The notes under the pieces: model-generated
The model's input: the letters and a program-made list of their open reading frames with translations, nothing else
Databases searched by the model: none
Told to the model about the DNA's origin: nothing
Translations under genes and position numbers: made by a program
In this document: in pieces, positions 1-64,000 of the stretch
Numbering within the stretch: position 1 is the first letter of the stretch
Layout: each line of letters begins with the position of its first letter
Source: a virus
Strand: one strand, 5' to 3'
Length of the DNA: 64,000 nt
IMG/VR virus record: IMGVR_UViG_3300033066_001156

Positions 1-2955
1 GGTACTCCTGGCAACCAACCCCTTCCCTGGGCTAACGCCACCCCACCTCTTTGGGATGATGGAACGAGACTCGTTCCCATAGCATCCAAAGCTGTGGTCA
101 CGGCTGATGTGATGTGGTACCCAAATCGTGGGTCCTCGCAACGAGTGCCTAACAACATCTACCAGTTCGCTTGCCTTTCCAGTGACGCTACGCTGATTCG
201 CACTGTAGTAAGTGCTGTTGACCCGAATTTCGTTACTGAGGCAGGTTTCCCCTCGGGTGAGAGACACTATGACGCAACACAGGTGCAGTTGTGGAACCGT
301 CTTCCATCCAAGGGCCTCTATCCTGTTGGTGCAGTAGCGAATCCTATTCCGGGTCAGTGGGGTGGGAACCTAGTAGGGTCTTCAGAACAGGACCGTGAAA
401 CTGAGTTGTTTGTTGATTCCGGATCTAAGACAGCTTTTTTCCGGCCTTTCACGCTTCGAAACATGACACTAAAAGGAATCACAATCACTGGAGCCGACTC
501 CATGTGGGGTGATGCCGTATATACTTCGGGTATTCCAGTTGGTGCCCCAATTGACGGTGCCGGGATTTTCACGACTGGTAGACAGATGGGCTATCAGATT
601 CCATTTGAATATCTCCCTCGATTTGGCCGCCAGGATATCCCGTACCACGTCAGCACCGGGAGTGGTGATCCTATCCTTCCCGGTATCAATCATTTGTTTG
701 GCGACCAATTGCCAGCTAACAACACTTCCAGTGTGTTCTGGGCCATAGGTGGGGAGAACAATTCGACTTCAGGAAGTCTCGTTTCCCCAATGTTATTTGC
801 AACCGAGGGTTCCACAATTGGGTATTGCCTTCGTGGAACCTTAGGTGGAGCTCTACACCCGGCTTATGGGGCTCGGAGGGTTACCCTTACCGACGTTGTT
901 TCCAGTGATCTGGGTCCAGGTATGAATGGCATTGAGTTGCCACCATATCACGGTATCGCTCGTCTTTATGGGGTTTATGAGCTCAATGACTTCATGTCTC
1001 ATTTGAGTTCAACTTATCCCGGTGGGTTCCAGGGGGACCGGGTGACTACAATTGTAGACCCACCTAGGAATCTGCTTAAGGTAGGGGCGGATAAGCAGAC
1101 CCTATTCATCCGTCAAGGGGGTGGAGAAGATGTGACTGGTTCCGATCAGTCTCACACTTACATTGTTCCTGAATCCGCTTTGGATATCACGAATATCCCC
1201 GGATATACCGTTGGTCAAGAGTTTAATGACTTTAACTATGTTGTCGAATGTGTTGTTTTCGGATTCGCTCGTGGGTTCATCAGCGAGAACAATTTTGTCG
1301 TGGCTAGGAGAAAAACGGGTGGGGGGACGGCTGTTGTGGATGGGTCTAACCCTGAGTTAACTCAGGTTGCGATGATACTCCCGTCAGCGGCGGCTAAGGG
1401 GTCCGGTCTTTATCAGCTTCATGACAGAACTGTTTACCAGGGGGACCCATACATGACTCGTGATGGGTCCACCCTTCAAATGGCTGATTACTCAGGTAGA
1501 TATGGGCAAATTGCTCAATCTTCGGCATTTCAGTTGGGAACACCAATCCAGCAGTTCAATCCTTCCACGGGTGCTATGACCGTCACGCGCCCCAATCCCC
1601 GGGCCTTCCAGGTTCTAGCAACGATGGACTTCTATACAACCCTGGGAACTGGGAAGATAGGAGGTCAGATGTGGCCCGGTACGGCTTTAGATTGTGGGTA
1701 CACGGATCCGGGTGCTAGTACGCGGATTCCATCTACCGCACTCTCGCCCCCATGGTCTGTTCTACCAAGAACATTCACTGCAGGCCAGAATAGTAGTTCT
1801 TCTTATGCTTCGATCGAACTGGCGATCCGAAACTACTCGGCTGCCATTACATATCACCTCACCGTGACAATTGAGGTACCTGGAGAACTTCCTGTGACTT
1901 TCACCGCTCCGGGAACCTTCACAGGTATCTCCAATGTCACGATGGCTGAGAACTTAGCCGCTGCGATCAACCTTTTGCCTTCCGTCTCTGCCACCACTAC
2001 AAACGGGGTGATCCTGATTCGTAGTCGAGCTCCAGGATCTATTGGAAATAATATCCGTGTTCTTACGGGTCTTCGACCCGGTATTAGTCCTCCGGCTCCC
2101 GGAGCTTATGCCGGGTCTATTACGGAAATAGCCCAAATCCTACTTGAAGGGGAGATGGGTATCCCAGTTCCCGCTAGTAGTCCAAGAGGCGGGCCATCTA
2201 CTGGTGCTTACCTTCAGGGTGGTGTTGACGTTCCGGTTAACGCCGGGGATGGGGATAGCATGGTTTCCCTCACGGGTATGACCGAGCGACTCCCTCTTGG
2301 TATTCTCGTAAACGACTCGGACTTCCTTTCTGAGAATGTGCTTGGGGATGGTGCTACTAGTTTGCGCTCCTTCTCGGGAGGTGTTCGGGCTGTGTATCAG
2401 GATCTTCCCCTCACGGGTAGGGGCCAGGAATACACAAGATTTGTCAATGACCCCGGGTCTCTGTTGGCGGCATCTGATGGGTCCATTCTTCGATACACCC
2501 CCTACGGAGTATCTACACCCAGTGGTGCCACCTCTTTCCGCCTTTATAGGGGTGGTGGATCTGTCTTTGTTTTGTCAGGCGCTGCTCCCGGTGGGCCCGT
2601 ATCCTGGGTAAGCGACAGCTTTGCTTCTGCTCTTAGGCCGGTATTGAAAGGTGCGGCGCTAGCTTGCAAGGCAATCCTGGTTCGGAACCATCCAGAGCAA
2701 GCATTTGCAATAGCAAACGTTCGGAGTCAAGGTGATGAGATTCAGATGGTCATTCTGACCTATGCTGTTTATGGGACCCCGCGTACCACCATGGATGGGA
2801 TTAACTTTACGGGTGCAATTTCCCCTACAGGGTATGGCGAGGGTTATGCCGCAGCAGATCGTTATTTGATTCATGGACGACCCATGTATATGGGACGCGC
2901 CCGTAGGATCCCTAACCCTGCGATGGACCCCGCGCCCTATGTCACAGGTGGCTGA
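1..2955 (+). CDS. Large hypothetical protein (>950 aa), possibly a virion structural protein; 5' end probably outside the window
   Basis: Frame 1 is open from position 1 with no ATG upstream of the GTG at 94 chosen by the ORF track; continuous 2.9-kb ORF rich in G/T/S; no recognisable enzymatic motifs; followed by a small membrane protein gene. Confidence 0.5.
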   Translation, partial: GTPGNQPLPWANATPPLWDDGTRLVPIASKAVVTADVMWYPNRGSSQRVPNNIYQFACLSSDATLIRTVVSAVDPNFVTEAGFPSGERHYDATQVQLWNRLPSKGLYPVGAVANPIPGQWGGNLVGSSEQDRETELFVDSGSKTAFFRPFTLRNMTLKGITITGADSMWGDAVYTSGIPVGAPIDGAGIFTTGRQMGYQIPFEYLPRFGRQDIPYHVSTGSGDPILPGINHLFGDQLPANNTSSVFWAIGGENNSTSGSLVSPMLFATEGSTIGYCLRGTLGGALHPAYGARRVTLTDVVSSDLGPGMNGIELPPYHGIARLYGVYELNDFMSHLSSTYPGGFQGDRVTTIVDPPRNLLKVGADKQTLFIRQGGGEDVTGSDQSHTYIVPESALDITNIPGYTVGQEFNDFNYVVECVVFGFARGFISENNFVVARRKTGGGTAVVDGSNPELTQVAMILPSAAAKGSGLYQLHDRTVYQGDPYMTRDGSTLQMADYSGRYGQIAQSSAFQLGTPIQQFNPSTGAMTVTRPNPRAFQVLATMDFYTTLGTGKIGGQMWPGTALDCGYTDPGASTRIPSTALSPPWSVLPRTFTAGQNSSSSYASIELAIRNYSAAITYHLTVTIEVPGELPVTFTAPGTFTGISNVTMAENLAAAINLLPSVSATTTNGVILIRSRAPGSIGNNIRVLTGLRPGISPPAPGAYAGSITEIAQILLEGEMGIPVPASSPRGGPSTGAYLQGGVDVPVNAGDGDSMVSLTGMTERLPLGILVNDSDFLSENVLGDGATSLRSFSGGVRAVYQDLPLTGRGQEYTRFVNDPGSLLAASDGSILRYTPYGVSTPSGATSFRLYRGGGSVFVLSGAAPGGPVSWVSDSFASALRPVLKGAALACKAILVRNHPEQAFAIANVRSQGDEIQMVILTYAVYGTPRTTMDGINFTGAISPTGYGEGYAAADRYLIHGRPMYMGRARRIPNPAMDPAPYVTGG

Positions 2956-2958
2956 ACC

Positions 2959-3354
2959 ATGGACCCCGATCTAACACCAATCATCAATCAACTTCTGCAG
3001 GGCGGACTCCACCGGAACTGGGTAACCGTCACCGGGTTTATCATTCTTTTTATCGTCCATATTGCAAAAAAAGGCGGTTTGAAAGATCTGGTTGCTCCTA
3101 AATATGTCCCGGTAGTGTCCGTTTCTCTTGGTATTTTGCTGTCCATTGGTGACAGTTTTATTGCCGCTACAACGGCTCCCTGGTATGATACTCTCCTTAA
3201 GGGGTTCATTGCCGGGGCTTCCGCAACGGGTTTGTGGGAATTGGGATTCAAGCATTACTTGCGACGAACTGAACCTGATGCGGCCTCCTTGGACCCTACG
3301 AAGTCGGCACCTTCCTTGCCAACATCTTCTGACCCAACCCCTCCCAAAGTCTAA
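2959..3354 (+). CDS. Small membrane protein (about 3 predicted TM helices), holin-like or membrane anchor
   Basis: 131-aa ORF with hydrophobic segments VTVTGFIILFIVHIA, VPVVSVSLGILLSIG and IAGASATGLW and a Pro/Ser-rich tail; ATG 4 nt after the upstream stop. Confidence 0.45.
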   Translation: MDPDLTPIINQLLQGGLHRNWVTVTGFIILFIVHIAKKGGLKDLVAPKYVPVVSVSLGILLSIGDSFIAATTAPWYDTLLKGFIAGASATGLWELGFKHYLRRTEPDAASLDPTKSAPSLPTSSDPTPPKV

Positions 3355-3415
3355 TCCCTCTTCTTTCGCGTAAGTCTCTCGCGGGTTTCTGAAACACCCA
3401 CGAAAGGTATTCTCT

Positions 3416-4333
3416 ATGCGAAAATTTCTGCTCTTTTTCATTCTAGCGATGGGATGTACGACTGTTGACCCTGGGGAAGTTGGGGTTGAGGTGAGCCTTG
3501 GGACCATCACCTCGAATGTCCTCAACCCTGGGATCTATGCAAGTGTCGTTGCAACCATTCATAAATTTTCCGTCCGCACTCAAACTTACACGATGGCCGG
3601 AACAGGAGCCGAAGGAGACGCCAATGGGAGCGTCAATGTTTTGGCTAAAGATCAGTTGCCCGTTAAGTTGGACGTGACCGTGATGTTTCATCTTAACGGA
3701 CCAAGAGCCGTGGATGTTTATCGTTCGCTCGGGGTGGATTATGCAGATAGCATAATCCACCCTCTTGTTAGAACTGCAGTTCGGGATGCGGCATCGGAGT
3801 TTACGGCCGTGGATTTGGTGGATAAGCGGGCTGAACTTCAACTCCGAATGAATGTCCTAGTTCGGGAGGCTTTGGCAAGTGTTCTTCGGGGTAGGGGCCT
3901 CAACACTAATTCCATTGCGATTGACAACATTCTGATCCGAAATATCGATCTACCTCAATCAATTGATGACGCAATTGCTTCTGTCCAACGTCAGCGTCAA
4001 GCCACTGCCGCTGCGGAGCAGGCTAACTTGACCGCACGTCAAGAGGCCAACCGCGCTCTTACCGTCGCAAATGGTGAGGTTGCCCAGCGTAGGGCTCGGG
4101 CTGAGGGGGATGCCCAGATGGTTCGAATTGCGGCAGAGGCAGAGGCGAATAGGATTCGTGCGATAGCCACGGCCCAAGCCGAAGCAAATCGGGTTTTGGC
4201 TCAATCCCTAACCCCTGCCGTTCTCCGATACGAGCAAATTCAGGCGGCCCGTTCTGTATTGGGATCCAATGGGACACGAACGGTATTTGTCCCCGGTACG
4301 ATGAATCCTACCGTGATGATGCCGAACCACTAA
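3416..4333 (+). CDS. SPFH/band-7 (prohibitin/HflK-C/flotillin-like) domain lipoprotein
   Basis: N-terminal signal peptide with lipobox LAMGC; central SPFH-like region (NVLAKDQLPVKLDVTVMFHL...DLVDKRAELQLRMNVLVREAL) followed by an Ala/Arg/Glu-rich coiled-coil tail typical of band-7 proteins. Confidence 0.75.
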   Translation: MRKFLLFFILAMGCTTVDPGEVGVEVSLGTITSNVLNPGIYASVVATIHKFSVRTQTYTMAGTGAEGDANGSVNVLAKDQLPVKLDVTVMFHLNGPRAVDVYRSLGVDYADSIIHPLVRTAVRDAASEFTAVDLVDKRAELQLRMNVLVREALASVLRGRGLNTNSIAIDNILIRNIDLPQSIDDAIASVQRQRQATAAAEQANLTARQEANRALTVANGEVAQRRARAEGDAQMVRIAAEAEANRIRAIATAQAEANRVLAQSLTPAVLRYEQIQAARSVLGSNGTRTVFVPGTMNPTVMMPNH

Positions 4334-4357
4334 ACTTTCTATTCTCCCGCATCGGAT

Positions 4358-5530
4358 ATGGATATGCTACATACTGCCGGTGCTGGATTGCCCCTTCTTC
4401 AAGTTTACGACGCCATCTTTGGTACATCTAAAGCGGCCAAAGCTTTTAGATCCGTCGTCAAAAAGATCAACAAAGACGGCACTCCCAAAGAGGCTTTTGG
4501 GGATCAATTTCCTTTAGCCGCTCAGGTTGTTCGAATAATGGCCGACAGTCAGGAGTTCAAAACCTTCCTGAATCAAACCGATATCGGAACAGCAGGGATC
4601 TTCAAGCACGCCACCGACCCCTATCGATTCATGGTAAGTATTGGGCGGTACTTGCCTGATTTGAAAAAATCCATGGAAGTGGAATTAAATAGGGCCGCAC
4701 CTAAGCTGATGGCTGCTACGAAGAAGTTTCTTCTCGAATGGGCGAATACAAATGTCCGAAGAGTTCCAACACCAACTAAAGAAATGGTGTTGGACCTTGC
4801 TCCATTCCGACCTATCTCTCGAACCGTTATTTTTCGTGGGATTCAATTCGCCAATGTCGGAGAGCTTGTGGCTTTCACCCAAAAATATGGATCCGGGAAA
4901 TCTTTTCCTTTCAAATCTAACCGTTATTCCTCCTGGACCAAGTCCGTTAACATTGCCGAGAGGTTTGCTAAGTATCACGCTAACACAAGTCAATTTGGGG
5001 GCATGATGTCTTGGCTTTCCCGATCTCAAGTGAAAAAAGATTATGACGGGACAGGAGGTTATGTTGTTGGTGCCTGGGTTCAACCAAAAGATTGTCTCGT
5101 TGATCTGACACATCCGGCTTTGCCCTTTGAGGGGGGGCAGCACGGAGATGAGCAGGAGGTAATCGTTCTCCCCAACACCGAACTTGTCTGTAAGGTGTAC
5201 AAAGTGTTTGGTGATGTTCTTCGTGAAGTAGAGGAGTTTCAGAAAGACAAATACAATGGGTACGGGGGGACTCCTTCGAGTAAATCATTTTACATTTTTG
5301 GGTACAAATCGAAAATTGAAGGGGATTCCGAATCCGGAACAATAGAGTTCATCTCGGAAAACCCAGTGAAATACACCAATGCCAGGAAAGATTCCCAAAC
5401 TGGTTACTCGGGTATCTCTCATGCACTCACTCGTAACCTTTATGATTTTGAGTGGCTCAACGACAATATGATTGCGTATAAGCGCATGAAGCTCCCCTCC
5501 CGCGTCGCAACCCGGTACCTCTATCAATAA
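4358..5530 (+). CDS. Hypothetical protein; candidate R-S-E class mono-ADP-ribosyltransferase
   Basis: 390-aa ORF; ordered motifs VIFRG (Arg), YSSWTKS (S-x-S/T) and HGDEQEVIVLP (Q/E-x-E followed by hydrophobics), reminiscent of C3/Alt-type ARTs; assignment tentative. Confidence 0.55.
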   Translation: MDMLHTAGAGLPLLQVYDAIFGTSKAAKAFRSVVKKINKDGTPKEAFGDQFPLAAQVVRIMADSQEFKTFLNQTDIGTAGIFKHATDPYRFMVSIGRYLPDLKKSMEVELNRAAPKLMAATKKFLLEWANTNVRRVPTPTKEMVLDLAPFRPISRTVIFRGIQFANVGELVAFTQKYGSGKSFPFKSNRYSSWTKSVNIAERFAKYHANTSQFGGMMSWLSRSQVKKDYDGTGGYVVGAWVQPKDCLVDLTHPALPFEGGQHGDEQEVIVLPNTELVCKVYKVFGDVLREVEEFQKDKYNGYGGTPSSKSFYIFGYKSKIEGDSESGTIEFISENPVKYTNARKDSQTGYSGISHALTRNLYDFEWLNDNMIAYKRMKLPSRVATRYLYQ

Positions 5531-5546
5531 GGGGTAACCTCTTTCT

Positions 5547-8500
5547 ATGGAAGAGGATAAGAGCCCCAAATCTGGACCTTACGCTGATATTGATACGGAT
5601 GATACCCCTTCGGGTCCCCCCACCCCACCAGTTTATGAGAAGCTGAAAACTCTTAGGGCCAGAAAAGACCTTGAGATTAGACCAACTCAACATCTGAAGG
5701 ACACTTTCACCGGCTATGATGGTAAAGAGCACCCCCTTAGACTCAGGTACTACCAGATTCAGGGGATGATGCATCTCTTAGCAATGGGGAGGTTTCTTTT
5801 AGGTGATGACGTTGGCTTGGGTAAGTGTCGGACTCTTGATACTAGAGTCTTGACAAACCGTGGGATGTTGACACTGGGGTCTTTCAGTCCTGAGACTACA
5901 GAGCCTGACACTTTCTACCCACTATCCCAACCAACTATGGTGTGGACTGGTTGGGAGTGGGCACCTGTCAGGCAATTCTACGCAGGGGGGATAAAACCAA
6001 CACGAAAGATAACCACTCGCCGAGGGTACCAAGTAGAGGGGACTCTAGTTCACCCCCTATGGGTACGGGATTCGGGCGAACAGGAGAAATTTGTTCCTAT
6101 GGGGAACATCTCTGAAGGCAACTACCTATGTCTCTATCGTGGATCCGTGGAATTTCCACCCGTTGAGCCAAACCTCCCCGTTCCAAATCACGAAAAGTTT
6201 GCCTCTAATGCTAGGGTGTATTCAGTTCCTGGGATTCTGAATTCGAACCTCGCTGCATTACTTGGTTACATCATCTCTGAAGCTTGGACCAACTCCTCGA
6301 ACCGTGTGTACATCACTCAGGACCGCGTTCGGAATGAGGAAGTGCACGATCACATTCGATATTTGTGCGAGTCAGAGTTTGGCTGGGTTGGGAATGTGGA
6401 CAGTCAAAACAGGGATTTTTCCATTCACATCACCAGCGTATACATCCGATCTTACCTTGACGGACTTGGTGTTAGTTTGGGTCTGTCTGCAACAAAATCA
6501 GTTCCGTGGCCTATCTTCCAAGCTACTAGGGAATCCGTGGCAGCTTTCCTTCGGTCATATTTTGATAGTGAGGGTTCGGTGTGTGGGGGCGTTGTAGAAG
6601 TTTCGAGTGCGTCGGAGAAACTTCTACAAGAGATTCAGAACCTGCTTCTTAGGTTCGGCATCGTTTGTACCAGAAAGCCTAAGAAAATCAAAGGTAGGGA
6701 TCCCATCTACTGGCGATTGTCTATTTGCGGGGATGATGCGAGGAGATTTGGGTCCCAGATTGGATTTACAACACATCGCAAAGCCGAGGCTCTTAGATCC
6801 TTGCTGGAGAAAAAGTCTAACCCTAACCTTGATACCATTCCTCATGCACGTCAACTGGTGCGGGATCTTCGCACCGAGATTGTGAAATCAACCAGACGTG
6901 TTGGTTGCAATGAGAATCGAAAGGGAAGTGGTCTCAAGCAGTTTGGTGTCCCCTTGGAGAAGGGCCTCAACTGTATCGAGACAAGGGGGTATAATTTGAC
7001 TTATGGGTTCCTCCAGAGGATTTTGGCCGTTGCCAAACAGGTGGGTGTAGACAACACGGATGCCTATCATTCTCTCGAAGGGTTGATGTCCAATGGTTTT
7101 TTCTATGATCCTATCGTCTCAATCGAAGAGGGAGAGGCGGAAGTAGCAGACCTTGAGGTGGGCCATCCCCGGCACTCGTTCGTGGCGGATGGGACTATCA
7201 ATCACAACACGATCCAATCCATCTCTGCTCTTTGCTACCTGTGGGAGAAGGATCCTAACCTCAAGGTTATCATCCTTACAACCAAAAGCTCGATTGAACA
7301 GTGGGCTGGGGAGTTTCGCCGATTCACCAAAGGTACTCAGGTGGTTGTATGCCGTGGTACTCCAAAGCAAAGAGAGAAAATCCGTGATCAGTTCATAAAC
7401 ACCAATGGACCATCGGTGATGGTTATGGGCTACGGGACCGCCAAACAGGATTTCTCCGAGATGCAAGAGTGGGAGGGTTTTATTCTCATTACCGATGAGG
7501 CCACGGCATACAAAAACTCTAAGACCCAAACCCACAAAGTTGTCAAATATCTTGGTACGAGGGCCACAAAAATGTGGGCCCTTACGGCAACACTTATCAA
7601 AAACAATCTCATGGAAGGGTGGGGGATATATTCGGCTTTAGTTCCCGGATTGTTTGGCAGTGAGACTGCTTTCATGAATGAGTATTGCGTCATTCGAATG
7701 ATGCAAGTGCCAAAGTCCAGGCGCCAGATCCCGATGATTGTTGGGTATAGGCCAAAGGATGTGGCTGCATTTCGAGAGAAGATCGATCCTTACTTTTTGG
7801 GTCGCCCGAAATTTGAAGTCGCAAGTGAACTTCCACCCCTGACAATCCGTTCCGTAAAGGTGGATCTCACACCCTATCAGGAAGAGAAATATGCCGAAGC
7901 TCTTTCTGGCCTTCTTACTGTTGGCACGGCTAAACCGGGCGAAGAAGAGGATAAGGAAGTCACAAAACTCACTGCTGTTAATTACTGTCAGCAAATTGTC
8001 AACCATCCAGAATTGATTGGTTGTGAGGGTGATAGTTCCAAACTAGATGCTCTCATAGATTTAGTGACGGATGGGGAGTTTGAGGATGAGAAACTGATTA
8101 TCTTCAGCCGATTCCGTAAAATGATCGATATCATTGGACCGGCTCTTAAAAAGGCTGGTGTGGCCAGTGTTAGGATCACTGGAGAAGAAGACCCCAAGGC
8201 CCGGAAAGCTTCTCAGGATGCTTTCCAGGATCCAAACGGTAAAATAAGAGTGGTACTGATTACAATGGCTGCGGCCGAAGCTATCAACCTTCAAGCGGCT
8301 AAGGCCATTATTTTCTATGATTCCCCTTGGTCCGCTGGCGATTTCATTCAGATCCTTGGTCGGATGATCCGCATTGGTAGTGTTCATGACCGCGTTCATG
8401 CCATCCACCTTGAAGCGAGGAAAACTATTGACGAACGGGTAAATCAGGTGCTTATGAAGAAGATGGGTCTGGTTGAGGCCGTTCTTGGGAAAAAACTGAA

Positions 8501-8594
8501 AGGTGATGATTCCAACGTCATTGTTCAGGCTGAGAACGATCTGAGCGACCTGTTTGCATCGCTTGTCAATGATGCTAAATCCCTTCAGAAATAA
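5547..8594 (+). CDS. SNF2/RAD54-family DNA-dependent ATPase/helicase, interrupted by an intein in the P-loop
   Basis: Motif I LLGDDVGLGK|C...HN|TIQSISALCY; motif II DEATAYKN; motif III LTATLIKNNLMEGW; C-terminal helicase motifs V-VI (ITMAAAEAINLQ, DSPWSAGDFIQILGRMIRIGS). Confidence 0.9.
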   Translation: MEEDKSPKSGPYADIDTDDTPSGPPTPPVYEKLKTLRARKDLEIRPTQHLKDTFTGYDGKEHPLRLRYYQIQGMMHLLAMGRFLLGDDVGLGKCRTLDTRVLTNRGMLTLGSFSPETTEPDTFYPLSQPTMVWTGWEWAPVRQFYAGGIKPTRKITTRRGYQVEGTLVHPLWVRDSGEQEKFVPMGNISEGNYLCLYRGSVEFPPVEPNLPVPNHEKFASNARVYSVPGILNSNLAALLGYIISEAWTNSSNRVYITQDRVRNEEVHDHIRYLCESEFGWVGNVDSQNRDFSIHITSVYIRSYLDGLGVSLGLSATKSVPWPIFQATRESVAAFLRSYFDSEGSVCGGVVEVSSASEKLLQEIQNLLLRFGIVCTRKPKKIKGRDPIYWRLSICGDDARRFGSQIGFTTHRKAEALRSLLEKKSNPNLDTIPHARQLVRDLRTEIVKSTRRVGCNENRKGSGLKQFGVPLEKGLNCIETRGYNLTYGFLQRILAVAKQVGVDNTDAYHSLEGLMSNGFFYDPIVSIEEGEAEVADLEVGHPRHSFVADGTINHNTIQSISALCYLWEKDPNLKVIILTTKSSIEQWAGEFRRFTKGTQVVVCRGTPKQREKIRDQFINTNGPSVMVMGYGTAKQDFSEMQEWEGFILITDEATAYKNSKTQTHKVVKYLGTRATKMWALTATLIKNNLMEGWGIYSALVPGLFGSETAFMNEYCVIRMMQVPKSRRQIPMIVGYRPKDVAAFREKIDPYFLGRPKFEVASELPPLTIRSVKVDLTPYQEEKYAEALSGLLTVGTAKPGEEEDKEVTKLTAVNYCQQIVNHPELIGCEGDSSKLDALIDLVTDGEFEDEKLIIFSRFRKMIDIIGPALKKAGVASVRITGEEDPKARKASQDAFQDPNGKIRVVLITMAAAEAINLQAAKAIIFYDSPWSAGDFIQILGRMIRIGSVHDRVHAIHLEARKTIDERVNQVLMKKMGLVEAVLGKKLKGDDSNVIVQAENDLSDLFASLVNDAKSLQK
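5826..7208 (+). mobile_element. Intein (461 aa) with a LAGLIDADG-type homing endonuclease region, inserted in Walker A (GLGK^T) of the SNF2 ATPase
   Basis: Begins with Cys immediately after GLGK, ends ...VADGTINHN followed by Thr; internal LAGLIDADG-like blocks LLGYIISEAW and FLRSYFDSEGSV; splicing the flanks restores GLGKTIQSI. Confidence 0.8.
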
Positions 8595-8603
8595 TAGGTA
8601 GCC

Positions 8604-9374
8604 GTGAACCCTAACTGCCCTAAATGTTATGGGACAGGATCTATTGAAGAGGAACGGACCCATTGCGGTATTCCCGTCACTAGGCCGTGCTCCTGTTTAA
8701 TGGCCAGAGCATTTATCCACACGCTAAACAAGGCATGGCCCGGGATGACCCTGGCTCCCAGAATAGACCACTCCCCCTTGTTTGAGTATGTTGAAAGCAA
8801 CCTATACTTAACGGCTTCCGATGAGGACTTGAGGGCCCACCTCAAACACGTTGCTTTACGGATGGGGTTACAATGGGGGTTGCAGGTTATTTCGGACTCG
8901 GATCTTATGACTGCTTGGTTGTCCCCGGTTTCCCTTTTGGGGAAAGAAATTATTGACCCGGAGGCGGCGGCTATCTCCACGGAGAAGGCAACCCTGGTTG
9001 ATCTCATCGAACCACCGACCCTTATGGTGTTGCGGTTAGGGGTCAAAGCTGCTCGTAATAGTGCTATGTCCGAGGTGTTTCTGGAGACTCTCTACCACCG
9101 GATCCACATCGGTAAACCTTTGTGGGTTGTAGATCAGCCCGCAAAAAAGTTAGACCATTCCCATATGTGCTTCTCTGAAGAGGCTCTTCGGTTAATGGGA
9201 TCCTGGGATAGACTTGAGCTGTCGGGTACCGTGTCCGAACCTGGGATAGAGGTCCCTCTGGCATCTCCCGGGTTACCTTCTTTTTCTTCTCTAAACAAGG
9301 GTGAGACTAGAATTGTAACGCTTCCGACACCCAAAGAGAAAAAGAAGAAATACTACAATAACGGTGACCGATGA
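8604..9374 (+). CDS. Hypothetical protein with N-terminal CxxC...C zinc-ribbon (possible helicase-loader/accessory replication protein)
   Basis: 256-aa ORF; N-terminal CPKCYGTGS...CGIPVTRPCSC; positioned between the SNF2 and DnaB-like genes with a 4-nt overlap to the next gene. Confidence 0.5.
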   Translation: MNPNCPKCYGTGSIEEERTHCGIPVTRPCSCLMARAFIHTLNKAWPGMTLAPRIDHSPLFEYVESNLYLTASDEDLRAHLKHVALRMGLQWGLQVISDSDLMTAWLSPVSLLGKEIIDPEAAAISTEKATLVDLIEPPTLMVLRLGVKAARNSAMSEVFLETLYHRIHIGKPLWVVDQPAKKLDHSHMCFSEEALRLMGSWDRLELSGTVSEPGIEVPLASPGLPSFSSLNKGETRIVTLPTPKEKKKKYYNNGDR

Positions 9375-10912
9375 AGACTCTCCTGCGATCAACGTTTTTA
9401 TCCCTTCCGACAGACGATCCGGATTTATCATTTCGGAATTACCTCCTCCTGTCGGAATCAGGGTTGGGGTTTGATCTAACGGAAGATAATGCTTTGTGGG
9501 AGTTCATTCGTGACTTTTCTAGGACCCACAACCATTCCCCCAACATTCGATCCGTTCGGTCCCATTTTGAATCCTTACGGAAACCAGAGCCTATTGACAG
9601 GCTTGAAGTCCTTAGTACACTCAAACCTCTCTATAAAGGCGACTTTGTAAAACACTTAGAAGAGAGAGCCGAGGAAAGGCGCATACGACTCGTTATCGAC
9701 CTTCTTCGAGAAGCCGGAAATATTGTTCAAACCGGGATCGAAATTCAGGAGGGCAAGGAAAAGCGTCTGATTCGAGGTCCCATTGATGCCCTTCGTCATA
9801 TCATCACAAAGAGCCACGACATTGTCATGCCTACTACGGGGGGTAGGCTTTCCGGTGAGATTACGACGGATGGGAAGGATTTCCTAGAGGAATGTGAGAG
9901 GATCAAAAATGATCCACTTGCTGGCGTAGGTCAATTTACTGGAATTGAACAGATGGACCACGCCCTGAAAGGGGCAAAAAAATACGAGCTCTGGACTCAT
10001 GCCGCATTCACTGGGGGGTTGAAGTCGACTCTAGCCCTTAATTGGGCTTACAACCAAGCGGTGTATATGAAGTATGATTCGTGCTTCTTTAGCTTGGAGA
10101 TGCCATACATACAATGCCGTCGCATCCTCTATGCAATGCATAGCTATCATGGGAAGTTCAAGGATGTAAGGGTTCGTATGGGTATCCAGAAGAACCCTGG
10201 CCCAAACGTTGGGCTTGATTATGGGAAGATTCGAGATGGTGAATTGTCTTCTGTCGAGTATGACTTCCTTGAGCAGTATGTTGTGCCAGACTTCAATAGT
10301 GGAAACTATGGTCGGATCAACCTTGAGGTAGCAGACCCTGACAAAACGGACTTCACAGTAGCAGACCTTCGGTCAAGAGCCGAATTGATTTACAGCAAGA
10401 ATCCATTCACTCTGCTTTTCGTTGACCACGCTTTGCTCCTCGGTGCTCGCAAGTGGGTACCGTCCCAGACGGATCGGTTGAATGAGGTTCTGAGGGATCT
10501 CAAGCGACTAGCTATGAATTTCAATCGGGGATCCGGTATGGCCGTTGTTGTTCTATTTCAGATTAGCCGTGAGGGGTTCAAAGCGGCGGAAAAGGCCGCC
10601 GAAAAATCTAATGGGACTTATTCTCAAGGCCCCTATAACCTCACCCACCTTAGCTACGCCAACGAGGCGGAACGATCTTCCGACATTGTAACTGCTAGTT
10701 ACGTTGACAATGAGTTGAGGTCTCAAAGTAGAGTTCTTTTTCAATGTTTGAAGGCTCGTGACCATGCTCCTTTCCAGAACTTTTTTGCCAGGGTGGAGTG
10801 GCCTTGCCGTCGCATTCTTACCTCTCATGAAGTTCCGATGATTCAACCTACAACACCATCCAAGAAGGATGGCAACAAAGCAACACTGGACGAGATTTCC
10901 GATCTACTATGA
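9371..10912 (+). CDS. DnaB-like replicative DNA helicase
   Basis: RecA-fold Walker A FTGGLKSTLALNWAYNQA; FSLEM (H1a-like); LLFVDHALLL (Walker B-like); VVVLFQISRE. Confidence 0.75.
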   Translation: MKTLLRSTFLSLPTDDPDLSFRNYLLLSESGLGFDLTEDNALWEFIRDFSRTHNHSPNIRSVRSHFESLRKPEPIDRLEVLSTLKPLYKGDFVKHLEERAEERRIRLVIDLLREAGNIVQTGIEIQEGKEKRLIRGPIDALRHIITKSHDIVMPTTGGRLSGEITTDGKDFLEECERIKNDPLAGVGQFTGIEQMDHALKGAKKYELWTHAAFTGGLKSTLALNWAYNQAVYMKYDSCFFSLEMPYIQCRRILYAMHSYHGKFKDVRVRMGIQKNPGPNVGLDYGKIRDGELSSVEYDFLEQYVVPDFNSGNYGRINLEVADPDKTDFTVADLRSRAELIYSKNPFTLLFVDHALLLGARKWVPSQTDRLNEVLRDLKRLAMNFNRGSGMAVVVLFQISREGFKAAEKAAEKSNGTYSQGPYNLTHLSYANEAERSSDIVTASYVDNELRSQSRVLFQCLKARDHAPFQNFFARVEWPCRRILTSHEVPMIQPTTPSKKDGNKATLDEISDLL

Positions 10913-11310
10913 CAACCCATTCTATTCCAAGACTTGTTCCCTCCGTTGAAGAGTTTGTCTCGATGTTGGATCCAAAAAGTCCTTTGGGGATTCTTTTGGC
11001 CCAAGATGACTACATCCGTGAAGCTACAGGAGGGAGGGTGTCTGTCCTTGTTTGCCTCGATACGGTCGACTCAGGGTTTCGAAGCTATACTTTTGTCTTC
11101 CATTCCAATGTTACTTCTTTTAGGGTGGCAATGTTCACCCTTCACGTTGGAGTGGCTATGAATTATCCCGTTCGGATTTCCTTCCTTAAAGGGGAAGGTA
11201 ACAGGAACATGACCCTGGATTTGAATTCGGAAGAGGAATTTGTGACTTCTGTTCGACAATTTCTATGCTCTTCCGATTCGTTGGCGACAATTCGAAACCT
11301 TAGCACATGA
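10909..11310 (+). CDS. Hypothetical protein
   Basis: 133-aa ORF, ATGA overlap with the upstream helicase gene, same strand. Confidence 0.4.
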   Translation: MTTHSIPRLVPSVEEFVSMLDPKSPLGILLAQDDYIREATGGRVSVLVCLDTVDSGFRSYTFVFHSNVTSFRVAMFTLHVGVAMNYPVRISFLKGEGNRNMTLDLNSEEEFVTSVRQFLCSSDSLATIRNLST

Positions 11311-11760
11311 TAAAAAAATCAACTCAAGAAGACACGTTATGGGTAGATGACATGCAGTGGCGTTGTACCCGGCATATTCCCAAGTCCATAGTCTACCCGT
11401 GGTTTATGGAAATATGTAAAACCTGTAAGTCTAACAGACCTACTCTGGAGTCAAGACCACCACCGCCAGAGACGTAATTCATTAGGTGAGCCAATATAGA
11501 ACTATCCACTTCCTCATCAACCCTTTCACCGAATCTAAATTCGCGATTGGTTGTCTGGTTGGGACCTGGGGTCGGGTTACTTTCGTAGAGGCATCGGTTC
11601 TTCCTTGCAGCTCGTGTTTGGGGGGTGGGAATGTGCCTCTGCTACAGTTTGCCCTACGATCCCTTCGAGCAACAAATGACCTGTATCGGGCTACACCATC
11701 CCCATCCGTATCTTTTGGTCCCGTGAGATACTCCGGTCTTGAGGGGGAAGATATGTTAAA

Positions 11761-12363
11761 TTGGGTCAAGTCCTATCTGGATGGTGTGCAATGAGCAGGG
11801 GAGAAAGACGGGCCGCTAGGATTCGGGATGAAGTGTCTATCGAGATGCTTCTCTCACATTATGGGTATCCGGTAGTTCCGGGTGCGAATAGGGAACAGCA
11901 GTTTCCGTGTGACCTTCACGGGGATGGGAGCGACGGTAAGCCGTCCGCCCGGTGTTATCCAGAAAACAATTCCTGGTATTGCTTTGCTTGTGGTAGATCC
12001 AGAGATGCAATTCAAACGGTGAGGGAGAAGGAAGGTTTATCCTTCCGAGATGCTCTTCAAACCCTGGAGAGACTTTTTAGACTTCCTGATCTTCCTTGGG
12101 AGGATGGTGACAGGGAAGTTCCCCCCGTGGATCTGGTAGAAGAATCTTTGAGCCTAAAACCCCCTGGGTTCACTGAAGCCTCGAAGAGGGCAGAGAGGAT
12201 TCTCCGTTCCATTACTTTGTCCAGAGAATTGCCCCTCGGCCTTGTTCTTTCCCTGTATGGCGATTACGATAAACTTGTTTCTTTTTCTGAGACGGATCCG
12301 GATTGTGCACTGGACGATATGGTAAGACTAGTGGATCGGTTGAAATCCATTGCAGGGGCATGA
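11761..12363 (+). CDS. DnaG-type primase CHC2 zinc-finger domain protein (no TOPRIM domain seen)
   Basis: FPCDLHGDGSDGKPSARCYPENNSWYCFACGRSRDAIQTVREKEGLSFRDAL matches the CHC2 zinc-binding domain of bacterial and phage primases. Confidence 0.65.
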   Translation: MGQVLSGWCAMSRGERRAARIRDEVSIEMLLSHYGYPVVPGANREQQFPCDLHGDGSDGKPSARCYPENNSWYCFACGRSRDAIQTVREKEGLSFRDALQTLERLFRLPDLPWEDGDREVPPVDLVEESLSLKPPGFTEASKRAERILRSITLSRELPLGLVLSLYGDYDKLVSFSETDPDCALDDMVRLVDRLKSIAGA

Positions 12364-12797
12364 AAGGAATCGTAACCACAAAACTACCCGATGCTGCTTG
12401 GGGGTTCCCAACCATAGCTAGGGTCATACCACGGGATGGTGACCCGTGGGGTTGCTTGAGTTCTCTACGCGACACTCCTTGGGAGCCGCTAATATCGATT
12501 ATTCCCGATTCTATTTTTGATCCGGCTATGAGGGGTTTTGCTACTCCCCTCATGCGAATCATTGGGCCCCCACCCAAGGCTCTAGTGAAGCGACTCCCCC
12601 TTGCGGAAACAACCTGTGCTATGAAGGGGTCGTGTGTAAGTTTTGGGCCTAATTGTGTACCCGGATCCAAGGTTCCGGATTGCTGGGAGCCCTCATCATT
12701 TTTCGGTCCTGATGCCGAAGCCGTGAACTACTTGGTTCGATTATGGCGTGAGGGTACACTAGTCATAGTTGTTGTACCCGGCGTAATAGAGGGGTGA
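12360..12797 (+). CDS. Hypothetical protein
   Basis: ATG at 12360 overlaps the upstream stop (ATGA); 146-aa ORF MKGIVTTKLP... Confidence 0.4.
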   Translation: MKGIVTTKLPDAAWGFPTIARVIPRDGDPWGCLSSLRDTPWEPLISIIPDSIFDPAMRGFATPLMRIIGPPPKALVKRLPLAETTCAMKGSCVSFGPNCVPGSKVPDCWEPSSFFGPDAEAVNYLVRLWREGTLVIVVVPGVIEG

Positions 12798-13153
12798 ACA
12801 GTTATTACCATGCCAAAAACTCAGCCAATCGCCATGGTGGAGTTCCTGAGGACTACCTCCCCGTACATAATTTCATTGACTCCACCAAAGCTGCAGTTGG
12901 GGACGTAAGGCACAGGGCTGTACTGCACAACGCTTTTGGTTGTTTTTTGGCCGAGAAAGTGATTGGCACTACCATCACGAACAGCGAAGGCCGCAAGGTA
13001 CCCGTTCGAATTATTGCTGAAGAGCATATTGTCGAAGACCTTGGTAAGCTTCCTACGCTAGAGGAATGCTTGGAGGGTCTCCCCGTAACTGATTTGCTTG
13101 CTGCTCGCATGAGAGTGGTAAAAAAGATTCCCATGAAAGAAGGAAATGTATGA
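12794..13153 (+). CDS. Hypothetical protein
   Basis: 119-aa ORF with ATGA overlap with the upstream gene. Confidence 0.4.
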   Translation: MNSYYHAKNSANRHGGVPEDYLPVHNFIDSTKAAVGDVRHRAVLHNAFGCFLAEKVIGTTITNSEGRKVPVRIIAEEHIVEDLGKLPTLEECLEGLPVTDLLAARMRVVKKIPMKEGNV

Positions 13154-13590
13154 CAACACTACAAGATTTTCGTAGACTGAAAGAAGAGTATGATTCCAAA
13201 TTGAAAGAGGATGGATTATCCGCTTTCAGAGAGGAGTTCTCTAAGTTTTTTGCCGAGCATCCGGATATTAAAGCCATTCGGTGGCACCAATATACCCCCT
13301 ACTTTAATGATGGGGAAGAATGTGTTTTTGACGTTTACCCACCGGATGTTTTCCCGTATCCATCTCCCCAAAAGGAGAAACCTTTGGATGAGTTCGAGGA
13401 CGAAGGGGATAATATTGAGGATCCGGATGGAGATCCCGATGATGACGGGTGGGAATATTTCCCTGGGGAGGTCAGGTCTTTTTGGGGATCTTTAGATGAC
13501 ACCACCCTGTTCCAAGCTGTATTCGGGGATCATGTGAGGGTTACGGCCACTAGGGAAGGGTTCACCGTTGAGGAGTATGACCATGACTGA
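13150..13590 (+). CDS. Hypothetical protein, tandem paralogue A (YTPYFNDG family)
   Basis: Shares with the next ORF the blocks FF(A/D)(E/A)HPDI.A.RW.QYTPYFNDG..C.F.VY ... FW..L.D...F...FGDHV....TREGFTV..Y(D/E)H. Confidence 0.6.
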   Translation: MTTLQDFRRLKEEYDSKLKEDGLSAFREEFSKFFAEHPDIKAIRWHQYTPYFNDGEECVFDVYPPDVFPYPSPQKEKPLDEFEDEGDNIEDPDGDPDDDGWEYFPGEVRSFWGSLDDTTLFQAVFGDHVRVTATREGFTVEEYDHD

Positions 13591-14011
13591 GACAATCCAT
13601 GAATTCAAACGAGCACGTGAAGCTCTTGATGAAAGGGTTAAAGCCAACGGTATTGCGGCCATGAAAGCTTCCTTCAGTGCTTTTTTTGACGCTCATCCCG
13701 ATATCTATGCCTTCAGGTGGACACAATACACCCCCTATTTCAACGACGGGGGTACGTGTGAATTTGGCGTGTATGACCTTGAGTACAAGTTGGGGGGAAA
13801 GCCAGACGGGTGGGCAAAGGATACCGATTTTGCAAAAGACTGGAACTTCTGCAGTTATGACGGCAATATCCAAGGTCCTTACGATTCGGAGGTTGAGGAT
13901 TTCTGGGAGGGTCTTAAAGACGAACCCATTTTCAAGACAATTTTCGGGGACCACGTAATTATCCTGGTAACTAGGGAGGGGTTCACTGTAGCCAAGTACG
14001 AACATGGCTGA
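13568..14011 (+). CDS. Hypothetical protein, tandem paralogue B (YTPYFNDG family)
   Basis: 147 aa; collinear similarity to 13150..13590 over the whole length; overlapping start/stop. Confidence 0.6.
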   Translation: MRSMTMTETIHEFKRAREALDERVKANGIAAMKASFSAFFDAHPDIYAFRWTQYTPYFNDGGTCEFGVYDLEYKLGGKPDGWAKDTDFAKDWNFCSYDGNIQGPYDSEVEDFWEGLKDEPIFKTIFGDHVIILVTREGFTVAKYEHG

Positions 14012-14321
14012 TGACTTCAAACAGAAGATGGTGGCGGCCTTGATCAAAAACCAGGAGGAAGGGGGGGAACCTTGGACTCTATGGCTACGGTGGGTACCCG
14101 CTCCTGAATCGTTCAAGTGCCCTCGGTGCAACGGAGCATTGGAGAGAACGGCCGGGGCAATCATCCGTGGCCCATACGCAGGTTCGGTGCGATGTGTGGC
14201 TTGTGACTACCGGAGCTCTGTGATGCGTTATCTGGCGGAACAAGCATTCAAGGTAGAACCACTTCCCCCGGGCGCCCTGCCCATCTACGACATGCAGCCT
14301 GACGACCCGGACACTAAATAG
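14004..14321 (+). CDS. Small zinc-ribbon protein
   Basis: CPRCNG...CVACDY double CxxC pair in a 105-aa ORF. Confidence 0.45.
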   Translation: MADDFKQKMVAALIKNQEEGGEPWTLWLRWVPAPESFKCPRCNGALERTAGAIIRGPYAGSVRCVACDYRSSVMRYLAEQAFKVEPLPPGALPIYDMQPDDPDTK

Positions 14322-14324
14322 GCG

Positions 14325-14356
14325 CCATAGCCCAGAGGCGTAATTCTGGGCTATGG
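14325..14356 (+). promoter_or_regulatory. Stem-loop (11-bp perfect stem, 10-nt loop) whose 3' arm contains the DNA polymerase start codon; candidate translational operator
   Basis: ccatagcccag (14325-14335) pairs with ctgggctATGg (14346-14356); no U-tract follows, so not a canonical intrinsic terminator. Confidence 0.4.
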
Positions 14357-17300
14357 ATCTGTTTGACTTCCTTGAAGATACACAAAAAATCAAAATCGAT
14401 CTGAAGCCCTGGATGTCAGACGGGGTGCACAAGGCAATCTTGTGCACCGCTGAGATGCTCCCAAAGGTCATTGACGATTGTGTTGCAAGTGGTCTTTATG
14501 GCATTGACACGGAGGGGACGGGGTTGGATACCCGTGTCTTCGATGGGGAGACCGTAGCCAAACTTGTGGGTTGCTGCCTTAGCCCGGACGGGAAAACAGG
14601 ATACTATATCCCTCTTCGTCACAAAGTTGGTGCACAACACAATGTCCCCTTTTCTCTTTGGAAGAGGGAGATGGCTCGGCTTATCAATTCTGATGCTAGA
14701 GCCATTTTCCACAACGCAAAGTACGATCAGGAAATGCTGCAGTTCTGTGGGGGTGAGCCCGTAGGGGAGTGGGATGACCCGAAGAAGTGGGAGGATACTC
14801 TTATTCTTGCCTATCTCCGGGATACAAGGGCTAAACAGAAGGGGTTGAAATTCTTAGCTAAGACCGAACTCGACATGGAAATGATTGAGTTGGAAGACTT
14901 GTTTCCTAAAGATAAAGTCAAATCGGGTCAGCTAGACTTTAGTGAACTAGACCCATCATGGGAGGTTGTCCCATGGTATGCCGGTAGTGACGCACTCATC
15001 ACTCGAAAGTTATACGATAAGCTCGCACCAAAAGTACTGGACCCGGGTGACGGTCTTCCCGGTCAGGGTCTTATCTATGGTATTGAGAAGCTTTGTGTGA
15101 CGGCTACCCGCTGGATGGAACGGGCTCGAATTATGACCGATCAGGAGAAGGCTAAAGAGCTTATCCGAATTGGTCAGAAAGAGTGGCTGGAATCCATCTC
15201 AGAGGTATATACGTCGGCCTCTGAGATTGTCGGTCGAGATATTTCTCCTGGATATTATCGCATTCTTATGGGTCGCCAGCCGGGGTATGAGGATCAGAAA
15301 TTCGACGTATCCGTGGTTCAACCGGGATACATGGTTCGGGTGGATGAAGCTAGACTTACCGCTGATAAAAACGGTCTCGACCCTACATTCAAGGACGCTA
15401 AGAAAAAAGTCAGGGTTCAAACAATCCAGAAGCGGGTACCCTCGATTGCAACAAAGGGGGTGATGGAAGAGGTTGACTTCCCTCTAGTCTACGACATTTT
15501 AGTCCCGGAAGAATTGGGGGCACTCTTACGTGAATGTAAGGTTCCCGGTTTGACCGTTACGGAAAAGTCGGGTCAAGTTGCTACGAACCAGGAAGAACTT
15601 GAGCGTGTGCTTGAGGAAGCCGGAGACAAGTATCCTTTTGCAGCGAAGATCAAGAGGTTTCGCGAGGTTTCCAAGGCACTTGGCACATATCTCTTGCCCT
15701 TGATTGAGGACAGTGCCCCGGATGGGAGCATTCGTATTCATTACAATGCCCACAAAATTGATACCGGCCGTTTTGCAGTATCCTCTTCCAGAAACCCGGC
15801 GTTGGATGGGGGGACGAGGTTTCCTATCCACGGAACTCCAGCTACATACGATCCTAAACGCCCAGAGTGTATGGGTCGTATTCGAGAATGTATCATTTCT
15901 CGTCCTGGGAAAATTATAGCTGCCTGTGTGGCCAAAGGGGAACTGGTCCATACAGGACGTGGGTTCCTGCCCATTGAAGATGTGGTGTCTGGTGACCGAG
16001 TAGTCACGGATGATGGTTTGAGAGGCGTGACCTGGGCCGGTTACACAGGTTCCAAGCCAGTCGTGAAACTGACCACGTCTAAGGGTATCACCCTTAGATT
16101 GACCGAAGATCATCGTGTCTACACCACTGGAGATAACGGTTTGGAGTGGAAGACCGTTGGGGAGATGAAACCTGGGGATTGGGTCGTTCACGCCTGGGGT
16201 CACATTGTGGGAGGGTCTGTTGAACTACCCCCCACTCCTGTTCTCACCCCACATGAGAAAACCATCAGGACACCCTCTGTGATGACCGGAGACCTTGCTG
16301 AGTTTCTCGGTCGGTTCATGGGGGACGGTTCTATCAGCCACCTTAACGGGGTAGAGAGAAGCATCAATTTCTCTCTTGGGTTGGACGTTGACGAGCTTCT
16401 CCCTCATCTCAATGGTCAGGCCGACACCCTGTTTGGAATTTCATTTAAACACCGGGGGCGAGGGGATGTGACCTGTTCTTCTAACCCTTTGTGCCGATGG
16501 GTGGATGACGTGACGGGTAAGGGTCAAAGTGATGTTCGTGGCCTATCCGTCCCACCATCGATCATGAGGGGGGGGTCCAACATTCACGCGATGTTCCTTC
16601 GTGGACTGTTTGATGCGGATGGATCGGTAGGTTCCCGATCGGGGGATGGTCTCTCCCTTTGGGTCACCAGTCCAAAGATGGCCCTAGAAGTCCAGGTGCT
16701 CTTGCATGGACTTGGGATCCACACCAAACGGGTGTGCTCTGAGCGCACCACAAATTTCGGTCACATCGTTGGGTATGCCATCACGGTATCTGGCATTCGT
16801 CCCCTTCAGCGATTCAGGGGGTTGGTTGGGTTCACCACGCAACGGAAGAAAGACTCTCTAGACAGGTTGGTCGGTCAGTCAAGGAACCGTGACTATTCCA
16901 GCACCGTTCCCCTTGACATCGCCCGCAAAGCAGTGAGGTATCAGCGAAGGAATGGACCCATGTGTATCACCCGCGGTAGGAGAGCAGGGCGGGTTACTTT
17001 CGAGGCTCTTGAAGCTTGTTTGAAGTTCCCAACTGACACAGACGCTCTTTCATTGAATCAGATTCTAACCAAGGACTGGTTTTTCGACACTGTAGTCAGT
17101 GTCAAACCCGATGGGGAGTCCGATGTCTACGACCTACACGTACCGGAAGGGTCACGTTTCACGGTCAATTCCGTCGTAGTGCACAATTGCGATTTCTCTG
17201 GTGTAGAGCTCCGTATTGCAACCAATATGAGTCGGGAGCCAAAGTGGCTTCGGGAGTTTTTTCACTGCTCTTCTTGTGACCGTATGTTTCCGGCTGGGGA

Positions 17301-19413
17301 TGGGACTTCCACTCCTCCCCCTCCCCCTCCCTTCTGCCCCGATTGTGGGTCAGATAAAATTGGTGACCTTCATACCCTCACTGGGATCAGTATCTATGGG
17401 GATGATTCCCCTAAGAGACCGGATTGGAAGAAGCTTCGCGGTAATGCAAAATGTGTCCACCCCGACACATTGATTTTCCTTGATGGGGATAAGTCTGGAC
17501 TGGCACCCATTCGAAGTTTGCCGGTAGGGGACTTGGGTGAGTTCCATTACTCCCGGGGGTATTCGGTTCTCGGTCCTAATGGGCAATTTGTCCACGTGAA
17601 CAGTGTGTTCAATGGTGAACCGAAAGAGCTTTTCCACGTAGTCACTAGGCGGGGTATTCTCACATGCTCGGCAGAACATAGGTTCAAGCTCTCCGATGGG
17701 ACTCTGCGAAGTATTCAAGATGGTTTGAGTAAGGGGGATCAACTCGCCGAATCCCCCATTCCGACTTTGAAAATGGATGCCCCGAGCCCCATTCCTCATG
17801 GGGCCTCGGAAGACACCCCTCCTGTTTGGATCCACCCCAACTTGGACCACGCTTATTTTGCGGGCCTATTCCTCGGTGATGGGTGCAAATGTGGTACAAC
17901 TACGGTATCTCTGGCTCATGGTCAGGTAGATAAGACTGATCAGCTTGGTGTTTCTTATTCTTCGTGGCAGGATATTCTCGTTGATGCATGTGAACGAGTT
18001 GGTTTCCGTCCGGTGCGCCGCAAGATGAGTGTCTACCTCGGAAGTCGTTCCGTCATGCGGTACCTCAGCAGTCTATCGTTGGTTGATGGGGTGGGGGGCG
18101 GAAGAACCCTGAGAATTCCGCAGTGGATCCTTGATGGGGGGAGAGAGTTCATCCTGACTTTCTTGGGGGGTCTGTTTGATACCGACGGCTATATCGGAAA
18201 ACGAGACGCCTCCATGCGCTGGTGTACGAAGGATGCGGTTTTCGCCGGGCAAATTGCCGCGGTACTATCCGCCTTGGGGTTCCAACCCTCGGTGTCTCCT
18301 TCCTGGAACAAGACGTATCAACGGGACTATTTCATTGTTGGAGTGAGAGCTTCGGACATTCTATCCCTCAAACCTTATCTTCGGCATCCGGGGAAAATGG
18401 CCAGAGTTCGGGTGGTGCCGCCACACAATCTCACTCACCACAACAAAGTGCTCAAAGTCATTCCTGCAGGGGTGGGTCCATGCCGGGATGTGTCCCTCGA
18501 CTCTGAGGATCACCTCTATTGGACCAATGGTCTCGTAACCCATAATAGCACAAATTTCGCCCTGGTTTATGGTGGTGGAGGGAACGCGGTTGTTCTAGCC
18601 CTTGAGGGTGAGATTGATAAGGCTGAGGGTTGGAGAATCAAAGAAGTCTTTGACAAAACCTATAAGGGGTTGAGTGCTTGGTGGAAGGAGCAGCACAAAT
18701 TCGCTAGGCAGCATAAATTTGTTACTACTGCCTTTGGTCGCAGGTATCCTCTACCTGATATTGATCATGAGATGGGTGGGTTTCGAGCAAAGGCAGAGAG
18801 AAATGCCGTTAACGGACCCATTCAGGGCCTATCAGCCGACATAACGAAACTTGCTATGGGTCTGATTTACAAGGAGTGCAAGAAGAGGGGGTGGTTGGAG
18901 AAGGTGCATATGCTTATCACCATGCACGATGAATTGGTATTTGAGATAGATATGGATATCTTGGAGGAGGCCCTTGACACTTTCGTTAACATTATGTGTC
19001 GCAATCCTGCTCTCCTTAAATTCAAGTGGCCTATCCCGCTTACTTCAGACGTGGAGATGGGGTATTCATGGATGGTTCCTTGGGACCTAAAAAAGATTCG
19101 ACATACTGGGCAATGTCCACCAGAATTGGCTGGTTGCTTCAAGGGTATCAAGGTTAAGGATGGATCCTCAAAAGAGAGTGAAAAGCCGAAACAAAAGAGC
19201 CTTCCTATAAAGGTGTACAAAATCTCGTCTTTGAGTGTCGGGTCAGTTGAAGACCTAGCCCATATGCTTTGGTCTTCCAAGAAAGTTAAACCGGCTAATC
19301 CGGCTAGCCTCAAAATTGAGGGGCCGGATGGCGATGATCTGACCGCCTTGATGCTTGTCCTATGGGGTGGTCCCTTACCAGAAGTTGAAGCCGATGCCAC
19401 CGTCACTAATTGA
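14353..19413 (+). CDS. Family-A (Pol I-like) DNA polymerase with 3'-5' exonuclease domain, two inteins and a zinc-ribbon insertion
   Basis: Exo motifs YGIDTEGTGLD and HNAKYDQEML; motif A IIAA|C...HN|CDFSGVELRIA; motif B RGNAK|C...HN|STNFALVYGG; motif C ITMHDELVFE; Cys4 insert HCSSCDRMF...FCPDCGSD between motifs A and B. Confidence 0.92.
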   Translation: MDLFDFLEDTQKIKIDLKPWMSDGVHKAILCTAEMLPKVIDDCVASGLYGIDTEGTGLDTRVFDGETVAKLVGCCLSPDGKTGYYIPLRHKVGAQHNVPFSLWKREMARLINSDARAIFHNAKYDQEMLQFCGGEPVGEWDDPKKWEDTLILAYLRDTRAKQKGLKFLAKTELDMEMIELEDLFPKDKVKSGQLDFSELDPSWEVVPWYAGSDALITRKLYDKLAPKVLDPGDGLPGQGLIYGIEKLCVTATRWMERARIMTDQEKAKELIRIGQKEWLESISEVYTSASEIVGRDISPGYYRILMGRQPGYEDQKFDVSVVQPGYMVRVDEARLTADKNGLDPTFKDAKKKVRVQTIQKRVPSIATKGVMEEVDFPLVYDILVPEELGALLRECKVPGLTVTEKSGQVATNQEELERVLEEAGDKYPFAAKIKRFREVSKALGTYLLPLIEDSAPDGSIRIHYNAHKIDTGRFAVSSSRNPALDGGTRFPIHGTPATYDPKRPECMGRIRECIISRPGKIIAACVAKGELVHTGRGFLPIEDVVSGDRVVTDDGLRGVTWAGYTGSKPVVKLTTSKGITLRLTEDHRVYTTGDNGLEWKTVGEMKPGDWVVHAWGHIVGGSVELPPTPVLTPHEKTIRTPSVMTGDLAEFLGRFMGDGSISHLNGVERSINFSLGLDVDELLPHLNGQADTLFGISFKHRGRGDVTCSSNPLCRWVDDVTGKGQSDVRGLSVPPSIMRGGSNIHAMFLRGLFDADGSVGSRSGDGLSLWVTSPKMALEVQVLLHGLGIHTKRVCSERTTNFGHIVGYAITVSGIRPLQRFRGLVGFTTQRKKDSLDRLVGQSRNRDYSSTVPLDIARKAVRYQRRNGPMCITRGRRAGRVTFEALEACLKFPTDTDALSLNQILTKDWFFDTVVSVKPDGESDVYDLHVPEGSRFTVNSVVVHNCDFSGVELRIATNMSREPKWLREFFHCSSCDRMFPAGDGTSTPPPPPPFCPDCGSDKIGDLHTLTGISIYGDDSPKRPDWKKLRGNAKCVHPDTLIFLDGDKSGLAPIRSLPVGDLGEFHYSRGYSVLGPNGQFVHVNSVFNGEPKELFHVVTRRGILTCSAEHRFKLSDGTLRSIQDGLSKGDQLAESPIPTLKMDAPSPIPHGASEDTPPVWIHPNLDHAYFAGLFLGDGCKCGTTTVSLAHGQVDKTDQLGVSYSSWQDILVDACERVGFRPVRRKMSVYLGSRSVMRYLSSLSLVDGVGGGRTLRIPQWILDGGREFILTFLGGLFDTDGYIGKRDASMRWCTKDAVFAGQIAAVLSALGFQPSVSPSWNKTYQRDYFIVGVRASDILSLKPYLRHPGKMARVRVVPPHNLTHHNKVLKVIPAGVGPCRDVSLDSEDHLYWTNGLVTHNSTNFALVYGGGGNAVVLALEGEIDKAEGWRIKEVFDKTYKGLSAWWKEQHKFARQHKFVTTAFGRRYPLPDIDHEMGGFRAKAERNAVNGPIQGLSADITKLAMGLIYKECKKRGWLEKVHMLITMHDELVFEIDMDILEEALDTFVNIMCRNPALLKFKWPIPLTSDVEMGYSWMVPWDLKKIRHTGQCPPELAGCFKGIKVKDGSSKESEKPKQKSLPIKVYKISSLSVGSVEDLAHMLWSSKKVKPANPASLKIEGPDGDDLTALMLVLWGGPLPEVEADATVTN
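15925..17187 (+). mobile_element. Intein 1 (421 aa, LAGLIDADG homing endonuclease type) inserted in polymerase motif A
   Basis: Cys at +1 of the intein, terminal HN followed by Cys; LAGLIDADG blocks FLGRFMGDGS and FLRGLFDADGSV; excision restores KIIAACDFSGVELR. Confidence 0.85.
17452..18546 (+). mobile_element. Intein 2 (365 aa, LAGLIDADG homing endonuclease type) inserted in polymerase motif B
   Basis: RGNAK|CVHPDTL ... LVTHN|STNFALVYGG; LAGLIDADG blocks YFAGLFLGDGC and FLGGLFDTDGYI; excision restores RGNAKSTNFALVYG. Confidence 0.85.
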
Positions 19414-19723
19414 ATTAGAACAACGCATAGCTCTGTTGGAGAAGGACCAGGACACCCGACTCTCTCTCATGGAGGATAGGTTGGAAGCTATGGGCCAAGT
19501 GGTGCAAAGTGTGGCTAATGATACACTTAGAGTGTGCTCTGCCCTACAAGAGATGGTGGAGATTGGAAGGATCCCGGAGGTTCCTTGGGATCTTGCTTCT
19601 TTATTGGTGGAGTTTCACCATGCTTACCTGGAGCATCAGAATAACCCAGAGTATCCGATGGACACTTTGACCGAGATCAAAGACAAGATTCGTCTATTGA
19701 GACAACAATATAGAATCAAATGA
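19394..19723 (+). CDS. Hypothetical protein
   Basis: ORF MPPSLIELEQRIALLEKDQ... overlapping the polymerase stop by 20 nt; predicted helical. Confidence 0.4.
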   Translation: MPPSLIELEQRIALLEKDQDTRLSLMEDRLEAMGQVVQSVANDTLRVCSALQEMVEIGRIPEVPWDLASLLVEFHHAYLEHQNNPEYPMDTLTEIKDKIRLLRQQYRIK

Positions 19724-20340
19724 CCAGAAAATTAGACCTTCTTCAAGAGTGCAACGATCAGAAAGTCCCGGTGGCGGATTTCAAGGCCGCGTTCTGCTCC
19801 AGATGCAGGAATACACAATGTGTGAACGCACGTGGATCAGAGTCCCGTTGGATTCAACGCATCGGCACGCAGGAGGAGAGGCTCCTGATTCACCCCAATT
19901 TTGCGGACGATCGGGACCCTAGATTTGATTCTATTCGGGGCCTTCATTTCCGTTCCTTGGGGCAGGAGGAGATTGTTTTGAACTCCAGAGATCCTTGGGC
20001 TGGTCCCGGGGTTCATATGGCTTCTCCGGACACAAAAACTCACCGATCTGATGCTGTAGATCAGGCCGTGGCAGCTTTAGTTGGAAAACCTGTTCTACCC
20101 ACTAGAGTAGAGTCCCAACCACCCCCCGTGTTGACACCCACCCCCAAGCCCCAACCATCTACTCCGGTCACGTCTGGGTTAGCGATGAATGTCCCGTTTG
20201 AGGAGAGTGGGGTTATGTTGGATGGGACACCACCCAAATCAACGGAAAAATCTGTTTCCGTTGTGGATGATCCCTGGGCGCCACCACCACCAAAACCCAT
20301 GGTGGTTCCAGTAGGGGCCAAAATTAGATTGGGGGGTTAG
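19720..20340 (+). CDS. Hypothetical protein with N-terminal Cys cluster and Pro-rich C-terminus
   Basis: 206-aa ORF; CSRCRNTQC...; ATGA overlap with the upstream gene. Confidence 0.45.
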   Translation: MTRKLDLLQECNDQKVPVADFKAAFCSRCRNTQCVNARGSESRWIQRIGTQEERLLIHPNFADDRDPRFDSIRGLHFRSLGQEEIVLNSRDPWAGPGVHMASPDTKTHRSDAVDQAVAALVGKPVLPTRVESQPPPVLTPTPKPQPSTPVTSGLAMNVPFEESGVMLDGTPPKSTEKSVSVVDDPWAPPPPKPMVVPVGAKIRLGG

Positions 20341-20585
20341 TTCATGGAAGATCGGTTTTTCTCCGACCCCATGTAATTCTCAAAGAGGGACCTACAACCC
20401 TCATCATTCAGAGCAAATAAGAGGAAGGACGCGAGCTGTCTTGTCTCTTCGGCCTCTTCGTTTGACTCATCCACTCCAAAGTATGTCTCTACATCCCCAC
20501 TCCCTTTGACTACGAGCACAAGGTCTCCTGGCTCAAGCTCAAAACTATTTGCCTCGTCTAGGTTATCGTATTCGGTGTCGTCCAT
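20337..20585 (-). CDS. Small acidic hypothetical protein
   Basis: MDDTEYDNLDEANSFELEPGDLVLVVKGSGDVETYFGVDESNEEAEE...; converges on the 19720..20340 gene; low confidence because a plus-strand ORF overlaps the region. Confidence 0.3.
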   Translation of the reverse strand: MDDTEYDNLDEANSFELEPGDLVLVVKGSGDVETYFGVDESNEEAEETRQLASFLLFALNDEGCRSLFENYMGSEKNRSSMN

Positions 20586-20622
20586 ACCATCACGGTACAA
20601 TAGTGATGCGACCGAGGTTGAT

Positions 20623-20928
20623 ATGAATTGGTGGTTTGACGACATGGGCAGAAATAATCTGAGTGGGGTCCCGGGTACGGATAACCCTCCCATTTTGACC
20701 GATGACCGCATCATCGAGTTTTTAATCATGAACCCTTTGGCTAGATTGGATTTTCAGGCCATTCTTCCAACCATGCTTCCGCAAGAGCAGGAAAGGTTGA
20801 ATGGGATCGTAGCGGCCAATCCCAGGACACTAATCGGGTATCCTATTGATGATCAGGTCATTGATGACAGATTCATGCGTTCTCTCAATAATTCGGGTTT
20901 TAGAGACCCTAATCGACGAAAGCGATAA
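20623..20928 (+). CDS. Hypothetical protein
   Basis: ORF from MNWWFDDMGRNN...; the alternative start at 20506 would overlap the minus-strand gene. Confidence 0.3.
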   Translation: MNWWFDDMGRNNLSGVPGTDNPPILTDDRIIEFLIMNPLARLDFQAILPTMLPQEQERLNGIVAANPRTLIGYPIDDQVIDDRFMRSLNNSGFRDPNRRKR

Positions 20929-20933
20929 TTCCA

Positions 20934-21290
20934 ATGAGACGGATCTACGTTCTTCTACTGTCTTTGTTAGTGGCTTGTTCCAATATTCGGAACAAGAATA
21001 CGTATCGGGCCGAGGTAGACTTCACAAATGTGGTTGTAACTCGTGGCCTTCCTTCAGTGACCCGTTATCTGGAAACTCAATGCCGTTGTGTTGATGGTGT
21101 TTGGTCTTCCTCGGTTACGGGGGTTGATAATGAATCTTGTATTGCTGCTGCCGATTGGGTTTTTACGGTTTCCGCTAGGTGGCCCTGGCATCACTCAATG
21201 ATGCGATATAACGGATCTCTGACGGACACAAATCCAGGTCCGGCACCGACAATCCCACCCCTTTCTTGTACCCTTCCTGGGAGGCCATAA
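20934..21290 (+). CDS. Putative small lipoprotein
   Basis: Signal peptide MRRIYVLLLSLLVACS with lipobox L-V-A-C; several Cys. Confidence 0.45.
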   Translation: MRRIYVLLLSLLVACSNIRNKNTYRAEVDFTNVVVTRGLPSVTRYLETQCRCVDGVWSSSVTGVDNESCIAAADWVFTVSARWPWHHSMMRYNGSLTDTNPGPAPTIPPLSCTLPGRP

Positions 21291-21667
21291 TGGGCAACCC
21301 CGTAGACGTTCTAGCTGGTGTTCTTCTTCAGGATGCTTTACCTGCCCTTACTGGAGAGTTGAGCTCGTTGGGGGAGAAAGCGGACACACCTTGGAAGCAA
21401 TCTTTGCTCGGGGTAGCTACTTCACTGGTTACTCAACACGGACCCCATGGGGTGGAGGCTCTTAAAAACCTCACTCAATCCATTGTTGACGGTACCCCTC
21501 CTGATATGTCGAAGTTGACCCTTCGAGAAGCCAGTGAATCACTGGCAATCCTTCAGCAATTAGAAGCGGATGACAAAAAAGCAGCGGCTGCTTTTTTGTC
21601 GTCCGTGCTGGAGTCACTGTCGAAAGTTGCTGCGATTCTTCTAACCTCTCTTTTGAAAGCCATCTGA
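21290..21667 (+). CDS. Hypothetical helical protein
   Basis: ATG overlapping the upstream stop (TAATG); Ala/Leu-rich 125-aa ORF. Confidence 0.4.
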   Translation: MGNPVDVLAGVLLQDALPALTGELSSLGEKADTPWKQSLLGVATSLVTQHGPHGVEALKNLTQSIVDGTPPDMSKLTLREASESLAILQQLEADDKKAAAAFLSSVLESLSKVAAILLTSLLKAI

Positions 21668-21668
21668 C

Positions 21669-22181
21669 ATGCCACTTCTTCCAAGACCAAGATTTCTCAT
21701 TAGCCCAAGCACTTTTGACGCTGTTTCAAGGATTCTCCGTTCGCAGTACGTTGGGTTGCCACAGCCATCCCCCGACCTACCAGTAACGGTCAAGCCCCTC
21801 CCTAAAGTGGAACCCGAGTCAATCGGAGTGTCATCTTCTTCGGAAGTACCCACAGTGTTGGAGACTCCTACACCCGAGCCAGCAAAAGAGGTTGTGGTTT
21901 CGGAACCAAATACACCTGTTAAAACCGAACCTTTTGCCGAACCTCCTGTTGGTGGAGATGCAAACGTGGCGAATGTTGAACCTGTTAATCCGATAGGTTC
22001 TGAGGAGCCACCACCCTCCACTGATGTTGTTTCCCCTGTAGACTCTAAGCCCGAGGTTTTGTGGGATCCGGATATGAAAAAGGCCGATCTTTTGTCCTTT
22101 GCTATGTCCCATGGAATTGACGTTGCGGTTACCGCGACCAAGGCCGAAATTGTAGCCGCAATTCGGACAGCAGGGTTCTAA
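21669..22181 (+). CDS. Pro-rich protein with C-terminal Rho-N/SAP-like helix-hairpin motif
   Basis: C-terminal KADLLSFAMSHGIDVAVTATKAEIVAAI resembles the Rho termination factor N-terminal (SAP-like) motif; upstream region low-complexity P/E/V/S-rich. Confidence 0.45.
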   Translation: MPLLPRPRFLISPSTFDAVSRILRSQYVGLPQPSPDLPVTVKPLPKVEPESIGVSSSSEVPTVLETPTPEPAKEVVVSEPNTPVKTEPFAEPPVGGDANVANVEPVNPIGSEEPPPSTDVVSPVDSKPEVLWDPDMKKADLLSFAMSHGIDVAVTATKAEIVAAIRTAGF

Positions 22182-22184
22182 TCC

Positions 22185-22598
22185 GTGGTTGGACACGTCA
22201 GAAAATATGTCCCTACGGGCAATTACGGGTTTGTGACAACTGGTGATGGTGATATTTTTTTCCATCTTTGGGTTTTCAAAACTCTTGGTGGTCCCCCTCC
22301 CATTATAGGAGAGGTTGTAGACGTGTCCCTTATCCCAACGACCAATACCAGAGGTTTGCCACGCGCTGAGTCTGTTGAACGTGTGTCCCTCCCGGAATCC
22401 CAAATGGGGATGTTAGAGAAATTTGATCCCACAAGAGGTTATGGCTTCATTTCCTCCACCCGCGGTGTTTACTATGCCCACAAAAGTGACATGGATCCTT
22501 CTGCCACCCCCAAAGCTGGGGACCGGGTAAGGTTCTATGCCATGCCTGTTGGAGCTGGTGGTCAGCGTCCCAGAGCTTGTCATATCACACTTGTCTAG
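22185..22598 (+). CDS. Tandem cold-shock-domain (CSD/OB-fold) protein
   Basis: Two CSD-like units: GHVRKYVPTGNYGFVTTGDGDIFFH... and GMLEKFDPTRGYGFISSTRGVYYAHKSD...GDRVRF (KWFN.xKGFGFI-type motif). Confidence 0.55.
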   Translation: MVGHVRKYVPTGNYGFVTTGDGDIFFHLWVFKTLGGPPPIIGEVVDVSLIPTTNTRGLPRAESVERVSLPESQMGMLEKFDPTRGYGFISSTRGVYYAHKSDMDPSATPKAGDRVRFYAMPVGAGGQRPRACHITLV

Positions 22599-23155
22599 AG
22601 GATTTCATGTCAAATAAAAACCCGTTTGGTGGTAAAAACCCATTGTCTTTGTATGTTCCTATGTCTGAAACGGAGCAGGAATTCATCCATAGACTGGTCT
22701 CCTCTGGGGATCTACTGATCAAAATTCATGGGTGGGGTTTTGTGCCGTGTCCCAAATTACAAATCGGGGATCTTCAGGTAGTGGTACCTATTGACATCAC
22801 TTTTAGCGCCCCTGATGTACCCGTCCCTGTTCACGCTTTTGATTTGGAGCTGTGCACTCACTCCGGGTTAACTCTGTTTCGAGAAAATGCTGGGGCCGTC
22901 TATGACGGTCAACCTCTTATGGTGGGTGCTGGTACAAGGGTAGCGATGATGTGGCATATTGCTATTCGAAGCATTGATCCGAAAGTCATTAAAGCTTACA
23001 TGCCTTCAACTGTAGGTTTGACTTCCCGAACGGTGGACCGTGATACAGGGGATGTCACGGTGCTAGGGAATATGCGTTTGAGCTCCGAGGACCAAAAACT
23101 ACTTCACGAGGTTCGACGTGGTGAGGATAAAGTTAGAAGGAAGATATTCTCGTGA
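22577..23155 (+). CDS. Hypothetical protein
   Basis: 192-aa ORF in the same-strand gene series. Confidence 0.45.
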   Translation: MSYHTCLEDFMSNKNPFGGKNPLSLYVPMSETEQEFIHRLVSSGDLLIKIHGWGFVPCPKLQIGDLQVVVPIDITFSAPDVPVPVHAFDLELCTHSGLTLFRENAGAVYDGQPLMVGAGTRVAMMWHIAIRSIDPKVIKAYMPSTVGLTSRTVDRDTGDVTVLGNMRLSSEDQKLLHEVRRGEDKVRRKIFS

Positions 23156-23318
23156 CACCTAAAGATCCTGATGACCCCGATAACGAAAACCTATTTCCAC
23201 CGGCTCCTGACTTTGAGGCGGATCCTGAAGCCGAGCGACTATTGACCCGCTACGTGGATCAGGTATCAACCGAGGAGATCCTACGACGACTTGTAATGGG
23301 TACGGGGGATCTGTTTTA

Positions 23319-23936
23319 ATGGAATTGGACACCAGGCTCCCACTAAGTGAAACATCCAGGGAAGGCAAGGACCTTTTTTTGGAGGTTACTTTCCTTCAGG
23401 ATGACCCTAGGGGTTGGGTTGTTTATGAGTCTCGTATTTTCGATACCGATTTACCAAATACCCGTGATAATTCTCTTGGGTGGATTAAGTTCGCATACAT
23501 CCCTAAAGATAATTTTGATCGGGTTTTTCCTACACTTATGGACTATGCCATGAAAGTGGAAGGGAGGGGCTATCTTCAAGAATTGGTGGATAGTCTAGGG
23601 TTAGCGAAAGCGATCAAACAGTACGCAAAAACTGACCCTAAAATTAAGGATAGATATGCCAAGTTCCGTGATTTTTGGGTCGACAAGCCCATGCCGGAAT
23701 ATGCCTCAACCAAAACCCCACGTATGGGCGTAGGGACTATTCTCTATACCGCAACGAACAATTGGATCAAAAAGAATTTAGGTCTCCATTTGTGGGCCTC
23801 TTCGAATCAAACGGATGATGCGAAGGGGATATGGGCCAAGTTCAAAAGCAAAGGACTTAGTACAATGGAACCCCGCCCCAGACTTCTCAATGCTGCTTCC
23901 CGTAGGGTTGCACTCCGGTATTGGGTGGGAACATGA
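23319..23936 (+). CDS. Hypothetical protein
   Basis: 205-aa ORF in the same-strand gene series. Confidence 0.45.
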   Translation: MELDTRLPLSETSREGKDLFLEVTFLQDDPRGWVVYESRIFDTDLPNTRDNSLGWIKFAYIPKDNFDRVFPTLMDYAMKVEGRGYLQELVDSLGLAKAIKQYAKTDPKIKDRYAKFRDFWVDKPMPEYASTKTPRMGVGTILYTATNNWIKKNLGLHLWASSNQTDDAKGIWAKFKSKGLSTMEPRPRLLNAASRRVALRYWVGT

Positions 23937-24574
23937 CAACCTACGGAATCATCTATGTCGTCACCAACACGATCAACGGAAAACAGTACGTGGGGCAGAC
24001 GACTAAAAGTTTAGAGAAAAGATGGTCCGGTCACACTTCGGGATCTGTGGGTCATTGTAGGGCTTTGTGGGGCGCCATTCGCAAATATGGTAAGGAATCC
24101 TTCACCCTCACATCCGTGGACGTTGGTTCCAGCAAAATCGAATTGGACCATGCCGAAATGAGGTGGGTTGAAAGGCTCAATACCGTGGCACCCAATGGCT
24201 ACAATCTTACCATTGGTGGAGGGAGTGTGGGGAAACATTCCCTCGAAACTATTGAAAAACGAAGGCAAACCCTTATGGGACACCCAACTGCCCAAAAAAC
24301 GAGAGACAAAATCAGAGATGCTCAGAAGGGAAGATCCCTTTCTCCGGCTCACAAAGAAGCCCTAAGGGTGCCCAAGAAAAACAGAACGGAAGAGGGCATA
24401 GAGTCCCGGAAAGAAGCAATACGTAATGCATACGCTCGTATGACCCAAGAGAAAAAGTCGCAATTTGGACAGCATCGCGTTGGAACGAAACACAGTGAAG
24501 AAACGCTGGCAAAAATGAGAATGAAAGCTCAAGCTCGGGCTTCAAGGAGAAAAAACGATGTCCCTCTCGCATGA
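23933..24574 (+). CDS. GIY-YIG homing endonuclease with NUMOD3-like DNA-binding repeats (free-standing HEG)
   Basis: YGIIYVVTNTINGKQYVGQT (GIY-YIG), R...E and NGYNLTIGG core; C-terminal repeats GHPTAQKTRDKIRDAQKG / SPAHKEALRV / GTKHSEETLAKMRMKA. Confidence 0.8.
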   Translation: MTTYGIIYVVTNTINGKQYVGQTTKSLEKRWSGHTSGSVGHCRALWGAIRKYGKESFTLTSVDVGSSKIELDHAEMRWVERLNTVAPNGYNLTIGGGSVGKHSLETIEKRRQTLMGHPTAQKTRDKIRDAQKGRSLSPAHKEALRVPKKNRTEEGIESRKEAIRNAYARMTQEKKSQFGQHRVGTKHSEETLAKMRMKAQARASRRKNDVPLA

Positions 24575-25766
24575 CCGTCAGATCGCCTTGATGAAGTTCC
24601 TATCTCGTTTTGCCCGCAATCTTGGGGTGGGCAGGGAGACCTATGTGGTGGGTGGGGCCGTTCGCTCTTTCGCAATGGGTATGCCGATAAAGGATCTGGA
24701 CATTGTAATTGATTCAATCGCTCTGGGGGGAAAAGACTCCGATTGGTTTGCCAAGCAGCTTGCCTCTGCCATCCCTGCGAAAACCAATATCGTCACGAAC
24801 CAATACGGAGTGAGCATTTTATCCGTAAAAGGTACGTGGGTGTTAGATGGTATTGATCTAGATGGAGAAGTGATCGAGATCGCGAACGCTCGCAAAGAGA
24901 GTTACGGCACTGGCTCTAAGGGGTACAAGCCAACCGAAGTGGAGCCCTCGACTATCCAAGATGACATCTCGCGCCGGGATTTTTCGTTCAACACTCTTCT
25001 TTGGCGACTCCAGGATCTTGTTCACGGCCCTGAATACGCGGAAATTGTTGATCTTACGGGTGTGGGAAAAGCACATCTGGAGCAGCGATTATTGAACACT
25101 CCATTAGACCCAGACAAGACTTTTCAGGACGATGCTACGAGAATTCTCCGGGTGGTGAAGTTTTATCTTCGGTTCCATTTGAAAATCGCACCCGAAGTTG
25201 AATCTTCGATTCGCCGTAACGCTGGAGCACTTCGTAAGGTGCCTTGGGAAGCCGTAGCAAAGATCCTTGTGGGGGATATTCTGAATTCCCCACAAGCAAT
25301 GAAGGGGATGAGGGTCATGCGTGACCTTGGCATTCTCGATGTTCTGGTAGAGATGATCCGGGATACACCCCCTTTCGCCGCCTATTTGACTCGGCAATTA
25401 GCCTCCGGAAATCACTCCGTTGAGTTACTGCTAGAATTGGCGGATTTGGGTATTGCGGGTAGGGTTATATCTTTCTTGAGTGGTGCCCAAAGAGCTACTT
25501 TCAAGTCCCTCACGCAAGGAATGGGACACGAAGAGGCCCGTCAATTCCTTGAAGCTCTAAGTAACCCTAAATTGGAGAGCACCCCTCTTATTGAGGAGTT
25601 CAATCTTCAAGGTAGGGACCGTGGCATTATTGTTCCGTATGCCCGGGAAGAGATGCTTATTGATCCCTCTCTGGCATTAGATCCGGCGGGGCTTACGGAT
25701 GCCGTCCGCCGCAAACTTCAAGTTACTCGCCGGGTAGCAACTCGATTCATGTCGTTTTCGACTTGA
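24558..25766 (+). CDS. cca: tRNA nucleotidyltransferase (CCA-adding enzyme)/poly(A) polymerase-family protein
   Basis: Head-domain signature VVGGAVRSFAMGMPIKDLDIVI (GGxVRD..LG...D.D) and RRDFSFNTLLW (RRDFTxNA). Confidence 0.75.
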   Translation: MSLSHDRQIALMKFLSRFARNLGVGRETYVVGGAVRSFAMGMPIKDLDIVIDSIALGGKDSDWFAKQLASAIPAKTNIVTNQYGVSILSVKGTWVLDGIDLDGEVIEIANARKESYGTGSKGYKPTEVEPSTIQDDISRRDFSFNTLLWRLQDLVHGPEYAEIVDLTGVGKAHLEQRLLNTPLDPDKTFQDDATRILRVVKFYLRFHLKIAPEVESSIRRNAGALRKVPWEAVAKILVGDILNSPQAMKGMRVMRDLGILDVLVEMIRDTPPFAAYLTRQLASGNHSVELLLELADLGIAGRVISFLSGAQRATFKSLTQGMGHEEARQFLEALSNPKLESTPLIEEFNLQGRDRGIIVPYAREEMLIDPSLALDPAGLTDAVRRKLQVTRRVATRFMSFST

Positions 25767-25781
25767 TACCAACTATCGAGT

Positions 25782-28415
25782 GTGACTCTTCAACGAACGG
25801 CTCACATTTTTGAAGACCAACGGCCCCTAACCGGCCCATGGTTTCTTTGGGACAAGGGTCAAGGGAGATTGACCGGGTCTTTTTCTCCGGTTGCTGGTGC
25901 CTCTATTCTGGCCTTTGTGGACCCTTCTCGTGGGATAGTCGACCTGGATCCCGATTACCTGAAAACGCAAACCAGATACCCTGGTCTTTCTAACTTCAAT
26001 GGCAATAATCGACCTAAGGATTCCTGGACTATTCCTTACGGGTCGAGTAAACTCTCTGGCTCACCCCGTCTTGTCAGAAACATTTTCAAAACCCTCCTTA
26101 AATCCAACGCTCTAAGTGAGGATTGGAAAATCGAGAACTCCCCAGAGTATAGGGGTCAGAGTGTTGGGGACGTTCTCAGGGAGAACCGCCCAGATCCAGT
26201 GGATGAAATATCCTCTAAGTCTGTTGGATCCGTCATTCTTTATCACGGGACGAGTGCCAAACGTTGGGACACAATTAAGGTAAAAGGTCTAAAGCCTGGG
26301 TCCCCTACTGGATTCGGAGAGGACCCCTACATTGATCAGGTGAAAGGGTACTCCGACCGCAATATCTATTTGTCTTCATCTATCCCGGAAGCTGAAAAAT
26401 ATGCCACAAGAGCTGCAATCGTCGATCGGTCGAAAGCGGTAGTCCTGGCCGTAACTGTGAATGATTTCACTAGATTCCTTCTGGATGAAGACACCGCGGG
26501 TGTCCTAGAGTTGGATGGGTGGCGGTATCAATTCTCGGGTGATGCCTACCAAATACAGGAAGATGGGAGGGTCTCAATTAAGAAATGGCGTTTGGGCCCT
26601 AACGCTTCATACATTCAGGATTTGTTCCAACGGAACACTTTGCTCGGACTCCGGAAGGGCAAAACAATCGCCTATCGTGGGGCTATTCGACCTTCCAATC
26701 TTAAGGTAGTTGAAATCTATAAGCCGGTGAAGATTAAAAACGACCCGAAGTACCATCACACTACTGCTGATTCGGAGTCCTTTGCAGAAGGGATGAGAAA
26801 AGTGCGGGAAAATATGACATACCCGAAAAAAGCCTCCGTTACGGGGTTCCCGGAATTTGAGATTGGGAGAGTGAAGTTTATTCTGATGGTGGATAGGCCG
26901 GATCTTGTTCCATCTTACATGACTTACTTCACGCGAGCTTACAGAGTCATCAAGAATGGTGGGTTTGACAAGTTCTGGTATGGGTTGGTTTTCCTTAGCC
27001 CGGATTTGGAAACCTTATCCGAAGTGAAGATTCGCTCCTACGAGGCTTCCGGGTATAAACGCCATTTTGTCGAGCATCGTGCGGGTTACTATATATCTGA
27101 TCAGGACATTATGGCTTTTACTCAACCTCTCAGCTCATGGTTGGTTAATTCCATGGTCCACGAAATAGGCCATAGGTATTGGTTCAAGGGGATGGGGTCG
27201 GAACAACGTCTTCGGTTTCAACACCTCATCAAATTGCCAAAAGTTGTAAAGCCCCCGGTCATCATTCCGTTCAGTAAGGCTACGGATGTGATGGATAAGA
27301 TTGACGGATTTGCAAACGTAGTCAAGGCCGTGCTAAAGAAGTTTCTCTCCACCCGCATAACCTTCTATCCGAAAATCCTGAAAGCATTCGATACCCCACT
27401 GTTTGAAGCTGGTCGTATTTTCCATCGCAATCTTACGGATGTACTTCAAGAGCTTGGTGTTAGATATAACTCAAAATTAGATGCTTCAAGGGAGATGGTT
27501 TTTACTGCCGGGTCAGGATTTTTTCGGCGCATGTCCGAAGCCCCTGAGTTTCTCAATCGGCAGATGTCTACCTACATGGCTTCGGATACCGGAGATACTC
27601 TCACACAAGAGGCGTTAGCTGCTGAATTCAAGCGACAACAGAAAATCTGGGTGGCCGACACTTTGAGACAGCTTGATGATGTCGTGGATGTAGCCTACGG
27701 CTACGCGGGCTTTGCTGTTCGCACACATAATGAAGAGGAAGAGGCGGAGTACACCAATCGCCTGAACGCCATTCCTGGGGGGGAAATAGAGCCCGTATCG
27801 GACTATGGTCAAAGCAACATCGTGGAGGCTTTCGCCGAAGCTTTTGTCTATTACCTGATGGGTGATAGTATGAGCTACGATCAGAAGGAAAGTTTCAAGT
27901 CTGTTCTGACACGGACGGCTGACCTGAGCCCACCTTTAGGGGGTGGTCCTTGTCGTGTTGTGGATAGAATTCTCAAAACGGTTAGAGACCCAAGGTTAAG
28001 AAACACCATGGTGGAGGAGGTAGAGGGTGGTCACTCTCTACCCAATTTTGAGGCACGTAAAGTATATCAGTTTGAGACTGAAAAAGGTAGTGCCTTCAAA
28101 AGTTTCTCCATCACCCCACATGCTCAGTATCGGATGGATTTGAGGGGTATCACTGTCAAAGATGTTGCTCAGGCATTGGATTCATTTGCCGCCCGTCTGG
28201 TTTCCGTCAAAGGTACCCCGGCGTTTGAGTGGTACATGAAACAGGAAACCATAACCTGGATGGATCCAAGGACAAGACTTGAGGTGGCTTTTGGTATGGG
28301 GGACGGCAATCTCAATATTATCACCACATATTGGAAGGGGAAGAAAGATCCTCCTCCTACCAACTGTAGAGTGGAACGAGTTGCTGGAAGATATCTTACT
28401 GCTTCTTCTTGCTAG
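25782..28415 (+). CDS. Two-domain protein: N-terminal ART-fold domain (Tpt1/KptA-like HGT motif) plus C-terminal anthrax-lethal-factor/MtfA-like zinc metallopeptidase domain
   Basis: GTG start; SVILYHGTSAKRWDTIKVKGL...NIYLSSSIPEAEKYATRAA resembles KptA LYHGTASRFLDEIKKQGL...YVHLSADEATARK; HEIGH at about aa 470 and downstream EAFAEAFVYY as in LF HEFGH...EFFAEAF. Confidence 0.65.
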   Translation: MTLQRTAHIFEDQRPLTGPWFLWDKGQGRLTGSFSPVAGASILAFVDPSRGIVDLDPDYLKTQTRYPGLSNFNGNNRPKDSWTIPYGSSKLSGSPRLVRNIFKTLLKSNALSEDWKIENSPEYRGQSVGDVLRENRPDPVDEISSKSVGSVILYHGTSAKRWDTIKVKGLKPGSPTGFGEDPYIDQVKGYSDRNIYLSSSIPEAEKYATRAAIVDRSKAVVLAVTVNDFTRFLLDEDTAGVLELDGWRYQFSGDAYQIQEDGRVSIKKWRLGPNASYIQDLFQRNTLLGLRKGKTIAYRGAIRPSNLKVVEIYKPVKIKNDPKYHHTTADSESFAEGMRKVRENMTYPKKASVTGFPEFEIGRVKFILMVDRPDLVPSYMTYFTRAYRVIKNGGFDKFWYGLVFLSPDLETLSEVKIRSYEASGYKRHFVEHRAGYYISDQDIMAFTQPLSSWLVNSMVHEIGHRYWFKGMGSEQRLRFQHLIKLPKVVKPPVIIPFSKATDVMDKIDGFANVVKAVLKKFLSTRITFYPKILKAFDTPLFEAGRIFHRNLTDVLQELGVRYNSKLDASREMVFTAGSGFFRRMSEAPEFLNRQMSTYMASDTGDTLTQEALAAEFKRQQKIWVADTLRQLDDVVDVAYGYAGFAVRTHNEEEEAEYTNRLNAIPGGEIEPVSDYGQSNIVEAFAEAFVYYLMGDSMSYDQKESFKSVLTRTADLSPPLGGGPCRVVDRILKTVRDPRLRNTMVEEVEGGHSLPNFEARKVYQFETEKGSAFKSFSITPHAQYRMDLRGITVKDVAQALDSFAARLVSVKGTPAFEWYMKQETITWMDPRTRLEVAFGMGDGNLNIITTYWKGKKDPPPTNCRVERVAGRYLTASSC

Positions 28416-28870
28416 TCTTCCACTGGTTTCCGCCAGTAGCTATCAATCATCTCTTCCATTGTTTTCTTCCCCTCGGGATTCATGCTGTGCACTTTCGGTT
28501 TTTGAACCGGCCATATCCCCGTTTCCTTCATCCAGGATACTAAAGATCGTCCGTCCGGTACATGCGGACAATGGATGAGAGACCCATCAGTAGCTAGGCA
28601 GTTCTTACATGCCCCCATATCGTGATCGAGGGAAGCCTCCTCTATTTTGTACTTGGACATGATGGAAATGGCCTCCTCAACTGTTCTGGCCAGATGCCAT
28701 CCTACTGGACATTTCCTTACATCGTCCATGTAGAGCCGAACCTTGAATCCCTGGTTCAAGTTGATTGGTGGGGGGATGGTGCCTCTCACGAGATATGTCC
28801 GAACCTCTTCTCCCATTCCGCTATCACTTGCTCGGTTGGTCGGGGCAATTTGATGGTTTTCACAAACCAT
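28412..28870 (-). CDS. Receiver (CheY-like)-fold domain protein, paralogue 1 (possibly cyclic-phosphate-processing-receiver-like)
   Basis: KVRLYMDDVR...GWHLARTVEEAISIM...ASLDHDMG...HSMNPEGKKTM; collinear with ORF 40591..41037. Confidence 0.55.
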   Translation of the reverse strand: MVCENHQIAPTNRASDSGMGEEVRTYLVRGTIPPPINLNQGFKVRLYMDDVRKCPVGWHLARTVEEAISIMSKYKIEEASLDHDMGACKNCLATDGSLIHCPHVPDGRSLVSWMKETGIWPVQKPKVHSMNPEGKKTMEEMIDSYWRKPVED

Positions 28871-29160
28871 TTGTGATTTCTGTAGGTGATTTCTGCTAGG
28901 CAGGTTCTACCCGGCTCAATGTTTCCTGACACATCATGTGCTACAGGGTAGGTCACCCTAATCCCTTCATCCTCAACCCCGGCGACACCATTCTGAATCA
29001 CGATTTTTCCGTGGAACCACTGATTGTTGGGTATCTCGTCCCCTTCTGGTAGCACACCTTCCTTAACCCACCGCTGCAAGAGTTTGGTTTTCTCTTCACG
29101 CTCGGCATCATCAAGCTCACGGTCCAAAGCTCGAATCAGATATTTTTCACGTTCATTCAT
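28786..29160 (-). CDS. Hypothetical protein
   Basis: ORF from MNEREKYLIRALD...; ATGA overlap with the upstream minus-strand ORF. Confidence 0.4.
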   Translation of the reverse strand: MNEREKYLIRALDRELDDAEREEKTKLLQRWVKEGVLPEGDEIPNNQWFHGKIVIQNGVAGVEDEGIRVTYPVAHDVSGNIEPGRTCLAEITYRNHKWFVKTIKLPRPTEQVIAEWEKRFGHIS

Positions 29161-29375
29161 GAGATCACCAGAACCTCTACGGCCACTTCCCCATCGCCCG
29201 CGTTCTCTTCCCCATACCACATCCAGTATTCCACAGCATACCTACCCTTTGTCTTGCCCGCTGTAGCCCTGGATGCTTCACACTCCCTGTAAGAATGATC
29301 GTGCCCGGGGCTTAGGACCGGAGTGTTGTCAGGTAGGTCTTGGATGATAGCCCGCAATTTTCCAACAGTTAGCAT
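29157..29375 (-). CDS. Hypothetical small protein
   Basis: 72-aa ORF in the minus-strand gene block. Confidence 0.35.
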   Translation of the reverse strand: MLTVGKLRAIIQDLPDNTPVLSPGHDHSYRECEASRATAGKTKGRYAVEYWMWYGEENAGDGEVAVEVLVIS

Positions 29376-29406
29376 GATTTCTTTACACTAGCAATTAGAA
29401 ACTTGG

Positions 29407-29760
29407 TTACTGCACACCCTCAATAATCACACCCTCCACTGACACGTATTCCTTGCCAGCTTTGACCGCGTCATATCCCAGTTCCATTATGGCACTGATT
29501 AGGGAATCACGAACCTCGCGGAGTTTGTCGTCGTCATCAAGCGGGTCGAGTGTGTCTACTCTAAGTGTCAGTCGTTTGCCCCCAATGGGTGAGGGCACAA
29601 GCCACTCAGGGCGATACCACACCACGCCAATGGGTGGTTTTTTTCCGCCTCGGGCATATCTCTCTGCAATATGTGGGGTTGATGGTTGGTACGCACGGTG
29701 GTGAAAGGAGAATCCCTTAGACCGAAGATATTTGGCAATGCGGTTAATGGTGGGTGTCAC
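29407..29760 (-). CDS. Hypothetical protein
   Basis: 117-aa ORF in the minus-strand block, 4-nt overlap with the Dam-like gene. Confidence 0.45.
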   Translation of the reverse strand: MTPTINRIAKYLRSKGFSFHHRAYQPSTPHIAERYARGGKKPPIGVVWYRPEWLVPSPIGGKRLTLRVDTLDPLDDDDKLREVRDSLISAIMELGYDAVKAGKEYVSVEGVIIEGVQ

Positions 29761-30497
29761 AAAAGGTTTACACTTTTACCCTTGGTTGTGGTCTTATTCT
29801 TTAGTGGGGATGCACACTGACCTAAGGTCCCGTGAACCGATCCATCGGTGCCTAGTAGGTCTACTTCAAACAGGCACCAATTAGTGGTGGAGGTGATTTC
29901 AGAGGGGGAGAGAGATTTTCCTCGTACCAGATACTTCTCGGAGGGGTTCTCTTCGTCCGTCTCTTCTTCTACCCTAGCGTAGACCCTTACAATGCTTTGA
30001 ACTGTGTGGATTTCCCCATCACAACCTTCGTACTTGTCGCCAGGGATTCTTGTCGCAGCCCACAGGAGAAGGTTGCGGGTCTCCTCCGGTCTTCTGGACC
30101 AGAATTGAAGAGCAAGGGGTCCCAAGTAAAGTGGTGCAGATGCTATTTCTCTGAAGCATGTTTTATTCAGATAGATGAAGGCGGCAGCAGCTTCTACTCC
30201 GCGAAGGCGACCAAAACCATCCCTGATCCTGTAGTAGTCCTCTTTGGTATTGGGCATGGTGTCCAGACAACTGGCAACCGACTCCCACCGATCTCTGATG
30301 GCTCTCCAAGTCTCTATAAGGCTTTCGTTATGATCAGCCAGAATTGGGTTTGGAGCACAGTGGGACAGATACATCCCACCGGCTCCAAGAAATGGCTCAA
30401 AATAAGTGTTGAATTTCTTGGGGAAATGTTTGAGGATAATCGGGGCTAGATCACTTTTCCCACCCACCCATTTTAGAAAGGGTTTAGGTTCAGTCAC
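29757..30497 (-). CDS. Dam-like D12-class N6-adenine methyltransferase homologue (catalytic DPPY motif not found)
   Basis: GTG start in GTGA overlap with the tdk stop; KPFLKWVGGKSDL and YFEPFLGAGGMYL (motifs X and I) and FIYLNKTCF; no [DNS]PP[YF] anywhere in the ORF. Confidence 0.65.
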   Translation of the reverse strand: MTEPKPFLKWVGGKSDLAPIILKHFPKKFNTYFEPFLGAGGMYLSHCAPNPILADHNESLIETWRAIRDRWESVASCLDTMPNTKEDYYRIRDGFGRLRGVEAAAAFIYLNKTCFREIASAPLYLGPLALQFWSRRPEETRNLLLWAATRIPGDKYEGCDGEIHTVQSIVRVYARVEEETDEENPSEKYLVRGKSLSPSEITSTTNWCLFEVDLLGTDGSVHGTLGQCASPLKNKTTTKGKSVNLL

Positions 30498-31039
30498 TTT
30501 CTCTTCTCCAACCAGCAGCCAAAACAAGCCGCCTCATAGAGCTCATCACCACCTACGACTATGGCTTCCGTCTTTTTCCCTTTGAAGAGGGTTTGGGTAG
30601 CATCCCTACCGCAAGAACATATCGCTGTGATTTTCTCGATTCTGTCAGCTCTTGCGAGTAGGTCCCCCATGGGACCAAAGGTATCACCCTCACTGGTTGT
30701 GTCCAATCCAGCGACAACCACTTCAAGACCTCTGGTTTTCAGCTCCATGGCGACATCTACCAGGAGAGGGTCGAAGAGTTGCGCTTCATCAATGATAACG
30801 GACGTGATGTCTTTGGGGACCTCACGAAGAATATCGTATGATGCGTCAACGGCTTTGGGTGTGATGCCTAATGAGGCCAACGATTGACCCCCATGGGTTA
30901 CAACTTGACCAGAACTTCTGGTGTCGGTCTTAGGTACGACAACCAGGATTTTCTTATGGGCCCGAAGAGCCCTGGCTACATATCGATAGATTGCGGATGA
31001 TTTGCCGGAAAACATCGGGCCACAAATAACAATCAGCAT
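30494..31039 (-). CDS. tdk: Thymidine kinase
   Basis: P-loop GPMFSGKS, IDEAQLF, VAGLDTTSEGDTFGP, zinc ligands CSCG...CFGC. Confidence 0.85.
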   Translation of the reverse strand: MLIVICGPMFSGKSSAIYRYVARALRAHKKILVVVPKTDTRSSGQVVTHGGQSLASLGITPKAVDASYDILREVPKDITSVIIDEAQLFDPLLVDVAMELKTRGLEVVVAGLDTTSEGDTFGPMGDLLARADRIEKITAICSCGRDATQTLFKGKKTEAIVVGGDELYEAACFGCWLEKRK

Positions 31040-31115
31040 ACGGTCTCCGAAGTAAGGGGTTCCATAAGGAACCTTACGACGAAGAACGGATCAACCGCGA
31101 TAGGTACCTAACCCC

Positions 31116-31397
31116 TCAGCAATGAGTGAGAGCATCCAATTCATTTTCTGCATTTCGGATGATGGATGTCAACTCGCGGATTTTTGCTTTCACTGCTTCA
31201 TCCGGGACGGCATTGTGTGGCACGATACTCTCCGTGCAGGTCCACCCACCGGGTCCGCAGATAAGATCAGCTTTCTCTCGTGCTATCTCGGAGGCATTGT
31301 CCCCCGAAGGTTTCTGCTGACCCCAGTAGACCCATTCTGTATGACCGCCTCCTGCACCATGAAATCGATAATCGAGTTTAATCCACCACAGATTCAT
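31116..31397 (-). CDS. Hypothetical small protein
   Basis: 93-aa ORF in the minus-strand block. Confidence 0.35.
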   Translation of the reverse strand: MNLWWIKLDYRFHGAGGGHTEWVYWGQQKPSGDNASEIAREKADLICGPGGWTCTESIVPHNAVPDEAVKAKIRELTSIIRNAENELDALTHC

Positions 31398-31614
31398 ACA
31401 AACCTTTCCTTACCCGCAAAGGAACAAGACAACACTCGAAAAAGCTCTCCATTTTCCCGCCCACTCTTGCGGCATACAAACGAGCTTTATCAAATTCTTT
31501 TCTCTCACATTTCATAGCCCATCGTATCAACCTAGCTTCTACCTCTTCCGAGTGTAGAGAGTATCGTTTTTCTTTCCATTCCCAGAGGGTTTTCCAGACT
31601 CTGGATGTTTTCAT
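31378..31614 (-). CDS. Hypothetical small protein
   Basis: 78-aa ORF, 4-nt overlap with the upstream gene. Confidence 0.3.
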   Translation of the reverse strand: MKTSRVWKTLWEWKEKRYSLHSEEVEARLIRWAMKCERKEFDKARLYAARVGGKMESFFECCLVPLRVRKGLYESVVD

Positions 31615-32561
31615 TTTACCCTCTTCAATTTGATGAATTCCCGCCCAAAATATTGGGTCTTTGTTTTGGTTCGTCGCATGGTGGCTAGTGGCTGGTTGTA
31701 GAAAGCAGAAATTCTTTCCTCAGTCTCTGCGGTCATTCCACACGGAGTGTTTCCGTAGGATTGACGGATTGCTTTTACCGTGGATTTCCCTTCAACAAGC
31801 CACAGTTTGACGCCCTTGAAAGCCTCAGCGATGATCCCTACCGCCCATTCCAGGTAGGGTCGTTTGATGTGGTACAGCCATCTGTTACCTTTCTTTTCCC
31901 GAAGTTGAACCTGAGAGATAAGAACACCACATCGGGCCAGGGCAATACCGATAGTCAGAACGTGTTGCCCCTTGTAGTAGACGAGAACGCCAAATGTTCC
32001 GTCAAGGTATAGGGGTTTCTCCCCACGAAGGTGGACTGCAGGGCCGAACTCATTGAAATACGAGGACCAAGTCAAACGAACTTCGAACCCGGGATCCTCC
32101 ACTTTGAGGGACCCCAAATGGTTAAGGTATCGGGTAACGAGTCTGTAGCTATTCAAGCACCCATATCGCCAGATGGATGATTTGATCTTTGCTTGAACGG
32201 GGTTCTCTTTCTCCCATTCGTCACACCATGAAGCCATCCATCGCATGTCATTGTGAATACGCGACAGTTCATTGGAGGTGAATGTAGCTTTCAATACCTC
32301 TAGGGGTACATTTGTGATTACGTACGTGGGGTCACTGGGGTAATCTTCTAGTTCCCGTACCCACTGGTACTCACTACCAGTAAGAGGGTGGTTTCGCAGT
32401 CTCTCTACAATGTTCTGAACGGGACCCTGGTTGGGGTCTACCTCATTCGAAATCTCCGAGATTTTAGGGGGCAGTGTAGAGAAGGGATCCTTTTTCATAG
32501 CTTTCAGCCTCGGACCTGTAATTAGCAAGAATCCACCAGGAATGGTCGGATTTATGTTCAA
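31611..32561 (-). CDS. Hypothetical protein
   Basis: 316-aa ORF in the minus-strand block. Confidence 0.45.
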   Translation of the reverse strand: MNINPTIPGGFLLITGPRLKAMKKDPFSTLPPKISEISNEVDPNQGPVQNIVERLRNHPLTGSEYQWVRELEDYPSDPTYVITNVPLEVLKATFTSNELSRIHNDMRWMASWCDEWEKENPVQAKIKSSIWRYGCLNSYRLVTRYLNHLGSLKVEDPGFEVRLTWSSYFNEFGPAVHLRGEKPLYLDGTFGVLVYYKGQHVLTIGIALARCGVLISQVQLREKKGNRWLYHIKRPYLEWAVGIIAEAFKGVKLWLVEGKSTVKAIRQSYGNTPCGMTAETEERISAFYNQPLATMRRTKTKTQYFGREFIKLKRVK

Positions 32562-32958
32562 TGACTCCCCATTTTTTTTGAAGAGCCAAGCTCACATTGA
32601 GGGAAGTTATCCCAGAAACCCTTACTCTGGGCATACCATCCATTTCTGGAGACTTCTGAACCCCATCCTCTTCCTGGTAAGCCAAACATTCTGCAGGAGA
32701 TAGGTAGATTGCAGGCCCGTGCACTACTAGGCCAAGATCCATGCCCTTTTCCGCTCTGTGGTTTCTTTTCCCGGAGTTTTTGCCCATCCTCGAATTGTAG
32801 ACCCAGGTTGCTCCGTCTCTAACCTTTTTTATGACCCAGACGGGTCTCCGAAGATTGTGGGTCCTGGCTATCGAAGATAAGATCGTAAGGAAATTATGAC
32901 GATCTGTGGGTGGGTCGACGTTCACGATTTCACCCACTGGCAGAACTATCGTAGACAT
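32464..32958 (-). CDS. Hypothetical protein, tandem paralogue (GAxWW family) copy 1
   Basis: Shares GA.W..G...R...IxGPxxYxSPEE and C-terminal G.P.V...G......L.K..G.......WW with 32959..33396. Confidence 0.45.
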   Translation of the reverse strand: MSTIVLPVGEIVNVDPPTDRHNFLTILSSIARTHNLRRPVWVIKKVRDGATWVYNSRMGKNSGKRNHRAEKGMDLGLVVHGPAIYLSPAECLAYQEEDGVQKSPEMDGMPRVRVSGITSLNVSLALQKKWGVIEHKSDHSWWILANYRSEAESYEKGSLLYTAP

Positions 32959-33396
32959 TTATCCTTTTTTAACGATTTCTGCGGCCAACTGGAGTGCCGC
33001 TTTTGGGACCCACCATGTGTTAGATGTAGCATGACGGATTCCACCCAGCTTCCGAATTTTGTCTCTTACGGTAAACACCATTCCTTGAAGCTGAACCATG
33101 GGCTCCCCGTCAAATTGCCAAGTGTTTTGATTCAAGCTTCTGGCTTCTTCCGGGGACATATAGGCGACGGGTCCCTGGATGGGCTCAGAAATATCCATCA
33201 AAACCTTAGCCCGGTTGTTGGTTGGGCCGCTGGAACCAACCCACCAGATGGCCCCCGACTTGACTTTCACTGGTTTGTATGAATCAGGTTTGCATCCTGA
33301 TTTTTCTTCTAGATCACGGAAAAGAGTCTCTTGGCACTCCAGTTTCGCGAGTGAAAATTCCAGAATTTCCCCTTCGGGGGGGACGAAGGATCCCAT
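32959..33396 (-). CDS. Hypothetical protein, tandem paralogue (GAxWW family) copy 2
   Basis: Start taken at MGSFVPPEGE to avoid overlap with the upstream gene; collinear with the neighbouring paralogue. Confidence 0.45.
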   Translation of the reverse strand: MGSFVPPEGEILEFSLAKLECQETLFRDLEEKSGCKPDSYKPVKVKSGAIWWVGSSGPTNNRAKVLMDISEPIQGPVAYMSPEEARSLNQNTWQFDGEPMVQLQGMVFTVRDKIRKLGGIRHATSNTWWVPKAALQLAAEIVKKG

Positions 33397-33410
33397 ATTG
33401 ACCTCCGCGG

Positions 33411-33989
33411 TTAGGATGAAAGGACAGACATTTCTACCCACTCTAGATCAATTTCGGTCTTCAGTTGATTGAGAAAATCAACATCTCCCGGCAGAAGGAA
33501 GATCACCCGCTGACCCTCATTTCTACCCAATCGAACCATTTCCTGGGCTATCACTTTGGTGACGAAAGGAAGAGAGGCTGTTTCGGTATCTTCAGGAATC
33601 CCAACCATTCCTCCTACGATTGCTTTCGTGGACAGGCCACCAAAATTGACTACCCGAAGTTTACTTTTGTTCTCCCGGAGAATTGTTTTCAGGTCCCCGT
33701 ACCAATCTTTATTTTCGGGGGTGGGGTGGATCCATGTGGTGTTTAGTGTTACCTCACGAATCAAATCCGGGATGCTTGACTCTCGTCGACCTTTAGGGAT
33801 GAGTGATTTGCGCCACGTTGGTACGGAACGAAAAATGGTCCTACCCTTGCTCAGTTGTTCCCGCACGTATTGGTATTCCCGGTGCAAGTTTATGATGTTC
33901 GCAGGGTCACCACTGTGTAGGATAATCCGAGAAGCGCGCCGAACCCACACCCCTCCAATTACCTTTTGGAAAGCTTCAACGAGATTCAT
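33411..33989 (-). CDS. Hypothetical protein
   Basis: 192-aa ORF in the minus-strand block. Confidence 0.45.
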   Translation of the reverse strand: MNLVEAFQKVIGGVWVRRASRIILHSGDPANIINLHREYQYVREQLSKGRTIFRSVPTWRKSLIPKGRRESSIPDLIREVTLNTTWIHPTPENKDWYGDLKTILRENKSKLRVVNFGGLSTKAIVGGMVGIPEDTETASLPFVTKVIAQEMVRLGRNEGQRVIFLLPGDVDFLNQLKTEIDLEWVEMSVLSS

Positions 33990-34161
33990 ACACTACGGGT
34001 CCCTCGAAACACTTAGAGCAGATGAATACTGTTGTTTCGATATCCAACTCTACGACTGCCCATCCATCTGGAAGCCTGTAGGCATCTCCACGACGTTCGA
34101 TTTTGTGGGTTGTGGGACACTCAGAGCAAACGATTTTGTCTTTGCAGTTTTCAACGGTCAT
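33976..34161 (-). CDS. Small zinc-ribbon protein
   Basis: CSEC...CSKC in a 61-aa ORF. Confidence 0.4.
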   Translation of the reverse strand: MTVENCKDKIVCSECPTTHKIERRGDAYRLPDGWAVVELDIETTVFICSKCFEGPVVYESR

Positions 34162-34276
34162 GGGGTCTCCACACTGTATCGTTCGGAATGTGGTTGAACC
34201 AACGGGAGGGGTCTATTTAATTTCAGGCCCTCAAACCTAAATATGAGATCCAAGAACGTACCCTTATTCAAGCTGC

Positions 34277-34311
34277 CTTAAGTATGGGTCCCAAAAGTCC
34301 ACCCATACTTA
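34277..34311. repeat. Perfect 12-bp inverted repeat (hairpin, 11-nt loop)
   Basis: ttaagtatgggt ... acccatacttaa; lies at the 3' end of the minus-strand ORF 34268..34558. Confidence 0.5.
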
Positions 34312-34581
34312 AACTTCGGGCCCCAAACTTAACTACTCTGTGTCCGTCATTTCTGACTTGAAACACATGAAGAGAACCATCACGGCAAAAATAACCCCCA
34401 AGAGGGCAATGGGTACCGAATAGACCCAGGATCCAATGCTCCCTCACAAGACGCATGTATCCTTCTTGTCCCATGAAGTCCTGAAATAGGGACCCAATTG
34501 AACTTGTAAGAAGAATTCCGGCCCAAGCTGAAGACTTAACAATTTCTCTTCTAGTCATTTTTTTCCTCGACTAGGTTACAC

Positions 34582-34983
34582 TTAGGGGTACTCAGATGAA
34601 CTTCCAGAAGGTGGGTCTTCATCTTCCTCCGGATCTTCCTCCCCGTCCGGTTCCCATGCGTGGATGTAGTCCGCAAAAGTTGACGCCGAAAGCAAGAAGT
34701 ATCCCATTGGTGCCCCAAAAATGGACTCCCCCATCATGTAAAACCATACTCCCACACTTACGCACAGAGATGCCGCCATTTGCTCGTCCCGGGAAGGACA
34801 TACCGGACCTTCACTTTCCTCCCTTCGGAGTCTCACCCCTTTTGTGTGTAGGTGAATAGTCAAAGCTATAACCCCACAGATAATGTGGGGAGGGGGTATG
34901 ACATGATATAGGAGACATAGGATCCCATAGACGGTAGGTGGGATCCACATCCAATAATGTTGAGGGGTGAATTTGATGGTCAC
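34582..34983 (-). CDS. Membrane protein (2-3 TM) with acidic C-terminal tail
   Basis: Hydrophobic segments VYGILCLLYHVI and IICGVIALTIHL; C-terminal EEDPEEDEDPP. Confidence 0.4.
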   Translation of the reverse strand: MTIKFTPQHYWMWIPPTVYGILCLLYHVIPPPHIICGVIALTIHLHTKGVRLRREESEGPVCPSRDEQMAASLCVSVGVWFYMMGESIFGAPMGYFLLSASTFADYIHAWEPDGEEDPEEDEDPPSGSSSEYP

Positions 34984-35786
34984 ATCGTTACTTTACCATC
35001 TAATAGAGAAATGAGAAATTCTCTGTTGTCGGCCAACCTTTTAGCTCTAACTAGCTCATGGTCTTTGCCTTCGTACTCTCGTTTTTCTTTCCATCTGATG
35101 TCTGATTGTTCGACCATTCGGAGAACTTTAGTTGGGTCTACCTCTTGAGGGTTGGTGTAGAAGGCCCCCCAGGTTAAGAACTGAATTTCGTGGTCAGGAT
35201 GTAAATGCTTTGTAACTGCCTCGAAATACCCAGGGTCCAATCCTATCCCATGCAACTCTTCCGTTTCCAGAATCTCTCTAGCTTCGGATGGTCGGTTGAC
35301 ATACGGAGAATCTACCTTAGGGCTATGGGTGTGGTAGGCTTCCCGATTTCTCCAATAAAAGTCACACCAAGACTCCCCCTCAACGATTACCCCCTGAATA
35401 CATTCCCCACACCAGGGGGTCCATTTCGCCAGATCTTTGCACCTGGGACACGTACCTAGACCTTTTGGGCGTGGGTCATTTGATCTTAAGCAGTAGCCTA
35501 CCCAGTTTTTGAAATCATCCAGATAGATGGATCCCCATAGTTCCGCGTACCCATTTTGAAACCACAGTGGCGGGGCTACCAATTCGGCGCGGATATATTC
35601 TGCAACGGCAACCCAAGGCCGATGATCCAGGATCTCCGCCAGTGTTGCTTCTACAGCCTTTGTTGATCGGGCACAAATAACCCCTTTGGGGACGGTGGGG
35701 CCGGACCAGGATAGAATATAGACTGTTCCCCCGTGGGGGTACACTACGTGGAGGGGATAATAGGAGATCAGAGATTTAGGTTGCAC
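34980..35786 (-). CDS. Hypothetical protein with Cys cluster
   Basis: 268-aa ORF; CPRCKDLAKWTPWCGEC. Confidence 0.45.
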   Translation of the reverse strand: MQPKSLISYYPLHVVYPHGGTVYILSWSGPTVPKGVICARSTKAVEATLAEILDHRPWVAVAEYIRAELVAPPLWFQNGYAELWGSIYLDDFKNWVGYCLRSNDPRPKGLGTCPRCKDLAKWTPWCGECIQGVIVEGESWCDFYWRNREAYHTHSPKVDSPYVNRPSEAREILETEELHGIGLDPGYFEAVTKHLHPDHEIQFLTWGAFYTNPQEVDPTKVLRMVEQSDIRWKEKREYEGKDHELVRAKRLADNREFLISLLDGKVTM

Positions 35787-35820
35787 GGTTGGTGGTTACA
35801 CCACCAACCTGAGGGTGGTT

Positions 35821-36129
35821 TTACTTTCGAATCTTATAGAGGCGTTCAACCTCCACCTGAAATTCTCGCCATAAGCTCGCTGGCCAACCAGAAATGTCTT
35901 CTTTGAGGTCGGGTTGGGATCTGAGCCAGCTTTCGGCTTTTTGTAGGATCTCCGACACTGATGGGGGTTTGCCCTTTTTCCCCTGGACTTCCCCAATTGA
36001 TTTTACGGCTTCCTGTGCTAACTGCTTCACCGTTTTTCTCGCCACTTTCAGAAGTGGGAGCAAATCAGGCCGAAGTTGGGGTTTTTCATAAGCCAGTCGA
36101 ATAATTTTGGATCGAAGGGTCATACCCAT
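35821..36129 (-). CDS. Hypothetical protein
   Basis: 102-aa basic ORF. Confidence 0.4.
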   Translation of the reverse strand: MGMTLRSKIIRLAYEKPQLRPDLLPLLKVARKTVKQLAQEAVKSIGEVQGKKGKPPSVSEILQKAESWLRSQPDLKEDISGWPASLWREFQVEVERLYKIRK

Positions 36130-36148
36130 ATTTGAGATTAGTGGATTA

Positions 36149-36580
36149 TCACAGGTCCAGGAATTGAAGCTCCTCGTAGCTGAGGGTGCAGTCCCCTTTG
36201 ATATAGGCTAGGTTGCGCTCAACCCTCTCAAGCCTGCTGATTGACTTTTTTTCTTTATCCATAGCGTCATTCTCAGCCTGTAAACTTGCTAGTACCCCGG
36301 CCCCGACAACTAGTTCCGATGAGTTCTTTCCCTCGAACTGGGGTTGGGATACGCTGTAATAGGTGGCGTTGTTGGAACGGGAGTCCTTAGCCTGCCTTAG
36401 CAAGTCCACCAGAATAGCATCCGTAATTTTGTTCTCTTGCCGAATTTTATCAATCCTGACCGCTCTCTCCGCCACTTTGGCTCGGAGCTTATCAATTTTC
36501 GCAAGAATGGCGTTTCCTAGCGCGTCACGCGGGATTATGTAGGTGAAGTCGCCAAAAAGATTGCTGGGAATGTGGTCCAT
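36149..36580 (-). CDS. Hypothetical protein
   Basis: 143-aa ORF, last gene of the minus-strand block; divergent from trpS. Confidence 0.4.
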   Translation of the reverse strand: MDHIPSNLFGDFTYIIPRDALGNAILAKIDKLRAKVAERAVRIDKIRQENKITDAILVDLLRQAKDSRSNNATYYSVSQPQFEGKNSSELVVGAGVLASLQAENDAMDKEKKSISRLERVERNLAYIKGDCTLSYEELQFLDL

Positions 36581-36641
36581 AAAATACCTCTGTGTGTGTT
36601 ACCACAGAATCACCCCACACTCTAAATCAGTAATCCCCACC

Positions 36642-37616
36642 ATGAAAATTTCTCTTTCAGGCATCAAACCTACGGGATCCCCGCACCTGGGAAATCTCTA
36701 TGGGATGATTCTTCCCGCAATTGCTCTGCAGGAAACGCATCGGTCGCTCTATTTCTTAGCAGATTACCACGCTCTCACCACGGCTAGGAACCCGACTGAG
36801 GTTCAACGGCATAGTTTGGAAATAGCTGCTACTTTTCTTGCTTTTGGTTTAGACCCTGATGGTAATTCTATTCTCTTTCGCCAGAGTTCCGTCCCTGAGG
36901 TTCATGAGCTCTCTTGGATGCTTTCGTGTGTCACCGGAGTGGGGACAATGAATCGTTGCCACGCTGTAAAAGCAGCCGAAGCAACGGGTGCCAGTATGAA
37001 TCTTGGTACCTACACCTACCCGGCGTTGATGGCCGCCGACATTCTTCTTTATGGAGCCGATGTGGTTCCCGTGGGTAGGGATCAGCATCAACACGTTCAA
37101 GTGGCCCAGGAGATGGCAACTCATTTCAACGTGTTTTATGGGCCAACGTTGAAAGTCCCGGAGGTTTTGATCTCACCCACGGCTACCGTCATTGGGTCCG
37201 ATGGACAGAAGATGGCAAAATCGAGGGGGAATCATTTACCTATTTTTGCGAGCGATGGGGATATAGCTCGATATGTGCAAAAGATGAAAACGGATTCCAC
37301 TCCTTTGGAGTCTCCAAAAGACCCTGGAGAATGCCCCGTCGCTCAATTGTTTCGTGTTGTTGCCCCACCCTCCGAAGTTGCTGATTTGGAGCGTCGTTAT
37401 TGGGAAGGTGGCTACGGTTATGGCCATGCAAAATCTCGACTGCTCGAAGCCCTGATTGATTTCATTGGTCCCCGACGCTCTGAATATCGCCGGTTGATGG
37501 ACGATCCCGTCACAATTGAGATGTATCTCCAACGGGGAGCAATAGAAGCTAGATCAGAAGCGTCTAAAATCATCCCGAAAGTACGTCAGGCTGTTGGTCT
37601 TCCTCGTAATCCTTAA
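36642..37616 (+). CDS. trpS: Tryptophanyl-tRNA synthetase (class I aaRS)
   Basis: HIGH-type PTGSPHLGNLYG, GRDQHQHVQVAQEMA, KMSKS-type KMAKSRGN; start taken at MKISLSGIKPTG. Confidence 0.85.
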   Translation: MKISLSGIKPTGSPHLGNLYGMILPAIALQETHRSLYFLADYHALTTARNPTEVQRHSLEIAATFLAFGLDPDGNSILFRQSSVPEVHELSWMLSCVTGVGTMNRCHAVKAAEATGASMNLGTYTYPALMAADILLYGADVVPVGRDQHQHVQVAQEMATHFNVFYGPTLKVPEVLISPTATVIGSDGQKMAKSRGNHLPIFASDGDIARYVQKMKTDSTPLESPKDPGECPVAQLFRVVAPPSEVADLERRYWEGGYGYGHAKSRLLEALIDFIGPRRSEYRRLMDDPVTIEMYLQRGAIEARSEASKIIPKVRQAVGLPRNP

Positions 37617-37619
37617 AGT

Positions 37620-38330
37620 ATGAGACCCGATCCCTCTACTTTGTCCCCTGAGACTCTAGCCTACATCGAAACACTTGAATCAAATCTCCAGACGGTTCAA
37701 GAGGTTTTGGATCATCTCCCACGTTGTTCCGGCTGGTCAAAAGATCAGATATGCCCTAACTATGGGACTATTAGAGATGGTGGCGGTAGGTGGGTGTGCG
37801 ACAGTTGTAGCTCAAAATGCGTTGGGTTGTGTGGGGAACTTGGCGCACACACGACTACGGCCCGGGTGTGGAATGAGCTTCGGAAGGATGCTAGGATGTG
37901 GATTCCGCCGGACCCCATCACGTCACAGGGTCTGGTCATCAAACTTCGGTCGGCTAGTCTCCACGCCGCCTCTCTCCTACTCCTCTCAAGCAGTGGAATT
38001 GCTGCGAAAGCAAGGATCCTTCTCTCTAAAGCATATAAAGACTGGGAAGATCCAATCTCCGAAGAGTTGGTGAAAGTTCGAGAGGAAAACAACCTCTTGT
38101 GGGGACTTGTTCATCAGTTGCCACGATGTTTTTGTGGCAAACCAGCTACCCACGTAAAAGTCTCTCGGATGGAGCCTTTTGCCGATGTTTTCTTGTGTGG
38201 TGAGCATCACTCCCTAATCCCGGAATCTAGCCTTTTGAGCTACTCTCCCGCTCTTGAGGCTATAATGCAAATTTTGGAAGTTGGAAAAGAACATGGAAAA
38301 AGCGAAAACAAGAGCGCCGAGACCCCCTAA
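37620..38330 (+). CDS. Cys-rich hypothetical protein
   Basis: 236-aa ORF with multiple CxxC pairs (CDSCSSKC, CFCG...C). Confidence 0.45.
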   Translation: MRPDPSTLSPETLAYIETLESNLQTVQEVLDHLPRCSGWSKDQICPNYGTIRDGGGRWVCDSCSSKCVGLCGELGAHTTTARVWNELRKDARMWIPPDPITSQGLVIKLRSASLHAASLLLLSSSGIAAKARILLSKAYKDWEDPISEELVKVREENNLLWGLVHQLPRCFCGKPATHVKVSRMEPFADVFLCGEHHSLIPESSLLSYSPALEAIMQILEVGKEHGKSENKSAETP

Positions 38331-38595
38331 GTCTTCCAGGAAGATGGTAGTTAGGGGTGGTACATGGTGGTGGGTGTTGTCCGGGTTGGACAACATTGTT
38401 CTGTGGTCCCCCACGGGGAAAAAAATGGTTGTCCCCCACTACCCCGTCACCTTTCGGACTGGGGATGACATTGAGCGGGCTCAACGCAAGCAGTGCGGAC
38501 CCGAGGTTGGGGCTATTACCCCTAAAAATGTTCGGGATGTAATTGATTCCCTTGTTTTGGGCGTATCCCAATCGATACCGAGGTGAGGTGAATGT

Positions 38596-39216
38596 ATGGC
38601 AACCGATACTGAGAACTACCAGAGTTTCGTCGAACGGTGTGAGGTCTTCTTCCCCCACTCCGACGTGGTTATGATCTCCGTGGCCTACGATATGGCCAAG
38701 GGGCACCATGCCCACCAGTTTCGGAAGTCCGAGCGGAACCCCGATGGTACCCCTGTTCGGTATTTCGAGCACGTTCGGCGCGTTGCTCTCGTTCTGATGG
38801 ATGAGGCTGGGATTGTGAACCGCCCGCGGATCGTCATCAAGGGTCTTCTCCACGACAGCTATGAGGACACTCGCCTGGGACATGAAGCCATCCGCATGGT
38901 GTTCGGCGAGGATGTAAGCCGGGACGTGCTCATGATGAGCAAGCGGCCCAAGGCAGGGTTTGCCGATCGGCTGATTCGACATGGGTCCTGGGAAGCTCTT
39001 GCGGTGAAGGTGGCCGACAGGGTTGACAACCTTCGGCATCTCCCCGCTGACAACCGTGAATTCGTTCAGAAGCAGTACGATGAGAGTCGGGCGATGTATC
39101 CCAAGGTTCTCGCTCGCCTTCGCACTCTCTCCGAGACGACGGAGGATGCTGAGGCTGTGACCAGTCTTAGCAATCTCTTCAACGATGCGCTTGCTTGTTC
39201 GGCTTCGCTTCTATGA
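38596..39216 (+). CDS. HD-domain small alarmone hydrolase ((p)ppGpp hydrolase, SpoT/Mesh1-like)
   Basis: YFEHVRRVALVL...IKGLLHDSYEDT...FGEDVSRDVLMMSK...LAVKVADRVDNLRHL matches the RelA/SpoT HD hydrolase signature; locally GC-rich. Confidence 0.7.
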   Translation: MATDTENYQSFVERCEVFFPHSDVVMISVAYDMAKGHHAHQFRKSERNPDGTPVRYFEHVRRVALVLMDEAGIVNRPRIVIKGLLHDSYEDTRLGHEAIRMVFGEDVSRDVLMMSKRPKAGFADRLIRHGSWEALAVKVADRVDNLRHLPADNREFVQKQYDESRAMYPKVLARLRTLSETTEDAEAVTSLSNLFNDALACSASLL

Positions 39217-39911
39217 AGGGGACTCCACTTAAGAAGTTCGGCTTTTACCGTGTCACTCAACCTCATCGGAGGTATACGGTAGGGGGGATGCCAGGATACG
39301 ACGCTTGGGATCTGTGGGACACACGCACGGATACCCTCGTCGGATTCGGACTTATTAAGGAGTCGGTTGATAAGGCCGGGGAGCTCCTCCAATACGGGAA
39401 TCCGGCTTTCTCCCCCCTTCGGCATCGGCGAATGGTTGTGGAGTCCCATCCCCGGGATGTCACCAGCCTTTTCGACTACTATCAGTTCGTTTTTTCGGGG
39501 TCCTTTTCGCGGTGGGTAAACGGTGGTCTCCTCCCATGGATTCTAGACCCAGTTTCGAAATCGGGGAGAGTTAAGACAAGGCTAGAGGCCGAGGGTAGGG
39601 GTCTCTATGACGTGGTTCTGGGGGGGAAACGGTTATTTCCCCCCATCGAAGAACTCCTTCATCGCTATAATCATGGATCCTGGCCCATTCCCCCCTCCAA
39701 TCCTTTTGAGGGCAGACTGCCAAATCAACCTCCTCCTACGATGCTGCGTCCAGTTGATTCCCAGTCGCCGTTTCGCACATTTCTAGACAACCCAACACTT
39801 CCAATTTCCCCGGATTGGAAGTGTGAAATGAAAAATGCTTGCACCATTCTTCTTGCTTTGGGCGTAGGAAACAAAGAACCTATCTCCCGAATTCATGACC
39901 TTCTCCCATAG
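39195..39911 (+). CDS. Hypothetical protein, tandem paralogue copy 1
   Basis: Shares F.YY..VF.G.F.+W.NGG..P and C-terminal W..E.+NAC.ILL..G with the next ORF. Confidence 0.45.
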   Translation: MFGFASMKGTPLKKFGFYRVTQPHRRYTVGGMPGYDAWDLWDTRTDTLVGFGLIKESVDKAGELLQYGNPAFSPLRHRRMVVESHPRDVTSLFDYYQFVFSGSFSRWVNGGLLPWILDPVSKSGRVKTRLEAEGRGLYDVVLGGKRLFPPIEELLHRYNHGSWPIPPSNPFEGRLPNQPPPTMLRPVDSQSPFRTFLDNPTLPISPDWKCEMKNACTILLALGVGNKEPISRIHDLLP

Positions 39912-39919
39912 GGTGTTCC

Positions 39920-40588
39920 ATGCATAAGCGTCTTCGGTCTTTCGGCCCCTACATTATTCGGCCCCATGGTGGGGAAAAGCCTTGGTGGAGTCTCCACGAA
40001 CATGGGATGCCGGAGATTACCCGATCCTACTACAAGCCGAGCATTTTTGTCGTAGCAGAGCGGGTTTTCAAGAATCTCCCTTTGCTGAACCCCGAGGAAT
40101 TTCGCAAATGTAAAGTTAATAGGTTCCCTACAAGAAGCCTGTTTCACTACTACTCCGAGGTATACCTCGGTGGTGGGTACAAGTGGCTGAATGGAGGGGT
40201 TTTTCCGGAAGCACCCAGATGTGTGACGGCTCTTCTTCCAGGGGGTGTTGGCAAAGTCCCCTACTACGTTGGGGAACCACCACTGGAGGTTCTCCCGGAG
40301 ATTTCACCCGAGGATAACAGAACCATTTACCGAGAGGAATTCGGCCCCCTCAATTTCCTCGCTAAACCCAATAAATGGCCGAAGAAATCGTTTACCCCTT
40401 CGGGCGATTTCGACCCCGAGTGGGTTGCGGATGCCCGGAATGCCTGTCGGATCCTTCTCAAGTATGGGAAGGATTTTGACCCTCAAATCTCATACCTAAA
40501 AGATGGGGTTTCTTACCTTCGGGACTTGTCTTCGGTTCTCTCTGACCGATATGGTGGTGATTGGGGTACAAACCTCACCCGGAGTTAG
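39920..40588 (+). CDS. Hypothetical protein, tandem paralogue copy 2
   Basis: Collinear with 39195..39911. Confidence 0.45.
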   Translation: MHKRLRSFGPYIIRPHGGEKPWWSLHEHGMPEITRSYYKPSIFVVAERVFKNLPLLNPEEFRKCKVNRFPTRSLFHYYSEVYLGGGYKWLNGGVFPEAPRCVTALLPGGVGKVPYYVGEPPLEVLPEISPEDNRTIYREEFGPLNFLAKPNKWPKKSFTPSGDFDPEWVADARNACRILLKYGKDFDPQISYLKDGVSYLRDLSSVLSDRYGGDWGTNLTRS

Positions 40589-40590
40589 CC

Positions 40591-41037
40591 ATGAATGATC
40601 TCCTCATCACAACGCTCGATCCGATCCTCCCCGGTAGCCCCGTGGTTTACATCCCTGAGCTGGGGCACTACATCAGGGCCGCCCTTCCTGTCCGGGTGTT
40701 CCTGGATGACCAGTGGGATCTTCCGGATCGGTACCCGGGGTCCGGGTGGACGTGTGTCCGTACTGTTCAGGAGGCTCAGGCTATCCTTCGCTTTTATCGT
40801 GGAAGGGTGACTCACCTTTCTCTCGACAGTGATCTGGGTGCCCCCGATGGGCTGGAGGGTCCCGATCTGACCGCTTGGCTTTCGGCCGAGTACTTCGTAG
40901 ATGGTAATGATTTCTGGCCTACCGGAGTCATTACCGTCCACAGCCGCAACAGTCAGGGTCGGGCGAAGATGGAGGGGGATATCAAAAACCCCCGGTGCAA
41001 CCCTCGGCCGTATACCTTCAAGCCCGCCCTCATCTAA
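40591..41037 (+). CDS. Receiver (CheY-like)-fold domain protein, paralogue 2
   Basis: VRVFLDDQWD...GWTCVRTVQEAQAIL...LSLDSDLG...VHSRNSQGRAKM; homologous to 28412..28870. Confidence 0.5.
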   Translation: MNDLLITTLDPILPGSPVVYIPELGHYIRAALPVRVFLDDQWDLPDRYPGSGWTCVRTVQEAQAILRFYRGRVTHLSLDSDLGAPDGLEGPDLTAWLSAEYFVDGNDFWPTGVITVHSRNSQGRAKMEGDIKNPRCNPRPYTFKPALI

Positions 41038-41246
41038 ATTCCAGGAAATAAAATGCATCGTTATCCTGTAGCCAAATATTTAGCCATCGAAGGGGCCCTC
41101 GCTCTGCTAGCAGAGGGGGATGACCCGAAGGATGATCGGATTGTCCACGCGATGTATGACCGAATGGGGGATCTCATGACCGAGATGACCCAAGAAGAAC
41201 TGGGTTGGTTGGCATCGCGCCCTGAACCTTTACTTGAGGTGGTGTC

Positions 41247-42065
41247 ATGAAATACAGCAGAGAACATGATGAAGTGGTCCCGGAAAGTCCTATCGAGGAT
41301 TCTTGTCTGAGACTTGGTCTACCGAAGTGGCCTGCAATGCTGGTCCAGGGGGATTCAGTAACCCCGGATCAAGCCCGCGAGATTATCCGAAGAACCGATG
41401 TGTCGTTTCTTCGGGGTATTTGGGGCAATCAGCGAGATGTGGTTACGGCTATTGCCAATATTCTTCGGATGCCCATCTCCCCGGAACCGGGCTCCGGGAA
41501 TTTGGAGGTGTCAAAGCACTGGGAAGCTCGTGATGCATGGGTGGCATCTTGGGGTCCGTTAGACCTTTCCTATATTGGGAATGACTGGGTGTGTTCTACG
41601 TACGTGTACGGGCCTAATGGATGGTGCCACCCTGACGGTACCATTTCCTATCTGAAAAATGTTGGTAAGTGGCCATCCGTCTCGGATCTGGCTCGGGACT
41701 GGATTATGGTCGCCGAGGCGTTTCCTTTCCTGTCTTTGACGGCAACGTTTTTTGACAGGGAATCTTGCGAAGATGACCTTGAGCCAGTTTTTACCTTGAG
41801 TGTGATGGGGGGAAGTGTGACGGCCTACCCAGGGGGCCCAACAGCTATGGCTTTCCCCACGGTCAAAGAAGTTTTCAACTATGGATCTGAATGTGGCCTC
41901 CCTCGATCATGGTTCGAGGACTGGGCAAAAGATCGTTTCCCACCAGCGAGGGTGGCATTCCGGTTCCTGACATTGCGTGCAATTGAACCCCACGATATAA
42001 GACTCCTTCAAAAGTGGTCAGAGATGCTTGGGAAAGCGTTTGGTGGTACTTTTACCTCCCCCTGA
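41247..42065 (+). CDS. Hypothetical protein
   Basis: 272-aa ORF. Confidence 0.45.
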   Translation: MKYSREHDEVVPESPIEDSCLRLGLPKWPAMLVQGDSVTPDQAREIIRRTDVSFLRGIWGNQRDVVTAIANILRMPISPEPGSGNLEVSKHWEARDAWVASWGPLDLSYIGNDWVCSTYVYGPNGWCHPDGTISYLKNVGKWPSVSDLARDWIMVAEAFPFLSLTATFFDRESCEDDLEPVFTLSVMGGSVTAYPGGPTAMAFPTVKEVFNYGSECGLPRSWFEDWAKDRFPPARVAFRFLTLRAIEPHDIRLLQKWSEMLGKAFGGTFTSP

Positions 42066-42098
42066 GTATCAAACTTTGACCCACCCTCTGGTGTAATA

Positions 42099-42644
42099 TT
42101 GTGCATGACTCTCATAGCCGTAGATATGGACAATGTGGTTGCTGATTGGGATCAGGGACTGGTTGATCGGTGGGTAGCTGCCAGACCCAATCGCCCTTAT
42201 GTTCGTTTGGAAAACCGAAAGAATTTTTACGCGGACGAAGATTACCCAGAGGAGGACAGACATTTTGTCAAATCTCTTCACCGATCCCCCGGGTTCTATC
42301 GTGAACTGAAACCCATGCCGGGAGCTCTATACGCTCTCAATACCATGAAGGACTTGAACTTTGACGTGATACTTCTGACTTCCCCGGAGGTACATGATTC
42401 ATGCGCTCAGGAGAAAGTCGGATGGGTTCGCGAGCATTTGGGAGATGATTGGGTTCATCATTTGGTTCTTTCTAGGGATAAAACACTTGTTCGGGCGGAT
42501 AAACTGATTGATGACCGGCCTACCATCAAAGGGCGATTTGAACCTACGTGGGAACACCTTGTGTTCACACGTCCCTACAACAAACACATTACGGATAGAA
42601 AACACATCACATGGCTGACTTGGAGAAGCGTTCTAGGAATTTAG
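42099..42644 (+). CDS. HAD-superfamily 5'(3')-deoxyribonucleotidase (NT5C-like)
   Basis: IAVDMDNVVADWD (DxD motif I), LKPMPGALYALNTM, VILLTSP, VLSRDKTLVRADKLIDDRP. Confidence 0.7.
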   Translation: MCMTLIAVDMDNVVADWDQGLVDRWVAARPNRPYVRLENRKNFYADEDYPEEDRHFVKSLHRSPGFYRELKPMPGALYALNTMKDLNFDVILLTSPEVHDSCAQEKVGWVREHLGDDWVHHLVLSRDKTLVRADKLIDDRPTIKGRFEPTWEHLVFTRPYNKHITDRKHITWLTWRSVLGI

Positions 42645-42802
42645 GTAAAATCAACCCATCTGGATTTGTAGTGTTCCGCGGCGGCTGTTGGAGCGACTCC
42701 CACCCGATCCTCGTGCGCGCGGCGGACCGCTACTGGCGCGATCCGACGTACCGGAACGGCTTCGTCGGTTTTCGGGTCGCGCAGCGGGGTTGGGTTTTAT
42801 GA
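42611..42802 (+). CDS. FGE-C-terminal-like mini-protein 1 (63 aa)
   Basis: VFRGGCWSDSHPILVRAADRYWRDPTYRNGFVGFRVAQRGWVL; very GC-rich segment. Confidence 0.4.
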   Translation: MADLEKRSRNLGKINPSGFVVFRGGCWSDSHPILVRAADRYWRDPTYRNGFVGFRVAQRGWVL

Positions 42803-42987
42803 CTGTATTTTCCCATAACAATAGGCGCATACGGGGCGGGCCCTATGACTCTTGGTCCGTGGGTCTTTTTCGATCCTCACATTGCGGGTTCTGTTATTCA
42901 ACGGATGAAAACAGTGACCAGGGTTTTAGACCTAGCCAGAAAGGATGGCACCGATCCCGTGGGCGATTTAAGAAAGCTCAAAAGTAG
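42799..42987 (+). CDS. FGE-C-terminal-like mini-protein 2 (62 aa)
   Basis: ATGA overlap with copy 1; IRGGPYDSWSVGLFRSSHCGFCYSTDENSDQGFRPSQKGW. Confidence 0.35.
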   Translation: MTVFSHNNRRIRGGPYDSWSVGLFRSSHCGFCYSTDENSDQGFRPSQKGWHRSRGRFKKAQK

Positions 42988-43126
42988 TGGCTATCCAATT
43001 CGTCAATCCGCCCAATGTGTCTGTGCATATGTTGATGGGACATCCGACAAGACATCCTCTATTCACCTTGGCTATCGTTCGACGCAACCAGGGTGGGTAG
43101 TGCCGCGTTCTTTTCGTAACTCATAG
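42845..43126 (+). CDS. FGE-C-terminal-like mini-protein 3 (start uncertain; GTG at 42959 possible)
   Basis: C-terminus IRQSAQCVCAYVDGTSDKTSSIHLGYRSTQPGWVV; the N-terminal part overlaps copy 2 in another frame. Confidence 0.3.
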   Translation: MTLGPWVFFDPHIAGSVIQRMKTVTRVLDLARKDGTDPVGDLRKLKSSGYPIRQSAQCVCAYVDGTSDKTSSIHLGYRSTQPGWVVPRSFRNS

Positions 43127-43128
43127 GG

Positions 43129-43362
43129 ATGGCACGCATACAAATAAGCCTAAAGGATCCAGAAACCAGAGCGATCTGGGAGTCCGCATTAGAAGCTAGA
43201 GATGAGGTAGCCAGTTGGCCCCCTTGGAAAAGAGGAGAGGTGTTGTGCTATTCAATTCGAGGGGGCAGTGCGAATGTGGATATTAGAGTGTCAACAACAC
43301 CTACCGGAAGCATGGATATTTCCGCGCGGCTCTCTCAATCCGGTTGGTTATGTCGACTTTAA
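43129..43362 (+). CDS. FGE-C-terminal-like mini-protein 4 (77 aa)
   Basis: IRGGSANVDIRVSTTPTGSMDISARLSQSGWLCRL. Confidence 0.35.
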   Translation: MARIQISLKDPETRAIWESALEARDEVASWPPWKRGEVLCYSIRGGSANVDIRVSTTPTGSMDISARLSQSGWLCRL

Positions 43363-43550
43363 ATGATCGCACCATTACCATTCGGGGTGGTGCCTACTTC
43401 AATTACTCAAATTACTGGGGTGAATTTGAGTGGTTTAACATATCCGTACCTATGGGTTCTGACTTGGATTTAGATTCCGGGCTAAGGGTTTCCCAACGTG
43501 GGTGGCTTGTACGTGGATATATACCAAAACAAAATTCGTCGCTCCGGTAG
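43344..43550 (+). CDS. FGE-C-terminal-like mini-protein 5 (68 aa)
   Basis: IRGGAYFNYSNYWGEFEWFNISVPMGSDLDLDSGLRVSQRGWLVRGY. Confidence 0.35.
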   Translation: MVMSTLNDRTITIRGGAYFNYSNYWGEFEWFNISVPMGSDLDLDSGLRVSQRGWLVRGYIPKQNSSLR

Positions 43551-43722
43551 TTGGCGTTATGTGGGGGCGCACCACGTTCGTCCTTGCTACGGTATTTTAT
43601 CTCGCGCTAATGCCCGTGGCTTTCCTGGTGCCCCATCGTTTGGCTTTCGTACTGTTCAGGTAGGTTGGTATTTTTCTTATGGGGAAAATACCAGCGATGC
43701 ACCCAAAACAGGGACAGAGTAG
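43498..43722 (+). CDS. FGE-C-terminal-like mini-protein 6 (74 aa)
   Basis: IRRSGSWRYVGAHHVRPCYGILSRANARGFPGAPSFGFRTVQVGWYF. Confidence 0.35.
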   Translation: MGGLYVDIYQNKIRRSGSWRYVGAHHVRPCYGILSRANARGFPGAPSFGFRTVQVGWYFSYGENTSDAPKTGTE

Positions 43723-44926
43723 CTTATTCGGTCTAGAAAGTGTGCGTAAACTACGCGCCGATTTCCTTCTTCTCATGAAGAATGCAGATCGTGTCTCTAA
43801 CTGGACTGAAGCCAAGAAATTCTATAACGCCACCAGAGTTTTTCAAGACCATCTGGAACATATTGTTTACAAAGGACTGCTCCCACCCCTTCGCAAACAA
43901 TATGGAGAACGGCTGGCTATAGACGACGTGGCCAAAAGTGTGTGGGTTCTAGTTGTTGAACTGAAGGCCCCTTTGGAAGATCCACAATGGCAAAGTCACA
44001 GATTGCCATGGATGACTTATGATTGGGCCTTTGAAAAATATCTAAAAGACAAGGATAAATGGCTTGCTAGGGTGAGGTCAAAAGCTAGGGCAGCGTGGAA
44101 ATCTCTGGATGAGTTATTCCAATATCTCACAAACAATGAACCTGTCACCATGGACCTTCCTATGTCTGAACAGGTGGACATGGATGGTTTCAAGGTCACG
44201 ATCCATGGGGCGGATGAAACGAAAGCAAAGTACATTCAGAGAATTGAGGATTCTCTGCGCCTTTTCCGGAAGAGGGCCTCGCAAGTTTTCCCCTGGATCC
44301 TCCATCATGCCCCCCGCATTACCATAGAATTCAAGGACGACCTTGGAGGAAATGCAGGCTTATATGGGGCGAGTCACGTTCGCCTGAACGGCTATTGGGC
44401 GGCAAATCCCAAACCAGAGAAGGGCACCCAAATCATCGCTCATGAGATGGGTCACCATGTTTACGAATCTTACCTATCCGAACACGACAAGGATTTCTGG
44501 TCCGCCGCGGTTAGCGATGACTATGGGGACCTTGATCTCCAGTCTGTGTTGGATATGTGGCCGGAGAACGGCAACAAGTACTGGATTGTCAACCATCCTC
44601 TTTTAGATGAGGATCCGGTCCTATATCTGCAAATTTATATGTCCATGCACCCGCCGGATCACTCCCCGTGGTTTACATCAAAGGAGGAGGTTGAGGCCCT
44701 GTTGGCTAAGGGGACGAAAACTGTTCCAGTTCCAAAAAACCCCATTACTGTGTATGCCACCAAGAATCGTGAGGAGGCGTTTTGCGAAGCTTTTGGGAAT
44801 TATGTGGCTTATGGCCCTAGAGCTGTTCCGGCGTTGGTTCGTTGGTGGTTGTCCCAAATTCTCAACACAAGCCGCACGGCTCGTGTTGTAAATCGGGTTA
44901 TACGGTGCCAAGTGTCTGGAGCCTAG
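43679..44926 (+). CDS. Anthrax-lethal-factor/MtfA-like zinc metallopeptidase domain protein (paralogue of the C-terminal domain of 25782..28415)
   Basis: HEMGHHVYESY (HExxH) and downstream REEAFCEAFGNYVAYG (EAFxEAF third-ligand motif). Confidence 0.6.
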   Translation: MGKIPAMHPKQGQSSLFGLESVRKLRADFLLLMKNADRVSNWTEAKKFYNATRVFQDHLEHIVYKGLLPPLRKQYGERLAIDDVAKSVWVLVVELKAPLEDPQWQSHRLPWMTYDWAFEKYLKDKDKWLARVRSKARAAWKSLDELFQYLTNNEPVTMDLPMSEQVDMDGFKVTIHGADETKAKYIQRIEDSLRLFRKRASQVFPWILHHAPRITIEFKDDLGGNAGLYGASHVRLNGYWAANPKPEKGTQIIAHEMGHHVYESYLSEHDKDFWSAAVSDDYGDLDLQSVLDMWPENGNKYWIVNHPLLDEDPVLYLQIYMSMHPPDHSPWFTSKEEVEALLAKGTKTVPVPKNPITVYATKNREEAFCEAFGNYVAYGPRAVPALVRWWLSQILNTSRTARVVNRVIRCQVSGA

Positions 44927-47351
44927 GAACCATTCCCAGAGTGGCAAACGGTATTCCCGTAAGTGGATCCAGATCGGATCCACACATGATAGCTCCTGAT
45001 ACCGTTCCTGGTGATTTTAGATCCACCCCCAACGTCCCTTGAACCACTACTTTTCCAGCAACTGACCTGAATGTCACATCTGTCTGCCCAGTCATGGTGA
45101 TTCCCCCCGTTGTAACCGTGGTGGAGTGACTTCCGGATAGGATTGTTTCAGTGTAACCGGCGGAGGTGTCAACCTCTAATGTGTTGGTTCCGGCTTTGGC
45201 CGTCCAGCGGCCAAGGTGGGTCTCATAGGTTAGGTTTCCAACGGCTAGTGTGGTGGAATGGTTACCCGCAAGCTCCCACGTTTCTTCCCTATCACCAAAT
45301 ACCATCTTGTATCGGTCGACAACCCCCCCAGCCCGACCAGTAGCTGGTGTTGAGCTGAATGTAACCGACCGACTTGGGCCATTCGCAGGATTACCCTCAT
45401 GAGGCCCCCCATAATTGGTGCTCTCCCTCCCGGAGATGATCTGGTCTAGGGATTGGGTTGTCAAACTGATGCGCCCGCCTGAAGAAAGTGTGAGATTATT
45501 TTGTGCTCCCACACTAACCGTTCCTGCATTGGCGACGTTGATGGTTGGTCCCTGAAGTGATACAACCCCCTCGGATCGAACAGTAACGTTTTGCGTTCCA
45601 TCAATCAGAACACTGGGGGCACTAGAGGCTGACATCCCTCCAGGAACGGCATCCCTAGCGGCACTCCCCGTATCAAGGGAACCACCCCCTCGAATTACTA
45701 CCGCCCCAGCGGAGCTACCCAGGCTCAACCCCACATTTCCAGGGCCGGGGGTCCCATGCATCTGAATTCCACCTTGGAGATGGAGGTGTAGAGTCCCACC
45801 CACGGAGAGGGACAAGTCCCCGGCTGTTGCCACTTCGGCCGAGGATGGCCCCCCGGCGATATAAGCTCGAAATCTACCATCCTTTGTAAAAGAGGTGAAA
45901 GTCTGACTTAGCCCTTCGCCTACGGGGGGTGTTAATCGGAAAAGGGTAGCTGCTTGGTCTCCTATTGGAAATCCAATTGACCCAACGATGGAGGGGTCAA
46001 TTTCTCCTGTGGGTGTCATCACTACTGGTCGGAGTGGTACCCCGTAGGTTGGCCTTCCTAGGTAACTGAAGGGATCGTTTCCTACAACACTGCCTAGCAC
46101 CCATTCGATGAAGGGCTGGGTCCCGCTACCCAGAGGATTCCCATCTGATGGGTTGGATGTGGGCAGCTTATCCGCATCAAAACCATCGGTCTGTTCCGTG
46201 ACGGGAAGAGTGCCATTGGATGTATGGGTGACCTCAATCCTATACTCTGTCAGACTTTCCGGTGGGACTCCATCCGCTCCGTTGATAGCACTGCTAATAG
46301 CATTGTCGATTTGCCCGGATGTGGTTAGACCAATTCGATAGAGGGGTTTCCCTCCGTATGTGGTATTGGATATTCCACCGGGGAATGTAGTGTCTACCCT
46401 GTATCCGTTACTATCGACTAGGGATCCCCATTGAAGGAAGTCAAATGGGTCAAGGATTGCGGGTATAGAGGCGTTCCTTGCTGCTTCGAATGCGGATTCA
46501 GTATCTCCTGCACCACGACGGAAAATCAATCCGGGTAGAAGTTGCCCCTCGGGGTAAACAGGTGTTCCGAGACGTGATTGATGGAGTGGGGCCCTCCCAA
46601 CTCCAGTTTGTCTAGGCGCATCCCAGTAGATGCCATCAGACCATACTGTAGAGGGTAAGAGCCTAGCTTCGCGGTGAACAGCACCACCATAAGTTCGGAC
46701 ACCGGATAGGGCGTGGTACTCTTGGAGGGATCGGACAACCAGTGCTTGATCCTCATCCCGAATCCGTATCTCGTTTCCCCTACGGTTAGTAAGAAGCACC
46801 CCCTCATCCAACACAAGGTCACTCCCCTGGCTGGAAGAGGCCATGACATTCCCCTCAGTCAAATGTCGTAATTTGAACCGGGTGCGCTCCATTGACCCGC
46901 TGGCAACTGATCTGTCCCGGACGGTATCCATTCCTTCTCCGGGTTCCATGGGTTGGTATGGGATCCACTCGTGACCCATCCATGCCGCTGGGGGGCACCA
47001 GCTTAGAATCACGGGGGTTTTGGCAGACGCTGCCCCTGTAGACTCACGAACGGCCCATCCAACAAAGCAGATATCCCCCCGCTCTGGGATGGCCCCCATG
47101 AAGTGCCTCCTACCACCATGTGCTAAAGAAATGTCTACTCCGTTGTATTCCTGAATATCATTCTCCCCGGTTAGGAGAACAAGGGTGCATTTGAGTTCTT
47201 CGGGCATCACCTCCTTGACTCTGGCCAAACTGATAGCAAGGCTTGCCCAGTTTATAGATGGGTTTCCAGTTTTTGATAGTGGGGCTAGATCCCGACGTAT
47301 CTCATTCCCACTGATTGCTCTCATGTTCATTTGTGGATTCCGTAATGACAA
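44898..47351 (-). CDS. Tail-fibre/baseplate-like structural protein with Gly/Ser/Thr-rich beta-helical C-terminal region
   Basis: 817-aa ORF on the opposite strand to its neighbours; C-terminal half is repetitive G/S/T/V-rich (GGIQMHGTPGPGNVGLSLGSSAGAVVIRGGGSL...), typical of phage fibre or spike proteins. Confidence 0.55.
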   Translation of the reverse strand: MSLRNPQMNMRAISGNEIRRDLAPLSKTGNPSINWASLAISLARVKEVMPEELKCTLVLLTGENDIQEYNGVDISLAHGGRRHFMGAIPERGDICFVGWAVRESTGAASAKTPVILSWCPPAAWMGHEWIPYQPMEPGEGMDTVRDRSVASGSMERTRFKLRHLTEGNVMASSSQGSDLVLDEGVLLTNRRGNEIRIRDEDQALVVRSLQEYHALSGVRTYGGAVHREARLLPSTVWSDGIYWDAPRQTGVGRAPLHQSRLGTPVYPEGQLLPGLIFRRGAGDTESAFEAARNASIPAILDPFDFLQWGSLVDSNGYRVDTTFPGGISNTTYGGKPLYRIGLTTSGQIDNAISSAINGADGVPPESLTEYRIEVTHTSNGTLPVTEQTDGFDADKLPTSNPSDGNPLGSGTQPFIEWVLGSVVGNDPFSYLGRPTYGVPLRPVVMTPTGEIDPSIVGSIGFPIGDQAATLFRLTPPVGEGLSQTFTSFTKDGRFRAYIAGGPSSAEVATAGDLSLSVGGTLHLHLQGGIQMHGTPGPGNVGLSLGSSAGAVVIRGGGSLDTGSAARDAVPGGMSASSAPSVLIDGTQNVTVRSEGVVSLQGPTINVANAGTVSVGAQNNLTLSSGGRISLTTQSLDQIISGRESTNYGGPHEGNPANGPSRSVTFSSTPATGRAGGVVDRYKMVFGDREETWELAGNHSTTLAVGNLTYETHLGRWTAKAGTNTLEVDTSAGYTETILSGSHSTTVTTGGITMTGQTDVTFRSVAGKVVVQGTLGVDLKSPGTVSGAIMCGSDLDPLTGIPFATLGMVPRLQTLGTV

Positions 47352-47775
47352 CTCTACATGAGTTCAAACGACAGCGCGGAGTTCAAGGTTCGACCACACC
47401 CTAAAATTAGCGGGAGTTCCTGGTACCTTTCAATCCTTCTTGAATCTAGTGAGTTGGGCTGCTGTTCCCCTAGGCCCAAGGTCCCCTACGATTTTAGCAA
47501 TGACGATGTAGGTATGCGCCCGACTCGATCCGGGTGGTGTAAGTTGAGCCATGAACCCTAAGTCTCTGGCCCCACGTCCACCCTCTAAGGAAGATATCAT
47601 TGCGGCTGTTCACCGGGAAGTAGACGAACAATTGAAAAACCCCAACCTGACACCCACTCAAAGAGAATCTTTGTTGTTTTTGCGTAAGCAGTTCCCAGGA
47701 ATTCAAAACTAGGTCCAATAATTTGATTTTGAGGATCAGTGATGGCGCGAGGGCGTAATAACCCCACGTCAGTTT

Positions 47776-47849
47776 TGCAGGATGGAGCAGTTTGGTAGCT
47801 CGTCAGGTTCATACCCTGAAGGTCGAGGGTTCAAATCCCTCTCCTGCGA
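47776..47849 (+). tRNA. tRNA-Met (anticodon CAU; could alternatively be read as Ile via lysidine)
   Basis: Cloverleaf folded by hand: acceptor tgcagga/tcctgcg (U1:G72), D-stem gagc/gctc, anticodon stem tcagg/cctga with loop ttCATac, variable aggtc, T-arm gaggg-TTCAAAT-ccctc, discriminator A; CCA not encoded. Confidence 0.7.
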
Positions 47850-47874
47850 CCGGGTTGATGGTAGTTTGACCTAA

Positions 47875-48576
47875 GTGTTGGTGGGTATCCAGAAACAAGG
47901 GATGGGGCCCCACAACAGCTTCGGGATGAGGGCTACACATCAACCCAAAAGCATTTCTTCCCCGACCGTTACCAACGTCAGATTGGTAACGGTCGTGATG
48001 GGTCGTTACGTTACATTGGAAATCATTGTGGATCCTCCGTTGGGTGAAGAGGACACAGCTCTTCTTTTCACCGCATTCCGTTGGGGGGATTATGATTTTC
48101 CCGCTGGTTGCCTGCCAAAAGCCCTAGGTGGTTTGTGGCGGAAGCCTAGCCTTTCCCTTTTTGAAGTTCTCGATTTCATCGATCTCTACACTAACGATGG
48201 TCGAAAAATTCGGGGTATTACTCGGGATGTGGAGGACGAGCGGTACTCAAGAGATCAACAGGGCGACCGATCCGGTCCCTATGCTTATGATAGCATTTGG
48301 TATCCGTCCCTCCCTTGGGATCAAGGGTCCCATTATCTTCGGGATGCTCAGGCAATGCTTCGAGGGATGATCCTGGATACGGTACAGGAGCGGGCTGGTG
48401 TTTTGACTCGTGAGATGGGAGATAGGTTCAGCCGAATGGTTGGCGTTATCTTTGGTCCGGAAATACACCAGAAGTATCTTTCTTTAACTATAAATCACGG
48501 GGAATGGTGGGAGATTGAATGGTGGGAGATTGAAGGGGGGGATGCACTGACCTCTGTCCTTTCCACACCGACGTAA
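47875..48576 (+). CDS. Hypothetical protein
   Basis: 233-aa ORF downstream of the tRNA. Confidence 0.4.
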   Translation: MLVGIQKQGMGPHNSFGMRATHQPKSISSPTVTNVRLVTVVMGRYVTLEIIVDPPLGEEDTALLFTAFRWGDYDFPAGCLPKALGGLWRKPSLSLFEVLDFIDLYTNDGRKIRGITRDVEDERYSRDQQGDRSGPYAYDSIWYPSLPWDQGSHYLRDAQAMLRGMILDTVQERAGVLTREMGDRFSRMVGVIFGPEIHQKYLSLTINHGEWWEIEWWEIEGGDALTSVLSTPT

Positions 48577-48588
48577 TAGGCTCTGGTT

Positions 48589-51500
48589 ATGACCGTCTCA
48601 AAAGATAAGTTGATCGATATCCTTACCCAGGGCTACTACATTTTTTTCCGGAATTCTTCCGGGTTAGCAAGATGTTTGCTCCCATATAAACATACTCCCG
48701 AAACGGCCGAGGCTCTGGTCACTCGATTCATGGCCGGAGAAAAGCCCGGAAAGGAGGGCATTTTCAGTTGGTTGCCCTTGTTTCTCTCAACCGAATCTGG
48801 CCCCTTACATCCCCAAAGCTCCTCTTTGTTGTCCGGATGGACATCCCGCCTTGGTGCTGTTGGTGGCCTCTATGCAATACCGGCTGTTTCTCACGACCCA
48901 TCTAATGAGAAATTCTCGGGGATCGGTCTGGGTTCTCCTGTATTGGATCTCCTGGCCTCGATTCAAGCTGCTTATGGGACTTTATCCGGTTCCACACTGG
49001 AAACTATATTTGAGGGGTTCGTGAGTCAAACCGATTTGCAACCGGCTTTGGTTGCTCGGTTGTTTGTTTCAATCGGTTTGGCTTCAAATGGCGACGTTTG
49101 TTCGATGGCCAGAGGTTGGGGGGGTCAAAAATCTCTTCCCGGGAAAGAGATCCTTGCCGCTCTTGAGGATCCAAGTTATAGCATCGCCATAAGGGCCGAA
49201 GGCTACCTAGCAGAACGCAGGCTTCGAAAACTCACCCAACCCAGATGGGTTATGAGTCCTCTTGGACTTCGATTTTGTTCTGGTCTACGGGAGGAAAGAG
49301 CAAAGGAAATACTGGTACTGTTGGGGTTGATTGGTGACTCCAATCTTATTACAAAAGACCGGATCCAATCCCTCTTGTCCGTGACAGTGTCTTCGATAGA
49401 TGAGCTTTCTATTCTCTACGCTCTTATCTCTGAGACTCCGGTTGAGGATAGGGCCAAAGCTTTTGGGGACTACAAGATATCCCCGGACACTTTCATCGGT
49501 TTAAGACAACCTATTGGTCAGGATTTGGATTATGCCCGTGACATATCAAAATCCGATACCCTGGTTCATCTGACCGCGTCCATTCATGCTACTCTTACTG
49601 AGGGTGTGATCGGCGCCCGTCATATATTAGAGCATTCGGACTTTGAATCGAAGAAGAGATTTGAAGATGTGTCCGAGGCCCTCTATTATCTGGCGTCCCG
49701 AAGTGGCCCGGAGATCGCTCAAGATTTGATGACCACGTTTGAAGATTATCTATTGTCAAATCTACAGCCGATGTCCCGAAGTGGCCTGGAGATCGCTCAA
49801 GATTTGATGGGGTCGAATAATCCAAAAGTAATCGCGGTAGGAAGAAAAATAATGGACAAGCTCCAAATTTTTGATTGGGATAAGTTTGCTTCAGACCTGA
49901 CATCTCCAAGGTGGTTGGGCCTCACTTCCGGGGAACTGAATTTCTGCGTTGGCCTTCGGCGGGAAGATGTTCTCAGGGCCCTTGAATTCTTGAAGACCCA
50001 AATTGAGGGTGGAAAAATACCCTCTTTGATTGCCAGGAAATGTTGCGATATCTTAGGGTCCTCAGAAGTCATATCCTATCTCCATGAGGAGGGCATGGTT
50101 GAATCCGGATGGCAGTTCTTTGGGAATGTTTCCGTTCGTATGACAGGGAGGGATACTCCCATTCCTAGGGACCAAGCCGATAAAGTGTCCTTTATGCTTC
50201 CGGTGCCTATCGAAGAAGACCGCGCCGTAGCCGTGGGGGATACACCGACTATAAAAAACTTCTCCGCTTCCGTCGCTGCCTTGATTAGACGTTGTCGGGC
50301 TTCTTCCACCATTCCTGATCTTCGCCCCCTTATGCGCAGGGGTAATATGTTTTCCCAGAGGGATGCCGAAACGTGCATCCTAGACACTATTGTGTCGCTT
50401 CACCGCAAAAACAAACTGACCCGCGATGTACTCGAAAGGATTGCAAGCTCTTTGCAAGATATGCCCCGTGTGCATGGGTTTCTGGATAACTACTTGCGGT
50501 CCTCTGCGAAACAGTCTCTCAGTACCAAAACAAAAGAAGTCCTTACTTCTACGAAATGGCTCTTGAAGTTTAAGGCCCATGGGCCTGGGTATCAGGAGAT
50601 TGTATGGGGTGGCCGTCTCTCCCCATTTCAAGCGGATCAGATTTTCATTCGTTTGAATCTATCTAGAGAAAAGATTCCTTCGTCGGAGATTCGTGCTTTC
50701 ATCGATGCCGAGATTGATAACCTCCCACGATCGGTCCTACACTCTATTCTTTTCTCCTTATCTTATCTTGGCAAGCTTGAAGATACCACATTCCTTCATG
50801 TCCCATCCAAAAAAATGGTTGATGCAGGAATTTCCACTATCTTTCAAAGATACGGTGGATTTCTACCCCTACCGGAACGAGGGGATATAACATTAGCTCA
50901 AGAGATCGAGTCCAAATACGGACATAAATGGGCTGGAATGGATGTTGATTTCACGGCCAGTTTTTTGTCCCTTGTTACCAGGGGTGGAATTATTCTTAGG
51001 GGTGAGGCATATAGCCCCCCTTATTTTGGGTTGGAGATCGCGAGTTGGTTTGTAAGAGCCGCTATGCAAATAGAGCATGGTGTGGAGTCATGCCTCCTCG
51101 CGCTTTATGAAATATGCAAAAGAACACCTAAGTTTTCTGAGACCTTGACCTTCTGGTCCGATCAAATAGCCACCCAAAAGGACGAATTCAACACCACACT
51201 CGGTCTTGTTTTCAAGGAAATAGCGAGTGGTTCCTTTAATCCCGATACGGATGTGACACAGGCTCAGAAAGACCTTTGGCTGTCTCTCCAATCTGATTCC
51301 GAGATTGCCTCAAGGGGTAATCAAAAGGGGGACACTTTGGGTACCTCGGAAAATCGAAAAGAACCTGTGTCTATCTTTGAGGGTGAGGAGAAAGTGGATG
51401 AAAAGATTGCGATATCACCCACGTGGGTGAACCTGTCTCAACTGGAGGCTGTGCTATCCGTGCCGGTTACGGCATTGATGAGAGAGGGGTTTGCAACTGC

Positions 51501-54500
51501 AAATCTTGCTCCCGAAACGGCCCTATCTGAAGCAAGGGCACTCCTCCCTCTATTTGCTGGGAAACACGGTCCCGTTTCCAATGCCGATTTGGCTTTGTGG
51601 TTCTCTCCTCCAAATGACGCGAAACTCATTGCTTTGCTTTGCATGGCTAGGGAAGGGTACCTACATCCAGATTGGATTTCGTATCTGATTCGGGAATATC
51701 CTTCCTCCTATGACCTTGCCTGTATTCAAGCAATTCTTCCAACACCTAAAGTTCTAGACCTTCCGGCTCTCCGTTCTCTTTTTCAAGAGAACGGGCTGAG
51801 TTTCAGTCACGAGTCTTTTGGGGTTAACCTCACCGTCTACCTGCGAATGATGCAAGCGGGGGGTAAGGAGCCTAATCTTGTCTCAGCTCTTAGACCTGGG
51901 AATACGGATGAGTGGCAGGTAAAGACATTTACAGTTGTGATGTGTGAGATGATTGAGCAGGGGGGTCTGGATCCGGCTCTTCTAAATAAGCCACTGTTTG
52001 AGTTGGAGTCCTTGGCCTCTACAGAGACCGTTCAGAATGCCGTGAGGAAAATCAAGTCCACAATTGAAAAGTCCGCAAAAACTGCCCAATCCGATCGGCC
52101 ACATCCTCATGTGGAGGCCGCGGAGGCTTTTGCGGAAGCCGGGAGAGTTGCAACGAAAACTAGAAAGGCATTTCTGTCAACCTATGGTCTATTTTCCGTT
52201 CGGGATCCCAACTACGATCATTGTTCTACAGAAGTATCAATTACTTTTGCGGATAAAACTTTGGCTGCTGCGGCTGTACCGGGCGATCTTGGGACGCATG
52301 ATTTCTTTCAGGCCATGGCTGCTTATATCCGGCTTTGTGGTGAGGAAGGTAAAACACCTAATTTCCGGTATCTTCTCGCTAATTCCTCTCTCTCCTTAAG
52401 AGACAAGGTCAAAGGATTTTCGCGTATTCTATCGAAATCCGTTGATGAGAAGAAAATCCATGCAGATGCAGTTTTGCGTGTTCGAGAAGACATCCACAAC
52501 GCTAACCTCTTTCAACAAGAGATGCTTTGGCTTGAGGAAGACCTCCTTACCTCTTCGAAAACCAAAGCGGGCGCCTTTGGGCAAAGACGATCCAAGTTAG
52601 AGCAATCTCTTTTGGGTGGGGTTTCCTACATTTCCAAAGAAGGGTCTAAGGTTACTCGGTTGAGGGCCCTCCATACCCATACTGCGGTATCCATTCTTCG
52701 GAACCTATCCGAGGCGGGCCACTCGACTGCAAGTTCTATTCGAAAAGCCTTATGGCAAGAAGTTCTGAATGGTGCTGGGGCGGATGATATTTTTCGTGCC
52801 TTGCTTGCGTTAGTGAAAACAGGTTCTTTTACCCTGGATGACCTCAGAGATCCCTGGACCGGCAGTCTGGTTCGCGGTCTATCACCGAAATTGGAACAAC
52901 TCTTATGGTGTGAGTCGGATGGTGATTCCACAGAAGCTTATGTGGTTGCTGAGGGTATCCTAGACACCTACGTTGGGGATCGCAGAGTAAGAGTCTTCGA
53001 CCGTTTGGTAGATACACTCAAATTCACCTCCACGTTCCATTCCCCAAGCTATTTTCGTGATCTTCTCGTAGAGTTTGAGCGGGAGGGTCTTTTTCCTGGG
53101 TTGGTGGAGAAAATTCTGGATGCCATAGCTAGAGAGAAATATCTTTCTACGGAGGCCCTCCGTTCTTACGACTTTTTTACCGATTTTTCACACGAAAGGA
53201 GGGAGCACCTTAAGAAATACGTTGCTGAGTTAGCTACACGAGAGGATAAGATCAGATATTCCCCACGTAGACTGGCATCTCTTCGCCACTGGCTCAAAGG
53301 TAGCCATTTTTGGATTAAAAGAGATGGGGCCGCAGAATATGCCCTAGTTCCATCGGAGCTTTCGGATAAGCAAATAGACGCAATCCTAAAGTCGTTGCCG
53401 CTACTTGACGAAAAGTTCTTGCCTCCAAGCAATCACGACGGTTTTAAGAACTTTGTTCTTCAATTACATGAGTTGAATCTTCCCGTGGGACAGGTGCAAA
53501 ATCTTTTTGTCAATCTGTTTGCCGCAGGGGTTTGTTTCCCAAGTGATATCCCGACAGCAGTGTCTTTCACTGTAGACCAAGCTTTAAGCTCAATTGGTGG
53601 GTGGTTCACACCCTATCAAAACCTAAAAGATTTGGCTGTTGTACTGACCGACCCCTATCTTTCCTCAAACGGATTCGTGGCGACTCTAGCCTCTCATTTG
53701 AAAATGGTAGGTTCCGCTCCATCTTCCCTTGCTCACGTCATTCGTGTTGCGTTCAACACTCCTGATTCCGTTTCGGGTATGACCGCTGGAGAAAAGGCCA
53801 AATGTATTAAGACTCTGGTGAATCGGGGCGTGGATGCAAACTGGTACACCAACCAAACTCTTTTGGAAGCCGTTTCTATAGCCGAAACTCAGTCCCCAGA
53901 AATTAATGGTTGGGTGGAAGCCGACTCTTTCATGCGTGGGAAAAAAGATGACATGGTGCCTATGGCGGAATCACTCTCGGATCCACATAAAGAAAAGCAC
54001 GAAGCTAAAAATTATGGTGGGGAGAAAGCAAACAAAGATCTGACGGAAGCACTCACGAAGTCGGATTGGCTTTTGACCGACTCCGGTGTCTTTCATTTGG
54101 ATGGGATGTCCGAGGGTAAAGCTAAGGAAATTGCCGAGGCCCTTATTGATTCCACCAGTATGACATCTGCTGGTGAAGATGCCATACAAGCTTTGACCGA
54201 AGTTAGTGGTGGAAACCAAACGGTTGCTAAGAAGATCATATCGTCGCTGCTGGACTGGGCCGACTCACCATCGGAAAGGGTCACACAAAATGCTTTCCAG
54301 TCCACGACGATAGAGAAGCTTCCAAAACCAGGACCCAAAGAATGGGATCTATGTGGGGTTTTGGGACGATACAATCCGGAGATTCAGGGTCATGTTGCCG
54401 CTTATATACTCAAATGTGGGCGCGAAGGTAGGGCTCCTGATTTTCGTCGGCTTTTAACCTCTGGTACCGGAACTGCTATTTCTCACGGCTGGGTTCTTGT

Positions 54501-56070
54501 TTTGACGGAAAGAGCTCTTGAGCTTGGGTACCTGGATAGGGTTAAACTTCGGGAAGCTTCGGAGCAATTGAAGAATTCTCAGTCAATTCACCTTTTTTCA
54601 TTTGGCTCCGATCTTGAGAACTACCTAAATGAACTGGAGGGTAAGGAGACTTTGAAAGAGAGCCTCAACGTGGCTGAAGAACTAACAAGCCCTGGCATGG
54701 CCGCCCTTCAGATGATGTCTATGGGACCCTCAAAAGTATTACTTCGTCTTGCTGAAGAGGTAACATCTGAACGGAAAACCGAACAGTGGAGGGCTCAGGT
54801 AATAGATCATTTGATTTCAAGAGATGATTTCCAATCCTATCTGGAACTTTATGTTGCTCGTGCCCTAACCTATATGGTGGGGAAAAAGAATAACGAAACT
54901 CTTAAGCAAGAAATGGCTCAAGCTGCGGCAGAGTCGATTACTTTTAGCTTTGGTTGCACCCAAGCGGATTTGGGCTCTCCGGCACCAATTTCCCACATTC
55001 CGGATTCTGCCTTGCTGTACGAGGAAATGTACCGAAGGGTGCATCATGCGTATGAACGAAAGGTACAAAATAGAGCCGTTCTCCCACCTGGAGAGTCCTA
55101 CGCCAGGGTTATTGCTAGTGAGGAAAAGAGAATTTCCGAAGCTTTTGGTGTGGATGATGCCCTAAAACAGGTGGCAGCTATGAAAGAGGCCCTTAACCTC
55201 ACTCAGAAGAGGGTATGGGATAAGAAAGCTGCCATGGAACCTCAGGTTGCTACGAAAGTTGCCGTGCCCATGTTGGATCCAGTTAAAATTGCGGCGGGGA
55301 CTGCGAGTGTTGTCGGATCCATGGCAATCACTGATTCAACTGACGAAGTAAAAGGTACAAAGGAAACTCAGAGGATGAAATCAGATTCAAATGTGGCCGC
55401 GGCAAAGGTCGGCACAAAGGCTTCCCAGAAGCCACTGAAAGGAAAGGCAATGGAAGAGGAAGAAGAAGATCTGTTCGAGGATGACGTAGAAGAGGATAAA
55501 GGTCCCGATTTGGGTCAGATTCTCGTTAAGACACTCAAAGACGACGGGAAGACCATCGCTCTCAGAACGGGGGTTAAGCATACCCGGGAGCAGCTAACCG
55601 CGTTGGTGACAAACTTCATCAACAGCAAATCTATTCGTAGGTTTGAGGGTGAATCGGATGAGGCTTACACGGCACGGGCCGAAGCTCAACGAAGTGGCGT
55701 GTCAGCTTTCCTTCTCTCCGATGTTGGGCAGCAGCTTATCACCTATCTCCTTGGTCTTTCGTGGCCTGTGCTGGAAAGCAACATTGAGGATGGTAAGGTT
55801 AGGAAATACGGCGGGATGGTTGCAAGGGAGATCCGTGCGCAGAGTGGTTCTGACCTTCTCGATGGATTTCTGGAAGAGGTTGTCTTCCCCCTCCTAGCGG
55901 TGATTACCTCTGAAGCCAAAAACTTCGGGAAGATGGTTCTTGCTCCGGCAAAGCGGGTTCGCGTTTCAGGTCTCAATGAATCCCCTGCAGACGAGAAAGC
56001 TCGACTCATGGAGCGACTTGCGGAACTTGAGCGGGACGCTAACGTTGTGCCCATGGCTAAAAGCCGGTAG
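48589..56070 (+). CDS. Giant hypothetical protein (2493 aa), predominantly alpha-helical with internal repeats; possible virion/injected protein
   Basis: Uninterrupted 7.5-kb ORF; repeated blocks (SRSGPEIAQDLM x2; L.FC.GLR.E...+.L x2; CGEEGKTPNFRYLL / CGREGRAPDFRRLL); acidic C-terminal stretch EEEEEDLFEDDVEED. Confidence 0.8.
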   Translation: MTVSKDKLIDILTQGYYIFFRNSSGLARCLLPYKHTPETAEALVTRFMAGEKPGKEGIFSWLPLFLSTESGPLHPQSSSLLSGWTSRLGAVGGLYAIPAVSHDPSNEKFSGIGLGSPVLDLLASIQAAYGTLSGSTLETIFEGFVSQTDLQPALVARLFVSIGLASNGDVCSMARGWGGQKSLPGKEILAALEDPSYSIAIRAEGYLAERRLRKLTQPRWVMSPLGLRFCSGLREERAKEILVLLGLIGDSNLITKDRIQSLLSVTVSSIDELSILYALISETPVEDRAKAFGDYKISPDTFIGLRQPIGQDLDYARDISKSDTLVHLTASIHATLTEGVIGARHILEHSDFESKKRFEDVSEALYYLASRSGPEIAQDLMTTFEDYLLSNLQPMSRSGLEIAQDLMGSNNPKVIAVGRKIMDKLQIFDWDKFASDLTSPRWLGLTSGELNFCVGLRREDVLRALEFLKTQIEGGKIPSLIARKCCDILGSSEVISYLHEEGMVESGWQFFGNVSVRMTGRDTPIPRDQADKVSFMLPVPIEEDRAVAVGDTPTIKNFSASVAALIRRCRASSTIPDLRPLMRRGNMFSQRDAETCILDTIVSLHRKNKLTRDVLERIASSLQDMPRVHGFLDNYLRSSAKQSLSTKTKEVLTSTKWLLKFKAHGPGYQEIVWGGRLSPFQADQIFIRLNLSREKIPSSEIRAFIDAEIDNLPRSVLHSILFSLSYLGKLEDTTFLHVPSKKMVDAGISTIFQRYGGFLPLPERGDITLAQEIESKYGHKWAGMDVDFTASFLSLVTRGGIILRGEAYSPPYFGLEIASWFVRAAMQIEHGVESCLLALYEICKRTPKFSETLTFWSDQIATQKDEFNTTLGLVFKEIASGSFNPDTDVTQAQKDLWLSLQSDSEIASRGNQKGDTLGTSENRKEPVSIFEGEEKVDEKIAISPTWVNLSQLEAVLSVPVTALMREGFATANLAPETALSEARALLPLFAGKHGPVSNADLALWFSPPNDAKLIALLCMAREGYLHPDWISYLIREYPSSYDLACIQAILPTPKVLDLPALRSLFQENGLSFSHESFGVNLTVYLRMMQAGGKEPNLVSALRPGNTDEWQVKTFTVVMCEMIEQGGLDPALLNKPLFELESLASTETVQNAVRKIKSTIEKSAKTAQSDRPHPHVEAAEAFAEAGRVATKTRKAFLSTYGLFSVRDPNYDHCSTEVSITFADKTLAAAAVPGDLGTHDFFQAMAAYIRLCGEEGKTPNFRYLLANSSLSLRDKVKGFSRILSKSVDEKKIHADAVLRVREDIHNANLFQQEMLWLEEDLLTSSKTKAGAFGQRRSKLEQSLLGGVSYISKEGSKVTRLRALHTHTAVSILRNLSEAGHSTASSIRKALWQEVLNGAGADDIFRALLALVKTGSFTLDDLRDPWTGSLVRGLSPKLEQLLWCESDGDSTEAYVVAEGILDTYVGDRRVRVFDRLVDTLKFTSTFHSPSYFRDLLVEFEREGLFPGLVEKILDAIAREKYLSTEALRSYDFFTDFSHERREHLKKYVAELATREDKIRYSPRRLASLRHWLKGSHFWIKRDGAAEYALVPSELSDKQIDAILKSLPLLDEKFLPPSNHDGFKNFVLQLHELNLPVGQVQNLFVNLFAAGVCFPSDIPTAVSFTVDQALSSIGGWFTPYQNLKDLAVVLTDPYLSSNGFVATLASHLKMVGSAPSSLAHVIRVAFNTPDSVSGMTAGEKAKCIKTLVNRGVDANWYTNQTLLEAVSIAETQSPEINGWVEADSFMRGKKDDMVPMAESLSDPHKEKHEAKNYGGEKANKDLTEALTKSDWLLTDSGVFHLDGMSEGKAKEIAEALIDSTSMTSAGEDAIQALTEVSGGNQTVAKKIISSLLDWADSPSERVTQNAFQSTTIEKLPKPGPKEWDLCGVLGRYNPEIQGHVAAYILKCGREGRAPDFRRLLTSGTGTAISHGWVLVLTERALELGYLDRVKLREASEQLKNSQSIHLFSFGSDLENYLNELEGKETLKESLNVAEELTSPGMAALQMMSMGPSKVLLRLAEEVTSERKTEQWRAQVIDHLISRDDFQSYLELYVARALTYMVGKKNNETLKQEMAQAAAESITFSFGCTQADLGSPAPISHIPDSALLYEEMYRRVHHAYERKVQNRAVLPPGESYARVIASEEKRISEAFGVDDALKQVAAMKEALNLTQKRVWDKKAAMEPQVATKVAVPMLDPVKIAAGTASVVGSMAITDSTDEVKGTKETQRMKSDSNVAAAKVGTKASQKPLKGKAMEEEEEDLFEDDVEEDKGPDLGQILVKTLKDDGKTIALRTGVKHTREQLTALVTNFINSKSIRRFEGESDEAYTARAEAQRSGVSAFLLSDVGQQLITYLLGLSWPVLESNIEDGKVRKYGGMVAREIRAQSGSDLLDGFLEEVVFPLLAVITSEAKNFGKMVLAPAKRVRVSGLNESPADEKARLMERLAELERDANVVPMAKSR
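49694..49809 (+). repeat. Near-perfect 38-bp direct repeat (2 copies, 78-bp period) inside the giant ORF
   Basis: gcgtcccgaagtggcccggagatcgctcaagatttgatg at 49694-49731 versus atgtcccgaagtggcctggagatcgctcaagatttgatg at 49772-49809; in-frame duplication of SRSG(P/L)EIAQDLM. Confidence 0.8.
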
Positions 56071-56072
56071 CC

Positions 56073-56342
56073 ATGTACTACGCCGGTATGCTCCTTAATC
56101 AGAAGACGGGGAGATACCACCCGATTATCTTCTACCCTTCCCCAAAGCCATCGGAGGCGGATGATACGGTCGTCCGCCATCGGTCCAAGTGTCACCATAA
56201 TGATGGATTCCTGACGATTGAGGAAGCCCGTCAGTGGCCACCGAATCAATCCGAAGTAACTTGGACCAATGTCCAGTTCTCTTGGGATGGGGAAGTATCT
56301 CCCGCAATGTGTTTCTACTTCCCCCGACAAGACAGATCGTAA
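56073..56342 (+). CDS. Hypothetical small protein
   Basis: 89-aa ORF starting 2 nt after the giant ORF stop. Confidence 0.35.
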   Translation: MYYAGMLLNQKTGRYHPIIFYPSPKPSEADDTVVRHRSKCHHNDGFLTIEEARQWPPNQSEVTWTNVQFSWDGEVSPAMCFYFPRQDRS

Positions 56343-56351
56343 GTAACCCTC

Positions 56352-56861
56352 ATGCAAGACAAACTCATTGAGTCCCTGGAGAGGGTTCTTGTTGACAGAG
56401 ACAGATCCATTCAAGAGCTTAGGGGGGTTGTTGAATCTTTACAAGCCCTGCTGGAAAAATCAAAATCTGCTTGGTGCCTGCCCAGGATTGGACAGGACAA
56501 CCCGAATCTACCACTTCCTCGATTGGAGATGGAGTGGGTAGACGAGACTCAAAAACCATCACCCCCCTGGACCTGTTATATGGTTGAATACAGATTGGTT
56601 CAGGGTTGTTTATCTGGTAAAGTTCTCTTTTCCCCTTTGGGGGTAACCAGAGTCAAGGGTGGGGTGCACGAATGTCCGTGGGCCTTAGACAATGGCAGAG
56701 TGGATTTGCCTTTTGGGGACGGCCCGAGCGCTTGTTTTGACTCTGGCCATTTGAATCTCCCACTCTATCTTATCACCCCATCTAGCCCACCAATAGAAGT
56801 AAATGCTGAGGACTATGGGCCCTATCAGTATCGTAAGGGTCAACAGCAACGCAGAGGCTAA
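56352..56861 (+). CDS. Hypothetical protein
   Basis: 169-aa ORF. Confidence 0.4.
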   Translation: MQDKLIESLERVLVDRDRSIQELRGVVESLQALLEKSKSAWCLPRIGQDNPNLPLPRLEMEWVDETQKPSPPWTCYMVEYRLVQGCLSGKVLFSPLGVTRVKGGVHECPWALDNGRVDLPFGDGPSACFDSGHLNLPLYLITPSSPPIEVNAEDYGPYQYRKGQQQRRG

Positions 56862-56862
56862 A

Positions 56863-57738
56863 ATGGGATATAGGCACATTCCTACCACAAGTCACCGGGA
56901 TTCTCTTCCGATTTTTCATTTTGATAAAGTCTATTGTCTGGAGAAAATTGATGGGACTTCGGCGCACGTCTCGTGGTCAAATGGTTCCTTGACCTTCTCT
57001 CCCGGCGGGGCTTCCGCGGAAGCCCTTGAGAAGCTGTTTGATAAGGACAAGCTCACCGAATACTTCACTTCTTTGGGCCACCCCAAGGTCACCATTTATG
57101 GTGAAGCTTATGGTGGCAAGGTTCAGAAGATGGGATCTCGCTATGGGTCCGCACTCCGATTTGTTGCTTTTGACGTTAAAGTTGGGGAAGAGTGGCTAAA
57201 TGTCTCGGATGCTGCTATTTTCGTGGAGAAAGCGGGTCTTGAGTTTGTACCCTACAAAATCATCCCTATGACGCGAGAAGCCATTGATGCAGAGAGGGAT
57301 GCACCATCCGTTCAGGCTGAGAGGAATGGGATGGGGACCAATCAGGATAGGGAGGGTGTTGTCCTTCGCCCTCTCCTGGAGTTCTATTACCAGGGGGATG
57401 TGATCCGGGTCAAACACCGCCGTCCGGAGAATCGTGAGACATTTTCAGTTCAGCCTTTAGCCACAGAGGCTCAGGAAGTTCTCACGGGCGCTAAGGCTAT
57501 TGCCCAAGAATGGGTCACACCCGCTAGGTTGAATCACGTTATGGATCATCTGATCGCTACCCTGGGTCGTGAATTGGAGATGAGGGATACCCCCCAAGTC
57601 CTTGCCGCTATGCAAGAAGACGTGTACCGGGAAGCGGCCGGTGTCGTAATTGAATCTAAAGAAGCAACCCACGAGATCCGTACGAAAACACGTCTGCTAT
57701 TCCACACACATCTTCAATCAAAGGTACCATGCATCTAG
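56863..57738 (+). CDS. ATP-dependent RNA ligase (Rnl2-like nucleotidyltransferase)
   Basis: Motif I EKIDGTSAH (KxDG), TIYGEAYGGKVQ, EGVVLRPL (motif IV-like), VIRVKHRR (motif V-like K-x-K); start MGYRH with upstream GAGG. Confidence 0.65.
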   Translation: MGYRHIPTTSHRDSLPIFHFDKVYCLEKIDGTSAHVSWSNGSLTFSPGGASAEALEKLFDKDKLTEYFTSLGHPKVTIYGEAYGGKVQKMGSRYGSALRFVAFDVKVGEEWLNVSDAAIFVEKAGLEFVPYKIIPMTREAIDAERDAPSVQAERNGMGTNQDREGVVLRPLLEFYYQGDVIRVKHRRPENRETFSVQPLATEAQEVLTGAKAIAQEWVTPARLNHVMDHLIATLGRELEMRDTPQVLAAMQEDVYREAAGVVIESKEATHEIRTKTRLLFHTHLQSKVPCI

Positions 57739-58160
57739 CTACAAACTCTGGAAAAAAGAATCGGCTTCCTGGTGAAGCCCAGGAGGCTCGGAAAATTCGT
57801 CAGGCCAGAGCCGCTCGCCATAATCGCATTCTTGAAGCCGTCAAGAGGGTCGAGCAAGAAGGGGACCAATGGTTGCTTTTGGATGGTGTGAACATCAAAA
57901 TCACTTTGGATCCAAACGTTTACATCGGTAGCTATTGCTATATGGCAATTGTTCGAACCAAGAAATTCGGTCTTCAGATTGCGCAAGTGACGACTAAAGA
58001 CAGAGGGTATGCAACTTTGGTTCGCATGAAGAGGCACCGCATGATTGGCATTCGCGATGGGTTTGAGGTGTGCTACATCCGGCAAGTCGATACGGCCGGA
58101 GAAGACAGATGGGATCAGTGGTATGCCCTAGCAAAGAGAGATGTGGCTCAATCAGACTAG
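57729..58160 (+). CDS. Hypothetical protein
   Basis: 143-aa basic ORF. Confidence 0.4.
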   Translation: MHLATNSGKKNRLPGEAQEARKIRQARAARHNRILEAVKRVEQEGDQWLLLDGVNIKITLDPNVYIGSYCYMAIVRTKKFGLQIAQVTTKDRGYATLVRMKRHRMIGIRDGFEVCYIRQVDTAGEDRWDQWYALAKRDVAQSD

Positions 58161-59216
58161 GTTCCTACGCATCCATCCGTGAGCCACCCTCCCCACACTA
58201 TCCCCTGAGATCACCAACTCCATGTTTCGGACGGGAGTGCTCCGCACCGCTTGGTAGTGCTTTAACCTACCCTGGTCTAACGTTTTGATGACATCTTTGG
58301 TGTTGACCATCATAGACCATACATCCCTTGACCCATGGCCGGGGAGTTCCTGGGCAAGACCTTCTGCCTCTTCCAGGGTTGTCGCCATGAATATGTTTGC
58401 AGGGATGCTGTGGGCTCCCTGGTAGATGTGCCGATCCTTGATGGGTCTGGCGGTGTAGACTTTGATCCACTTACCTCGTTGCGTGGAACCTGGATTTTGA
58501 ATCTCGTGGATGAGGTTGAAGTAATCCTGTTGGGCTTCGTTGTCCTGAAAGAAGTCTGTATCTCCACCTTGCAATACATCCTCTACCTCGGTAATTTTAC
58601 CGGAGGACTCCACGAAAAGTGTGAATCCGGGACTGTAAGTATCCCTACCTAATTGAACTTGATACACCCCTGGTACGTCTGCTGGATCCTCCGCATCTTT
58701 ATTGAAATGTGGCTCGATAAGACATAGTTTGGTATGGAAGTTGGGGGCTCTGTTGGAAGCATCGCGAACCTGTTTGAGGACGGCGTTTGCTTGCACACGG
58801 ACTTTCTTCATCGATTCCTCGAAAAGATTGTCATATTCTGCCCTAACGTCTATAGGTTCACTCTCTTCCTGAACTTGTAAATAAGTGACGGCGTTCTCCA
58901 CGTCCTCTTCGAGCTTTCGCAGAATAGAGCTCTTATCCTCAGGTTCCTCTATTTTCCATTCTTTTAGGGCCAGCCTCATAGCCGCAAACATGAGGGATCT
59001 GTGCTCTATGATGTCGTCCAGGTTTTCTTTTTTGAGAGCCTGAATCAATGGATCTAGAACATCCCAGCCGGTTGTTTCTAAGTTCCTTGCCAACTCTTTC
59101 AAATTTGGGGCTTTGGAAAGGGCTCTTTCCCTTTTCGACCGAACATATTCGTACAGGTCTTCTACCCAATCCCGAAAATTGGTTTCATATTCTTTAAGCG
59201 ATAGTTCAATTCCCAT
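58152..59216 (-). CDS. Hypothetical protein
   Basis: 354-aa acidic helical ORF on the minus strand. Confidence 0.45.
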   Translation of the reverse strand: MGIELSLKEYETNFRDWVEDLYEYVRSKRERALSKAPNLKELARNLETTGWDVLDPLIQALKKENLDDIIEHRSLMFAAMRLALKEWKIEEPEDKSSILRKLEEDVENAVTYLQVQEESEPIDVRAEYDNLFEESMKKVRVQANAVLKQVRDASNRAPNFHTKLCLIEPHFNKDAEDPADVPGVYQVQLGRDTYSPGFTLFVESSGKITEVEDVLQGGDTDFFQDNEAQQDYFNLIHEIQNPGSTQRGKWIKVYTARPIKDRHIYQGAHSIPANIFMATTLEEAEGLAQELPGHGSRDVWSMMVNTKDVIKTLDQGRLKHYQAVRSTPVRNMELVISGDSVGRVAHGWMRRNLV

Positions 59217-59245
59217 ACTCGGTTTCCACTATCAAAACACTACGG

Positions 59246-59968
59246 ATGGCAGTAATCCCACAGATGAATGTTCTTGACCTTTTCGAGCCATCTACCCTCC
59301 CAGAGAATGACTTTTGGTCCACCCTTGAGTCCTATCGGGCGATAAAGGCTAGGATCCGTAGTCTTGAGTCCGAAGGGGAAGATAAGTTTCAAAAGGGAAA
59401 AATGGGCAAAAGGAAGAAGGATAAATCTCCCGAGGAGGTTGAGGCCCTTCGATCGTCTCTGCTGAATGAATACAATGCGATTTTGGATCCGCTTCGCGAG
59501 CAAGAAAAGTTGCTCAAGGCCAAATTAAACGAGTTAGCACTTACCACCCCTTTCCGAGAGCCTCGTGAAACGTGGTGTTTGTGGAAGGTTCATTCCACCT
59601 ACGATCATTTGACCGTTGGTTTCGGTGCGACTGCCTATGCACAGAGTTCTGCCGAACTTCGGGAGCAGGAAGCAAAAGCTTTGGGGCTAGAGACCAGAAT
59701 TGATCGGGAGTCTCAGAAAGCTCAATTTCGGACCTTCTACTCCGTCGCAGATGAATACGTGACCTTCAAGGTCATGGTTAAGGTTCACGGTGAAGATGAC
59801 ATTGCTCTCCTGGATCGCAAACCCGGAATGTCTCTCCGTGAGTGGATGAAAGCCTGTTGGTCTCGCGGAAAAAACCCTAGGGTCTATAACCCATACCTTC
59901 CTCCTGGTTTGGAAGAGAAACTGGGGATAGATTGTTTTGGTCGGGATCTTGTACCCGGTAACCCATGA
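59246..59968 (+). CDS. Hypothetical protein
   Basis: 240-aa ORF. Confidence 0.45.
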   Translation: MAVIPQMNVLDLFEPSTLPENDFWSTLESYRAIKARIRSLESEGEDKFQKGKMGKRKKDKSPEEVEALRSSLLNEYNAILDPLREQEKLLKAKLNELALTTPFREPRETWCLWKVHSTYDHLTVGFGATAYAQSSAELREQEAKALGLETRIDRESQKAQFRTFYSVADEYVTFKVMVKVHGEDDIALLDRKPGMSLREWMKACWSRGKNPRVYNPYLPPGLEEKLGIDCFGRDLVPGNP

Positions 59969-60148
59969 TATCCTATCGGATCTTACGGCCCATCCGGGGA
60001 GGGTGTGGGTGGGAGGCGGATCCACCCACCTTACCTTCTATTACATCTAGGAATTTTGAACATCCTGGTAGATCCGGGTACCTCCTGGGGGATTACGGAT
60101 TTAGGGCTCAACAACATGGATGGTTTCATTTGAACAAGGAATAACTGC

Positions 60149-60406
60149 ATGTACCAACGAATGAAAGGTGAGAGTTGGATAGCTCTCGATTATGAGCTCT
60201 TGAATACAACTTCTCACTGGAACCCTTCCGTTGACGATGAGGCCGTGGGGTTTAGAGTAACCCAGACGAATTGGTATGGTGTAAGGAAAAGAAATGGGTC
60301 AATCAACATTTCTGGACAGACTGTTGAACACCAGGGTTGTAAATGTTCCAAACCGTGGGTGGGTCATGTTCGCGAGTCTCCCCCAAGGTCAAGCGGCCTT
60401 GATTGA
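60149..60406 (+). CDS. FGE-C-terminal-like mini-protein, dispersed copy
   Basis: MKGESWIALDYELLNTTSHWNPSVDDEAVGFRVTQTNWYG, the same motif as the 42611..43722 array. Confidence 0.35.
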   Translation: MYQRMKGESWIALDYELLNTTSHWNPSVDDEAVGFRVTQTNWYGVRKRNGSINISGQTVEHQGCKCSKPWVGHVRESPPRSSGLD

Positions 60407-60528
60407 GGACGAGTGTGGAGTCCCTCTTCTACTTGTTCGAACGTGGGGACTTGAGGGTGGGGACCCTCAAGCCATTGCTACCGAAGTTGGGTTTGAGGTT
60501 CCAGTATCAGTAGACAAGGGGTCATGGG

Positions 60529-61296
60529 GTGGTTGTGAATACACAGAGTTCCGATTTGGACAGAACCCATCTAGCTAACCCCCTACTTCATTTGGGGCTG
60601 GCTGTAACCATTGCCAAAGAGCAGTGGGAGAAGTATCCCAATAGATACTGTACATACGAAGATTATGTACAGACCGCGTATGTGGGGCTTCTGGACGCCT
60701 GCAAGCGATATGACTCTTCGATTGGTACTTTCTCCTCTTTTGCCTATCCAACCATTCTTGGCCATATTAGGAGAATGAGAGCCTCACGACGTATTGTCCG
60801 GTTTGGTGGGGAGAGGGTGAACCTTGCAATAGCCCGAGGGCTGAAAAGTGGAGGGATGACCTACACTCCTGATTTCGCCGCGGAAAGAATGAGTAATATC
60901 CCCCATGCCCCTGAACTCAAATCCGAAGAAGAAGTGCACAGGGCTGTTGGTTTCGTTCGAGGCAAAGACATCTCTATAGATGATATTCACACTTCTGGCA
61001 ATCTCCTCCCCGAAGACATCCTGCCTGACGACACTTATCCCGAGAACATCCCCTACGATTCTATGGTAGGGAGAAATTGGACTCGTGTTCTGGAGATATA
61101 TCGGGAGAAAGTCGAACAGGAGGGTGGTCGATTGAAGCGGCTGGTCCTTGGGAAGCGCCTATTCGTTCTGGACCCAGAAGATCAATCAACCCTTGCCGAC
61201 ATTGGTCGGGAGGTTGGTGTTTCTCGTGAGCGAGTTCGTCAGGTAGAGGCCGTCATGCTACGTGAGATTCGTCAGCTCGTAAAGGAACTAAGATGA
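60529..61296 (+). CDS. RNA polymerase sigma factor (sigma-70 family)
   Basis: Region 2 YVQTAYVGLLDACKRYDSSIGTFSSFAYPTILGHIRR; region 4 HTH TLADIGREVGVSRERVRQVEAVMLREIR. Confidence 0.75.
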   Translation: MVVNTQSSDLDRTHLANPLLHLGLAVTIAKEQWEKYPNRYCTYEDYVQTAYVGLLDACKRYDSSIGTFSSFAYPTILGHIRRMRASRRIVRFGGERVNLAIARGLKSGGMTYTPDFAAERMSNIPHAPELKSEEEVHRAVGFVRGKDISIDDIHTSGNLLPEDILPDDTYPENIPYDSMVGRNWTRVLEIYREKVEQEGGRLKRLVLGKRLFVLDPEDQSTLADIGREVGVSRERVRQVEAVMLREIRQLVKELR

Positions 61297-61961
61297 AAAT
61301 CCGACCCAACCTGAAACCCCCCACCATCATGTCCAACCCACCTGACCTAGATGCTCCGCCGGAGTTCTATGACCCGGCACACACAAACCCCCCGGGGGTT
61401 CAAGATGGGCCTTTCATCAAACCCACGGAACCAGCCCGACCAAAGAGCTACATTCTCTCCAACCCTCCACCATTGGTGGAAACTTACGAGGCCCCAACAC
61501 CAAACAAAGAGATCGAGCGAAAATTCCTTCTCAAAGAGGGGGTTGTCTTTGCGGACAGGGTCGAACGGTCCTACAAGATCATTCAGGGATACCTGTCAAT
61601 GGGTCCCGTTGTGAGGGTTCGTGTCCAGGATGGTATTGGATACCTCACCATCAAGGGCAGTGGTCTCCTCACTCGCGCGGAGTACGAGTATCGCATCCCG
61701 ACCAACGAAGCCGAGGAACTCCTGGAGTTGTGTGTGGGATCCAGGATCGTCAAGACCCGACACATCGTTCTTGCAAAAGAGGGTAACTTGACAACTCGGT
61801 GGGAGGTGGACGAATTCCATAGCCCCATCAAACTCTGGATGGCCGAGGTTGAGCTACCTTCTGAGGATGCCCCCTTCGTCAAGCCTTCCTGGGTAGGGGA
61901 AGAGGTGACTCACGACATCAGGTACACCAACGCTGCGATATCCACGGTGCCCGCAAAATGA
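61293..61961 (+). CDS. CYTH-domain (triphosphate tunnel metalloenzyme) protein with Pro-rich N-terminal extension
   Basis: EIERKFLLKEG (ExExK signature) followed by beta-strand-rich region with conserved R/E/K positions (YEYRIP, RWEVDEF, EVEL). Confidence 0.6.
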   Translation: MKIRPNLKPPTIMSNPPDLDAPPEFYDPAHTNPPGVQDGPFIKPTEPARPKSYILSNPPPLVETYEAPTPNKEIERKFLLKEGVVFADRVERSYKIIQGYLSMGPVVRVRVQDGIGYLTIKGSGLLTRAEYEYRIPTNEAEELLELCVGSRIVKTRHIVLAKEGNLTTRWEVDEFHSPIKLWMAEVELPSEDAPFVKPSWVGEEVTHDIRYTNAAISTVPAK

Positions 61962-62422
61962 TCCCTATTGAGTATGTTGTGGGCGACGCTACGGATCCCC
62001 AGGGGGACGGAGTCAAGCTCATCATCCACATCGTCAACAATCGCGGTGGGTGGGGACGCGGGTTTGTGAATGCGATCTCCAAACGGTGGGATGGACCCGA
62101 GCGTGTCTACCGTGCGGACCACAAGCATGGACACCTCAACCTGGGTACCCTCACCGAGGTTCTGGTCGCCTACAACACTTTTGTCATCAACATGGTGGCC
62201 CAAGACGGATACTCCACACCTGGGAGCCCTGCCATCCGATACGATGCATTGGCCGATTGCCTGGAGAGGGTTGGGGAGGTCGCTGTGGGGCTGAAAGCTT
62301 CGGTTCATGCCCCCCGTATTGGCACGGGATTAGCTGGTGGTAAGTGGGAAATAATAGAACCTATCTTGATCCATCAACTGTCGGAGAAAAATGTAAAAGT
62401 GACCATCTATGATCTTCCTTAG
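61958..62422 (+). CDS. Macro-domain protein (ADP-ribose binding/hydrolase fold)
   Basis: VVGDATDPQGDGVKLIIHIVNNRGGWGRGFVNAI (GD.T...DAIVNAAN..L..GGGV..AI pattern) and IGTGLAGGKWE. Confidence 0.6.
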   Translation: MIPIEYVVGDATDPQGDGVKLIIHIVNNRGGWGRGFVNAISKRWDGPERVYRADHKHGHLNLGTLTEVLVAYNTFVINMVAQDGYSTPGSPAIRYDALADCLERVGEVAVGLKASVHAPRIGTGLAGGKWEIIEPILIHQLSEKNVKVTIYDLP

Positions 62423-62437
62423 CGCCGTAACATAGTC

Positions 62438-62854
62438 ATGGCAAAAACACTCAAGGTTGAATTGGAGAAGGAACTTTCTATCCTCCGCCAGCGGGTCACC
62501 GAAGATGAGGGTGAGCTTCCACTCCCCCGGTTGGAGGTTGAATTCACCCACCTAAATGCCAATACCATGGAGTCGGTTGTTCGGATTGTCACTGGCCACA
62601 TTCGAGGGGATATCTTCTCCAGCGTAGTGCTTCACCGTACAGCATATGGCACCCCTACCTCTCCTATTTCTGAGGGCATCTTTGTTCCCAGCCACGCACC
62701 ACATTTTTTTAGTTGCGACGTAGCTTTTCTTTCGGCTCATTTGAATCTCCCTGTGTTCGTCCAGGGAGTGAAGGGTACTCGGATTCGATGGGAGCAAACT
62801 GCTTCTCACCCACACCAAATCTCCTTGGGGGCGAAAGCTCGGAGGGGTCTTTGA
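62438..62854 (+). CDS. Hypothetical protein
   Basis: 138-aa ORF. Confidence 0.35.
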   Translation: MAKTLKVELEKELSILRQRVTEDEGELPLPRLEVEFTHLNANTMESVVRIVTGHIRGDIFSSVVLHRTAYGTPTSPISEGIFVPSHAPHFFSCDVAFLSAHLNLPVFVQGVKGTRIRWEQTASHPHQISLGAKARRGL

Positions 62855-62904
62855 AAAGTCCTTATTACCTAGAGCGCATTCTAGCTCACCCCAGGGCTAA
62901 GGAT

Positions 62905-63387
62905 ATGCTCAAACTGTTTCCTAATTCTAAGGAGGTGACTGAGACTTTTGGGGCCTGGGAAGCCGTTCAGAAACATTTGCCACACCTTGACCGTGCCAAT
63001 CCGGATATTGTGGCGATTGTTATTGGTGATGGTCATTCCCCCAGAACGGGAGCCCTGATTGCTATGTCTACCTCCTGGGAAGTCCACTCAATCGATCCTC
63101 TTCTCCGTCCAAAACACGTGGGGAAAATCAAACGTTTGGCCACGCACCGGGAGTGTTTCCCATCACCATCGGTGATGCAGTTTGATGGGAAAAAGGTGGT
63201 GGTTGTGGCGGTACATTCCCATGCTGGGTTCAACCCCATTTTGGACATTGAGTGTACGAGCTTGGACGCCGTAGCTATTCCTTGTTGCGTCCCCCATAAG
63301 CTACCTGGATTGACCCCCCAAGTCTATGCGGACACGGCGATATGGTCCCCTGAGCGTAATGTTCACATCTGGAAAGGGATCAAGTGA
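62905..63387 (+). CDS. Hypothetical protein
   Basis: ORF from MLKLFPNSK...; the upstream portion of the long ORF overlaps the previous gene. Confidence 0.35.
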   Translation: MLKLFPNSKEVTETFGAWEAVQKHLPHLDRANPDIVAIVIGDGHSPRTGALIAMSTSWEVHSIDPLLRPKHVGKIKRLATHRECFPSPSVMQFDGKKVVVVAVHSHAGFNPILDIECTSLDAVAIPCCVPHKLPGLTPQVYADTAIWSPERNVHIWKGIK

Positions 63388-63632
63388 GATCACTTGATTG
63401 CAGTTGCGGTAGGACCATTGTTGAACGTGGTTGGAAACTCCATTATCGGAGGTGTACTCACGCTCTCATTGCTTATAGTGATTTGAACCCATCAATCAAT
63501 TTGGCGGATGACCGCTTAGAAAAGAACCTCCCTCCAGGGTGTATCTGCCGAACGGGCAAAAGTGAGATTCTTCCGTGCATTTCATGCCGTCAATGGGCTA
63601 AAGAAAATGATAGAAAAATCCGACATCCCTAA
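63384..63632 (+). CDS. Small Cys-rich (zinc-binding) protein
   Basis: CSCG...C...H and CICRTG...CISC in an 82-aa ORF. Confidence 0.4.
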   Translation: MRSLDCSCGRTIVERGWKLHYRRCTHALIAYSDLNPSINLADDRLEKNLPPGCICRTGKSEILPCISCRQWAKENDRKIRHP

Positions 63633-64000
63633 GTCACTTGTTCATCACATCAAAGAGCACGGGCGCCCTGTACTCGGAGGTAAGTACGTTTTTGATACGG
63701 AACTTACTATCGTTATTTTGCATAACGACGGTAGGTTGGTCGTGCTCAATGACTCCGATGAAGTGTTAGCCCAAGCTACCCGCGAGGAGTGGGGGAAAGG
63801 GGAGTGGGTGACCCATACAAACTGGTTCCGTGTAAGGGATCACATCAAATGTGTGATCTATGGGGACCCATCCACGGCAAATAACCGAGTATCCAAGAAA
63901 ATCAACGAATTTCTTCGGGTTAAGTGGAGGGAGGCTCGGGGGGATGGCAGTGGTTGGAAAGACAAGTCCTTACTCACTCTTCTTGACCAGATGCATGACG
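63607..64000 (+). CDS. Hypothetical protein, 3'-partial (runs off the window)
   Basis: ATG at 63607; open frame MIEKSDIPKSLVHHIKEHGRPVLGG... to the window end. Confidence 0.4.
   Translation, partial: MIEKSDIPKSLVHHIKEHGRPVLGGKYVFDTELTIVILHNDGRLVVLNDSDEVLAQATREEWGKGEWVTHTNWFRVRDHIKCVIYGDPSTANNRVSKKINEFLRVKWREARGDGSGWKDKSLLTLLDQMHD

What the first reader, a model, noticed from the sequence alone, without database searches (positions are those of the whole stretch)
61293..62422. CYTH-Macro gene pair immediately downstream of the phage sigma factor: candidate nucleotide-signal-degrading (anti-defence) module
A CYTH (triphosphate-tunnel) protein with the EIERKF ExExK signature is followed, with a 4-nt overlap, by a macro-domain protein (GD.T...H.VNN.GGWG..). 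CYTH enzymes act on triphosphorylated or cyclic nucleotides. Macro domains bind or hydrolyse ADP-ribose derivatives, for example reversing protein/DNA ADP-ribosylation or processing ADPR-derived signals. As an operon they could dismantle host immune second messengers (Thoeris gcADPR or CBASS/pycsar-like signals) or reverse host ART-based defence such as DarT. The window also contains a candidate phage ART (4358..5530), so the macro domain could alternatively be an immunity partner.
Basis: partly seen in the sequence, partly recalled or inferred. Interest (0 to 1): 0.62.

Follow-up and report, generated by a model that had tools for sequence, protein, structure and literature searches.

The report
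Phage triphosphatase and ADP-ribose-removing gene pair
A large uncultured phage carries, right after its own sigma factor, a triphosphate-cleaving enzyme gene and a gene for an enzyme that most likely strips ADP-ribose off DNA to defeat a host toxin (DarT); the second belongs to a phage counter-defence family published in 2025-2026, and nothing shows that the two genes work together.

Summary
The ORFs 61293..61961 (CYTH, EIERKF motif) and 61958..62422 (macro domain) exist. They overlap by 4 nt (ATGA) and follow a sigma-70-family gene, which overlaps the CYTH gene the same way.

The macro protein is a Gln-type ALC1-like macrodomain. Its closest solved relatives are BT1257 (E 4e-42) and SCO6735 (E 6e-39), a hydrolase that removes thymine-linked ADP-ribose from DNA and neutralises DarT. 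It falls in the same PHROG as T4 Tk.4, recently named AdfM, an anti-DarTG2 factor. The residues needed for catalysis are conserved.

The CYTH protein is a NeuTTM-type triphosphatase (Foldseek E 2e-10 to NE1496). All tunnel residues are intact. It also carries a disordered, proline-rich 72-residue N-terminal extension specific to this lineage.

The proposed "operon dismantling second messengers" is not supported:
- No CYTH-macro adjacency was found in 320 other loci (viral, metagenomic, bacterial).
- The pair occurs only in this phage clade (window lineage plus L259/L260).
- Natural relatives have lost CYTH but kept macro, or replaced macro.

Most likely these are two independent accessory enzymes. 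The macro gene is a new member of a known counter-defence kind. The biological role of the CYTH gene is unknown.

The parts
60529..61296 (+). Phage sigma-70-family factor. It is the first gene of the translationally coupled trio and is context, not part of the enzyme pair.
   Evidence: Pfam Sigma70_r2 and Sigma70_r4; phrog_351 RNA polymerase sigma factor 4.4e-21; TIGR02937 above its cutoff. Its stop overlaps the CYTH start (ATGA). It is deleted together with CYTH in the relatives L006-L009.
61293..61508 (+). N-terminal 72-residue proline-rich extension of the CYTH protein, predicted disordered. It has two SNPP motifs and a GPF(I/V)(K/R)PT.PARP motif.
   Evidence: No domain hit. AF2 pLDDT is 53-60 with no secondary structure. 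It is conserved with in-frame indels in the lineage relatives P0003 and P0005; dN/dS is about 0.26. It is absent from all other CYTH homologs, which are about 155 aa long.
61509..61961 (+). CYTH / triphosphate-tunnel-metalloenzyme domain of the NeuTTM (inorganic triphosphatase) type.
   Evidence: Pfam CYTH 34.6 bits, above the gathering score. phmmer against NE1496 (2fbl/3typ) gives E 1.5e-17. Foldseek top hits are NE1496, E 2e-10, TM 0.73-0.77. In domain numbering, E4 E6 K8 R39 R41 K52 R59 E61 E63 K85 R87 E102 D104 E116 E118 are invariant. The NeuTTM dyad Tyr28/Lys52 corresponds to Y100/K121 (PMC3440374).
61958..62422 (+). Stand-alone macrodomain protein (154 aa). It belongs to the ALC1-like class, Gln-type SCO6735/BT1257/T4 Tk.4 (AdfM) subfamily, and is a predicted ADP-ribosyl glycohydrolase.
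   Evidence: PDB matches: BT1257 4e-42, SCO6735 6e-39, ALC1 macro 1e-11. phrog_335 3.5e-25, the PHROG of T4 Tk.4. 27% identity and E 1e-11 to T4 Tk.4. PADLOC DarG 1.8e-9. H24, N27, G33, G35, Q82, P119-R120-x-G122 are invariant, and G124-L125 and G127-G128 nearly so.
4358..5530 (+). R-S-ExE ADP-ribosyltransferase. It is context only, lies 57 kb from the macro gene, and is not shown to be linked to it.

Best explanation
These are two separate accessory enzymes of a large uncultured phage. They are co-transcribed and translationally coupled behind the phage sigma-factor gene, but they are not an obligate functional pair.

(1) The macro protein is an active ADP-ribosyl glycohydrolase of the Gln-type ALC1-like subfamily (SCO6735, BT1257, T4 Tk.4/AdfM). 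It binds the ADP-ribose moiety with its Gly-rich loops. Using the Gln82-positioned substrate and a backbone-activated water, as proposed for SCO6735, it cleaves ADP-ribose from thymine in single-stranded phage DNA, and possibly from uracil in RNA or from Glu/Asp in proteins. This undoes the replication block imposed by a host DarT2-type toxin.

(2) The CYTH protein is a Mg2+-dependent triphosphatase of the NeuTTM/CthTTM type. It hydrolyses the terminal phosphoanhydride of inorganic triphosphate or of a nucleoside triphosphate, and so acts in phage nucleotide or phosphate housekeeping. Its disordered proline-rich N-terminal tail probably tethers it to a partner.

Shown here: folds, family placement, intact catalytic residues, gene arrangement, and distribution. 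Inferred: substrates, the DarT target, and the independence of the two functions.
For: Macro:
- It is 50-55% similar over its full length to the solved BT1257 and SCO6735 (E 4e-42 and 6e-39).
- SCO6735 removes dT-linked ADPr from ssDNA, rescues cells from DarT, and needs Gln85 (PMC9411070). It also removes U-ADPr from RNA, but not 2'-OH or 5'-phosphate ADPr.
- The window protein keeps H24, N27, R34 (for K34), Q82 (= Gln85) and the PRIGTGLAGG loop. Q82 is invariant in 19 family members, including T4 Tk.4.
- T4 Tk.4 is in the same phrog_335 and is 27% identical, E 1e-11. It is required for T4 growth on a DarTG2 host.
- Phage macro anti-DarT2 factors have also been shown biochemically for PhiKZ.
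- The macro gene remains under purifying selection in the lineage that lost CYTH (L010 against L006, dN/dS 0.12).

CYTH:
- Pfam score above the gathering threshold.
- The best sequence and fold matches are the specific inorganic triphosphatase NE1496.
- All tunnel residues and the Tyr/Lys dyad are conserved.

Independence:
- 0 of 80 IMG/VR CYTH loci have a macro gene within 6 kb.
- 0 of 80 IMG/VR and 0 of 80 JGI macro loci have a CYTH gene nearby.
- 0 of 80 bacterial CYTH loci have the macro.
- Three huge-phage contigs carry both genes, 17-90 kb apart.
- A natural deletion removes sigma and CYTH but keeps macro in at least 15 contigs.
- A 97%-identical relative has CYTH broken after residue 106 and macro replaced by an unknown ORF plus an HNH-RNA ligase.
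Against: - The pair is translationally coupled (ATGA).
- The adjacency survives in a second, much more diverged sub-lineage with different flanks: L259/L260, CYTH 46% and macro 56% identical, 17-nt spacer. Linkage may therefore be selected.
- Viral CYTH genes lie near NAD-salvage genes (NAPRTase within 6 kb in 22 of 80 loci, from three CYTH clades). This hints that phage CYTH could touch NAD/ADP-ribose metabolism and so connect to a macro enzyme.
- The host is unknown, so it is not known whether DarT2 systems are relevant.
- The SCO6735 DNA-positioning residue Lys89 is Ser here.
- No biochemical data exist for this protein or for any phage CYTH.
Confidence: 0.55

Rival explanations
1. The two genes form a true two-enzyme module. 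CYTH and macro would act on the same nucleotide-derived molecule or pathway. Examples: degrading an ADPR-derived or triphosphate-bearing immune signal, or processing ADP-ribose released by the macro enzyme within NAD+ turnover.
For: - The 4-nt overlap suggests coupled translation.
- The adjacency is kept in two diverged sub-lineages with different flanking genes (window lineage; L259/L260).
- In other phages CYTH often sits beside NAPRTase or nicotinamidase, an NAD theme.
- Triphosphate-bearing immune signals exist (dITP in Kongming).
Against: - No adjacency in 320 independent loci, and no fusion among 120 + 120 listed homologs.
- Both sub-lineages share a third syntenic gene, so the adjacency is probably one inherited event.
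- Natural variants keep one gene without the other.
- NeuTTM-type enzymes cleave triphosphates, not cyclic phosphodiesters or ADPR glycosidic bonds.
- No CYTH is mentioned in the NAD-reconstitution literature I checked.
Confidence: 0.13
2. The macro enzyme serves the phage's own ADP-ribosylation programme. It would reverse or limit modification made by the phage R-S-ExE ART (4358..5530), either as an immunity or timing partner or by removing off-target modification of phage components.
For: - The window does encode a bona fide ART.
- In Streptomyces phages the homologous macro gene sits directly after a gene annotated as ART or Sir2.
- SCO6735 also removes Glu/Asp-linked protein ADPr.
Against: - The ART is 57 kb away and is not co-located in any relative examined.
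- R-S-ExE (C3/VIP2-like) ARTs typically target Arg, Asn or Gln (established knowledge, not tested here). ALC1-like macrodomains are not known to reverse these linkages.
- T4 has three such ARTs plus Tk.4, yet the Tk.4 phenotype found was anti-DarTG2.
Confidence: 0.1
3. The macro enzyme acts on RNA-linked or small-molecule ADP-ribose derivatives in an RNA-repair or translation-protection context. Examples are ADPR-1''-phosphate from Tpt1-type healing, or U-ADPr on RNA made by a host toxin. It would work alongside the phage RNA ligase, CCA-adding enzyme and tRNA genes.
For: - The old T4 annotation 'A1pp phosphatase' for phrog_335.
- A weak N-terminal match to yeast Poa1p (E 5.5e-4).
- An RNA ligase lies 3.5 kb upstream.
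- In L005 the macro slot holds an HNH-RNA ligase.
- SCO6735 hydrolyses U-ADPr on ssRNA.
Against: - No Tpt1/KptA or 2H phosphoesterase was found among about 70 window ORFs scanned.
- Similarity to Poa1p is far weaker than to SCO6735 and BT1257.
- SCO6735 is inactive on 5'-phosphate and 2'-OH RNA ADPr.
Confidence: 0.1

Closest known systems
SCO6735 (Streptomyces coelicolor) and BT1257 (Bacteroides thetaiotaomicron) macrodomains, ALC1-like class (PDB 5E3B, 2FG1, 2AFC)
   Same: Same length and a single-domain architecture. Alignable end to end (E 6e-39 and 4e-42). The same GGWG.GF and PRIG.GLAGG ADP-ribose loops. His24 and Asn27 are kept, and the essential Gln (Q85 in SCO6735, Q82 here) stands in place of the Lys of DarG and TARG1.
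   Different: Encoded by a phage, not a bacterium. Lys34 is Arg and Lys89 is Ser, so the DNA-clamping surface may differ. Activity is untested.
AdfM, anti-DarT factor macro (T4 Tk.4; PhiKZ gp104)
   Same: A stand-alone phage macrodomain of about 155 aa in an accessory gene region. Same PHROG (335) as T4 Tk.4 and the same Gln-type active site. The expected function is removal of DarT2-made ADP-ribose from phage DNA.
   Different: Only 27% identical to Tk.4. PhiKZ AdfM is DarG-like with a catalytic Lys (K78), unlike this protein. Neither T4 nor PhiKZ places the gene next to a CYTH gene or a sigma factor. The phenotype is untested here.
DarG antitoxin macrodomain (DarTG2)
   Same: Same ALC1-like fold class. 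PADLOC DarG gives 1.8e-9 and NCBIfam DarG 3.2e-5 over the macro part.
   Different: Far below the NCBIfam cutoff (23 against 250 bits). It has no C-terminal DarT-binding domain and no adjacent DarT, and the catalytic Lys80 is replaced by Gln.
NeuTTM (NE1496) and CthTTM inorganic triphosphatases, CYTH superfamily
   Same: 37% identity over the whole domain, the best fold match, an identical set of tunnel Glu/Arg/Lys residues, and the Tyr28/Lys52 dyad.
   Different: It carries a 72-residue disordered proline-rich N-terminal extension and is phage-encoded. The substrate is untested. No biological role is established even for NeuTTM itself.
SirTM/ART-macro operons (for example the Streptomyces phage Faust gp156-gp157 pair)
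   Same: The same macro subfamily, placed immediately downstream of and overlapping a partner gene.
   Different: The partner there is an NAD-consuming transferase that writes the mark. Here the partner is a triphosphatase with no known link to ADP-ribosylation.

Membership tests
Macrodomain, ALC1-like class, SCO6735/BT1257 (Gln-type) subfamily | Full-length sequence similarity to solved members | tested here: met
   phmmer against BT1257 4e-42, SCO6735 6e-39, ALC1 macro 1.4e-11
Macrodomain, ALC1-like class, SCO6735/BT1257 (Gln-type) subfamily | Pfam Macro (PF01661) gathering score | tested here: not met
   17.7 bits against a cutoff of 22. Most family members also lack a precomputed PF01661 hit, so the model under-covers this subfamily.
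Macrodomain, ALC1-like class, SCO6735/BT1257 (Gln-type) subfamily | Gly-rich ADP-ribose and phosphate-binding loops | tested here: met
   G30-G31-W32-G33-R34-G35-F36 and P119-R120-I-G122-T-G124-L-A-G127-G128 are conserved or invariant in alignment A2 and align to the crystal-structure sequences.
Macrodomain, ALC1-like class, SCO6735/BT1257 (Gln-type) subfamily | Essential Gln at the position of the DarG/TARG1 catalytic Lys (SCO6735 Gln85), plus His24 and Asn27 | tested here: met
   Q82, H24 and N27 are invariant in 19 sequences. Residue roles are taken from PMC9411070.
Macrodomain, ALC1-like class, SCO6735/BT1257 (Gln-type) subfamily | DNA-positioning lysines Lys34 and Lys89 of SCO6735 | tested here: inconclusive
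   Position 34 is Arg (conservative). The Lys89 equivalent is Ser86. T4 Tk.4 also lacks Lys34.
AdfM (phage anti-DarT2 macro factor) | Homology to an experimentally validated AdfM | tested here: met
   Same phrog_335 as T4 Tk.4 (90 and 223 bits). BLASTP gives 27% identity, E 1e-11.
AdfM (phage anti-DarT2 macro factor) | Removes DarT2-made dT-ADPr and protects the phage on DarTG2 hosts | not testable with these tools
   Needs biochemistry or plaque assays. The host is unknown.
DarG antitoxin | NCBIfam equivalog score, C-terminal DarT-binding domain, adjacent darT, catalytic Lys80 | tested here: not met
   23.4 bits against a cutoff of 250. The protein is 154 aa and is a macro domain only. The upstream gene is CYTH, not DarT. 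Gln replaces Lys.
CYTH / triphosphate tunnel metalloenzyme | Pfam CYTH gathering score and the ExExK motif | tested here: met
   34.6 bits against 23.2. E73-x-E75-x-K77.
CYTH / triphosphate tunnel metalloenzyme | Complete set of acidic metal-binding and basic triphosphate-binding tunnel residues | tested here: met
   In domain numbering, E4 E6 K8 R39 R41 K52 R59 E61 E63 K85 R87 E102 D104 E116 E118 are invariant.
NeuTTM-type specific inorganic triphosphatase | Closest fold and sequence relative is NE1496; Tyr28/Lys52 dyad present | tested here: met
   phmmer 1.5e-17. Foldseek E 2e-10, TM 0.73-0.77, 37% identity. Y100 and K121 are conserved (dyad from PMC3440374).
NeuTTM-type specific inorganic triphosphatase | PPPi hydrolysis with high specificity | not testable with these tools
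   Needs an enzyme assay.
Class IV (CyaB-like) adenylyl cyclase | Closest structural relatives are AC-IV enzymes | tested here: not met
   AC-IV structures (3n0z, 2fjt) match only at E about 1e-2, 16-17% identity, ranked after all the triphosphatases.
Conserved CYTH-macro two-gene module | Recurrent adjacency or fusion in unrelated genomes | tested here: not met
   0/80, 0/80, 0/80 and 0/80 loci. No fusion among the listed homologs. The pair is present only in the window clade.
Poa1p-type ADP-ribose-1''-phosphate phosphatase (tRNA-splicing by-product pathway) | Similarity to Poa1p and presence of a Tpt1/KptA partner | tested here: inconclusive
   Only residues 3-64 match Poa1p, at E 5.5e-4. 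No Tpt1 was found among the scanned ORFs, but small ORFs were not all scanned.

The most novel reading that the evidence does not exclude
In this clade of large phages the NeuTTM-like triphosphatase has been recruited, through its proline-rich tail and tight coupling to the macro gene, into a two-step counter-defence or NAD/ADP-ribose salvage route. For example, it might destroy a triphosphate-bearing immune nucleotide (of the dITP type) or PPPi released by host dNTPases, while the macro enzyme strips ADP-ribose from DNA. That would be the first biological role assigned to a phage CYTH enzyme. The recurrent CYTH-NAPRTase neighbourhood in other phages would then reflect the same NAD-centred function.
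Probability: 0.12. Interest if true: 0.7.

Novelty: new member of a known kind. Interest (0 to 1): 0.3.

Why it matters
If the macro protein is an AdfM-type enzyme, it extends the newly described macrodomain counter-defence against DarTG2 from T4-like and PhiKZ-like phages to an uncultured lineage related to huge phages. It would also show that the Gln-type (SCO6735-like) catalytic variant is widespread in phages: 331 INPHARED records carry homologs. The CYTH gene is one of many phage triphosphate-tunnel enzymes with no assigned role. Three leads for working out what phage CYTH enzymes do came out of this analysis: the clade-restricted linkage to a macro gene, the lineage-specific disordered tail, and the neighbourhood with NAD-salvage genes in other phages. 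None of this overturns current understanding.

Tried and rejected
- **DNA similarity to known phages.** No match in INPHARED with blastn, so there is no annotated close relative to lean on.
- **Conserved module.** I looked for the partner gene by tblastn and by family HMMs in 80 IMG/VR CYTH loci, 80 IMG/VR macro loci, 80 JGI metagenome macro loci and 80 GTDB bacterial CYTH loci. The only hit was one marginal match (E 0.034).
- **Fusion proteins.** None of the listed CYTH or macro homologs carries the other domain.
- **Synteny with the related huge phage LR745208** (DnaB 71% identical). Only the CYTH gene matches; there is no sigma or macro gene nearby.
- **The genes downstream of macro** (62438..62854, 62713..63387, 63384..63632). 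No hit in Pfam, PHROGs, PADLOC or PDB.
- **Promoter and terminator scan of 58-64 kb.** Counts do not exceed the shuffled controls, so the operon boundaries remain undefined.
- **Host identification.** Cluster names gave nothing.
- **Literature on phage CYTH function.** Only a generic suggestion of NTP degradation in jumbo phages. CYTH is not mentioned in the NARP or Kongming papers.
- **Adenylyl-cyclase reading of the CYTH.** Rejected, because the best fold and sequence matches are triphosphatases.
- **DarG membership.** Rejected.
Full report
**1. What is in the sequence**

The region holds three same-strand ORFs joined by ATGA start/stop overlaps:
- 60529..61296, 255 aa
- 61293..61961, 222 aa
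- 61958..62422, 154 aa

The first is a sigma-70-family factor: Pfam regions 2 and 4, phrog_351 at 4.4e-21, TIGR02937 above its cutoff. The second carries a CYTH domain at residues 71-204 (34.6 bits, gathering score 23.2). The third hits Pfam Macro only below threshold (17.7 against 22). It is still unmistakably a macrodomain, as shown by:
- phmmer matches to solved structures: BT1257 E 4e-42, SCO6735 E 6e-39, human ALC1/CHD1L macro domain E 1e-11
- phrog_335 at 3.5e-25
- PADLOC DarG at 1.8e-9

**2. The genome around it**

The window has no nucleotide match in INPHARED. Its gene content is that of a large phage:
- an SNF2 helicase and a family-A DNA polymerase, each interrupted by a LAGLIDADG intein
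- a DnaB helicase and a CCA-adding/poly(A) polymerase-like enzyme
- a class-I (Trp/Tyr) tRNA synthetase, an NT5C nucleotidase and an RNA ligase
- thymidine kinase, Dam methylase, a cREC domain protein and a GIY-YIG nuclease
- one tRNA-Met gene

Its DnaB is 71% identical to that of the 485-kb uncultured phage LR745208. The window therefore belongs to a lineage related to huge phages. The host is unknown.

**3. The macro protein**

Its two closest solved relatives define the Gln-type branch of the ALC1-like macrodomain class. The following has been shown for SCO6735:
- It rescues E. coli and Streptomyces from DarT.
- It also removes Glu/Asp-linked protein mono-ADP-ribose.
- It depends absolutely on Gln85, which sits where DarG and TARG1 have their catalytic lysine. 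His24, Asn27, Lys34 and Lys89 contribute (PMC9411070).
- It also removes uracil-linked ADP-ribose from RNA. It is inactive on 2'-OH-linked and 5'-phosphate-linked RNA ADP-ribose (PMC13036486 and PMC11833690).

The window protein has His24, Asn27, Arg34 and Gln82 (the Gln85 equivalent). Both Gly-rich loops are intact (GGWGRGF and PRIGTGLAGG). Only the Lys89 equivalent is changed, to Ser. In a 19-member alignment that includes T4 Tk.4, the residues G9, D10, H24, N27, G33, G35, N78, Q82, P119, R120 and G122 are invariant.

T4 Tk.4 belongs to the same phrog_335 (223 bits) and aligns to the window protein at 27% identity, E 1e-11. A 2025 preprint found tk.4 to be the single T4 gene needed on a DarTG2 host and named it adfM. 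A 2026 Cell Reports paper showed biochemically that the PhiKZ macrodomain AdfM removes DarT2-made ADP-ribose from DNA.

Homologs of the window protein occur in 331 INPHARED records, from Klebsiella, Escherichia, Streptomyces and other phages.

The best-supported mechanism is therefore enzymatic reversal of base-linked ADP-ribosylation. Most probably this is thymine-ADPr written on phage ssDNA by a DarT2-type host toxin. The step "is an active ALC1-like ADP-ribosyl hydrolase" rests on direct sequence evidence. The step "target is DarT2" is inference from homologs.

**4. The CYTH protein**

Sequence (E 1.5e-17) and predicted fold both place it next to NE1496 (NeuTTM), the specific inorganic triphosphatase of Nitrosomonas europaea. 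The AF2 model has a mean pLDDT of 80.7, with most blocks of the domain above 90. Foldseek gives E 2e-10, TM 0.73-0.77 and 37% identity. Class IV adenylyl cyclases and thiamine triphosphatases are only distant matches, at E from about 1e-3 to 1e-2.

All acidic and basic tunnel residues are invariant. The Tyr28/Lys52 dyad proposed for NeuTTM (PMC3440374) corresponds to Y100 and K121. Its chemistry is hydrolysis of a triphosphate chain. It is not cleavage of cyclic phosphodiesters or of ADP-ribose linkages.

Residues 1-72 are a proline-rich extension predicted to be disordered. Among all the homologs retrieved, it occurs only in this phage lineage. It evolves faster than the domain but is still constrained (dN/dS 0.26 against 0.07). 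I found no published function for any phage CYTH. A survey of jumbo phages only suggests degradation of nucleotides.

**5. Are the two genes a module?**

Evidence for:
- The 4-nt overlap.
- Conservation of sigma-CYTH-macro in the relatives at 66-94% protein identity (L001, L010-L013). L003/L004 keep CYTH-macro, but their contigs are cut just upstream.
- A second, much more diverged sub-lineage, L259/L260. There a 155-aa CYTH without the N-terminal tail (46% identical) lies 17 nt upstream of a macro gene (56% identical). The neighbours differ (PadR, a metallophosphoesterase, no sigma). L259 does share a third syntenic gene with the window (the homolog of 57729..58160). The adjacency is therefore most simply a single inherited event.

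Evidence against:
- None of 80 IMG/VR CYTH loci has a macro gene within 6 kb, by tblastn or by a family HMM.
- None of 80 IMG/VR macro loci and none of 80 JGI metagenome macro loci has a CYTH gene nearby.
- None of 80 bacterial CYTH loci has the macro.
- Of the five nearest outgroup macro genes examined, only P0124 (L259/L260) has the CYTH neighbour.
- Three huge-phage contigs carry both genes, but 17-90 kb apart.
- Nature has already done the separation experiment. In L006-L009 (at least 15 contigs from several samples) a deletion fuses the upstream 240-aa ORF to the last 35 codons of CYTH. This removes sigma and CYTH but leaves an intact macro gene under purifying selection.
- In L005, which is 97% identical over the first 106 CYTH codons, the rest of CYTH and the whole macro gene are replaced by unrelated sequence, a 161-aa ORF and an HNH-RNA ligase.

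I conclude that the pair is not a general, obligate module. A clade-specific functional link cannot be excluded.

**6. Other readings**

RNA repair. An Appr-1''-phosphatase reading has little support. The Poa1p match is weak and partial, and no Tpt1 was found.

Second-messenger degradation (Thoeris, CBASS, Pycsar). This has no specific support from either family placement.

**7. A lead on phage CYTH**

In the IMG/VR CYTH loci, a nicotinate phosphoribosyltransferase gene lies within 6 kb in 22 of 80 loci. These come from three CYTH clades that are 39-47% identical to each other. In one clade the gene is directly adjacent, and seven loci there also have a nicotinamidase-like gene upstream. Other neighbours are ThyX, UDG, PolA and a metallophosphoesterase. 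This places phage CYTH in neighbourhoods for nucleotide and NAD metabolism. It is the only hint that could connect CYTH to ADP-ribose biology, and I did not pursue it further.

**8. Verdict**

The macro gene is a new member of a known counter-defence family described in 2025-2026. The CYTH gene is an intact triphosphatase of unknown biological role. Overall interest is modest.

Noticed in passing
L006:4189-5004 (also L007-L009), compared with window 59246..61961: A natural deletion variant seen in at least 15 metagenomic contigs. The homolog of the window's 240-aa ORF is fused in frame to the last 35 codons of CYTH. This removes the phage sigma factor and CYTH but keeps macro, so the sigma factor is dispensable in this lineage.
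   Followed up: yes
L005:6001-8203, compared with window 61293..62422: A relative 97% identical up to CYTH residue 106 then switches to unrelated sequence. The macro gene is replaced by a 161-aa unknown ORF and an HNH-RNA ligase fusion. The recombination breakpoint lies inside the CYTH gene.
   Followed up: partly
L019-L049 and L081 (IMG/VR CYTH loci): A NAPRTase gene lies within 6 kb of the viral CYTH gene in 22 of 80 loci, from three CYTH clades. It is directly adjacent in one clade, and seven loci there also have a nicotinamidase-like gene upstream. This is a possible link between phage CYTH enzymes and NAD salvage, and I found no report of it.
   Followed up: partly
[not shown]
   Followed up: yes
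window 5547..8594 and 14353..19413 (+): Both the SNF2 helicase and the family-A DNA polymerase are interrupted by inteins with LAGLIDADG homing-endonuclease domains.
   Followed up: no
window 61293..61508 (+): The CYTH protein has a 72-residue disordered proline-rich N-terminal extension with repeated SNPP motifs. It is unique to this lineage among more than 2,500 homologs. It may be a docking or localisation tail.
   Followed up: partly
window 28412..28870 (-); also L014:6402-6629 and L257:7694-8200: A cREC_REC (cyclic-phosphate-processing receiver) domain protein is encoded in the window, and a second one lies among the ORFs of alignment A6. cREC genes also lie 1-4 kb from the macro gene in two outgroup phage contigs.
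   Followed up: no
window 42099..42644 (+): An NT5C-family 5'-deoxyribonucleotidase. T5 Dmp, a deoxyribonucleotide 5'-monophosphatase, was recently reported to counter the dITP-based Kongming defence. I did not check whether this gene is related to it.
   Followed up: no
window 48589..56070 (+): A 2,493-aa ORF with no Pfam or PHROG match.
   Followed up: no
window 9371..10912 (+): The DnaB-like helicase is 71% identical (over 58% of its length) to one in the 485-kb uncultured huge phage LR745208. That phage also has a CYTH gene, but with no macro or sigma gene next to it.
   Followed up: partly
L346 (Streptomyces phage Faust 86995..88151): In Streptomyces BE-cluster-like phages the homologous macro gene directly follows, with a 1-nt overlap, a gene annotated as ART. 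In sister phages the same neighbour is annotated as Sir2. This looks like a writer-eraser pair.
   Followed up: partly
window 24558..25766, 36543..37616, 47776..47851, 56803..57738: A set of translation and RNA-repair genes: a CCA-adding/poly(A) polymerase-like enzyme, a class-I Trp/Tyr-tRNA synthetase, tRNA-Met and an RNA ligase.
   Followed up: no
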